Source of the DNA: Asterias rubens
Taxonomy: Eukaryota
DNA: 64,000 bases
Assembly: GCF_902459465.1 (NCBI RefSeq)
Contig: NC_047072.1
Span: forward strand, 15,004,001-15,068,000
Direction of reading: 5' to 3'
Shown here piece after piece: positions 1 through 64,000 of this stretch. Under the pieces are notes generated by a model that searched no databases, was not told the origin of the DNA, and saw only the letters and a list, made by a program, of their open reading frames with translations. A program made the position numbers and the translations under genes. Positions within the stretch are counted from its first letter, which is position 1, and every line of letters begins with the position of its first letter.

Positions 1-523
1 CAATTTATACAATGCTTACAAAGTATCTATTGTAAACCTGTCTGAGTTGGGCTATTGACGCGTCAATAGTGGTTCTCTACCGGTCGGCTACGGGGCTGAG
101 TGAATCTCGACTCACGGCGCGGACTGCTCATAACACACCGGTTCAAGAGAAAACAAACCGGCACGCGTCAGGCACCTTCCCTAACCAATATTTGGCTCCA
201 TTTAGGAACTGCTACAAAAACTCTCATTCCGTAAGAGGAAACAGACGATCTTTTTTGTACATTCTGGATCAGCCTTGAGATAATCATGGGTCGTTACAAT
301 AGATAACTGGGGCAGGTTTAAATTGAGAACAATACCTGCCGTGGTTGATGCCTTACGCCGCGGTGCTATGCCCAACCCGTGCCACTGCTTTCTCACGGGA
401 TCCCGCCACGCGTGCACTAATTGCCGACTCACGACCTCCACGCGATACGCACGCGAAATTGTTTTACTGTGTACATGCCATAGGGCTCTAGCAAAACACG
501 TAAAACAATAACCACCCTGAGTT

Positions 524-561
524 TATATAAATAGGCCACAGATTGATTCAGAAATCATTTC
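524..561 (+). promoter_or_regulatory. Candidate core promoter of the dsf-like gene (TATA box plus Inr-like element)
   Basis: TATATAAATA at 524-533, then TCAGA at 548 and TCATTT at 556-561, about 25-32 nt downstream. It lies upstream of the DBD exon. Inference only. Confidence 0.35.
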
Positions 562-612
562 TCTCTGCTAGGGACTCCACTATTAGATCGACTTTGTAAA
601 CCAAGCACAAGG

Positions 613-748
613 ATGAAGCTCACTTGTGAAGAAACTTTTGAGCAAGTGTTAAGCCGCAAGCCTGTTGGAGTACCAGCACGTTTGCTGTGTACCAGCCGTA
701 GTAGAGAAGAAGTAATATGCGACAGACGAGGCATCGAGTGGAGAAAAG
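613..748 (+). CDS. Candidate first coding exon of the dsf-like gene
   Basis: First ATG after the putative TSS; open for 45 codons + 1 nt (MKLTCEET...EWRK+G), ending at AAG|GTTCGC. Phase 1 joins exon 1046 to give G-DRLLDIP. The donor is weak and I recognise no homology. Confidence 0.3.
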
Positions 749-1045
749 GTTCGCATTTCAGAAACCATTAAAACACAGCATTATTTGGCAAGCGAATCTC
801 ATTTCAAGTTTTTTTTTTTCGCTTGGCCACTTTGGGTTCGAACTTGTCCTTATCCTCCATTAACACCATGGACAATGCAACTTCTTGTCATTATTCTTTC
901 CGCGCCTAAAATGGTCGTTATCTTCTTCTACATACGAGACAAACCAACGAACTTCATAGAACCTTCAATTTTTTTTAGAATATATGATGAAGTAGTTTGA
1001 TGTAATTTCTTTAAACAATGTATTTGATTGTTTTCTTCTTCCTAG

Positions 1046-4000
1046 GGGACCGTCTTCTGGACATCCCATGCAAGGTTTGTGGTGACCGTAGTTCGGGCAA
1101 GCACTACGGCGTGTATGCCTGTGACGGCTGCAGTGGGTTCTTCAAGCGCTCCATCCACAGGAATCGTGTGTACACGTGCAAACAACAGGGCAAAGGTGGG
1201 GGCTGCTGCCCTATTGACAAAACCCATCGCAACCAGTGCAGGGCGTGCCGCTTGCAGAAATGCTTTGATGCACACATGAACAAGGATGGTGAGTTTCTTT
1301 AACTATTTGTATTAGGATATTATTGGCTGATTCATTGTGACAAACCATTAATCTCGACAGAAAGTTGGCCTTTTTTTATTTTTTTATTAACTAACACACG
1401 CAAAATCAGTAGGCTAGTGAACCTGGTGCCTGCATTGGATATTGAAATCAAACAATATTGTACATAAAATGACATATAAAGTATTTCATATTGAAGATTT
1501 TGAAGAAAACTGAGTATCATTATCGGTAAAATACGCTGATTTTCCGACTTCAGCTTTACTGAAAATCGATAGGAGCTGTATTATTAAACTAAATTCTTGG
1601 CGGACAAATATTCAATTAACTTTGCAACCGTCTGACATGCGGGCCCTTCCCCGTCACCTTGGTCCAAGTCTCCATCTATATCTACCTCCGTAATCATGCA
1701 CATTATCATCCGCATCACTGAATTCGCACCATCACACATCGCGCTTAATATTAACATCGGCAAAAATAAATAGAAAGTTCCTGCACTGTTCACACTACTG
1801 ACAAGTCGATTATGCAGTTACGATCAGTCATAGTTTGTACCAATTAGTTTATGCTATAACAGTAAATGAGAACAGACCAAATTATATTTAAGTGATTACC
1901 CTATTTTGTTTAAGCAGTTAAACCAAGACTTATTTTCCCCATGGTTACTCGTGGTCCTTTCTTTAACGTTAAACCAGAATAGGAATGACCGTTTGGTAAT
2001 TTCATTTAATTAGTTCGCTTATCATTATAAAAATGCTTAGCACGAATCTCCAGTATTTGATGGTTATCAACTAATCCTTTGAACACATCACCGACGGATG
2101 GTGTAGCTACGACAATGGTACAGACAACTTTGGTTGGTTATACTATGAATCAACGTGAAAAGCCTATAATTACATACAAAAAGGTTCCGATAACTTGTTG
2201 TCTGTATAAAAATGCTTACGACCAAATACAAGTTTAGAAAATATCTGCTTATTGGCTCTTATTCAAGCACGGTCGGGGACTTACGAACACCGTACCTAGT
2301 CGACTCAGTAGGGCTTCCAATTTTTAATAAAAGTCGACTCTACGTTTTGCAGCAGGCGAGCGTGAGACGAAACGGTCAGAGTGGGGAGACCGCTGTTTCA
2401 CACCAAGGTGTGAACACAGAGTAGTCCTCAAAATTAGCTTTGGGCGGGAAGCACTGAATTTATGGACAAAAAAATAATATAAAATTTTGACTTCGGCTTT
2501 GAAGTATGAATGGCCTTGGCTGTATGGCGCGGAGCTTGCGGTTCAGAATAACAGAATAATCTGAAAAACTAAGGAAATGCTTTGATTTGTCTATGGTTGT
2601 GCGTGGAGTCGACTGATCGTACAGAGCGAGCGAGATGATATTACAAACTTTATTTTATATTCCGAAAACGCTTCAGCAGTATGTTATGAAAATAGTTAGA
2701 AAATGAATTTCAGAAAAAAAACCTATTTGGATTTTATTTTAGACAAAGGAATATCGAGCAAAATTAAACGAAGTAGGACTAGGCCTATTGTAAAATATTC
2801 ATCGAGATGCATAAAGGAAACCCAACAAAATGTTAATACTTCGCAAATTGGTTGAAATCATTGAATAAATAGGTAGGCCTTTGAGAAGCAAAAATCTCAT
2901 TTTAAGGTCAAATAATGATGTTCACCGACCTTTTTGAACCGTCCTTCTTTACTTTCGATCTCAATTTTGACATTGTTAAGACAATGTAATTTTTCACCAA
3001 AGTGTATACTGACATTGTTGCCCCCCAAATGTATAGACGCTTCCCACCCCTCCCATTGAAATTTTAAAATTTGAGATAATAATAACCAGAGTATAAAATG
3101 TTAAGTTTTATAAAGTTTTATGGAGCACTTGTGGCTAATAATAATAACTCAATGTTTTAAACTATTGTTCTATTCACACATATTTGTTGCACCTTTGCAG
3201 TAAACAGTTATTATTTTTCACCAACGTCTTCGGGGTACGGTAAAAATAACGTCTTCAAATGTATTATCTTATGTTCCGCGTGCCCCATTCTGCGTTGTAC
3301 AGTAGGCCAATAACAGGTAAAGTGTCACACTCTTAAGCTGTAAGAGCGGGAGCTTTGATCCTAATCTGCTTCATTTTGAGACATTTCTTTGTTCTACAGT
3401 ATACTACATAGTTTGTCAATACGTAAACATCGTTATTCAAATTGCTAGTTTCTTAGATCGCTTTGAGATGACTTCTGTACTAAGAAATGGTATTCTGAAG
3501 GTGCTTGTTCAATCTCAGCATAATCGGAAAAGACTGCTCAGATTGCTTTAAGACTATGTATGTGTAAAAATCCACGTGTGACCGGAGACGGAAATTTTTT
3601 CAAACCTTTCATTTAAAACGTGTGAAAATAATTTTGTCCTGAGGAACAGAAGGTTTCCTGAAGCTGCTGGTAAAATTCAAACCGCTCAGAGATTAATTCT
3701 GTACTCAGAAATTGGGACTTTTAAAGCTGCTGGTAAATCTCAGCGTGATGGGAGACTACATTGTTCAAACAGCTCGATCTGATATTGGTTCTGTATGAAC
3801 TTGGGTGTTCTGAAGCAAGGGCGGATCCAGGGGGGGGGGGGTACGATCCAAACAGACCAACCCGTCCCTTTTTTCCTCGTGTATACATGTATTTTGAAAT
3901 AATCTGATTTTGCACGTTAATAACATTTTAAGCCCAAATTCCAAAAGGCCCACATTCTACATCTCAAATTTTGAAGGCATTTTGTTTTGTTTCCTTCATC

Positions 4001-7000
4001 AATTTTATGCATCAAATGGCCCTATGCATCAATAGACTGACCACAGAGCATCTATAATCCGCCATTTTGAAAGCTACTCGCTAGGCGCTCTCACGCTCCA
4101 TCTTTCACAGATTCTGCCCCCCCCCCCCCCTTGGGTCAGGATCTGCCCGTGCCCAAGCTATAATTACCCCCTTTCCTTCCTTTTGTTTGAAGACAAGCCA
4201 TCTCTGGATCAGCCGTATAATATGGTTAACTACAATCTATGACCAAACAGTTTCCAAAAGGAGGGCAACAATGAAACAAACCCAAATGTATTCAAAAAAG
4301 ACATGTGCGACATGTTTAACAATGCTAACTATATTAATAAAAACCTGAATATTAGAATGCCCGCGGGAAATATTATGTTAGACAAAACATTATCTGCACC
4401 CCCTACCCACCCACCAAGCTGTTAGACAAAACATTATCTGCACCCCCACCCACCCATCAAGCTGAACTTCCTTGTGCAACGCTTTGTCGGATGCCGGACC
4501 AGACCGAAAACAAAAAATCATAAGCCCCCCCCCCCAACCCGAAAAACAAAATGTATCGCCTAAAATTGTTAATTTTTTGTAGCAGCTGTTGCTGTCAATG
4601 CAACAATCAATCACCACAACAATAACTATTCGATACACACTAATAATAGCGAATAACTACCAAAATAAATAATTCATTTATAGTTTTTTTAAAGTCAGAA
4701 CAGTGAGACCACATTGTGAACTTAATTTAATAATAAAGGACCCGGGAAAATACTGAGTATACAGTGCTAACACACATCGGTATCAAGGTCAATTCATTAC
4801 CCCCCCCCCCCCGATGCAAATCTAACATCTATTAAAAACTTATTTAAGTTATAGACTTTTGGCAAAGCAATCTGAGGGATGCTTTGAACTTCAAAGTCTC
4901 CACAAGGAACTCGTTCATAAATTTAAAGTCAATTCACATAATGGGATATATGAATATTAAATCCCTCTCACCCATATTGTTGTATATTATGAAAACCCTT
5001 TCTGATGCCCATGTGGGAACGGCTAGGCTGTGTCAATGATTGGCGTTCAAGTACGTCCTTTTCAAAACGTCACATTGTGCACGTGCAGCGGTTTAGGTTC
5101 TCATCAAGCACCACTCCAAAATTCAAAGCCAACTCAATGAGCATATTGGGGAGCAAGAATATATTTAACATCAATTGTTTTGTTATATATTTTATTTCTA
5201 GTTAAAAATAAGAGACGCGATGGTACAAACAACCTAGAGGCAGCTCCCAAACTTGTGGCGTCCGTGACTGATAAATTATTTATAATGAACACAAAGTAAT
5301 GGGGTCAATTTATACCACGCTTAGAAGAACAGTTTACTGTTATAAGTTGATCTTTGCTAACGGTGTACTGAGGTGGAATCATTCCAACTTTAATATCAGC
5401 CTTTTTTGTGTGGAATGCATTCCATTCTTTGTCTTTTAAACAAACTTCTAAATACTTCAAAATAATAAGAGCAATTTAAATACTTAAAAAAACCAAGCAG
5501 ACTCACTGCATGGCGTAAACTTTCAATACAAGTATATACCGTTAAATCTCCCCAAATCTCGCGACTACTTTGAGAGTTATAGTACACCTGCCCTTCTAGT
5601 ATACTGTACTTCCCGATGAGCGGATCGACACCGCGACAAAGTGGCTCGGACATGGCCAGTATTGCCGCTCATCAGGCGACGTCCACATTCCACATTAATT
5701 GCTGCATTGATTTTCTGGTAGTTAGTTCTTCTAGGGTTAGTCTTGGCACACTTACAGCAACCCTCCCAAAAAAGTGCAAAGCCTTTTTAGACTGTAGCGG
5801 TGACGACTATACTATACCTGGGGGTTGAAGATGCGACCTAACCCCTTGGATTGCTCTAGGGTGTACAGTGCTTACATCGCGTAAGACAGATGCTGATGTA
5901 GCACACACGTCCACACAACCGCTAAATAATTGCGCGTGTAATCTCCCTGCCCACCCACTTCATCTCCTGCACTCCTCCATCATGCACTGCGGTATTTTTC
6001 TTAAAAGCCAGACTGTTGAGACAGGCGGCAAACGATATTGTCCGCTTGAGTGCACTGTTACTGCTTGGTCACGCTTGGGTGGGCGGCTAGCCACCGTAAG
6101 TTGTGACTCCTGTCTCCCCTACACAACACGCACCACACCGACACACTCTTTTATACACTCAAAAGTTGTCTAAGTCTTTACTTAAAATTTGAGTTGAAAG
6201 TAATTAAACCACTGTTGTAATAACAAAAGGCAGACTGAGAGAACAAAACAACGAAGGCGTGGCACCCCGTTTGGTACATTTGCCCATCACAGCAGAGAAA
6301 TCTTGATCTTAAGGTTCAACGTCATTATGAATCTAATAATTGTTACCCGTCTCGTTTTCACTTGTATTATTATTTACAAACTAGCATAATAACTAACAAG
6401 AAGCTTGTAATGAAAAATAATCCAATAAGAAGGAATGAAAAAAGGACCTTTAAAGCGGGAAGAAATCATGCCTGAAAGCATGCGGCATGAAAATCGTTTC
6501 CATGACAGAGAGCTAATTTAATAATAAGTCAATAATGATGAAGTAATCCAATGATAGAAGTTTAATTTAGAGCGATACCCAAGGGACGATTTACACGAGC
6601 GACGGTACGATCAAGCTGCTGAAATGGATCACCGGTGCTGGCTGTCAAAATAACGGCGGGCAAGAGTGGCCCAGACACGGTCAAGAACAGAATACGGTAG
6701 CACGACTTCGAACCGCCGCGTCAATTACAAGACGATCTTTGTCATAACATGAGATTATTTATATGTCCTTGTTGACTATTGAGCGGTTTTTTGGTGGGAA
6801 TCAAAGCTCTATTTCGCAGGGACTATTATACCAGGCATCATGCTGTTTCCGATCCTATGATGTTAAACCATGCGTAGAGGATCGAGATCTAATGACAATT
6901 TATTGAGTTGGTAAATAACGATCTTGACTGCTTCAGAAAAATTACGCCACAAAATCTTCTCGTGAGGAGAGGTTCCTTACTTTTGGCGCCATTTATTATT

Positions 7001-10000
7001 GTGCAGGGAAACAGTAAAGACACATTTTTATGCCAACTTTTCTAACACCAATGACAACCCAATGATAACTTTGATAACAATACCAGTACAAATGAGTCAG
7101 TATATGCCAACTTTATCAATGATGATATTTTACTTAAGAACTGAACTATCCTCAGACAGAAACATACATTACACAAACACCAAGATTGTCAGAAGGTGTT
7201 AGATCGTGAACACACCTGCCCAGGTTGACGGCACGACATGTCTAGCGCAAAAAGGGCTAACCACACACGGGGCCCAGGCCCTTGGGGCCGCCTGCGCTGT
7301 CTTACCACCTCACGGTAAAGCTCACAGAATCAACACAAGCTTTCATTCTATATACGAAGAGTGTTCATCCCCTTATTAGTGTGGGATGGTTATTTTAGCC
7401 CCGAAGCTAACCGGTGTTCTGGGGTTATTTCGGGCATTTATCTTGGGGAAAGAAAATGATATAAGACGGCGCTAGTAAAGTACACATTTCACGCACAATT
7501 TAATTGATATGGACAGGTTCCTGTAATTCACTGACAAAAATGTCGAACAATGCCGGGGGCTCATTATTTGTGTGTCTAGATTTTGCAATGGAATAAAGTA
7601 GCACAAATATTGATTTTCAAATGGAATCATAATTGCAAAAAGATAACTCCAAAATGCAGCAAGGCTTATAGTCACGTGGTGTGTCGGTTTGTAGGATCTT
7701 CCGATTACGGATACATACAATCTAAAATGAATTTCAGCTTTTTCTTGAACTTGTCGGCAGAAATTGCACAAAAGAATGTTTCCAATACATATAATAACGA
7801 GAGAAACAGAGAAAGTGTGTGGAGGTGGGGGCATGGGGCATGACATTCGAGCTGGAAAGAGCAGAATAATTTACAAATTATAAAATAAAAAAAGTCATGG
7901 ACAAAGTCCTGTTACATCAATTCCTCTCATGGTTCATACTTGTTTGTTTCTGATATCATTCTTTGATGGGTGCCATGACAGGTGCTTCCATGGGTATGCA
8001 AAACAAAAATTGTCTGTAAATAAAATTCCCACAGTCAAAATTGTTCCCTAAACATTCCTGAGCCAGACTTAACAACAAGGACGAACAGATGAACAAACAC
8101 GTGACACGTGCTCGACATTGTGCTCGGTATTGTTCGGAACAAATCGGTGTATCATTGGCCAAACAGCTTTGATTGATTCTCAACAAAACCGACAAGCTGG
8201 GTTTGTGTCAGAATGTCTGGGCTTAACAAGAGACATTAAAATACATTGTTTGTTTAAATGTTTTCGTTGCACATTGCAAACACACAATGGTGAACATTTT
8301 AGCCACAACTTTGATTTTTAACGACGTTCTCATTTCAGCTAAGAAAACATCTTCATCACAACAACCACAAGTAACCAAGTTAAACTAATACAAACAATGG
8401 TTTCGGCTTCGATGAACAGATGCAAAACAATCAAATAGGGTTAACTAAAATTATCGCCTGTTATTTTTCAACAAATAGCCGAATCACTGACATAGTAATT
8501 GTCTCTTTTTTCAATTGAACATCAAGTATTTATTCATCATATTATTTTCTCCTTGTTCTTTTCCATTTTCCAGCTGTTCAACATGAGCGAGGACCCCGTA
8601 AACCAAAAGCCAAACCTTCGCCAGACGACGGCAGTACCGGGTCTGCAAGCCCCGACCCCCCGTCCGCCCATCACCCCGTTCATGCCACGCACCCGTCGTC
8701 ACACCGCCATCACGGCATGACAAACGGCACAAGTAGCACCCCCGTGGCGGTGGTCTCCTATGTGTCATCCTCTATGTTCTATGGGACATTCTACCACAGT
8801 CTCCTAACAGCTGAGCAGTACAATGTCAGTCCAATGGCTCTAGACCTGACTGCCAAAGTCAAGGCAGAGATGGAGGGTGGACCTCATGCAGGCTTCCACA
8901 CGGCCATGACAGGTACGACAATAATAACCCCGCCCCATCCCTCAAGTACAACACTTTTCATAAAGGCTGCTGGCAATTCAACATTTCACAAAATAATGCT
9001 TATCAAGTTTATTAAGGGTATTCATAGCGACGAAAGACAACATGCTTGAAAAACCCAACTTGACAATGACCTTTGCCTCTTTATAACCCACAGGTAGCCC
9101 GGAGAGTATGCCCGAAGTAGCGGCACGCCTTCTGTTCACATCCGTCAAGTGGTCCAAGAACATCCCGTGCTACCTACTCTTGCCATATCGTGATCAGGTA
9201 CATTAAATCTCACAGTTTCAAAATACAGGGCAAACTTGTAGAGCTCCAACAGAAAGTAGAATCATCCTCGCTCTTTCTTATTGGCCAGACAAAAATGTCA
9301 CCACAATAATAATTAATAACTGAACTGAACTTACAGTGTGTTAAACTTCGACCCCAATTGAGTGTTCATTGGATCTCAAACACGAACGCGTGGCTACCAA
9401 ACCAACTGACGCTCATGTCTAAACTGTCAACTTATGGTGGTTATAAATGACCAGGGAAACTAACAATAACTCAGAGGGGGGAAACTGAACAAGCTGGTTT
9501 CAACAAATGACTCGCTGTCTGCAATATCAAGACTAATTCACACGCGTAACACTTTTAGAAGTCATCCTAGTTTGCATTCCTCACAAGAGTAAATTGTTAT
9601 ATACTATATTCATAAGCACTTATTGTTCCCGCCATTTGGTTAATTATTATCACTCAAGTGGATGGGTGTGTACATGCAAACTGTTAAGAGTTTATAGGTA
9701 GTCGTGTAACGAAGTGTAACAGAGTCGAGACACAACTTAGCAGTGAAGTATGTGCCATCAACGTAAACCCCCTCACAAACTCAACAAACAGAAAACATAA
9801 AATCGTAAAAGCCTCGGAGAATTCGTTTGACTAATTTTCTCACTTGTCAACTTGGCCCATTTCTCTGCTTTCCCCTTCTCTTTGAACACTTTAATGACGG
9901 ACGCATTTAAAATAGTCCAGAAAGAACTACAAGTTTTGTACCACGACAAACATGTAGAAATAACACATCATTTCAAAAGCACATTACACACATTTTCAGA

Positions 10001-10784
10001 CTTTGTTGTTAAACTAACTGAAAAAGAAGCATGTACAACAGCTTAGTGATGTAAAACTCTAGATATGACATAAGTCCTATAACTAATTACATGTATCTAT
10101 CTTCACCAGGTGATCCTCCTTGAAGAAGGTTGGCGAGACCTCTTCCTCCTCGGAATTTGTCAATGGTCCGTTCCTCTAGAGATGGAGACACTTCTCAAGT
10201 ATCTTCCAAGAGAAGACAAGAAAATGTCCAGTGATGAACTTGCTAGGTTGACATCTCAGATTCGATACATGCAGGATGTAGTGGCCAGACTACGGGCTCT
10301 TGATGTGGACTTTACTGAGTTTGCTTGTCTTAAGGCAGTGGCACTTTTCAGACCAGGTCAGTCAGAATACACTCTTGCTGTGTCCATATAACCATCAGTA
10401 ATGACTTTACTGAAAAGCTCATACTGAAATTACTTTAACCTCACATTCAGAAGACAAAAGACATATCTCAAAGTACCCTAAATGACAATAAGTTTACTTC
10501 AAACCCAATAATTTTACTTCTCCATTTTATTTTGTTGAACAGAGACACATGGAATCAGAGAACCCCACCAGGTTGAGAGTCTACAAGACCAAGCCCAGGT
10601 TATGTTAAGCGACTACATCCGCCATTCCTATCCAGGTAGGAGTGTTCGTTTTGGTCGCCTCCTTCTTATCTTGCCCGCCCTCCGGAAAGTAAGCAGCAAG
10701 CTCATCGAGAGGCTGTTCTTCAAGGAGACAATTGGCAACATCCCAATTGAGCGTCTCCTCAGTGACATGTTTCAGAGTAGCTAG
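1046..10784 (+). CDS. dsf: NR2E nuclear receptor, dissatisfaction (dsf)-like; 5' exon unresolved
   Basis: Exons 1046-1288, 8574-8912, 9094-9197, 10110-10356, 10543-10784; all GT-AG with consistent phases. [48 protein letters not shown]...[13 protein letters not shown]...[27 protein letters not shown] and GPRKPK match Drosophila Dsf as I recall it, rather than Tll/TLX (RILD, RSIRRNR, GPRxST). The LBD is complete and ends [14 protein letters not shown]. Confidence 0.85.
4377..4463. repeat. Imperfect tandem duplication, 2 x ~44 bp
   Basis: gttagacaaaacattatctgcacccc... at 4377 and 4421, in the large intron of the dsf-like gene. Confidence 0.85.
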
Positions 10785-11164
10785 GTGGCAAACACTGACT
10801 GACACAATGTCAAAATGGTCAATTTGACTGACAGACGACCTCTTTGAATTCCTCAGCCAGTAAAGATTTACAGCCAAACACAGAGGGCGCTATACACAAT
10901 TATCAATACTCCAATCGAACAGACTGCTAGAACTGGCAAATAGGGTGCTTCTTTATGTTTCCTCACAGAGGGCATGTTAAAGTTTAAGATGTAATATCAC
11001 TATGAGACTGTGGTCTCTCATTACAGCAAAATCAACTCCACTGTCAGATACAGTACTGTAATACAAGAAGATCTTTGAAATAACAAAACACAATGTTTAT
11101 GTGCGAAGGTGATAAAAACACTTTGTTTAAATTTAGGGGGGAGTAATACTTGAAACTTCCCGAA

Positions 11165-11572
11165 CGCATATGAACATCTTATATTGTAAGGCACAAGAGG
11201 AAATGGGCAAAACTACGCATATGAACATCTTATATTGTAAGGCACAAGAGGAAATGGGCAAAACTACGCATATGAACATCTTATATTGTAAGGCACAAGA
11301 GGAAATGGGCAAAACTACGCATATGAACATCTTATATTGTAAGGCACAAGAGGAAATGGGCAAAACTACGCATATGAACATCTTATATTGTAAGGCACAA
11401 GAGGAAATGGGCAAAACTACGCATATGAACATCTTATATTGTAAGGCACAAGAGGAAATGGGCAAAACTACGCATATGAACATCTTATATTGTAAGGCAC
11501 AAGAGGAAATGGGCAAAACTACGCATATGAACATCTTATATTGTAAGGCACAAGAGGAAATGGGCAAAACTA
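11165..11572. repeat. Perfect minisatellite, 8 x 51 bp
   Basis: Unit cgcatatgaacatcttatattgtaaggcacaagaggaaatgggcaaaacta repeated 8 times with no visible variation. It explains the 17-aa repeat ORFs on both strands. Confidence 0.97.
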
Positions 11573-12910
11573 CTATTCCATGTTAAGATATGTGATCAAA
11601 TGATGTGCAGTAAATAAGAATATAAGGTAATTGAAAATCTCAATAAACATGCTTAAAAAAACAACAATTAATTGACCAACTTTCTTGAAGATGCAAAAAT
11701 TGCATCAGGGATCAAAGATAACTACTTGGGTTTAACCCAACCCTGATGAAATGATATTCCATAACATGTTCAGTACTACATTTCTTCTTTTATTTATTTA
11801 TTTATTTATTTATACAGTATCTTTACAGCGTAAATTATTTTGAGTTATTTATTCAATATTAAAACTGCACTTGCGGAAGTTTCTTCCAAGCTATTGACAA
11901 GTTTACTCATCATGCTTGTTTCCTGACCTCAACTACAACAAAAGTAACGCAAAGTTTTAAAGGCGCCAGTCTCTTTGAACTTGATGCCAGTTTTTCCTCA
12001 GAAAGGTTTGGGTAGAAGATAATCCTAAGAAACAAACAAAAACATAAGTTTTTTACAAAGTGCTAGTAGGTATAAGAAATCAAACAAATTAATTAGTTGG
12101 TAAGTTTTTATTCTTTTTAACATTACTTCAGACATTTTATTTTAACAGTGAAGGAGTATTCACAAATTTCGTCCAATTCTCTTGAAATGTAAGTCTCATA
12201 TTATCAAGAAAACATTTATCACAGATTCCTGTCCAGACAGACTTGACCAATGGTTCAAGTCTTTAATTTAGTGGTAGGGCAAGCATGAAAAAACTACTTG
12301 TTTGTTGTTAGTATTAGTTAGAACATCAACTATGATGTAGATGATGTATTATATTTTTACTGAAAACCAAGTGTAAATATGGTGCATGACTTTAGATGTA
12401 AATACTACTTCATGTGGATTATTTAATATGTGGATTATTTAATTTATGGAAATGGATCCTCAAGTTGTTAATTTATTGAGAGTAAATAAATGTCGATAAA
12501 ATAAAAACGTTTGAAAGAGAATTTTTGTTGCAGATCTTGCGTGTCTTCCTCTTAGATACAAAGTTGACTTGCTTCAAATCAAGACTGACTGATAAGCATT
12601 ACAGATATTAACTTGTCACACTCTAAGCTTTTTTAACTGTAGTCTTCTCCTGTTTTTTGAGCAGTTATTTCCTCTGAGATGTATTGTCTCATTAGATGAG
12701 ACTATTTCTGGCATCACTCATGAACTCTACTTGGATAAATATGAATATGATACATAAATTCCATAGCAATGCAATATCTGAAATCCTCTTAAAGCCTATA
12801 TGGAGTTCAAACCATTGACAGAAATAAGTAGGGAGCCAACTTGCAGAAATGCTCCAACATTAACTAGTTGTTCCATCATTAATGCTTGCTTTATTTGCTT
12901 AGTTTTTACC

Positions 12911-15900
12911 TTATGGCCTTTCAAAGAGGAGAACAAGTTCACAGTGATGGGTGTGTGGGAAGAGGTCCACTGGTACAGCCTTGATGGTTGTGAATGGATT
13001 GCCATAGAGTCTGGTAGTAGCGGGACAGCATAGGCTAAATGGGGTACAAAGACAAGTATAGAGTTAAACAAAGTCCTCTGTTGTTGATAAGTTCGATCAT
13101 CAAACAGAACAAAAACTGAACTAATTAGAAAGCACAATAATTCAAAGGTTTTGATGGTTCATATTACAAGGTCACATGCTGCCTGACCAGGATTGATGTA
13201 AACATACAACAAAACACAAAACTGAAAATTAAATTGCATTTTTTCGAGGCTTGATTTCTGGTGTCCGTTAAACAAGTCATGTGTTGAATGGAAAAAAATA
13301 ACCAACAACCCTGAATTAGGATTCAATCTCATTTTGTGTCTGTCACCACAGAGTAAATGGAAAAGAACCGTCTATGTAGAGACATAAGGTTGATTTATAT
13401 CCGGGTCATACTCCTAACGAATGCAAATGCGAAGTGAATTTTGACGTCACAGGGCTGTTTTCGCAGCGAATGTTTCGCAGAAAATGAACACAGCTCAACT
13501 GTTGCGAATGTGTGACATCAAAATTCACTTCGCCTTTGCATTCCCAGGAAGTATGAACCGGGCTTTAGAAAAGTTGCACAGTGACATGGTTATAAATACT
13601 GACTCTGTAAAGTTTCTAGCTGCTGTTCCCTCTGATTTACAGCATATATAAACCAGCCTCTTGATGGATGGACTATTCCTGATGATTCTCACTACTCTCG
13701 GATCTAAGAACAAATAAAACAACAAACTCTTGAAATTCCTGAGAAAGCAAACGTATTGAGAAATCTTCAAAATCAACAAGAATTACTTTGCACTACACAG
13801 ATTTGATTGTTGGAACAGGCGTCAAGGGTCGCCTGTCCAGAATTGATAATTACTGGATGGCTAGTGTGAATGATATCAAAACAAATATTGCATGTCAATA
13901 GTCACAGAACATTCCTCAAAAATATGAAATACCGGTAGTAATAAAATAATGCACTTACGCAGTCCAGCTCTGGCTGGATTTGCTACCACTAATAGATCAC
14001 CAGCGCCCTCTAGTGTTGGGAGGATGTCAGGTAAAACTTCCTCCACTGAGCCACAAACAAATGTCGCATTAGATATAGCTGTTTAAAAAAAAGAAAAACA
14101 AAATTATAATTTTTTTATGCTGATTAAGGCACTCTATAACTTTGATGTATTATCAATGGGCACATGAATGTGATATGTACAGTTGAAAAAATTCAATCAT
14201 TATGATATTTAAAGATCGTATCATCTGATAAAACCAAATCAGACAAAACAAATTTGTTAATCGGATTTTAATTCATAATTTGGGTGCATTCATGTCAGTG
14301 GAACATATTCATTCTTGAATGAATCCTATAGAAGCTGAAGCATCAACCACAACATGAAGACTGCTTTGAATGTAGAAACAGTCATCCATTGCAGCTGTGC
14401 CAGCACAGCATCACTAAGTAACAAACAAACAACTGATCCTATAATGACATACCATTTATCTCAGCATTGATTCTTGCGTCCTCTACTGCCTGTTGGATCA
14501 CTTCAATCCCCACAACCTCTCTAACCTTATCTGCCATAACTAGCCCAATGGTGCCTGTCCCACAACATAAATCCAATACAGTTGTGTTTGCTCCCAGCTT
14601 GGCGAGGTCCATGACTGTGGAATAGAGAACCTCTGCAGCAGCAGTGTTGACTTGGAAGAAGGAATCAGGGGAGATGCGAAACTGCAGGTCAAAGAGCGTC
14701 TCATGGAGGTGCTTCTTGCCAAGAAGGAGGTGATAAGGGGCTTCATCATTGGTTGCTGTTGTGGTGGTGCTGTGGAGTTAATAATAATACTTGGTTCTTA
14801 AAGAGCGCTTTATCATACCTCTAAGGTGTATCAAAGTACTCAGTTTGGTTTTCCTGCAAGGTATGTGGGGCTTGTTTTGAAGTATGAGACCTGTTCCTTT
14901 AAAGCACCACGGAATGGTTTACAAGGTGAGGAAAGAGGACACATAACTAATGACATGATAGGCTGTAGTCAATGCCTATGTGGTATTGGGAGCATCCAGC
15001 ACAAAAATAGACCAACACAAAGAAGTAGACACGAAGGCCTTTATCGACATGCCAAACCCACCTTATTTCTCTAATCTCAGCATTCCTTTGGTCAACTCCT
15101 CTAAGGCTAATGCATAATTGATTAGCCAGGGGATTTGACCAATAGAAGTGCTCGCAGATAATATCATTACCAACGATACATTTTCTATTCAATCGTGGTC
15201 TTAAAGATTCCCTTCTTAAATCAAATCAATCATGAGCTTTTACCAACCTTGATTGAAAGTAGAGTGAGCTAAGCCTACAATCCTTGCCTTCTCCATAAGC
15301 AAAGAAATCCTGCAATGAGAGAATGGCATCCTCCTTCTCCATGTCACTTAATTCATTCTGGACAAAGCTGACAATAGCCATAAGATCACCCACATGGTTG
15401 GATCGCACAACCATCTCTCGCCAGTTACCACTGTCCTCAAAACTATGGGACACATCAAGTGGGGACTGCAAAAGGAACTGCTTGTAAGCCTTAAAAAAAG
15501 GGTAAAATACAGGATTATTTAGTTGGTATTTTAAATTTGTTGACATAGTGATTGGGATGATGATGATAATGTTGGTTAAACAGTTAAACTCATCAGGAGC
15601 CTTTCTAGAAATAAGTATTTTCTAATCCTACTGAATCAATTTTTACCTTTTCAACATGTTTATGAGCTTGGCTGATGTTTTGGCACGGGCCTGAAGGGAG
15701 GCATACAACATTTTTTTCTGAAACAAAAATAACCTTGATATTACTGTTAGCATTTGAAGACCTAGTTATGCTAGATGCACTCAAAACACAATAACTTTAT
15801 GATAAAAACAATCAAGTATACAATCAAGTAAACAAGCAACAACAAAGAGAGAGAAAATAAGAAGAAGAAAGCTTTACTTCTCCATTCTCCAATGAATAGT

Positions 15901-17925
15901 CCGACTGTTTTCCTACTGCCATCTGCACCGGTGCCTACATTGAATACTGATTTGTTTCGGTAGCCATCAACAACAGGCTGGAGAAAATAAAACAAGAATA
16001 AAAAAGAGAGTGTATAAATGACGAAGATACCTATGCAGCCCAATGATAAGAATTTGATTTAAGAACATCAACACAAATAGTTTATAGGGATTTTTTAACC
16101 CTCAATTACTTCCCTATTAAAGCTCCATTAGTCATGTAAAGAAAATTAATATAATTGCATTTTTTCTTTGTTAGAATAACTTTATATTTGAGGATAATTT
16201 CTTTTACATGAATTTCTAAGAAAATTGCAAAAAGAGTCAACTGCAAAGAGCAAATAAAATTAAAATATTAGTCTGAATCAAAAGACTCACACTTTAATCC
16301 TAATGTTCATCACATTATTAATTATGGCTTTAAAGTAGGAAAAGGGTTTGGCTGTCAGTTCTAAATGTAGACAAAGTTTTTCTGTACAATAATTATTGTA
16401 GAAAACATTGATCACTTACTGATGGCTTTATTCTCTCCAGATGGCAACACAATCCATTATTGTTCTTTGCTCTATCAAGAGTTTCTGTTAAGCCAACTGC
16501 AGCTTCTTGTTTAATCAGCTCATTAGTGAAGTTCAACAGAACACTAGAATTCCTTAAGTGTTTCAAGTCTAGTTGCTTTTCATATGAAAGTTTCCATAGA
16601 GGTGTGACAGCTTCCCTCAGTTTGTTATTCAGATACTCTGTTGCTTGATCAGTATTGGCTGGCTGCTGGTGTTCCACAACCTCTTTTGTTGCCGTGAAAG
16701 CTGATGTGAACTCTTGGAGAGGCTTCTCAACTTCTACTTCTGTGAGCTGACTTGGCTGTACTTTTGACTTTGTCCGACGCTTGGGTTTGTTTGGCTTGTT
16801 TTGTGTTGAGACTCGTCTCTGGAAGACACTGAATCTGCTAAATGAAGGAACAAAAAGATATTTATATGTGAACTATCCCTGGTAGGACATCAGTCTCTGT
16901 TGCATACACTGATGTCCTGGGAGTAAATTTTCTCTACAATGAGAATAACACCTCTATTAATGTTTTACCTGATTTCAGAAGTTGAAGTTTCCTTCGTACA
17001 TGTCATATATATTTATCATCTGTTGATGGATCCACAAATTACAAATATATCCGTTGGTGACATTATTCCAGATGCAGATGTCCGACTGTCAGGAGGATGG
17101 AGGATTATGATTACACATAGGCACTAGGCAATATCAAAATTATATGTTAACAATAACATGTTTTAAAAAACATCTTTGTGGAAGTCAGTCCTTCTCCCTC
17201 AGGCTCAGTCAATTGTAAACATACAGCGCCTTGAGTGTTTTTTCCACAAACAAGGTACAGCTTGCAAATGCAAGCAAATTTCATTATATATAAATAAGTT
17301 AATAAATCCAGTGAAAATATCAAAATAATTTGAATTAAAATATAAATAAATGGAACTTCTTGAAAAAAATAAATGACTGGAACTTCTTGAAAAAAAATAA
17401 GAAGAAGAAATGTGTAGCCTACCGGTATTATTATTAAGTTTAAAACTTTTTTTAACTGCTTAAAACTATTTTTTTTTCTCGTATAACCGTAGTATTGCCA
17501 CAATGTTATTAATTAAAGCAATAACTCTTGAATGGGGAGTTGGGGTTGCAATCACCCCACACTGCACACCTACTATTAGTACTAAACACATTTCATTTGT
17601 TGTTGTTGAATGAATATTATAAATAAATTTTCTAGTTTCCGGACATTTATTATTAAATTTTAATTTAATTACCAACGAAAAAAGACGAATCGAATGTAAA
17701 TTCACGACGTTACTTACATTGTAATAAGTGTAACCTGAATTGACATAAAAATCCAATCCAAATAATAAATCAGTCCCAATATGTCTGAAATTGGTCTCCA
17801 AAGGTGTTTCACGCTTAAACTCGTTATTTAAAATAAAAGTATCAACACAGGCAGATAAATTAATAGCTAAATTACCTCCAATTTGTTAACACACGTGTAA
17901 AATGTTTTGAAATGGGCGCCGCCAT
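12911..17925 (-). CDS. TRMT2B: tRNA (uracil-5)-methyltransferase homolog B (mitochondrial m5U methyltransferase), ~512 aa
   Basis: Exons 17925-17876, 16834-16420, 15977-15878, 15717-15647, 15489-15248, 14769-14453, 14078-13959, 13703-13604, 13034-12911; phases consistent. Motifs [42 protein letters not shown] (SAM binding), NPARAGL (TRMT2B-type, versus DPPR in TRMT2A), [16 protein letters not shown]. The basic N-terminus [24 protein letters not shown] resembles a mitochondrial presequence. Confidence 0.92.
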
Positions 17926-18074
17926 CTTGTCCAAATGACAAATTCTGCCTTGGCCCATGTGAAGTAAAAGTAATTCTGATTGGCTTAGAAAAAAAGCTCC
18001 GCCCAGAAAATTGCTTGATTGACCAATCAGTGGCTTTCACCGTAAGAGCTTCAGCATCCGGGAACCCGGGCAAA
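17926..18074. promoter_or_regulatory. Bidirectional promoter TRMT2B/MEAF6
   Basis: Divergent ATGs only 150 bp apart (17925 and 18075). ATTGG 17979-17983, GC box CTCCGCCC 17997-18004, CCAAT 18023-18027. A YY1-type CAAGATGGCGGC overlaps the TRMT2B start on the minus strand. Confidence 0.8.
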
Positions 18075-21583
<3,509 letters not shown>

Positions 21584-23726
21584 ACAATGCTGAGGTCAAA
21601 GGTCAAACAGACAGGATTGCTTCTTGCTGACCAAGTATTCTAGCAAGGATGAACCTGTAAATTTGTTTTCAACCAGTCTGACTGATTGTCAAATTACAAC
21701 TTTGAGATTGTTGAGATTCTTGCGCAGTGTGGAATGAAATGTTCAAGTGTATCTTGTCAATTTTTAGTTCAAGTAAAAGAACAAATCAGTACTTGGCGCT
21801 TTGATTGATCTTCACAGATGTGTTATTTCATGTCAAGGTTCATTTACCTCTCAACAGGGACCAAAAGCTCATCTACAAGGGATATGTAAAAACGATGTTG
21901 TAATTAATCTTAAGTGTTAGTGACCAATGTTCATGTTTTAAAAAGCTGACTATAATTTTGTTTTAGTATTCATGCTGTAAGTATCTTGTTTTCTACTTTT
22001 CTATGCAAGGTTTTGTCATCTGTTTACTCTTCTAATAAATTAATGTATTGTATTTTTATTTTGTTAACTTATCCAAGAATATAGGTCGAGCAAGTTTGTT
22101 GATGTGAGAATGTTTTAACATTAGTTTGGTAACTTTTGATTAAGCAATTACAGTTCAAGATTACATAAATGATTGCAAGAAAGGGTCAACAGTGAAACGC
22201 AAACACTACTAATATCTGGACTGTTTCGTGCTGTAAAGGAATATTCAATGAACTTGTACATAGCGTGATTTTAGTCTTGATATTCACCATCAAGGACCGT
22301 TTAACAGATCCTTTTATATTGAACTAATTATTCTATTAATATTTGTAGAAAACATGCTTTGTTCCTTCAAAATGTCGACTAGAAAACAGTAATGATTGGT
22401 TGCTTTTCCCTGGTTTGATCAAAGTTTGTCAAAATAACAATTGGAGACTGGTCCCTAGTATGAACTTATCACTGTTTCCCTTTCAGAAACAAATAAAACT
22501 GAATCATTCTTATTAGGTATAATTCGAAATTTGAAATAAACTTGTTCTACAAGATAAATGTATATAGAGTACATGTACAGCAAGTGTATATTTTTTAGAA
22601 ATTGAGAATGTCGAGAATGTTTGGTAAATGTCATTCAAAATTAATTGTTCCAACATTATAATACTTTGCAGACTTGTAATCTGATGACAACGTTAGTAGC
22701 AACAGTCTGAAGACGGAGTGTTTATTTAGTGGATTCACTTTCATGGTAACCAATACAATGATTGATGGGTTTCTCCTTATGAGAGAAAATCTAATGCAAT
22801 CAGAATTAAAAGAGCAATCAATTAGATCAACCATTAAAACACTGGGTAGGTTTCAGAGGTGGCGAATACACGTTAATAAATAACAATAGTTTTGTCTTGC
22901 AATTGTGTTTTCATATCAGTAATCACCATTTATTTTATAAGCCTGTACAAATGTGTAAATTTTGCATATACAATGTAAAAGAATGGGTGAAATAAAACAA
23001 AATTACATATGTACAAAGAGATCAAATTTGGATGCGAGTTATTTTATTACTGGTAATTGCACTTAAATAAAAACATGGCTGATAATTCACGCAGGGGATT
23101 GCCTCCATACCCCCTGGTCATTGCCTTGGTGCCATTGAAATAATCCAGTTGAAATTTACAATTTCCTCAAAGGGTGCCATATACCAGGTAGGGAGAAATT
23201 GCCTTGGTGCACTTGTCCTTTCAAAATCGAGGCTTACAGGTACACATATTGTCATAATTTGCCATTGAAGCATCATAGCAAATAATGTTTGAAGAGGGTA
23301 CAGCACACATTTATGAGAGATGGTAACAGAGCAAACTATTACATAAAATCTGGTTTAAATTTCATCAAAACACTGATAAAAATATAATTATTAATCTTTT
23401 CATCATTCTGAAGTAAGGTTTACAGAAATTGACAAAAATCTCTTGTGTTATGGTTGTATTTCTACCATATACAATTTCAAATCCTAGTTTCATTTTGCCA
23501 GAAGTGATAGGTTATCAATTTCGCCAAAATTGAATAGCTTTTATAAACTGTTCGTGGAATTAAGTGAACTTGAGAAAAACATTTAGTTAACCAATTCGTT
23601 GTGTCTATGTAAAGTAAAACAAATTCTAGGTGTGCAATGACGTATGTGCGAGCAACACCAGTTTCCCATAAATCGCTCTTTCTTATGACACCAAAATTTA
23701 GAATGATAAAACTCCTTTGACTCTAG

Positions 23727-26700
23727 TTATGTTCTGTAATCCGTAAGGAAGTCCTCGCCATGTTCTGGTAGTGTTGGAAGGCTCTGCCTCGTGTCATGAG
23801 GTTTGTTCATTCGATTTACTGCAGATTTAAGACAAGGCATAAATCATGATCAAGAGATACATCATCATTGAGAGTCACATATTCAAGAACATGTGATCAT
23901 TTTTAATAATTGTTAATAACTATATATGACAAATATATTAATAGTAGTGTGACTATTTTATGTGAAAGTTAATATTTCTCAAAGATTGACATTTTTGAGC
24001 AACAACTTTTGGGAAATAATACAGAAAAAGGTTAAGGTGAAGTTGTTAAAGTAACTGCAACATTATGCATAATTGTAAAGTAACAGACATTTGGGCTGGT
24101 ATGGGATGGGCTGGAATGGGATGGGCTGGTATGGGGGAAAGGAAGTGGTGAGTGTTAGTCAGTACTTTCAGATCAACCTAAAACATCTAGTCAAGTTGAA
24201 TGAGTAAAATTACAAATCAAGGGGTTGAAAGTGATAGCAAATGCAATACAAGAGTGGATGGGGTATATTTTTCTCTCCAATACTCACATTTCATCAATTT
24301 GAGTTCAGTTTTTGTGGTATGTACTTTTGACCCAATGTAGAAGAAGATAGGCAGCGAGCAGAAAAACACGCTGATGGAAACAACAGACACAATGTCTCTG
24401 TCTGCATTAGTGCAGTTGTAGATTGTACTCCATACCTTTCTTGTACTGTTCATCTGGTGAAAATCAAAGAAAGGTGTATTAAAGGCAGTGGACACTATTG
24501 GTAATTACTCAAAATAATTATTAGCGTGAAACCTCATTTGGTAAAGAGTAATGTGGAGAGGTTGATAGTATAAACATTCTAAGAAACGGCTCCCTCTGAA
24601 GTGACATACTTTTTTGAGTAAGAAGTAATTTTCCACGTATTTGATTTCCAGACCTCAGATTTAGAATTTGAGGTCTTGAAATCAAGCATCTGAAAGCTAA
24701 CAACTTCCTGTGACAAGGGTGTTTTTTCTTACACAGTTTTTCTGACATCTCCCAACTTTGATGACCAATCGAGCTCAATTTGGTCAAGGTTTGTTATTTT
24801 ATGCATATGTTGAGATATACCTAGTGAGAAGACTGGTCTTTGACAATTACCAAAGTTGTCCACTGTCTTTAAATATATTTCTTTTTTATCTGTCTCTTTG
24901 GAGAAAGTAAAATAAGATAAAAGATGTTTCTTGCCTACCTGTTCAACACAATCTATGCAGATATCTTCAACACCACCCATGGAGGAGAAGAATTTGCACA
25001 GATTCCGGTAAACAACAGAACAATTAATGCAAACATTCTCACCACTCTGTTAACAAAAGATAAAGGGAAAATATCATTTCAATAATTGCATCTTTTATAC
25101 AAGACGACCATTAGCTCAAATTATGAACCGACTTTTTTACAAGTAGACTTACTTATAAACAGTATTAGGCAAAAAAAAACTACATATAAAAATTGTACAA
25201 TAATTGTGCGATAGTCAATCACCACCACACACACCTACACGCAGACATGTTTGTTATTAAAATAAAAACATGGATATTGCAGACATGTGTGTTATTAAAA
25301 AAAAAAACATGTGGACATGTTTGGAAAATCATTTTGAGAATCTCAATCCTCCAAGACACTTACAGCTGATGCTTTATCAAAGCAGGCAAGTGTGTCGTTG
25401 ATGTGCTTTTGGAACTCCACAACGCCGTCTCTCACTTGGCACCCTGATGGTGGTTTTTTCTTCTCACAGGAGCTGATGTTTTTGAAGCAGTCTATGATAT
25501 AAGACAACAAATTACAATCATTGTGCAGTTTCAAATCACATTATTATTCAGACAAAAAGAGAAAACTGCACAGGACACAACCAGAGTTTCTCAGTTTACT
25601 TTGGCAAATAAATCACCTGAACATTTGCATGCATGATGATTATTAATATAAACTAACTTTCTTTCACTTTTTGATTTTTTTGTAAACATATCAGCACATA
25701 ACAATAAAATTATTAAATTATAACTGATGAAAAAACAAACAAACAGGGTATCCAATGACACTTATAAAGAAGGGGGAAAAAGTTGCGATAACATAACCCT
25801 CCTCCGGACCCTCCGGCTTCGCTGTCGGTAGGAGGGTTACGTTATCGCAACTAGGGGGGAAACTGGACAAAAATTATTCTTACTTTTACAGCTGCCCTTG
25901 TCCCACAGTTCTCTTAAAAACTCATGAGTCTCTCTAAGTATTTGCACTCGATCAGATCTCAGCAATGGTTCATCACATGTTGACATCTAGATTGAGGACA
26001 CAAGATTTATTATAAGAAAAAGGGTAAAGTGAGAATTCCATTTTATTTAATCTACACAACGGCATTGAAGAACTCCATGTCTTAATGGCCCCCTACTTGA
26101 AATAAAAAGTAACCCACACAACACCCACCAATTTAGTTTGACAGTAAAATAAATAAACTAAATTGTTCTTTTTCAAGACAAGTAATATTAACAATTACAT
26201 AATGTAGTTCATCTCCAACATAGTGACATTTGTATTAAGTTTTTACAAAATTAATGCACCAAAGATTAGAATAGATTAGCAGAACAAACAATATTATTGT
26301 GGAATTGTCACAATCAAATGCCATTGAACTTAATGTTGTCTTAACTATGTTTTTAAATTTAAAAATAATGACATAAATGCAACGCGAGTCAATAACAAAC
26401 ACTAGAAACAGTTGACTTAAAAAGCAAGAAATGGCTCGAGAAATATACAACAAATTCAAAGCAATTTTACTTTTTATATAATTTAATGTTGACAAAAAAG
26501 GAGCACCCACAAATTTGAACAACTCAAGCTCTTCTCTATACCGTACCATAGACAATATCCTCCAGGCACAAACATTGAAACAGTCACCAATTTCACTTGC
26601 CCTATCCTTCCTATTCCTAAAAAATGTAGTCTTTATTTCTCACCCGTTCTATCTCCTTGAATTTTTGTTCAGCTTCTATAAATACGTCGACACAAGTTTC

Positions 26701-27096
26701 ACAAAATAGCACTGGCTTGGAAAATGCGAGAGCACAGTAGACAACGCGTGATGACACACTTGCATATTCCTGTAACATTTGTAGACAATCTTCGTCCAAA
26801 ACAGGGATGAAATGTTTCTCAATCTCCTCGACCTCGGTGTGGATTTTCAGTCCATCCTGATTTTGTGCGCGCTGAACCGCATACGCAGCAGTTTTGTATC
26901 CCGTACTATTTTGAAGGTAACTTCCTTCATAAAGTGCACCAGGCGTATTAAAAGTCTCTGAAGTGTTGATGAGGTCTCCCTCTGTACATCCGAGGCGTAT
27001 CAGAACGAAAAATACTTCGAATAAAAGTAATTTCGGCATGATTTTTTGACAGACGTATCTTTTCAGTTCAACTTCCTTCTTTATGGACGTCGCCAT
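23727..27096 (-). CDS. OSTM1: Osteopetrosis-associated transmembrane protein 1 (ClC-7 beta subunit), ~349 aa
   Basis: Exons 27096-26644, 25986-25884, 25491-25364, 25046-24939, 24453-24288, 23818-23727; phases consistent. Cys pattern CLQMLQEYASVSSRVVYCALAFSKPVLFCETC, LLRSDRVQIL...WDKGSC, ICIDCVEQMNSTRKVWSTIYNC, then a TM segment VVSISVFFCSLPIFFY, as in OSTM1. Confidence 0.9.
24479..24872. mobile_element. TTAA-flanked non-autonomous DNA transposon (Kolobok-like MITE), family A, reverse orientation
   Basis: Begins ttaaaggcagtggacactattggtaatt and ends aattaccaaagttgtccactgtctttaa. The interior is the reverse complement of the 59046 copy. Located in OSTM1 intron 4. Confidence 0.85.
25781..25852. 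mobile_element. 72-bp hairpin mini-element (possible mini-MITE)
   Basis: Arms agttgcgataacataaccctcc and ggagggttacgttatcgcaact (21/22 complementary). A truncated relative lies at 28031-28068. Confidence 0.55.
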
Positions 27097-27400
27097 TTTA
27101 ATTTTAGCCTCTTTCGTTTTATTTTAAAATACATTCCTCTGAAAGTATTTTTTTTTTATTTTTTATTTAAATTAGTGTCATAGATAAAAATCAATTATTA
27201 CATGTAGATTATTCAAACAATATTTATGAATACATTTTAAATTATCAATTTATTTAAACATTTTAAAGATAAAAGGTGGCATAAATACTACAATCTAGTC
27301 TGGTTCGGGCCACATTTTTTGTTGTTGGTTTTCTCTACAGTGGTGGTCTGGTATCTATCACTACAGTCTTGTGTGTGCTCTGCCCGAAAAATCTAGCAAA
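27097..27400. promoter_or_regulatory. Head-to-head promoter region OSTM1/MRPS31
   Basis: Divergent ATGs at 27096 (-) and 27401 (+). The OSTM1 start sits in a YY1-like AAAATGGCG context. Confidence 0.65.
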
Positions 27401-30400
27401 ATGAGCAGAATTTGGCGGAGAATTCCTCTGATCTACGGTGTTAAACACGAGTAAGTGCTTTTTAATCACAACCCCTAATTTATGTGAGAACTTACTCTTG
27501 ATAGGTGCGACGATTTAAATCTGTAGTCTAGAGCTCGCGCAGGGGGGTGAGGGGAGTACCGGTGACTTCGGCACCTTGCAAACTCGGCACCTGCAAACTC
27601 GGCACCTTGCAAACTCGGCACCTTGCAAACTCAGCACCCACTCGGCACCATACAAACTCGGCACCTGCCTTTTATTGACTAACAAACTCGGCACCAAGCA
27701 ATATCATCTCAGAGAGTCAAGTGGTTAAAAATAAAGTCTAAAGTACGTGTCTTACACAATAAAAAATTGCTTTGGTGTACCCATGGCTACTCACTCACAA
27801 TCAATCGTAATTCTAGTGATAGTTGATACAGCCTCAGCTCGGGAAGAATTATTGTGATATCATGGACGGATACTGGATAGTACTTTTTTTAGTTTAGTAA
27901 TAGTACATAATAATAATAATAATAATAATTACATTTATATATAGCGCTTTACTAAAAATAAGTTTCTAAGCGCTTCACAAAAAACAAATATAAATGATAA
28001 GTAAGCAAACGGGAAAACTACATGAGCAGATGCGATAACGTAACCCTCCTCCCACCGTTATCGCAACTTGTTACTAGAGTAGAGTTAGATTGTTTAACCA
28101 CCCATGGCCATGAGTCCATTAGGGAGTCCATGACCATGTTGTTAACCAAGTTTATTGTTTAACACATTCAGTAAACAACACTAATCTTAAAATAGAGATG
28201 ATTGACTCAATGAGTGTGATAATCACTGATTATTTATATCATTTATTATCATTTCAATTTTGTGGTTCCGCCACCCAGGCAGGTCGGGGCTGGGACTATA
28301 AGCGTCCCAGCATATGGACCAATTCTTAGGTCTACTCCTGAAACTAATAGATTAATATTAGCGACACTAAAGATTAGTAGCGACATTAAATAAGGTCCCC
28401 TCCCCCTGTAAATTTTTAGCCTCCGGTGGGAAGGATAAAGAAATGTTATTTTCACGAGATGCCTTTATGCTAGGTGTTGGAATTGCCCAATCACTTTATT
28501 AACAGACTTCTTTATTAACAAAAAGCCATCACCCAGACTGATTTTATTTTGATTATTATAAAGTAAAATGTAATTGTAGTGTTTGCAATTTTGTTTTATT
28601 TTCAGGCCTTTGATTTTGGCAAGATTTAACATCTCCAGATGTGTACAGACAACAACTGGCAGGCTCGACTCGCCTAAAGAAAACGGGGAAAGCAATAGTA
28701 GTGAGTCCTCACCAAAGACTCCACCAAAGAGTCATCTTTCAGCTGACAAACTCCTTAGCACCCTCACAGGGTTAAAGGTTATGAAGAATTTAGATTCAAA
28801 GGTCGGGAGGTCACCAAGGTTAAGGTCAGCTGCAGCCGATTTTCTTCAGCTGAAGGAGAAGAAAGCTGATGAAAGAGACAGCACAAGTGATGACATTCAA
28901 AGGTAACCACCGATGCTGTTGCACTTTTGGAATTGAATGAAAGGTTTAAGGGGCACCAGGTGGCAGCAGACTTACCATGGTAATTAGTTGTTCTTCAAAT
29001 GCTTCAAACTGTGTAAACATTGAAAATTCATCGGTAAGTCTGCTGCCACATTGAACATTTTACCAGTGTTGGAATTTACAATTATGTATTGTTCGGTTCA
29101 GTGTAGTTTTTTATCAAGATAAATTCAGTACTGCCAATCAGCTCTCTTGTATCTAACATTGGTGTACTTTCTATTATATTTGCATGTTTTTCCCTTCACC
29201 TCTCTCAGTCCGGAGATCATTAAGAAAATGGTGCTGGAGACTGTTACAAAAGTAGCCGAGATTTTCCCAGAGAAGGAAGTTGTTGAGTCCGATTTACTGA
29301 AACAGCTACGAAGGCATGATGAAGCCACTGAAGCTGGTCAACTTGGGGACCTAGATGCAGTTAGGTATGTTGATTGTAAAACATTGAGGTTACACATGGA
29401 GTGAAGGAAGGGTTCCTCAACTTTGTGATTGGTCAGGTCATTCTCAAAAGGCCACACTCTGTTGCTTCACTAACCCCTTCTGCATTAGGGTTAGGGAATA
29501 AATTTGGTATAGCTTCACTTCAGGAAGTTACTAAGTACCTTCAGCATAAATGAATAACTACCACCTGGTTAGTCTTTTGTAATTCTACAATTTTCTGTCA
29601 CAACGCTTTTAATTTCCGGCACTTACCATTCACAGATGACTGTTATTTCTCTGCTTCTTGTACAGTTCAATTCTATCGGGGATCAAAGTTCAGAAGCAAG
29701 CAACCCTACGAAAGAAAGTGGAACATACAGCGAGTGATGAGAGAGCACTTACAGAGATGTTAGGAAACCAGTTTGGAGATGATTCAAGACGAAGTGAGAA
29801 ACCAGAGCCATATAAACGGCAACAGATGTAAGAGCTTTAGTATAAAAGGAAAAAAACAACACATCTGACATCTTGCCTTTGTCTATAAATTTAGACACAA
29901 TAAGATTAATCCATCTTGTTGTTGACATACAAAGGGTTAAACTCCTATTACTGATGAATACAGAATCAATGACGATTTACATGTAAATGATTATGAATGT
30001 GCTTGTCTTTCCATAGGAGAACATTATTTGACCGTCAGAGACTGAACCTATTCAAAGTATCTTCTGATAAAGCTTCTAAGACACAAGGTTAGTATTTGTA
30101 CACTGAGGCAATAAGGCAAGATACACAAAAGCCACACGGCACATTACCATAAATCAGAGAGATAACACTTTTAATCAATTCCACAATGAAGATGTAACAT
30201 TAATGTTCAACTATCCTGGTGCTACCCATCCTCTTAACAACAGTATTTGTGTATACATGTATTTTATTGACAGTGTTAGTTGACCCAGAGAATGATGTCC
30301 TGACACTCTGGGATAAGGAGGAAAAGAAGAAACTGAGGGCTTTGTCGTACTCCACAATAAGCCATGGATTTGAGGAAATGATCAAATGGACAGAAGAGGG

Positions 30401-31297
30401 GAAGTTATGGCATTATCCAATCAATAATGAACAAGGTGGGTAATAATGATAATAACCTTTATGTGGTAGTTTCTGTGGATTACCATCAAGTGCTTTAGTA
30501 AATTTTGAATCATTTTGTGAGAATGCAGTTGATATTGTCTGATAAAGCACATCCTGTGCCTAGGAATGAGATTAAAGGGAAGGTACATTGTACATGTTTG
30601 GTAATTGTCAAAGACCAGTGTTCTCACTTGGTGTATCCCATCCTAGCCAGTCTTTTATTATTTTAGTGAGAAATTACCTCTTTCTCAAAAACTACGTTAC
30701 TTCAGAGGGAGTCATTTTCCACAATGTTTTATACTATCAACAGCTCTCCAATGCTCGTTACCAAGTCAGTTTTTAAGTTAATATTTGTTTTGAGTAATTA
30801 CCAAACATGTACCTTCCCTTTAAAATACGACAATATTATTGAAATGAAATTCTTAAGATTGAAAGTATGAGTTTCAATTGTCGCAGCTGGAAACATGGGA
30901 CTTGGCTGACTGGTAGATCTTAGAGTGGTTATGCTGTAGTGAAATGATAGATTAAACACAACTTCTGTGACTTAATATTCCTGATTATACCTCAAAACTA
31001 CTTGATATTTGTTTAAATTTTCTTTTCTGTGTTTCAGGTCTTGAGGAGGAGCAAGCAATTGGTTTTCATGAGCATGTTTTTTTCGACCATCTTCTTGAAG
31101 ATCTTCCTCAGATTGAACCAATTATTAACTTTATGGAATTGGTTTGTGTTGGGTTAAGTAAGAATCCATACCTCACAGTGGAGCAGAAACATGAGCACAT
31201 AGAATGGTTCAAGAAATACTTTATAGAGAGGGAAGCAATAATCAAGGAAGCATTGGAGGCCGAGAAAGCTGACGAAGCAAGAGGAATGGTTGTCTAA
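27401..31297 (+). CDS. MRPS31: Mitochondrial ribosomal protein S31 (mS31), ~385 aa
   Basis: Exons 27401-27450, 28606-28902, 29209-29364, 29666-29827, 30017-30087, 30274-30435, 31038-31297; phases consistent. C-terminal GFEEMIKWTEEGKLWHYPINNEQG...FHEHVFF...FMELVCVGLSKNPYLTVEQKHEHIEWFKKYF is the MRPS31 signature. The N-terminus MSRIWRRIPLIYG is presequence-like. Confidence 0.93.
27564..27695. repeat. Short degenerate tandem array of (TGC)AAACTCGGCACC, ~8 copies
   Basis: Repeated aactcggcacc core at ~15-16 bp spacing in MRPS31 intron 1. Confidence 0.85.
30572..30823. mobile_element. TTAA-flanked Kolobok-like MITE, variant TIR, internally deleted
   Basis: ttaaagggaaggtaca...tgtttggtaatt at the left end and aattaccaaacatgtaccttccctttaa at the right end. 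The interior is similar to family A. Located in MRPS31 intron 6. Confidence 0.8.
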
Positions 31298-34200
31298 TGA
31301 GAAGTCTGTATTCATCTAATGACTGTTAAAGCATCCAAGTGGCAAATTATCTACTTGATATTTTGTTGATAAAACGATCCACATCAAGAGGTGCATTACA
31401 AGTTTAACTGCCTTCAACCACAGCTCTGTTCACTTCTTGTTCGTTATGTTACCAGATGCATTGTCTCTTGGATAATAGTTTATCACTGATGCAGTGAGTG
31501 GTGATCAGGACAGATTTGGAAGAGTATAGAGACAATGATTTATGAAAGAAACCGATCAATGTTTCCTAACTCGTCTTCAATCAAAATGAATATGTTTTGT
31601 TTATGTTTAAAAAACAACTCCGATCTTCAAAAGAAATGGTTTTTGAACTAGAAGAGGTATGCTCGACGATAATACTGGTCAGTAAAGCTATTTCAAAAGC
31701 TTGCTTTCTATAAATATGAAGGCTGTATAGGTTTTCCTAAAAATGTGTGACAGTCAGTTTGAAATAAATACATTCAGGCATGCAAGTTACAGGATACTTA
31801 TTGGACTCCCTGCACCTTTAGATTGTCATGGAATTGCCATTACAGAGATGAAAGACTTGGCCTTTGTTTTAAATAAATATTCAGATTCTATTTGCCATAA
31901 TTCTATTGGATTTATTTCCACACAAAAGAAATAAATTTTATCATAGTGTTTACCACTGCATGGGAGAATTTAATAGCGAATGTCAACAGAGGGCGCTATT
32001 ACAATCAAAGATGTGCATTTATTGCTGGGTGTTTGCAGATTAAAATTTAACAAACCTTGTGAAAATTGAAAAGGGGTTGGGTCAATGTGAATTTATCAGA
32101 TTTATGCAATTTTTGCAAAGGAATTTCAATTGAACGTCTGCAAGGGTGATACTTCGGATAAACTCGGTTACCTGGGTAGTGGCTACTATTAAAACATACA
32201 AGTATTACATCTAGCAAAGACTAGGTTGTTTTTTATAACGATGTCACAAAAATGTCAATGGATTGTGTTATTTGGTAATAAAACCATTTTCAAAATAAAA
32301 AATGAATAAGATACTGACTGATTTTACCTTCTTTATAGACTGCTATTTATTGATGTCGTGTGGACCCACTAGGGCCTACAGTTTACACTGTCACGTATCG
32401 ATTGTACATCTCAACATTCCTGGTGTTTGTTGACGTCATGATTCAAATCTTACAAATGAGTCAATAGTTTGTCACCCCTTGACTCGAGTGATTTCAAATC
32501 CCACTTCAGAATTTCAACAAGAAGACAAAAGATCTTCTTTTGGGCGGCCTCTTCTTTAATCTACCGCCCCTTGGTATCGTGTAATCCCCTTGGTCAATCC
32601 AATAGGCTTTGATGGGATTGGCCCAAGAAGAAAAAGCACCTGGACTACAGAGTGGAGTCGACTGCCTCCTTGCAACCGAAGAGCTTATGTTGGTCCCACA
32701 GAGAGTTGAGACAGGGTTGGGTGTAAAAGACTATAAAGAATGATGGTGATAAATCGTGCGGGAGAACAGAACCTCTTGAAGAGATCTAGACATGACTTTT
32801 AATCCTGTCTTTAAAAGGCTTCTGTACCTAACCGATTGAGAGGAGGGTCCTTCATAAAAAGGGTCGCGGTACATAGGTAAAAACATCTGCAAGTGGTTGA
32901 GATGCGTGTTTCAAACAAAGAGAAACGTGGAAAAGGCATTTGGATAAATGAAGAGGGGTTAATGGATGAACACTTATTGGTGTTAAGGATGAAACTGTTG
33001 AGCCAGGAAACTGGTGTTATTAAGGGCTTTAGGTGATAGGTGGTCATCCATTAAGATCGGTTTACAGCAAAATCCGGTTAATTTTGTTTCGAGACTGATG
33101 TAGCGGAAAAGTAGTTCCTCGCTTAATGGGAATTTGACAAAAATTAATAAGGTTTGTTGGGGGCTCTTTCTTGGCTAACAGCAGATCGACTATGAATAAA
33201 AATGCCTTCAAGTCAAAACTCAGGTACACTGAAATCGTATTATGTTTTTTTCATCCATCACAAGCAACCCAATGCACGAGGCTGTAAGTTGGGTGAATAA
33301 ACAATGAATGTTTACCAATCATAAAATAGCTGAAAAGAAACCAGAAAATAAAAATCAGCGCGGTCTTCTGCTTTGAAGAGCATCAAAAGTCTAAAAGTAC
33401 TATACATGTAATATTTGAGGGTGTTGGTACATACTTTAATGTGGGTAGGGCTTTTTTGTGAGGTCTTTGTCTTGTGAACCCGTACAAGCTCAACAGGTGT
33501 TGCAAGGATTGACTGGACGAGGACTGAGCTATATCCTTGAGTGGAGGTGAGGGTAAATAAATCTCTTTTGAAGATGTTACGAGGTCTCTTCAGATTCTTC
33601 ACTCTCAGCTTCTCGTCAAATACGAGATTCTGAAGAGATGGATAACATGACGAGTAGTGTTTACATAGGATCACAGGTATTCAGTAACTCTTGCTTTAAT
33701 CAAACTTCTGGCACGTAGCTAGGCATTGTAAAGTTGATTTCAAATATTTTACAATGGTATATAATTCAATTCCTCCACCAGAGCTATTGGGTTTGTTTTC
33801 CGATCTCTGTACTATCGGATGAGGTTGATACGCTATAGTTTAATGATTCGGCTTCTAGTCAGCCTATTGTCGATAAAGGGTATAAAATCACATTGTTTTA
33901 CAGGTCGTTTCCCTTAAATGGGTGAAGCTTCGCGTACGACCCCCCCCCCCCCCCCAATTAACGAAATTATTTGTGAAAGCGTTCTCGAATAGCGCCCCCT
34001 TGTGATAAGCACTCAAGTTAACATGGATTTAATATTATTATACATTCAATGTAAATTTGGTCTATATACTACCTTTTCATTATTTTTTTTAACTGTTTGC
34101 TCTCTCCGAGTAAAAAAGGTAAAGCTGTCTTAAATCTTGTATTCAGTTGTATGACCGTTGAGGGCGTACAAACACAACTTCTCTAAGGTCTCGCAAGCTC

Positions 34201-36718
34201 TTTGAAGCCCTTCTTAAGACTCTGTAAGTCCTCATTGTGACGCCTGAATTTGATTTTTTCCTCCCAAGCGAATCCTCAGAAGAAGGTGCGGGTAATCCCA
34301 TGCCAGGGGCATTAAGGGCCTCAGCTCCTCAAGGGAGACCAATCTTGGCCAATTAACTTCTGCAAAAATGACCGCGGGGTCGGCTTATCCCAATCCCAGG
34401 CCCCCTCTCCCCTTCTACTTTGCTGTACTCCCTCCAGAGACCACAGTACATCTACCTAGTATGACGGTCTACCCTCATCAGTTAGGATTTTCAACCATAG
34501 ACTATAGAGGGATATATACCAGGTGCTGTTAGACTATAAAACCAATACAAGGTCTTGATAGCCAACCGTTGCATGCAATTGCTCATAGTTCTTTTATTTT
34601 GCTTTCTTTACTTTTCTCCTTAGCAGCTCGGCCGCCGTGGCTTGATCCCAAACTCTTGCTAAGAAGTCCCGTGGGCGGTTTTTATCCCGACTTGTTTTGT
34701 TATTTGCCGTAGCCACCTGCACACACCGTGCGGCGGGGAGAGAGAGCCAAAGATTGGCCACAAACCCCCAGGTAGAGTTTGACTTGTGCGTGTACCTTAC
34801 AACCCGCAAGGGGCGAACTTAAAACCAAACAGCGTTCACTTTTTGTATAAAATCTTTACAATTTGCCATTTTTTTGACATCCTCGCGGCTTTTTCACTCC
34901 GACACCGAATCTTTCAAAACTTTTTAACGTCTTAAAAATCAAAATCTTTGTGTGGAAATAAAATAGAGGTGTCAATCACACCAACACACCAAGTCACTGT
35001 GACAACAAAAAGAGAAAACCAGGACCAGTTTTTTTCTTCTCGTGCGTATGCGATATTACAGAGAGCGACCCGTTAAAAACACCAGGGGCACTTTGGACCC
35101 AGAAATGCCACCAAGCTATTTATCTAGCTAAACGAAAAGCGCGCCAGGTGAAAAGAGTTCTAGCTTCAAAAATAGAGAGCTCTCTCTCGACAGTTAAACG
35201 TCCACGACCCATAACTTCACACTTTGTGGTAAGGTTGGAGTCGGTTTAGAAGTCATGAAAGACTAAAATGCGGTGTGGCTGAAGCTGTAGCAGTTCCAAT
35301 CTTCTTAAGCAGACGCTAAGTAACAAGTCCCACCAAGCGATTAGATTGCTCCCTTTTGATTCTGTACAGCAGTGTGTAATGGGACAAGTTGGTCACAGAC
35401 ACTGGGCGTCTACCGTCTGGTTCTTCTATTGACTGTTCTCACCTCGATAGAACGGTGGCGTGAAATCGCTAAAAAGACGGTTCATGATTTAAAAACAACA
35501 TGATTTAAACACTCTGTCGCCCGATAGTCTTCAAAACGGTGTTGTTTAGTTTAAGTATACAGCCTGCAGGTCATAGGGCATTTCTAAACTCAAGTTTAAC
35601 AGTTAGTGATTTTACTTGACTCGGCCGTGCTTCTCATAAATGATTCAACCAACCCAATTATAGCCATTCGTAATTCAATCGTTTCTATTTCTGTTTTTTT
35701 ATATGAACTGTCATAAGACAGTTCATAAAATTATGGTTAACATAGGGGATTATATATTCACGTTGAATTTTGTATCAACAAATGTTTGGTTGGTGTAAAG
35801 GGTGATAACACTCACATCAAGTAACTTCAAAGGCTATATTGTAATTTAAACCAACAAATTATAATGATTAACATATCAGTAGGCTACATTACTACAGTAA
35901 TTACTTTTAAAAACCTCTAAATTAGAGCGCCGCCAACGACAATGAGGAGTACAGTTTCTTTGGTCATCCAGTCATTGCACTTTTGAGGGACTCTCATCTC
36001 ATAAGTATGACCTTTTACCACATTATGGCAGGTTTTTAACAATCTTTTGATCGACACCTCTGTGGCCATAAGTAGCCGTCTTCGTTCCCCTTGTCATACA
36101 GTGGAAGTGCATGGTGGTTATAATATAACATAGATATTGTGCGTAAAAGTCCATTTTGGAATGTCATGACCGCAGTTTGTCATTGAGTCAAATCGTGGCT
36201 TTGTTAAACCCACTTAGCAAAATTTGTTCCAAGATTTTAAAGCAATGGTTTCAGGTGTGAAAGGTCTTGCAGCTGCGGTTTTTTTAAGTGAAGCTATTTT
36301 TTGTCATTCGTTGTTTGCGTTTTAAATTAGGTCTTGTTGAAAAGAGGGAAATTGCATGTCTCACTTTAGAAAAAGTAGATCACAATATGGTTTGACAAAC
36401 AAAGAGTCGACCGATTTACAGTTGGTCAACGAACCAAGTTGACAGTAACATGACTGATGGACATGACTGATGTATAGAGTGGGTTCATGACCTAAAAAAC
36501 AGTAGGTTATGGATCGTCTATAAATCCAGTTAGGAGACATAAAGTGTCTACGATTTAAAATGAACGAAATAATGTGGAATTTTGTTGTTAATGCTGTTAA
36601 TTCCTTTAATAAGTATATAGGCGGCTTCAAGAAGTCACAACGACAACCGATGCAAGGTTGAAACAGGTGGTTTCATGACTTATGGCAAAACAAAGATCAT
36701 CATGGTTTTGTACATTAT

Positions 36719-36740
36719 AAATATATATATATATATATAT
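36719..36740. repeat. (TA)n microsatellite
   Basis: Short run of TA dinucleotides. Confidence 0.8.
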
Positions 36741-39700
36741 TTCATAGGTAAAAAGAAAGAAAAAACTTTACAACCCTCCCCCGGACACGTATAAATCTCT
36801 TAACCTTTTCGCTGAGTTCACTGGAATGAAATTTACCTGCTAGAAATTTAGAGAACAGGAAAGGAAAGTTAAGTCCTTTCTTGCTTGTTTCCATCGAAAA
36901 GTTGTTGTAAAACACCTTGTTTGTTTCCTTTGGACCAGCCAGCTTTGATCCTGATATCAGTTTCTTCTGGATTGTAGTTTATTATCGGATACCCAACACC
37001 AATTTACTGTAAGATTGTTCCAATGGTCCTTTGCAATGCTTTGATAATAGCACCGGGAGACTTTGAGAAGTGATTTCATTTGTGCTTAGGCGGGACGCTG
37101 GCAGCGACACAGCCCGGGTCCCAGTGGAGTCTGAACGGTGTGCATATCCAGAAATTCACGGCCAATAATAATTCCCAATGAATGAATGATGGAGTGAAAC
37201 TGTGAGAAAGGATTAGAATTAGGTCTGATCCGTAAGCCAAATAAACTCTATCCGACTCTACCGTATGGGGATTTTTCCAAGGGGTTGAGTTTTTAAGGGG
37301 GGGGGGGTGTTGACAATGCAGCAAGTGGAGCAGAATGGGAGTCAATGTCGGCACTATATGGCGGTCGGTTCCAGCATGCTTCGAGTTAATGTCCCCTGTA
37401 TTCAGTGAGGTTTAGGAACTTGATGGCAGAGCCGTGGTGAAAGACCCGTATTATGATAACTTATGGGCCTGGAAAACGGCTTGTTTGTGTCGGCGGGTTT
37501 GAAGCAGGGGTCATGGAGGACAGATCCCAACACCTGTATGCTTCTCCCGAGGGGACAATAATCAACCAGTTGACATTTGATTTCTACAATTGCCCAATTT
37601 TCAAGTTTGATTCTATCTTAATCGATCGTGTAGAGAAAAAATGACCACATGAAAATCTGATCTTATCAGGTTCATATAGGCTATATTAAGCCTATGTTTA
37701 ACCACACACTGGGTTAGTAGAGAAACAACAAACAAAAACACTGCACTTTAGTGACTACTGACCCCTTGAAATCAGGATATACCTTTATAAAATTAAAAAA
37801 CACAATTAATATGGAACTTAGGTGGTGGAGAAATTAAAAGGGGGGACTGGGTGTGAAACTGGTCTGGATCCTGGGGGTCATTATGTGAGCTGAGATGATA
37901 TCTTCTGGAACAGCATAGTTCAATATGCATCCCCTTACTACATCCCATACTGGAAGGTCCAGTCTAGTCTAATAGTAACTAAGGTCAACGTTTTACATTG
38001 CATACGTAGTTACTGTTTAGAATTCTACAACCTCTTTATAGAAGGGCTACAAACCACACTCAAAACCCCAACTTCCGCTGAGCTTTCAACTACAGAAAGA
38101 GCCAACAATTTTGACAAACAAATTATGCCAGCTCGACTTCTGTGTGATAAGGGGGTATTTGTAAGCAACTTAACCCTGACTTTTCTTTGACATGCAAACT
38201 AGTATAATATCAGCACAATACATGGATTATAAACTGACGTTGTGTGACTCACCAAGCAATCGCATTGCCTCACACTGAATTTCCAGCATTTCCCGCCCGC
38301 AGACTTTTCCCGTTTTTTTGAGGAAGACTGACAGCGTGGCTAGTTGCCATAGTTACGATGCAATTTAAGTCTTTGGGTATAGGATGTGATCAATCATCGA
38401 TATAGCTGTGGTTATTGACAAGACTTGATTGAAAGGACAGCAACAAAACGGACTAGTAAGAGTCTGGAGTGAGAATTTTAATTCATTAAAAATGGATGGT
38501 TCTGTGATGTCAACGAAGTTTGTAAGTTACAAGCTTGTACCTTACGACATATTCCGGCTCTAACCCCTCAACAGGGATGCAAGGGAGCCCCAAGGGGACC
38601 CGATAACGGCGAAAACAAGGCACGTGAAACTCTCCCTTTTCGATTGATAAGGGTTTACTGAGATGTGAGAAACACCTCGTGTCATTTGAGCAAAGGACTT
38701 ATTTTCTTGGTTTAACTCGTAATTCCCTTTATCGTTGGGATTGATACTCACTATACCCACATGCTTTACCTATGCACCCATACAATCCATAAGAAACACA
38801 AGTTTGTTTCAACCGTTATGGGACCAAGAAACTTCGCCCAAATCCACGGTGATAGCTTTGCAATTGTTAAAATATTAGACTATAATATTAGACTATATAT
38901 ATATATTTGGTTTGCAGTAACACCAAGTGTGTGGCTACTTGCCACTGAGACCAACTAAGAATTTACTCCGCGGTAGTGAAGTTAATAACGATCAACTAAA
39001 AGCTAAAGTATGCCGATTATCTACCTTCCGCCCATCGGGTAGTCAAAAAGCAGGACAGTTCTTTTCACAACTATGAGGAGTCTCCCGAATAACTCAACCT
39101 GGCAAATTTTGTGATACATTCCATGCAATGCATCAACTCCCATATAACAATAGATATATCATTGATATAATATCTTCCCTAAAAATGTTAGTCAGGTTTC
39201 ATTGCGAAATTACAACTCAAAATACAATTTAATCTTTTTCGTCGAGAATTGCTTTTATATAAAAAGTTCCAAACCATTGTATGTGTAATAATGAAAATAA
39301 CATCGGGTTAAGCAACAGTTAAACAAATAATTAGAAAATGGAATACATTTGTTTCTGAAGGCTGTTTGGTTTCCTGACAAAACATGTTTACATCAGCACC
39401 GGCACAATTCGCCGAACCACAACTCAAATCTGGCAAAACATATTCGTGACGTGTCTGGTTGACGCCAAAAATTAATCAAATAATGCAACTATTACTGATA
39501 TTTTTGTTAGAATCAATAAACAGAATACTATTGCGGTAATGTAGTATTGTTTAAACGGAGACCCTATTGCGCCATATCATGATTTAGCACAACATTGCGG
39601 TCAACGGTGAAGGGGTTGAACATGCCACAAAACTCAATTTCCGTTTTACGGTCGCCTGATTAAATAGTAACTAAGACGAGCCTCATTGGACCGTACATAG

Positions 39701-40267
39701 GGCAAGACACTGCCTTCCCCCTTTCCGGCCATTTAATAATCACAGAACAAAAAGCAGAGCTGGATTACAATCGAATAAGTCAATGCAATACTAATCAGTT
39801 CATTGGGGCTAGCTTCCTGGACATTGGACTCAGTATTAACAATTTGAGTCCGAAACAATTGAAATCAGCGTTGATGTTTGACCGGGGCTTGGAGGCATTT
39901 ATAAGGCGAGCCGGTCTGGCTGGCTGGGGGCTGCACGATGCAGACTTCCCGTCATATTTAGGAGGTTACGCGCTTCGCTGAGTAATATACAGCCGTCTTC
40001 TAGACAAACAAGACAAACCTTCCCATGATACCATTGCCATCAAACTCAAATTTAGTGTTCATTCATTATTGAGCGGTTAGAGTGAGAGCGTCGAGGTTTT
40101 AATATTGCACTGATTTCAGCTTAAAACCACAGCCACAATCATGTCTACATAATTTGTTGTTGGGACTAATTAATAATACACGACTGTCTCTGAAAACCTG
40201 TAGTATACCTTCCAATTAGCTCTGTGCATATCAAACCTGGTCAATAACGCTCAATACGTCAATACGC

Positions 40268-40495
40268 CCTACTCTCTAAATGTAAAAGAGTGAAAAACAC
40301 CACTCTTTACGTTTAGAGTTGTCCCTCATAGCTCTTTAAAAAGAGTGGTGGTTATTTCACTCTTTTAGAGGAGTTTCACTCCAGGACAGAGTGAGAAATC
40401 ACTCAAAAAAGATGCAAACTTCAATCTCAAAGAGTGGAAGACAACTCGAAAAAGAGTTGTCCTTCATATGGCTCTTCAAAGAGTGCTTTTTCATA
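40268..40495. repeat. Degenerate repeat rich in AAAGAGTG / CACTCTTT words (probable interspersed repeat fragment)
   Basis: Repeated aagagtg and cactctt words in both orientations. Confidence 0.55.
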
Positions 40496-43400
40496 CTATT
40501 CTCTTCATGTTTTACTTTTAAAACTGAACATGTATTTAACATTTTGTTGTATTTATTATGATAGGTGCATGTATAAGTAAATGCCCGAGCATTATTAATT
40601 TAAATCAAAATGTAATTTAATTAAAGCTATTGTCAATGATACAAATACAATTTATTTTACGAGAGTTTCTCCATGAGTTAATAAATGCAATCATCGGATT
40701 TACACACAGTAATTTGGGGCATTTTAATCGAATTTTGCTATTTTTAAGAGGTTCTTTTAAGAGGTCCAAATGGTGTTTTCTTAAAGGCCTGTACGACTGA
40801 ATGACTAATGACTCATCAATGTATTCTTCGCCAGTGTTTCGAGGTCCTCCCATCAGACAATTAACATATCATCCCAGGGCCACGGAAAGAAATCCTTGCA
40901 TTGCTTTGTCCAAAGCGAACTCACCTTTTCCTTAAAATAACTTTGTATAGATTAACAAAACATAGCGAAAATAAATGGCTTGGATGTGTTTATTTATTTA
41001 AAGTTGATTGTTCAATTATCATTTTTTTAGCGACTGCTTCGGAATTTCAACACCGAAGAGCAGTATTTCGTGGAAGGATCCCATGGTCTTTCCACCGAAG
41101 TTTAACAGTGAACACGATGTCTGGGGTAGATGGGGTTCTTATCGCAGGGATTGTTCTAACGGTAGCGCTAACAAAGAACGAAAGAAAACAGGAAGATTAA
41201 ATCAATCGTGAAACAGCGACGGGAAGTGACCCGAATGAGACGAACAAGGTACGATGAGGGGGTTTGAGATTACGAAGAGAGGACCAGCGACAAACAACAA
41301 CAACACAGAAAGCCACACTGCCCAAGCGACAAGGCCGAGGACAAGGCTTGTTTTCACTCCTCGCCAGGGTGTTGTTCTTGGGTTTCTCCTCCCCTTGCTA
41401 AACAACAAACCAGAGCAAAAGAATAAAACACGACCGATCTACATCAAAAGAAGGAAAAAACCCAGAAGGTCATCTTCTGTGTAACCAGTTAAGTCCAGAT
41501 TAAATAACACATCAATGCGCCCGGGACTGAAGTTAATCGTTTATTTTTCCCGTTTGTCAGAAGTCCTTGGCTCATCAATGCATTTCCAGCTCGTCACGCA
41601 GACCTCAGTGTGAACTTGGCCGAGGCGTCGGGCTCACGGACGGCCAAGCCATCTCCTGACGACATCGCGACGGGGGTACCGGCCATTTACTCTTTATATT
41701 TGTCAACAGGGCGAAAAACGAGCACAAGAATGGTTTTAATAACTACATCATAAGTGTGAATAGCCAGCCCAGACGAGCACCGCGGTTGGTCTTTAGGCAT
41801 TCAAATCTAACGCCAGTTTTTACTTCCACTCCGGTACATTTGTCAAGTTTTACGCTCTACGAATTCTTCCTAACTGCGCGCGAGGAGTTTGTTTTGTGTA
41901 CAATGAATACGAGTTACATAAATTGGATACAAATGCATTCTTGTCACCGAATGACTTTGTGATTATAATAATTTGCCAAGGCAATAGGTCGAGAAATTGT
42001 CGCGAATTTTCTCAAAGCCGATGTTTTGTTGGCCTACCCGCGGGAGGTGCTATTTGAATGACTCGTAGAAAACACACAACAACAAATACACTTCGCTATT
42101 GGTTCGTTGGTTACCAACACTTTGGGAGTTAGTTCAAAATTGTAACTGTATTTAATTGCTGATGCAATATGAAGAAGCCCACACAGTAAACCAACATAGC
42201 AGAGCTTCAAACCTCAAACTAACGCGGGCTACCAAGACTGGAAAATCCCAACCCAATAAATAGGTCAAACGACAATGCGTTTATGGGGAAAAATGTGCCT
42301 TATGTGAACTAATGTCCGTCCAATTATCTTCCATCATCAACAAATTGTTTTGATTCAACACTGTTGTTCTTACAATGCTATATTGTCTTGTCCATCACAA
42401 CGTAAACTCTGCTTTCTTCAGAAGACGATCAGAGCATACTGATCGGAACGTCGAGTTGAAACCAACGGTTCTTTTCAGAACCACCCCAACTCATTTAGAT
42501 ATAGTCATTACATGGTGTTACCGCAAACCTTTCCATAAACGTAAACTCAATGCATCAAGAACGTTTGACTTCTCATTATTCAGTAAATTATACACTTGGC
42601 AAAAGACAGGGTGAATTTATAACAGGAACAATTGTCAGGATTATTTCGCTGATTGAAATCGTCTAGTTTATAATTACATCGACCAACCCGTGGAAATCAA
42701 ACTTTTGGATGCGTTTTGGGGAATAACGAACAAACGGTTATACATTATGTTTTTTCATTTTTTTTCTTGCACACTGTGCCTATCGAGTAAACCAGAATAT
42801 ATTAAAAAAAAAATTTAAGGAAAAGATCATCGCACATGCGTAGAATAAAAATGGAGGTATTTGTGTCAACTGATATATGTCAAATTTAAATGTAAGATTT
42901 TATGTAAACATTCGTTAATTTGTTTTTCTCACCAGTTCCAGACCAACGTTTGATGTTTACTTCGTTTTGTTGTCTTGTTATAACGCACAATTTTGTTAAT
43001 TCTTTTTTTTTTAAATACACTTATATCCGGGAAACTGACCTATTGAGAGGAATTGTCAGGAAACAAAGTAAGCTTTTAAGAAAAAAACTTCACTTAAAAA
43101 AAGAAAAGCTACATGAATCAGAGCTGCCTGAGAAGCAGACACTTTTCCAATCTACTTGTTGCTTAGTGAAAATGAGCAACAGTCAAAGATTGTGCATAAT
43201 GATCATGGTAAAATTGGCTGGTAACCTTATTCTGGTGCACATAATTTCGTTGTGCTTAGATACTTTTGCTGTTCTAAGAAGCTCTATATTTGGGCCCATA
43301 TCATGTTTTATGAAGGTCCTGACTAAAAACTATTCTTATCTTTTAAGATCAATGGCGTCATCAGGTACGGTTTTGCATTAATCTCCAATTGGATAGTAAC

Positions 43401-45361
43401 AAGTCTGCATTTAGTATTCACACAATCATGATCAAGAGCTACAAGAGCTACATTGTGATGAAACGGCTCCGAAGGGCTTGCTATGAAATGGCCTCGGGTC
43501 AGTTTCCTATTCAATTTGCCTTTCTGTCATACCCTTAACGTATTTTAAGGAAACAGATTTTTGTGTATTTTGTAAGCAACTAAACAAAACGAACAAACTG
43601 ACATAGGACACTTTTCTTGCAGTTTTTGTTACCATGACCTTATTGGAGTTTTCGTGTGTCACTTAAGGCCTATATATGAGATCATGAAGAGCTGTCACAA
43701 ATCATGTCAAAAAGATGTTTCAAGAATACCCAACAAACCCTGCCTCTGGCGAGTAACCATCACAGGACTTCACTAAATGCTCGCATTCTATGGAGTTGTT
43801 ATATTCCAAAGTACTGACACCTTTTAGGGTTTAACACTGTCTGTGGTATTTACTCTTGATAATTAAGTTCCCGATTCGGAGAGGGGTAACAATCACACAG
43901 TCTGACCTTCCGTAGGGATTACACCTTTGGCGAGTAAGTTTGTAAGAGTGACTTGTTAAAGACAACACTCAGATGGAAGGGTCGTGTTGAAATCCGCTAA
44001 GAGTGAGTGTTAGACAAGATTCGCATACTTTACTCTGGCTTATAACAGTTTGGCTTCTTCCTGGAGATAAGGAGGAAGCATTGAGTTTTTCCTTGGGGAC
44101 AATCAAGATATAACTGTCTTGGATAGGTTGGGGGAAACATCAGTACATAAGATTGATGATGTAAACTTAACAAACTCGACAGTTTTTTCTCAGTCATGTA
44201 ATTTTAGTAAGACATTTTGCAAATACAAGAAAAGAACAGCGAGAAATGACACATGTTTTGAGCTCCTGTTATCACTTAATTTCAGATGAAGACGGTTTGG
44301 GGGATCAACTGCTCGTCTTTTATGAAGTAATCCCTGGGGGTTGGACGAAAGCAAACACCCAAAGATTTCAGGATTAAAAGCCGGACTTTTAGCTTTTGTT
44401 CTGTTTTGTGGAAGCACATGAGAATGTGTCTTTATGAGTGAATACCGTCTGGAAGTTAAGCCATACTAACAGACATTTTGCTTGTCGTTATCATAAGCCT
44501 TCTGAAGTGGATTATTAGTGCTTATGGTCCCGTCCAGTAACGAGGTACTGCACGCAAATTAGAAACACTCAAAATTGTTGACACGTGACGTCATTGGAGG
44601 CCAGCCATTTTGAATAACTGCTTCAACTCTTAAACAAGAATCAGACGAACGCAAATTCAATCTAAGAAGTATTTGACAATAGTTATGTTAATTGTTGAGG
44701 ATGTAGTTACAATGTTGATCAACCAAGGCACATTTTCAACCTCGTACATTCACAATAGTGAATTCGTCACATATACATTGCGATAGTTATCCCTATATGG
44801 TTACAAAAGAACTGAGTTTCTGCTTCGTCAAACAAATTACTAACCATTTGGATCTTCCCAAAATTTACTTTCGATCACTGAGTATGAGAAGACCTATACA
44901 AATAAAGTGTCTGGTCGAATAAACGTTTTCTGAATCTTATAAAACTTCCTTTATAAAAGTAGTCAATGTAAAAATCTTGGCACTTATGTCGGTGTATTTT
45001 GACAACACCTCGTGGTGATTAGGGGTAACACGTGCTCATTAGGAGGTGTAATTGGGCGATTAACCACACCAAGGAGATTGCCACTTTCTGACATTCTCAA
45101 TGGATGAGCACGACTCAAAGTTAACGTGACACGATCTGTCTGCAGGGAACAAGTCAGTTGTCAGACATCATACAGAGTTTTTAGCATGGGTCTGAAACAG
45201 CCGGCGACTGTTTGGCGAGTCCATTTTGTGATTAGCTTCACTCTGATACTGAGATTATATGACCAACTGCTTGAATAAGACTTAAATAGGGCTAGGTTTG
45301 CTTGAGAATCAAATGTATTAACATATTTATTACTTCTGGTTTGTAGTTAGTAATTAGCCAA

Positions 45362-45489
45362 AGCCCGTGAGTTTAAACTAAGCTATCATCGCACATTGTC
45401 CGCAATGATCTACAGAAGAGCCCAGAGCCCGTGAGTTTAAACTAAGCTATCATCGCACATTGTCCGCAATGATCTACAGAAGAGCCCAG
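45362..45489. repeat. Perfect tandem duplication, 2 x 64 bp
   Basis: agcccgtgagtttaaactaagctatcatcgcacattgtccgcaatgatctacagaagagcccag at 45362 and 45426. Confidence 0.95.
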
Positions 45490-48243
45490 CTCTCTCTTTC
45501 TCTATCTCTCTCTGTTTCGAGAAGTTTTGTGCACAACTTTTTAAAGGCAGTTATACCTCGTCTCTAGTTTTCACTATACAACATTACATGCACACAGCAT
45601 TTACTACAAGTTTGCTATTAGTTTAATCCACTCTGGACGCCAAGACGAGGAAAACTGTCATATAAAAGTTAAAACCTCTTTCTTTCTGAAAACTCACGTC
45701 GTTGTCTTGTTCATATCCACCTGCAACTAGCTGTTATAAGCTTAATTTTAGAAATGCGTGATTTGTAGATGGATGAGAAGATGTGCTAACTGTAAATAAA
45801 ATAGTACAACCAAACGGTAAATTTACACGTGTTTAGAGAAAGGCAACATGCCAGTTGTGGCCCCTCCCCAGACCTTCACTACACGGCCCCGATCTACTAA
45901 TACCTTTATGTAAATCCGACCGTTGTAACCGAATTAGAATCAATCATGGAACACATCAGTAATCTTCTCTTTAAAAGAAAATCAGAAGAGCTACCCTCCC
46001 ATACACTAAATCATAGACCAGACAAACAAACCCAGCTCAGAAGAGACAAACCGACTGTCAAAGTGGTGTAACAAGGGTTAACCATCATCACCAGAACACA
46101 TAGATCAAGCACATTGCAAACAAGCCAAGTGTGCCCTATCGAGGCACAGCTTCACACCAATACCATGCCTAGGGGTGTTCAGCCAGAGACAATAGGGGAG
46201 TTTTACCAGGTGTTTGCCACCATTGTAAGGAGGTGACTTCACGGGTTGTCGAAACAAAATGATAGCTGCTTTGAAGTCATGGAAAGGTTCATCACCCAGA
46301 GTATACAATACCTTGCAATCTACTATCTACATGGCAAGACTTCGTGGAAAAAAATAAAACACACACAGACCAAATTGTTCACACAGTGCTAGCTAACGGT
46401 TATGTTACAAATGTTGAATGAGGTGAGACTCTGTAAGAGCTGTTTGGAGGTGGGCCATCATCAGCAGATTCATAGTCATAGTAGGCTCTTTATCCCATCT
46501 TCCTGACACCAAACCATTCCAAACTAGTAAATCAAGATTTACAATACAACACAGTAATGTGTGACACACTCTATGCACTGATGAAGTGACAGTTTACATT
46601 GAAACATCCCTTGAGTCCTACCATTACAGCAAACCTATGGTGAGACGGACACCTAAAGCCACAATCAACACTCACTAGCTCCAGGCAAAGCAATTTCACA
46701 TGACACACCAAATTTACCATTCCCCTGTTGATCGCCCTTCATTCCCTAAGCAAAATGCACTCACTTTTGTTGTCTTGTTTTTCTACGTGACGGGCCAATT
46801 GACTTTCAGTCACAGCGTTTTGGACTCTTAAAGTTAAAGTGTTAATAAAATAAATAAAATGTTGCGTTTATAATTCTCTTGACACCTCATTCGTTTATTT
46901 CTTGTTTTTCAAGATGATGTGGGTTGATTGAACAATGAATCAAACAAACAAACTGACAACCCTAAAATACTGCAGTTCTCATGACATTTATGCAAAAATA
47001 TTATTCATCTTCTAATGTAAACTTTCTTAGGTTTCCTCCAAATAAAAATGTGAAGATTGGCTCAAACCTCAATAGTCTTTGGTACGACCAGTGGAAAGTT
47101 CCCAATATTGTCACTTGGAAGCAGGAATCTGCTTACTACAATTTTTTACGCTTACGGACCTCTGTAATTACATGATTCTATGGACCATAAAGCAAATAAT
47201 TCCACGGTAAGCAGAGCCATTAAAATAAGCATACTAGGTTATTTCTTAATGAACCCAAAGCTTACTGTGTATTGTGATGTGTTATGAGAAGTTGTATTTG
47301 ACGCATCATTCTGTTATCATTACAAAATCAAATTGCTTCATTGGCTTTTCTTAATATCATGATTATGTTTTAATTGAATTCATAATGATAGCAGGAGGAG
47401 GAGCACGAACGATTATTAGTTAACGTCATTTTTATTTATTGGCATTCAGCGAGGGTTTCCGATCGGAAGGGTGCCGTCATATTGAGCAAATTACCCGCCA
47501 CCTCAGTGGACTCGCTCGCTTCATTCTCTCGGTCAAGACACCGTACTCAGTTATTGTAATCGCATGACAAAGGAGTGAATTTCACTGTATAACAGTATCA
47601 TTTTTAGCAAGAAATTGCTCTGTTGTTACATCGGTCGCGTCTATTTGTCTGATGGGGTTACGACCCACACGCCTGGGGACGCTCCATGGGGGTAATACGG
47701 GCAGCAATACGGGCATCGTATGCCGGGCCGGAGGATTGGACTGACTACCAACCATCCGGTCAGAATCATGATCCTGTCCTGCTCATTGCATTCAACCAAT
47801 GTTTCTATAATATCAACATACACGGCACCGCCATTGTCCAATCATCATCCAGAGATTTCGTTTTTTGGGGGGACTGAGCCGCAATAACAAAAGCCACCCA
47901 AATAGAATTATCCGCCATTGTATTGTCATGCTAATCCAAATAGGGGGTAGGATTCGTCCTTAACTTGGCCCCTCAGTAGCCCACGTGACTGACAGGGTGG
48001 CCCTGTCGAATTGCCCTGTGTTATGAATAAGTAAAAGGCGACCCCAATAACTTGATGGATTTGAGTGGAGTTCAGGACCACTAGACACCCGTAGTTCTTG
48101 AAAACTTTGGGCATAACAACCACAAGTATCCCTGCTGGATCATCTTTGATTTTAGACGCTTGCATAACTGTGTTGATTGTATAATGGCAGTTTGTACGGA
48201 TCGTTCAACGCAAATTATAAGCACATCTCACCCTGGTCGGACC

Positions 48244-51200
48244 ATGGAAATGGTAAATGCTGCTCAACGGGCAATGAACGCCAAAGTCACATCTACATCA
48301 AGTAAGTGTCACATTACTATTTGAAAAAAAAAATCTTATCAGCTTTGAAAATTATGACTCTGTATTTCAATTTCAACGAATTTACTTTAGATCTATAACA
48401 AAAGTAAAAGTAAAATTAAAAGTTGTTAGAAACAATACAGCAGAATATAAAATAAGAACTCGGTAAAATACACTAAAAGTTTTTAGAATCATGGATATTG
48501 TTATATTCAATTCAAGTTTATAGTAGTTATTTCTCTTAGAATTTTAAACAAACCTTTAAAAAGTAAAGAATATGATGTGGTAAACTATGCCCCACACAGA
48601 ATAATATTACGTGTAACACGGTAGCGAGCTTTGCGTAATACCGGTAGTACCTACACAGTGCGTAAGACCGGTAGCACAGATACATTGCGTAAGACCGGTA
48701 GTTACCCATGCAGGGGGAACTACTGTGCGTCACACCAGTAGCTGGTTTTGCACCTGCTGAACTACAGCGGTCCACTAGCTGCGACTCCGAGCATGCTCTG
48801 AGTCACCAGGGTTTAAGATTTATGATATGTGCTTACAATATTACTTCTAATATAGCCCCATTTCAGCCAGCCTATTTACAAACAATATATACAACAACAT
48901 TTAAAGTATTGCCTTTTCAATAAGAAAGCATCCACAAAGTTTTAAAAGATAAAAACAAGTAGCCTACCCAATAGTTCTGATCATTGATCTCCAGCAATCG
49001 GGTATTCAGCTTCTATACAGTTGTAAATCAGCCATGTGCATGAAACCCTAAACACTGCAAATAATGTTTCGCGTGAAATAATTTGCTTATGTTTATCCGA
49101 GTCTAAGCAACATATGCATTTTTAATTGTAGTCGTGAGTAAGAACAACAGTTTGGCGGGAAGAAGAGTAGATTTGAATCTACTAAAAAATAATTTAATGT
49201 GATGGGAATGTTATCAAACTCAAATCATTTGAAAAGTATGTATGTCTATTTTTTCATAAAAACAGTCGACCCGCGTATTGCTCCATTTACTTCATGAAAT
49301 TTCATTTGAAGAGCTAGAAGGCAAGTATAAATAAATGTATCAGCTTTTTAGGCGACGAATAACATGCTATTTTTAATTTAAATATCGGCAAAGAGTCTCT
49401 TAAAAATGTGTATAAATGTTTCCATTTTCTGTCGACATGCTTGAAACCTTGCCTCCCCCTCCCTAGAAACATAAATCATCCACCGTCTTCTACCCCTCCC
49501 ATCTCCCATTTCTAGAAACATAAATCCTCCACCGTTTTAAAAAGAAAGAATCCCCTCCCTCGGGGAAGGCTACACCACTTTATTATCCTCTAAGAAAAGC
49601 AGAAGAAGAAACATTTCTTTGGTAAAGAGTTAATTCCCAGCGTTTACAATCCTTCAAAGGGTGACGTGTTGGTCATTAGTCAACGCATTAGCCATTACGG
49701 TCCGACTCAATCGGAATGCTATACTTCTGTTGTGACTTAAATGACCACTCTTAAATAGGATCTGACATCTGTTGCTGCAGGCACGTACATCTATAGATAC
49801 TCTTCATCAAATCAGGGTTGGTCACATTCGAAATTTGGCAGCTCGGAAGAATGTAAAAAATAAGGGAACATCGACACAATTCTGTTTTGGTGATGAAAAT
49901 AAACACCAAAACCATTTCTCTACTTGTTTCAATTGGGTAATGCAGCCTTAGTTTGAACAAAACATCATTGCGGTTTTTAGGAGAATAAGTTTTTTTTTAT
50001 CGCTTGCTTGAGGACGAGAATAATAAACTACTCCAGAAGATTCCAGCCCAGGAGTTGTAGATTCCAATTCAGAAGCTAAGCTGTCAGTCATTCCAAATCA
50101 AATGGCTCAATGAAGTGGTTTTCTTTAATTGTTAAACCAACTCATTGTTAGACTCTTGTATAGACGTTTTGATGTGCGAAATCTTGAGAGCAACAATTAA
50201 AAACTGAAAAGGGCAATCTTGAGATTTCAAGGAGACTTTTAAAATCTGGGCACCACGGAAATTAGACGTCAGTGGAAAAAACCGCAAGTCATAATGAATT
50301 TTGTTGGTCTGCAAAGATGTCAAATTATGTATCAATTAAAACAATCGATTCAAAATTCTGGTAGAATCAAATCTCGTTTTTAAGCTCGCAAACTCTTTTT
50401 ATAAATAGTTTTGCAGAAAGTTTGTAATAGATTGCTGCAGCAATATTTTGAGTTACATGCAGAAAGTAATCAAGATGACACAACTGTTCTGGCTTGCTTT
50501 ATAAGTAGTTTCATGAATCAATATAATTAATGTTTTCAAATAACTTTACAAACCTTTAGTCAAACATTTGTCAGGACATCAATCGAGCAAAACATGTGGA
50601 ATACAAACTTTTATACCATCAGTTTCAGTCTGCAAGAAACCTCTCTCAGATATTAAAGATTTGTATTCTTTTCAACTGAAAATCACCAAGTCATATAATC
50701 TGTATTAAAAATTAACTTGTACTTTGCATCTATTCATGACGGATTAAAGGGATAATCTGGTTGAATTTGAGATCTTAGTGATGAATTCAAAAGATCTCCA
50801 TGGATACAAACTTCTAGAGTTGAGAAATAGTGTGTGTCCCGTAGAGCATAATGGAGCGACTTTATATCCCCACAACATGCCGTCCATCAAAGAGACAACA
50901 CGCAACCCCAAGAAAAGAGTCTCAACAAAAATCGGATTTCATACTCAGACGCTAAACCCGTCATTAATAACTTCGAAGATGAAGTCAACGCCTGAAAAAT
51001 AATAGGAATACAACTTGTAAGAATGCCTGGTATTACTGCCACACTGACTTGCTGAAATCCCTAAGTGTTCCGGGAACAATGCAGGGGCTTTTGGACCACG
51101 CTGGGCAAGGCAAAAGGCGCTCAAATCCGGGCGAATGATTCGGCCCTCAACACGGCTTTTGTGGGAGTTTCGACTAAACTGGGCACACGTTATTTATGAA

Positions 51201-54200
51201 AGCTTTTTAACGGTAAATCGCCTTTACTCTGTGCATGTACAGTCGAAATCTTTCCTCTTTATCGTTAATCTTAAGTCTAATCCAGTCCTTTTTTTCCTTC
51301 GTCTGTTTCTTGTCGAGTGTTTAACTCTCTGCCAAACTCAGATTGCTAATTATGTTCTAATCTTAAGACCCAAGGTTAATTTAGACAGCAAGTAGAACGA
51401 AGGGTTATATTTAGAACTGTTATATTACATGCAGCGTAGACGAGCGTTTTAATAAAATAGAAAACCAAACTGACTGTTTTTTGCTAATAATATTAAGCGC
51501 ATACGTGATACAATTTAAAAACATTAATTCGTGATGATTGCACAAAGGATTACCAAGACATCAAACCAATAGAAAATAAAATTAAGACAAATTACAAACA
51601 CAATTTATTAATTTTGTAAAACTTATCACATGAAAACAGTATTTTCTGATTTGTTATTAAAGTATTCACGTAAAGTGAAATGCATTTGAATTTCGGGAAG
51701 TATATAAACCCCTTAATTACATTCAATACTGGCGACTCATCTGACATTCATGTACAACATGTTCACATAATTATTATTTATTTATGCATGTTTTTATCTG
51801 CATGACAGGACGACATTAACGCAAATGAGTTTTCTTATTATAACATGAGCTCCTCTCCTATTCAGAGTGAATTGTGCTTTTATTTTCGAGGCCGGTTCTA
51901 AAAGATATTTTGCAAGTTAGTTTAAAAACACAAAGATTGCTTTGAGTAAGAAAACTCAAAAGTCACTAAAGTCAAGTGCCAACATAAAAAAGGGGAAAAT
52001 CAATTGCATCGACGGAATGTTTTACCATTGAACGCGAGCGATTTTTAGGTGTCAGTATATATAGTTGTTGTTTTTATACGTTCCATCATAAAAAACAATA
52101 GCTCAATATGTCGATAAAAAATATCGATGTGAAAGAGTTTATGATAACGATACTGTGATGTACGTGTAGTCTCTATAACACATAATATTGTACACAACTA
52201 TATATCTCGTCAGTATCCTATATACAGAGTTTGGTCCATAACATTTTGTAAAAGATTCTTACATGCCTATAAATCATATTCATGAATCAATTATAAATTT
52301 TTTCAAAGTGTAAATCCAAATTTAATTTGTTTGTCTAACTAAAAACCGCAGAACAAATATTATGCTTGGTTATCGGAGTTGGTGCAGAATGAAAGGGAAA
52401 AGACAAATCTAGTCCCAAACAGGTGTGCTGCCCTTTCCCCATTCATTAACAACTCTAAAGATAAATCGCGTCTAAGTATTAGGATTGTTAGTCCAGTCAG
52501 TCTTGTTACTTTCTTAAGATAGGTCTTTGAGATCCCAACTTTGCATGCCAGCAATGGTCAATCTATTAACTCATCTTAATGAGGGATGATCTTTTGTGGT
52601 CAACTCGAACAGCAATTGAGTTGAGGACCTCCCCTAAAAAGACAGATGAAAGAAGGTCAGATGGACCTCTCCAAAGTTATGAGCACTCTTTACTCCCTAG
52701 CAGAGTTACATCAAAATACCCTTACCGAACCCTTCAACCAAGGTACCCATTCCAAGATCTTATTTCGTCCATGGCTTTCATGAGCTCTGCAGAGCAAAAT
52801 CTTTCACCAATGTGTTTATCGACATTTGTTGAAAAACTCAAAACAAAAAGCATACGTCAGAAGAAAATACAATGTTTTGGCCTTAAACAACAGATTCTGA
52901 AATCTTTGCCAGTTTATTCTGAGTGACAATACTGTCAAAATATCGAACTTCTGAAATGGTGTCAACTTTATACAAAAGAGCGGGTGATAATCATTGACGG
53001 GCCCGATGGCTCAAGGCCCGACCACTCGACTGATCTCAGGCTTGCTGTGATGCGCAAGGTTAGCGGTCCTAGAGTAGAATGAGTGCGGGTGGAGGGTACT
53101 TGTAGAGAGAGTTTTGATAGGGCAATGATGAGGGGCCAATTAGGCTGACCACCGGGGGCGGGGGCTCATGTTCATAAAATGATAACATATAAATTGTTGG
53201 GTTTTTTTTTTTTGGGGGGGGGGGGTGGTGAGAGTTCCACGTTTTGTAATATCTCATGGTTTTGATGATTACTTACAGATGAAACTGAGTGGTCACAAAA
53301 TGTTCTATAACCAAAAACATTTCATCAAATATTTTTATGATTTGTTTCCCTCACGAATAGATAAAGTATTTATAACCTATAAATAATCACACAACCTTGC
53401 GCTTAAAAACAATGGACTTGATCAAACAAATACCAAAACAATTTCATTTTCTCTTTATCGCAATTCTGTTATATATTTTTGAAACTCTTTTTATTTTAAT
53501 GATGCAACGTCACTTATGTTTGCGTCCAAGAAAGCTGATAATCGAATGGAGTTTTAATGTAACAATTCCAGGAGAAGTCAGTTTATATGAAAACACGCGT
53601 CTTGTGTCTATTATATTTTTGTGTGTGATTGGCTAATTTCTAAATGTTAATATTATTTTTCCCAGGTCGTATACTGGACATCCCATGCAAGGTGTGTGGT
53701 GACCGTAGTTCGGGCAAGCACTACGGCGTGTATGCCTGTGACGGCTGCAGTGGGTTCTTCAAGCGAAGTATTCGGCGCAATCGTACCTATGCATGTAAGA
53801 ACCGTAGCGGTGGACCATGCCCCATCGACAAGACCCATCGGAACCAGTGCAGGGCGTGTCGACTCAAAAAATGTATCCAAGTGGATATGAATAAAGATGG
53901 TAAGTTTCATATTAAGGTTTCACAATTTAATTTACCGGTATAAAACAATGTACTTGCTTGACAACTTGTTTGAAATGTTAGAGAGCGATGAGGGGACCTA
54001 GGGAATGATAATGCAAAAACAGCCGGTTACGATGTAAAAAAGAGTGTTATACATTTTAACAAAAAACTTCACCTTTATCAATATTAAAAGCACACTGTTT
54101 CTGATATGGTAACACCTGCGAGTTATAGTAAACATTCCGAAGCTGAACTGTGTTTTATTCATCTTCATTGCTATTGCTGTTTAGTGGAACACTAACCCAC

Positions 54201-57200
54201 TGAAAGTTTAACTATTAAAGAACTGGGTTAAGTATACTACTGAAGATAACATGTTCAGAAGTATTCCCTTTGCACCTAATTGTATCATGGGGTAAAAATC
54301 AACACAATGTTGTCATCTTTCCGATTTTCTTCGTCGAAAAGGGACCACAAATCTACCCGTCTTTTGTGTAGTACTCCCCGGGCTCGGTGAAAAGGAAGAC
54401 GGGCGCATGAGAAGCACATGCCAGCTGCATAAACAGGGACTGACTGGGACAATGCTCCCTAAAGGCACCCTTTATAGAGACCTGGTCCTTAACCAAAGAC
54501 TGGCATACCTCAACAACTGAATTAAGCTGGTTTCATTTTCGTATATTAATTTTCATATAGGAAAGGAGATTTATTTCATCGTGTATTATTTTGGCATGGT
54601 GTTTACACGTAATGTTGAAATAACTTTTCAACCTGCCTAAGGCGTACTGCCTCTTCTTGAAGTCAATATTATTTTAAGGTCAACATGACTTCATAAAAAC
54701 TTCTTTTTTTTGTGGTGACAAAACGTGTCAATACATAAATGCCATGACAACTTATAACAATATTATTTAAAATTGTCTTATCAGCCGTTCAACATGAGAG
54801 AGGGCCCCGAAACTCAACTATAAGGAAACAAATGGCATTATATCTGAAGGAGTCAGCAGCAGCCGTCAACGATGTCTCAGGGCCGTTGGTAACTGCTTAT
54901 TCTCCCCATGCACAGACCGTGATTAGTCCGCTAGGTGGGGTAGAGGCTTACGGAACACTCCTTGTCAGCACTCCAGAGTATGCCCTGCCAGCCGGGCCGT
55001 TCCCGTGTTACCCAACACCAAAGGTAAGCTTACGAGTTTAAATGTCAATGTCAGCCATCCATCATAACAAAAATGGGACCTCAGTCTATCGTATTAATCA
55101 TGTTCAGCAGCGGAAACTAAGACAAAAATTAAGACCAGCGCGTAACACCTTTATGCTGCGCATGATGACAGTGGTTCAAAGTGCAAACTTATACTCTTTT
55201 AGTCAAATAATAAAGTTTCTTGTCAATTCCTGAAAATTTCGTCAAAATGATTAAAACATCTGTTTATACTTTTCTTTTAATTTTCAGCACTATCCCCGAG
55301 ACTACATCCGACCAATTCATACGAGTGTGGAGACGGTATGTGAGACGGCAGCCAGACTCTTATTTATGAGCGTCAAGTGGGCCAAGAATGTACCTGCATT
55401 TGTATCACTACCTCTCAGAGATCAGGTAAGACAACACTGTGTGATTTCCTTTACATTACTTCACGTCAGGATTTTATTTTTACTTAAAGAAGGAATATTA
55501 CAGAATTGGTTTTGCTAACACAACAGTTGCTGGCAGTGTAAGCACTTTATGTAATCAACCATATACATAAGCCGACAAATCTGTGGAAGTTCGGATCGAT
55601 CGGTCATCTGCGTCACGAGAAAATAGGGAAAACCCGATAACACATTTTGCATGACATCGATTAAAAATGAATAAAACGCTCACTGAACGAAAAACGTCAA
55701 ACGGGAAATTAGGCCGTGTCCGAAACGACGACTTCGGCTACAGCTATGGCTAGATCGCGCGCTTCTGCTATTCTTCAACACTGGTAGACGCGCTGATCTA
55801 GCCGTAGCTGTAGCCGAAGTCGTCGTTTCGGACACGGCCTAAGTTTTTTTTTTTATTTCTCACCAAATATGACATTTCAGACAGAAATATTTCACGGGAT
55901 GTTTTCTCTATCCGACCGTGTAAGTTTTATGTAAATCTGTGATCTTCACGATTTTTTTCTTACCAATCCTGAAATGTTCCTCTAAACAAACTTCGCAACC
56001 ATTCATGCTCGTCAATGGTATTTTGCACATGGACAGAATGAGAGATAACCAAATGACGTCAGTAGTTCTTATGTACATGCTGATTACCTTTTACAAGAAA
56101 GTTAATGGATATCAATACATGTATACACAAACTAATTACCTATCAGTAATGAGATCGTTGATTTGTGGACTTTTGCACACGTGGCCTTGTAGATAATGAC
56201 ACGTGTTGTGTAATTAATACCACCGTGAGAATCTACACTGACACTAATATAAACCAGAGTGAATATCCATCAATCAACACACGTCAGTACATTTCAAATC
56301 ATGATAATTACATGTAGATCATTCATCGCTATAATTACACGTACTTAAGTTTTAATTGATGGCTGAAAGCGTTTGAGATGGCTATAGGTGAACGGTCATA
56401 AATCTTTGACGAATAATGGTCCATGGTTTATCCCCTTTTTTTTGGGGGGGGGGTGATTATTGAATACATTACGGTCTTGGGTATTGTGGTTAAGTCATGT
56501 TATTGTGTTGATTTCAGTTGCTGTTATTAGAGGAAGGATGGAGGGAACTCTTCATACTTGGTGCAGCACAGTGGCATATGACAATGGACGCTACGGCTCT
56601 CATGAATGCAACAGGTATAGCCTAATATCATTTTTACATTCAGTTTGCCAAACTCAACATTTTAGATTTTAATGATTTAAACAAATGAGAATAATAAGGA
56701 AACACACTATTTTGAAAACTCAAAATTAGACGAACTACACAGTACAAGAGAAGACTAATGACAACATTTCTGTCTTGAAAACAAGTTAAGACTTCCACAT
56801 AACCGTATATCAGAAACATGAGGGGGTTTTTCCGTCACTGATAATAACATGGAACAACATTTAATTTTAGGAATGCAACCAGAAAACACACCGGCAGAAA
56901 AGTTTGCAGCAATCTCCAGCGAGCTAAGAGTTCTTGAAGAAATCATTGTAAAGCTGAGACAGTTAGAGGTAGACGCTACTGAATATGCATGCCTGAAGGG
57001 AATTGTCGTCTTCAAGACAGGTGAGTTGCTTGGAGTGCTGTATCATCTTATTGAACAAAAACCTATATAAGGCACATTTGAAACAGAGACAAACACATTG
57101 GTGAATATTTCATCTGGAAACGACACTTAAATTCCACTTAACTATTCTTTACACACAGACGTCTCCGGTGTCCATGAGACCTCCTCTGTTGCTAGTCTCC

Positions 57201-57406
57201 AAGACCAGTCGCAACTGACCCTCAGCAAATACATTACACTCCGACATCCGACACAACCTTTCCGCTTTGGGAAGCTTTTGCTGCTGCTACCTACACTAAG
57301 AGCCGTCAGACCCAGCACTCTCGAGACCTTATTCTTCCGCCAGACCATTGGTTCAATGCCTATGAGTAGACTGTTGTGCGACTTGTATAAAGCCCACGAA
57401 TTCTGA
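48244..57406 (+). CDS. NR2E1: Tailless/TLX nuclear receptor (NR2E1 orthologue), ~387 aa
   Basis: Exons 48244-48301 ([19 protein letters not shown]+A|gtaagt), 53666-53899, 54785-55023, 55288-55425, 56518-56614, 56871-57020, 57159-57406; phases consistent. [44 protein letters not shown]...[20 protein letters not shown] and [19 protein letters not shown] match vertebrate NR2E1. Confidence 0.95.
48632..48701. repeat. Three copies of TGCGTAA(G/T)ACCGGTAG at a 27-bp period in TLX intron 1
   Basis: Cores at 48632, 48659 and 48686 with variable linkers. Confidence 0.8.
55484..55985. mobile_element. Older TTAA-type (Kolobok-like) element hosting a nested MITE
   Basis: Left end ttaaagaaggaatattacagaattggt; right end accaatcctgaaatgttcctctaa (degenerate TIRs). 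Located in TLX intron 4. Confidence 0.6.
55712..55839. mobile_element. 128-bp hairpin MITE with ~45-bp near-perfect TIRs and TA flanks
   Basis: ggccgtgtccgaaacgacgacttcggctacagctatggctagatc ... gatctagccgtagctgtagccgaagtcgtcgtttcggacacggcc; one mismatch; TA on both sides. Confidence 0.9.
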
Positions 57407-57730
57407 ACACATTCGTCGAGGTGTGTATCATTTAAAGCCAAACTTAAGTGCCTTAAACATTTACGATTCCAAAGATTATGTTAAATATGGGTTGCTTTGA
57501 TAATAATTAAATTGTAAAACGGACGGGTTTTTACATTCAAAACAATATTTATTAAGGAATAGATTTGAAAACGTGTATTTTTTAGTCAACCTTGTTGCTA
57601 GCATGTTAAGTCCATCACTTTGAATTTGAACTTACTCCCACTGAACATAAAAGCATTAATTTATGCACTTATTTTTAACACTCCTTTATATCACAACGAA
57701 ACAGTGTTGGCTAACAGTCAGACTGTTACG

Positions 57731-57901
57731 GGCCCTTTTCGAAACCATGACTTCGGCTTCCTCCGGCTCAGGCTAGCTTGGCCCCGCGGTTGTTTTGACA
57801 ATATTGCGAGTGATTTGCGTACGCGCCCAGCCAGGGGCTTCAAACGAGAGGACGGAGTCTGAAGCCGAATCCAAAGCCAAAGCCGTTGTTTCGAAAGGGC
57901 C
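57731..57901. mobile_element. MITE related to the 55712 element, just downstream of the TLX stop codon
   Basis: Left end ggcccttttcgaaaccatgacttcggct; right end gtttcgaaagggcc. Same GGCC-N5-CGAAAC-N3-GACTTCGGCT layout as the 55712 element. Confidence 0.7.
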
Positions 57902-58161
57902 TACTAAGACACATTGTTGAAATTAATTTAGTAGTAAATAACAGAACACTTAAAAATGCAGGTTAGAATATCTAAGATGTAGACAAGTCTTCTTGCCATT
58001 AGTGTAAGCTGGAATCTCGGTTGATTTGAAACGCGGTTGCCCTTTACCATCAAATAATGTTTATCTTTCTCAGTGAAGTTTTCAACAATTAATGAAATTG
58101 GACAGCACAGATTACAAACAAGTGTTTGTATTATTACGGACTTGAGGGTTCTGGTTCACAG

Positions 58162-58487
58162 TTAAGGGCACTAAACACATTCAGTAATTGTCAAAGCTAG
58201 GCCAGTATGCACACTTGGTGTATCCAAACATATGCATAAAATCACAAATTTTTGAAATATTTGACTCAATTTGGTCATCGAAGTTGCAAGGGAATGATGA
58301 ACGAAAAAACACAATTGTCGCATCAATTTGTGTGCTTTCAGATAACAGGCTTCTCAAAAACTGTTACTTCAGAGGGAGCTGTTTCTAATAATGTTTTGTA
58401 CTATCAACAGCTCTCATTTGCTCGTTACCAAGTAAGTTTTTATGCTGAAAACTATTTTAGTAATTACCAATAGTGTCCAGTGCGTAA
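58162..58487. mobile_element. Degenerate family A Kolobok-like MITE
   Basis: ttaagggcactaaacacattcagtaattgtcaaag ... taattaccaatagtgtccagtgc; interior shared with the 59046 copy. Confidence 0.75.
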
Positions 58488-59045
58488 ACATCGGGGTTGA
58501 GTGTAAGCTAAATTGCTCTTATACCAGCGTTGCCTACTAAATGGCAGTCAAGTTAATTCATTGCCAAAATGGACATGAAATCACTTTTGACTTTAAATTT
58601 TAAACGGATAAAACAAATAATAGCGCAAATAATCTAATATTTGATATTTTGGGCATAATCTTCAGCCGTGTACGCGTATTTATAACTTGATTAATTGACC
58701 TTAACTTATTGCAAGCATCCTCAAACTGTTTGTTTTCGTAGAGACAATCTAAACTGCACAGTATTAAGCGACATAACTTCCCGTGTTAAACTTAATTAGA
58801 TGAATGTGAATAAAAGTGTAAATAATTTGTATACAATAAAGATGACGCTATTCAATATTTGAACGATATGTTCGTTACTCAGCGATAAGAAAAGTGGGTT
58901 CCCTAAACGGGCCGGCTTTGGGACAACCAACAGTGCCTTTTAGATTTGATATTGAAGGATTTCTAAATAAAGACTTGGTTTTCTTAATAAGACTTTCTGT
59001 GTGTTTTATTATTGTACTTTGTATAAGTTTCCCCCGAGTAGAAAC

Positions 59046-59431
59046 TTAAAGGCAGTGGACACTATTGGTAATTGTCAAAGACTAGCCTTCACAGTTGGTG
59101 TATCTCAACATATGCATAAAACAACAAACCTGTGAAAATTTGAGCTCAATCGGTCATCGAAGTTGCGAGATAATAATGAAAGAAAAATAACCCTTGTAAC
59201 ACGAAGTTGTGTGCGTTTAGATGGTTGATTTCGAGACCTCAAGTTCTAAATCTGAGGTCTCGAAATCAAATTCGTGGAAAATTACTTCTTTCTCGAAAAC
59301 TATGGCACTTCAGAAGGAGCCGTTTCTCACAATGTTTTTTACCATCAACCTCTCCCAACTACTCGTCACCAAGAAAGGTTTTATGCCAATAATTATTTTG
59401 AGTAATTACCAATAGTGTCCACTGCCTTTAA
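59046..59431. mobile_element. Family A Kolobok-like MITE, intact ends
   Basis: Perfect 28-bp inverted ends including TTAA: ttaaaggcagtggacactattggtaatt / aattaccaatagtgtccactgcctttaa. TTAA plus AGG termini is typical of Kolobok non-autonomous elements. Confidence 0.88.
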
Positions 59432-59912
59432 AGACTGTAAAAAGAATATTTTTTTGTACTTTGTTTCCATCTTCACGATACCATCTTCATTTGGCAAACA
59501 ATTTTTTCTTAATAAACAAGGTCAATTCACAAGCTTATTGGCCATTAGTTTGTCCAAACTTTATTGAATAAATAAAAACCAAGTTATTTAAAAACATCTT
59601 TCATTCAAAAATCTCATTTGATAATACATATACTTTTGTTGTTAATATAATTGTATTCACAAACTGCATCCAAAAGTCATTTCAAATGCAAGCACAAAGT
59701 GATAAATTCAACAGTAAAATAAGGAATTATTCTTGAAAGTTTAAATACAGTGCAAATTTTAGCCACCTTATTTCAACTCTTATTTCCACTTTTGTTTTCA
59801 AATTCTTTGGGGTTTACTAATTTAGTTGAAGAAAAAAAGAAAAGTACTTTCCTTTCATTCAAATGCTACAGATTGGACCAAATATAAAAGACACATTGAA
59901 GAAAACAAAGTC

Positions 59913-60303
59913 TTAAAGGAACACGTTTCCTTGGATTGGACGAGTTGGTCTTTAAAAATGCGTTTACATCCGTTCGTTACAAAATGCATATGGTTAGAAA
60001 GATGTTTTAAAAGTAGAATACAATGATCCACACACATTTGCCTCGAAATTGCGTGGTTTTCTTTTTACTTTGCAAACTAACACGGTCGGCCATTTATGGG
60101 AGTCAAAAATTTGACTCCCATAATTGGCCGACCGTGTTTGTCGACGAGGTAAAAGGAAAACCACGCAATTTCGAAAGATACTTGTGTGGATCATAATATT
60201 CTACTTTTAAAATATCTCTCTAATCATATGCATTCTATAACAATCGGTTACAAATGCTTTTCAAAGACCAACTCGACCGATCCAAGGCAACGTGTTCCTT
60301 TAA
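59913..60303. mobile_element. Fold-back (whole-length palindromic) TTAA-flanked MITE, 391 bp
   Basis: ttaaaggaacacgtttccttggattgg ... ccgatccaaggcaacgtgttcctttaa. The arms stay complementary up to the centre ttatgggagtca-aaaatt-tgactcccataa near 60108. Confidence 0.88.
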
Positions 60304-60665
60304 ATGGAAACACCTTTTCAACGCATCCATACTAAATGGTAATTGTAACTGATGGGGAAAACGAGTTTATAGACAGTTTGGTATAAGCTAGGGTGCGGTG
60401 GACCATTGTAACACAATACTCGCATTGTAGATCTGGTTCACTTTACTGTAGCATTATAGATTAAGAGGTGTGTACTTTCCAACTTCTGTCAGCCATATAA
60501 ATTAATCAAATAGTTTCAATTACTTTAAATCGTTCAGTCAAACAAGAGAATGAAGAGGGGATAACTCATACAATGCCTTGGGGAAGTTATCAATATTAGT
60601 GATCATAAAAATGCTACAACACATTTCAGGGACAAATAAAAATTGGGGAGAATTTACAGGTGTTA

Positions 60666-63665
60666 TCATAACTCTTCCTTCCTCACAGCTTGGTCTGTCT
60701 CCATGTTACTCTTCCAATATTCCTCACTTTGCATCTCAGTCAATCTTGAAATTGTTCTCTCAAAGGCAAAGAGTTCTTCCTCACCAGTAAATATACTTGC
60801 TGATGAACTACTCACATCCTGTAAAGAAAGACAATTACAACTTGCTCTGGTCAATGGTTTAGACTGCAGATTTAAAGGGAGCCCTCTTGTGTTAGTTCTG
60901 ATGCAAGATATTGTTGGAAAATTAATCTAAAGGGAGCCCTCTAGTGGAAAAGACAGTGAGACCCGCCTTAAAGGCACTGGAGACCTTGGTAGTTTTCAAA
61001 GACTAGTATTCCCACTTTGTGTTTCTCAACATATACATAGAATAACAAATCTATGAAAATTTGAACTCAATAACTCAATAACGAAATAAAAAACACCCTT
61101 GTTGCTCCAATTTGGCTTCAGGCCTGAAGTCTTAATATTTGAGTGGGAAATTGCCATTTTCTCAAAAAACTACGTTACTTTAGAGGGAGGAGGCTACTTC
61201 TTCCTCCATCATCAGAGGGAGCTGTTTCTCACAATGTTTTTAAACTATCAACAGCTCTCCATTGCTCATTACCATGTACGTTTTTATGATTGCAATTCTT
61301 TTAAGTAATTGCCAGTAGTGTCCAGTGCGTTTAAAAGAAGGATTTCCGACTACTCACCATACTTATATTGAGGTCATCCATGAGCATCCTACGATCATCA
61401 ATATCTCTTTGGGTCAATTTACTTGTTGCAAATAGTTGCTCTGGTTCTGCATCAGACGAACACACAAGTCTCACCTATGAAACAGAAAAACAAATGTTAC
61501 AGGACTGAATTAACCTCGGGTTGAACAAATAAAAACTGACTCAAACAGGATTTGAACCAACAACCTCTGGTTGAATGTGTTGGGGCTCCACCAACATAGC
61601 CACAATGGTGATCTCCCAAGATTTAATTTACATAATAATCTCCATTATTTGATCATTATCAGTTGCATTCCTTATTAACAAAGTAATGAGTTAACGAATA
61701 AACACTATACCACAGGAACAACATCAGTCAATCTAAATTGTTAATAAAAAAGTTAGTAATGTTAATTACCTTGTTATCGTAGAAGTTGTCAACCAATGTG
61801 ATGAATCGTCTAGCAGCCGTCTTCATGGTGAGAGACATCTGGGGGATGTCTCGTATAAAGACTGTATCAAACTCACGCCCAATAGCCAGGTAGTCACCTG
61901 CCCCCAACGGCTTTACACAGTGAAAAAACATAGTTTTCATTGTGAAGGTATCTTATAGTCGGATCCTATTTGCGGTCTGTTCCTCCTAATGATTTAAGCT
62001 ACAGGACAAGGGTCTAGCATTGCTCTTGGTTGATCAGTCTAATAACTGAGAATCAACATTCTGACTAAGAAGCTTGCAGTCCATTTAATAACTATTTAGT
62101 TGCTATGACCACTGGTAGATTTGTGTACAGTACACACCCTAGCCATTATGCAAACCAATCTAATATCTTCTATATTCAGAATTACTATCCAAAATCACTA
62201 TGGTATTCAAATTCTAAATTTTCAGGCAATCTAATGGCCTTGTTGACAAAAGCAACTGCTAGATGCAACTATTTTTTATATTTCATCAATCTGAATCTTG
62301 ATGCTCGAGTATGTAATGCTGGGTATATTCCTGTAAATGGACTATATTACTGCTTTTCCTGTTCAAAACCAACTCCCTACATTTCATTGTATCCACTCAT
62401 TCAACAGGTCAAACTTATGTCTTCATTACAGTGTGCGTTTCTCATTATAACTTCAAATCTAGCCGTTTACATTACATTGCACCTGCTCCTTCAACAGGTC
62501 AAACCCATTCCTCGATTACAGGGTACCTTTTTTATACCTTCAATCTACTACTTTCCAGTGCATTGAGTCCAAACCTACATGTACATGTATTCCTTCATTG
62601 CAGAATACCTTTTCCTTAGTACCTTCCACTCTACCCCTTGACATTACATTGAACCTACTCCTTCATCAGGTCAAACCCATTCCTCCATTACAGGGTACCT
62701 TTTTCATACCTTCAATCTACTACTTTCCAGTGCATTGAGTCCAAACCTACATGTACATGTATTCCTTCATTGCAGAATACCTTTTCCTTAGTACCTTCCA
62801 CTCTACCCCTTGACATTACATTGAACCTACTCCTTCATCAGGTCAAACCCCATTCCTTCATTACAGGGTACCCTTTCCTTTGTTCCTTCAATCTACTACT
62901 TTTCAGTACATTTTGCCTACTCCTTCATCAGGTCAAACCTAATCCTTCGTAACAGTGACCTTTTCCATAATACCTTCAAATTTACTCCTTTTCAAAACTT
63001 ACTCTTTCATTAATTGTACCCTTTCCTTTGTACCTTCAATATACTACTTTTCAGTACATTTTGCCTACTCCTTCATCAGGTCAAACCTATTCCTTGATTT
63101 CATCGTACCTCTACCTTTATACCTTCAAATCTACTACTTTTACAGTTATTACTGTGTACCTTTTCCGCTTTATCTTGAACTTATTCCTTCATGGCACTGT
63201 TTTCTCCTCCCATATAACCTATTTCACTTTATATTACATCAAACTTATTCCTTCAGTAGTCTTCAAGACTGTGCATTTTTATGGGGATTATATGACATTG
63301 CACCTCCTCAATGATTCCTTCATAACTAATGCACAATTACACAGACCAATTCCTCCATACAATCTAGCCCTTTTCTGGATTAACATCTGATCAATTTCAC
63401 ACAGGTAACATTGTAACCATTATGATTCGTACATTAATTATCATACATGTTTATATTCAAAAATATTCAGAACACATATCTGAACAATTAATAGAGCCAG
63501 TACACAAAATATACAAAATGCTTGTATAGAGTTTTCAGTCTCTTTTCTTAATAAACAATCTTACCTTTTCACATAGATCAGAGAATGAAAAGCTTGCAAT
63601 TCTTCCACATGCTATCGGTATTTTCAATTCCCTGCCCATAAGATGGATGGTTCTACTATGTATAA
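60666..63665 (-). CDS. AFG1L: AFG1-like mitochondrial AAA ATPase (LACE1), 3' portion only
   Basis: Exons 63665-63565 (IHSRTIHLMGRELKIPIACGRIASFSFSDLCEK), 61910-61770 (PLGAGDYLAIGREFDTVFIRDIP...ARRFITLVDNFYDNK), 61474-61358 (VRLVCSS...RRMLMDDL), 60818-60666 (SIFTGEEELFAFERTISRLTEMQSEEYW). The gene continues beyond the window. Confidence 0.93.
60968..61334. mobile_element. Degenerate family A Kolobok-like MITE in the last AFG1L intron
   Basis: ttaaaggcactggagaccttggtagttttcaaagactag ... taattgccagtagtgtccagtgcgtttaa. Confidence 0.78.
61512..61605 (-). mobile_element. tRNA-derived SINE fragment
   Basis: On the minus strand: A-box-like tggctatgttgg, B-box ggttcaaatcc (61548-61558), then a T-rich tail. 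No complete cloverleaf. Confidence 0.5.
62300..63310. repeat. Pyrimidine-rich hierarchical tandem repeat (172-bp units decaying outward) in an AFG1L intron
   Basis: acattacattg at 62469, 62641 and 62813 (172-bp period). Subunits such as cctactccttcatcaggtcaaacc and gtaccttcaatctactacttt recur outside the register. Confidence 0.85.
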
Positions 63666-63724
63666 CTGAAACAAAGAGACAAGAAAACAAGATTTGGGGT
63701 CAATGCCAAAGATCTAAGACCAAA

Positions 63725-63812
63725 CAGGAAGCTTAAATAACATACATCAGTACAGCACCAGTGTCCCTCAGGAAGCTTAAATAACATACATCAGTACAGC
63801 ACCAGTGTCCCT
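63725..63812. repeat. Perfect tandem duplication, 2 x 44 bp
   Basis: caggaagcttaaataacatacatcagtacagcaccagtgtccct at 63725 and 63769. Confidence 0.92.
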
Positions 63813-64000
63813 CATTTTTGTGGCTCCATGGTCCTAAACATTGATAATAATATTACTAATTAGTTCTTATTTAGCGCATTTGACAAACCAATGCACTTTA
63901 CATAAGTGCACTGGTAGTTGGACCAATAACATTCCTGTAATCTTTTTCAGCTCTCTGGAGAGTACATGTATACAGCCCTGGCTGCCGTGGTGATCAGAAG

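Follow-up and report, generated by a model that had tools for sequence, protein, structure and literature searches.

The window analyzed here is a 64,000-nt stretch of the Asterias rubens genome (NC_047072.1, positions 15,004,001-15,068,000 of the forward strand) that carries two NR2E genes on the same strand. Gene models were delineated by tblastn, using P0245 and P0361 as queries for gene A and P0248 and P0363 for gene B. The features, in window coordinates, are as follows:

613-10784, + strand: coding span of gene A
613-750, 1046-1288, 8574-8917, 9090-9200, ~10100-10355 and 10542-10781 plus stop, + strand: approximate exons of gene A
1046-1288, + strand: DBD exon of gene A, the dsf/NR2E4 ortholog (AG acceptor 1044-1045, GT donor 1289-1290)
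1057-1148, + strand: homogenized tract in dsf, covering finger 1 with the P-box (codons Leu to Lys, plus CG of Arg); 91/92 identical to 53674-53765
1162-1167, + strand: possible second micro-patch at Asn36-Arg37, with species-pattern sites just past the paralog-specific His/Arg35; too short to test
48184-57406, + strand: coding span of gene B
48184-48306, 53666-53899, ~54784-55023 and 55285-55428, + strand: approximate exons of gene B, first part
~56527-56619, ~56870-57028 and ~57180-57403 plus stop, + strand: approximate exons of gene B, last part
53666-53899, + strand: DBD exon of gene B, the TLX/NR2E1 ortholog, here called TLX-B (AG acceptor 53664-53665, GT donor 53900-53901)
53674-53765, + strand: homogenized tract in TLX-B; 91/92 identical to 1057-1148

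The gene A model is intact, encodes a C4 zinc-finger DBD and an LBD, and matches A. rubens XP_033635187.1 (P0361), with which its DBD exon agrees. Gene B also encodes a DBD and an LBD, and its DBD exon agrees with A. rubens XP_033636064.1 (P0363). In a protein tree, gene A groups with arthropod dissatisfaction, apart from tailless/TLX (support 100/99*), and it has a 12-residue signature in common with protostome dsf. Gene B groups with vertebrate NR2E1 and protostome tailless (100/99*) and carries RSIRRNRTY and a 16-residue signature, both common to vertebrate NR2E1. Gene A is a genuine dsf (NR2E4), and gene B is a genuine TLX (NR2E1). The two clades separated before the protostome/deuterostome split. 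The paralogs are thus ancient, as an earlier note on this DNA had held, and recent duplication of TLX, which that note had named as a finding that would speak against conversion, does not apply.

In A. rubens, 52.6 kb separate the two tracts. For the genes lying between dsf and TLX, synteny to annotated A. amurensis is the only source of identity, and a Pfam search of ORF fragments at 12.8-21 kb returned no matches. The protein collection yielded no exact or near-exact copy of any exon ORF in the window; the best matches reached 88% and 93%. A. rubens also has a third, TLX-like gene (TLX-C), located far off on the chromosome.

A homogenized tract encoding zinc finger 1

In Asterias, dsf and TLX-B are homogenized at synonymous sites over a tract of about 64-92 nt that encodes zinc finger 1. 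A recount returned the figures of the earlier note: 91 of 92 nt are identical, the sole difference is GTT/GTG at a Val codon, and 29 of the 30 full codons (Leu to Lys) match, the remaining one carrying a synonymous change. Its statement that shared residues elsewhere mostly use different codons was also confirmed, with identical codons at 13/32 conserved residues in the same exon and 31/90 in the hinge and LBD, or 44/122 in total (Fisher p = 4e-10 against the tract). NG86 pS between A. rubens dsf and TLX is 0.054 in the tract versus 0.89-1.0 outside it, such that synonymous homogenization exceeds what protein constraint would impose. In a repeat search of the window (families D9 and D12), no long direct repeat other than the tract connected the two loci, and the introns on either side of the two DBD exons do not align.

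The tract starts directly after a Leu/Ile difference and ends at the CG of Arg31. The earlier note placed the end of nucleotide identity correctly (AAG CG), but the proteins do not begin to differ there; the first protein difference 3' of the tract is His/Arg35, four codons further on. In all, 34 consecutive residues are identical between both proteins. Because both copies are homogenized and no paralog-specific residue lies within the tract, the direction of transfer cannot be inferred. The motif GVYACDG, previously read as a hint of TLX-to-dsf transfer, is present in every ambulacrarian dsf, including those of urchin and hemichordate, and is therefore uninformative on recent direction. GC3 is 0.70-0.83 in the tract versus 0.48-0.74 elsewhere, a difference that is significant in one gene only and is compatible with GC-biased conversion.

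Paralogs pair by species in the tract and by gene outside it

Two sea-star lineages, Asterias and Patiria, were sampled from independent assemblies, with Asterias TLX-B drawn from one assembly. In Patiria miniata, dsf (L007) and TLX-B (L008) lie on the same strand, 88.8 kb apart, and their tracts match at 89/92 positions. The tract is thus homogenized within each of these two deeply diverged sea stars, and it differs between them: any Asterias-Patiria combination of genes yields 81-83/92. Accordingly, paralogs within a species are closer in the tract than orthologs between species, with pS of 0.054 and 0.164 for the paralogs against 0.54 for the orthologs, whereas outside the tract every comparison is saturated (0.66-1.0).

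Site patterns in the tract group by species at eight positions, by gene at none and crosswise at none; in the remaining CDS the counts are 17, 168 and 13, respectively (Fisher p = 2.6e-8). Among codons that specify the same residue in all four genes, the species pattern accounts for 7/10 variable codons in the tract versus 7/103 outside (p = 9e-6). A tract ML tree pairs the sequences by species (71/93 and 65/85), with no branch reaching 95% bootstrap, and the AU test on the tract rejects a dsf clade (p = 0.0175) and a TLX-B clade (p = 0.0015). The CDS outside the tract returns clean dsf and TLX clades, so the flanking sequence retains its orthology signal and the genes are mosaic. Within-species pairing for the tract only, as separate trees were expected to show if conversion is confined to finger 1, was therefore recovered. 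A GENECONV-style run-length permutation on variable codons, which has little power with about 10 such codons in the tract, returned p = 0.022 in Asterias and was not significant in Patiria (p = 0.20); the case for conversion is based instead on site patterns, codon identity and the AU test. The Patiria tract is somewhat longer and patchy, and its 3' limit is not the same as in Asterias, which fits independent events. At the possible micro-patch, the Asn36-Arg37 codons are AAT CGT in the Asterias pair of genes and AAC CGC in the Patiria pair.

None of the five or six sea-star sequences, the unconverted TLX-C among them, departs from the others in the final 26 nt of the tract. Diagnostic value for conversion is thus confined to the first 66 nt, in which dsf holds the shared species-specific synonymous states, and part of the 92-nt identity must have another cause. 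Asterias/Patiria orthologs have 20-21/30 identical codons in the tract versus about 45% elsewhere (p = 0.03), a sign that synonymous constraint or codon preference plays some part. A search of metagenomes for the sea-star-invariant 26-mer gave no match.

The earlier note had proposed that the signal should disappear where the genes are unlinked, and this was found in Strongylocentrotus purpuratus, in which dsf and TLX lie 24.8 Mb apart on opposite strands and the tract matches at 74/92. A probable ophiuroid pair from one metagenome sample matches at 77/92, and A. rubens TLX-C matches the tract copies at 81-82/92. Homogenization therefore occurs at 52.6 kb (A. rubens) and 88.8 kb (Patiria) and is absent in S. 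purpuratus and TLX-C, and in these four data points only, it goes with physical proximity. Across echinoderm species, the tract of either gene is 65-83/92 identical. An ultraconserved element, which would place the same synonymous codons in distant species, was considered as a candidate and rejected at these values; invariance is limited to the last 26 nt, and to sea stars.

Probable interlocus conversion and competing explanations

We infer from this footprint that recurrent interlocus (ectopic, non-allelic) gene conversion very probably acts on the tandem, same-strand dsf/NR2E4 and TLX/NR2E1 genes of sea stars. Strong purifying selection would hold 34 residues, and hence first and second codon positions, alike, and the conserved island thus left would have the similarity required for strand invasion when loci 53-89 kb apart interact in repair or meiotic recombination. 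Each conversion would reset the synonymous sites and so renew homology for the next event, and conversions reaching the paralog-specific residues (Leu/Ile on the 5' side, His/Arg35 on the 3' side) would be purged by selection, creating the tract edges. On this reading, each lineage has undergone one or more events since Asterias and Patiria split, and the latest in Asterias was recent, with one difference and a pS of 0.054, compared with 0.029 for A. rubens against A. amurensis. To call conversion ongoing, as was done previously, goes beyond the data: the A. amurensis dsf carries GTT as well, so the last event covering the GTT/GTG site probably predates the rubens/amurensis split.

The similarity could instead go back to the ancestor of sea stars, through a single conversion or through slow divergence, and have been retained without later exchange. 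All sea-star copies are indeed fairly alike in the tract (80-85/92), which evolves more slowly than the rest, but about 10 paralog differences would then be expected in each species, compared with the one and three observed (Poisson estimates P(<=1|10) about 5e-4 and P(<=3|10) about 0.01). The eight species-pattern sites place the Asterias pair and the Patiria pair on opposite sides of an internal branch, and with gene-wise clades rejected by the AU test, we find this history very unlikely. Equally unlikely, and rejected as the main cause, is a functional element at the nucleotide level (exonic enhancer, exonic splicing enhancer, miRNA site or RNA structure) that fixes synonymous sites in both exons, as the earlier note suggested in the alternative. 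The unvarying last 26 nt and the ortholog codon identity of 67-70% in the tract are what such an element would produce, and it may contribute to the former. In the first 66 nt, however, synonymous sites vary freely between species, both paralogs hold the same species-specific states, and TLX-C differs at 10-11 sites within the same genome. An Rfam search of the window returned no match, and RNA folding was not in excess (z -0.46 to +1.14).

Short-read polishing is known to fail by producing near-identical short tracts between paralogs, and reads of one paralog might have overwritten its partner when A. rubens was assembled; a single assembly is the source of the Asterias TLX-B tract. Such an assembly, collapse or polishing artifact is extremely improbable, since the independent Patiria assembly repeats the pattern with its own codons and an independent A. 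amurensis assembly has the dsf tract at 91/92, with GTT shared. Moreover, the window tracts differ at one site within unique, non-alignable flanks, and reads from exons that are 75-80% identical would not cross-map. Parallel shifts in codon usage or composition, by which both paralogs would have converged independently in GC3-rich Patiria (overall 0.67-0.74) and GC3-poor Asterias (0.48-0.54), agree with the T (Asterias) versus C (Patiria) states at five of the eight species-pattern sites. This too is scarcely credible. Outside the tract, the species pattern is not in excess over the others, the 119 codons conserved in the four genes including 7 with a species pattern, 10 with a gene pattern and 5 with a cross pattern; a shift of this kind cannot produce 97% and 90% codon identity; and A. 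rubens TLX-C has "Patiria-like" C-ending codons within an Asterias genome.

A further extension of the conversion model is possible, although we consider it doubtful. Selection on the finger 1 peptide may have kept a conversion-competent island from the time dsf and TLX arose by duplication, over half a billion years ago, with finger 1 exchanged repeatedly wherever the ancestral tandem linkage survives. GVYACDG, whose Val occurs in ambulacrarian dsf and deuterostome TLX, would then be an old conversion footprint; protostome dsf reads GIYSCDG and cnidarian NR2E reads GIYACDG. If true, two distinct developmental regulators would be coupled by conversion in how their DNA recognition evolves.

Significance and comparison with known systems

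Gene conversion is a known process, to which the dsf/TLX pair adds a well-supported new example, notable for the age of the two genes. In theory, duplicates escape conversion after diverging (Walsh 1987, as cited in PMC3199776). The sea-star pair suggests that a short stretch under protein-level selection can stay a conversion substrate in paralogs older than Bilateria, and that this substrate can persist across more than 50 kb with other genes in between. The tandem arrangement in sea stars and the dispersed one in sea urchins provide a natural experiment that bears on the homology and proximity needed for ectopic conversion in the animal germ line, and also on selection at paralog-specific residues as the setter of tract edges. 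NR2E alignments limited to the DBD can yield false species-specific clades; echinoderm nuclear-receptor phylogenies and orthology calls should therefore not rest on finger 1.

The closest parallels are the linked Dlx duplicates of the annelid Capitella teleta, in which gene conversion is limited to the homeobox (PMC3199776), and the concerted evolution of engrailed/invected in hexapods, as cited in the same paper. These are likewise linked developmental transcription-factor paralogs in which only the most conserved part of the DNA-binding domain is homogenized, the rest having diverged, and the signal is present with close linkage and absent without it. Those duplicates, however, are lineage-specific, much younger, closer together and mostly inverted, whereas dsf and TLX predate the protostome/deuterostome split, run in the same direction, separated by 53-89 kb and by unrelated genes, and share a wholly exonic tract of less than 100 nt. 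The tract resembles ultraconserved coding elements in its near-perfect nucleotide identity, synonymous sites included, but their identity is between species and that of dsf/TLX is within a genome.

In the tandem ATP1A1 duplicates of frogs, conversion is opposed by selection at paralog-specific sites (bioRxiv 10.1101/2020.08.04.234435). The resulting mosaic, with paralog-specific residues kept and tract edges at diagnostic residues, is similar to that described here, although the frog duplication is recent and most of the gene is converted, while dsf and TLX are mostly unconverted with one converted island. Long-lasting interlocus conversion under purifying selection has been described for the duplicated histones of yeast (PMC4700949) and for mammalian Hsp70 (PMC5865164), and mammalian pairs with conversion over more than 100 My are credited to Carson and Scherer 2009 in PMC3199776. 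These systems share with dsf/TLX the species-wise clustering of paralogs against known orthology and the combination of conversion with strong purifying selection on the protein. In them, whole genes or large parts are homogenized and both proteins are functionally equivalent; dsf and TLX, unlike the histones and Hsp70, are functionally distinct receptors that have one finger in common and keep the paralog-specific residues that flank it.

Two ancient paralogues and their shared tract

Complete models spanning the DBD as well as the ligand-binding domain (LBD) of both nuclear-receptor genes were built by tblastn with full-length relatives, and their exons match A. rubens proteins XP_033635187.1 (P0361) and XP_033636064.1 (P0363) essentially perfectly.

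Positions in the window of the two genes and their tracts
613-10784, plus strand: gene A, dsf
1046-1288, plus strand: DBD exon of gene A, AG/GT splice sites
1057-1148, plus strand: finger-1 tract of dsf
48184-57406, plus strand: gene B, TLX-B
53666-53899, plus strand: DBD exon of gene B, AG/GT splice sites
53674-53765, plus strand: finger-1 tract of TLX-B

The window is colinear with A. amurensis chromosome CP134965.1 at 94-97%, and synteny with the annotation of that species places at least two unrelated genes between dsf and TLX-B (12900-21150), namely a tRNA(U5)-methyltransferase-like gene encoded on the minus strand and, on the plus strand, a NuA4-domain gene. Pfam gave no match to ten ORF fragments of this region.

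In a maximum likelihood tree of 39 proteins, with cnidarian NR2E as the outgroup, gene A grouped with arthropod dissatisfaction and its lophotrochozoan and ambulacrarian orthologues (100/99), and gene B fell in a clade with both tailless and vertebrate NR2E1 (100/99). The paralogues are therefore older than the split between protostomes and deuterostomes, in agreement with the earlier note. A recent duplication of TLX giving the dsf-like gene is ruled out by this tree.

The near-identity of the tracts described in that note was measured at 91/92 nt, with 29 of the 30 codons from Leu to Lys the same and GTT/GTG as the sole mismatch. The reported divergence of codons elsewhere was also seen: at conserved residues, 13/32 codons are identical in the remainder of the DBD exon and 31/90 in the hinge and LBD (tract versus rest of CDS, Fisher p = 4e-10), and the Nei-Gojobori synonymous difference (pS) between the genes stands at 0.054 within the tract but reaches a saturated 0.89-1.0 outside it. 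Introns flanking the tracts do not align between the two loci, which have no long repeat in common apart from the tract. Identity does end at the CG of Arg31, as had been noted, but the proteins begin to differ only four codons later, at His/Arg35.

The tract among echinoderms

In Patiria miniata, dsf (L007) and TLX-B (L008) lie on one strand of one scaffold, with tracts 88.8 kb apart. The other genomic DBD exons compared were A. amurensis dsf (L009), A. rubens TLX-C (L010) and S. purpuratus dsf (L011) and TLX (L012); the S. purpuratus loci (L011, L012 and L013) came from AAGJ06000021.1 and AAGJ06000852.1. Single-exon contigs out of metagenomes and Logan runs supplied dsf (L001) and TLX (L002) with brittle-star-like peptides, both from one ENA sample, as well as urchin dsf (L006) and holothurian-like TLX (L003).

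Nucleotide identity of the tract
Asterias dsf vs TLX-B (paralogues): 91/92
Patiria dsf vs TLX-B (paralogues): 89/92
Asterias vs Patiria, same gene or crosswise: 81-83/92
A. rubens TLX-C vs the window pair: 81-82/92
Brittle-star-like dsf vs TLX: 77/92
S. purpuratus dsf vs TLX: 74/92
Remaining cross-species pairs: 65-80/92

These identities mean that synonymous sites of the tract are free to change, yet the tandem pair is alike within each sea star. Sites in the tract grouped the four sea-star sequences by species eight times and never by gene or crosswise, compared with 17 species, 168 gene and 13 cross patterns in the rest of the CDS (p = 2.6e-8). The maximum likelihood tree of the tract paired the paralogues by species (support 71/93 and 65/85), while the protein tree separated them by gene, so that the within-species clustering expected by the earlier note is confined to the tract; AU tests on the tract gave p = 0.0175 for a dsf clade and p = 0.0015 for one of TLX-B, rejecting both. 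The signal, which the earlier note proposed to look for in species with unlinked genes, is also absent from S. purpuratus, whose dsf (16.30 Mb, plus strand) and TLX (41.13 Mb, minus strand) are 24.8 Mb apart on one chromosome.

A third TLX-like gene, TLX-C, lies outside the window (P0268 in A. rubens, locus L010 = LR699102.1:1554818-1578512; P0265 in Acanthaster; P0366 in Patiria). It falls within echinoderm TLX in the protein tree, as the sister of the remaining eleutherozoan TLX genes, and its tract in finger 1 shows no homogenisation with the dsf/TLX-B pair. TLX-C was found in asteroids only (these three genera), on the chromosome of the window pair in Asterias and on a separate scaffold in Patiria. 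In S. purpuratus, a second TLX copy with an identical tract on a 1.18-Mb extra scaffold is probably a haplotig, and two dsf-like proteins with identical DBD (P0259, P0269) could represent isoforms or duplicates. From a metagenome assembly comes a dsf-like DBD exon (L004/L005; ERZ23486757; GCA_013332895.1 JAAUXW010026942.1) that reads GVFACDG and has a distinct inter-finger loop, KNQQASEEGTCP, and the most divergent tract of those sampled (65-70/92).

Repeats near the two genes
11062-11673: perfect 51-bp minisatellite, ~12 copies, central copies 100% identical
24479-24872, 30586-30826, 58160-58485, 59042-59435, 59913-60304, 60966-61335: ~380-nt interspersed repeat
45358-45485 and 63725-63812: short tandem duplications, perfect or nearly so, 64 nt x2 and 44 nt x2
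62362-63117 (62.4-63.1 kb): degenerate tandem repeats, periods 172, 90 and 82 nt

The minisatellite lies downstream of the dsf stop codon at a distance of ~300 bp, in what is probably the 3' UTR or the sequence immediately after it, and interrupts the A. amurensis alignment (11216-11521). The ~380-nt repeat is SINE/MITE-like, with copies 65-90% alike that cluster downstream of TLX-B, and recurs many times in TLX-C introns and upstream of A. amurensis dsf.

Probable gene conversion and its alternatives

Ultraconservation between species, or an exonic element common to both tracts and holding them fixed, is refuted as the main cause, as tract synonymous sites vary across echinoderms yet agree within each sea-star pair. 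An assembly or polishing artefact in A. rubens is very unlikely, because the pattern recurs in the independent Patiria assembly, in codons particular to that species, and the dsf tract is reproduced in A. amurensis. Compositional convergence of both paralogues in each species could draw on the richer GC3 of Patiria, but is refuted by counts limited to codons with the same residue in all four genes: 7/10 variable codons show the species pattern in the tract versus 7/103 outside (p = 9e-6), where each of the three patterns (species, gene, cross) is about as rare as the others (7/10/5). TLX-C, moreover, bears C-ending codons inside the Asterias genome.

Part of the tract calls for something besides conversion. 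Its last 26 nt (1123-1148 and 53740-53765; Asp-Gly-Cys-Ser-Gly-Phe-Phe-Lys-Arg) are identical in all sea-star copies sampled, covering three paralogues, including unconverted TLX-C, and up to three species (L007, L008, L009, L010), in contrast to the saturated synonymous sites outside the tract; orthologues also resemble each other somewhat more within the tract than outside it (p = 0.03). Exchange between loci of one genome cannot produce likeness between species, so this minor residue requires constraint on synonymous sites, a preference for certain codons at critical residues, or a low mutation rate. An Rfam search of the window gave no match, and a folding test found no excess RNA folding. 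The first 66 nt alone are therefore diagnostic of conversion, with 65/66 (Asterias) and 63/66 (Patiria) within species versus 55-59/66 otherwise.

Asterias and Patiria are deeply diverged; synonymous sites of their orthologues are saturated outside the tract (pS 0.74-0.94). A single homogenisation before their split would leave ~10 paralogue differences per species, like the orthologues; those seen are 1 in Asterias and 3 in Patiria (rough Poisson P ~5e-4 and ~0.01), so that each lineage has had at least one conversion after the split. The 3' limits also differ: identity in Asterias collapses directly past the CG of Arg31, with 9/15 positions different over the following five codons, and Patiria keeps patchy synonymous identity up to Lys45 with paralogue-specific His/Arg, Val/Thr and Thr/Ala retained. 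GTT is present in dsf of A. amurensis as in that of A. rubens, so the lone Asterias difference probably predates their split. Conversion may still be ongoing.

The tract combines a mosaic phylogenetic signal, synonymous homogenisation and restriction to the tandem arrangement. All ambulacrarian dsf and TLX proteins compared have the same 34-residue stretch (LDIPC...KRSI), and purifying selection on it would keep the DNA at least 75-80% identical. The remaining island of homology may permit ectopic pairing across 53-89 kb, in repair or meiosis, and each conversion, by bringing back near-perfect identity, would make the next one easier. The tract edges coincide with residues that tell the paralogues apart across Bilateria (Leu/Ile immediately 5', His/Arg35 immediately 3'); conversions swapping these residues would be selected against, bounding the tract. 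GC3 is 0.70-0.83 in the tract versus 0.48-0.74 elsewhere, a difference compatible with GC-biased conversion but significant in only 1/4 genes. The GVYACDG motif of dsf, read in the earlier note as a hint of TLX-to-dsf transfer, does not mark a recent event, as all ambulacrarian dsf proteins carry it; protostome dsf has GIYSCDG and cnidarian NR2E GIYACDG. Speculatively, the Val common to ambulacrarian dsf and TLX could be a very old conversion footprint or a parallel Ile/Val change.

Comparison with known cases

A full-text literature search found no paper on tailless/TLX-dsf conversion or on echinoderm NR2E linkage. The sea-star pair is unusual in that the paralogues are older than Bilateria, the island is small and wholly exonic, the partners are distant with other genes in between, conversion recurs across two sea-star orders, and the urchin serves as a built-in negative control. 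Gene conversion as a phenomenon is already well known. Between linked Dlx duplicates of Capitella it is limited to the homeobox (PMC3199776), and the same article gives engrailed/invected as another case; other sources describe conversion in yeast histone duplicates (PMC4700949), mammalian Hsp70 (PMC5865164) and frog ATP1A1, where it is opposed by selection at specific sites (bioRxiv 10.1101/2020.08.04.234435).
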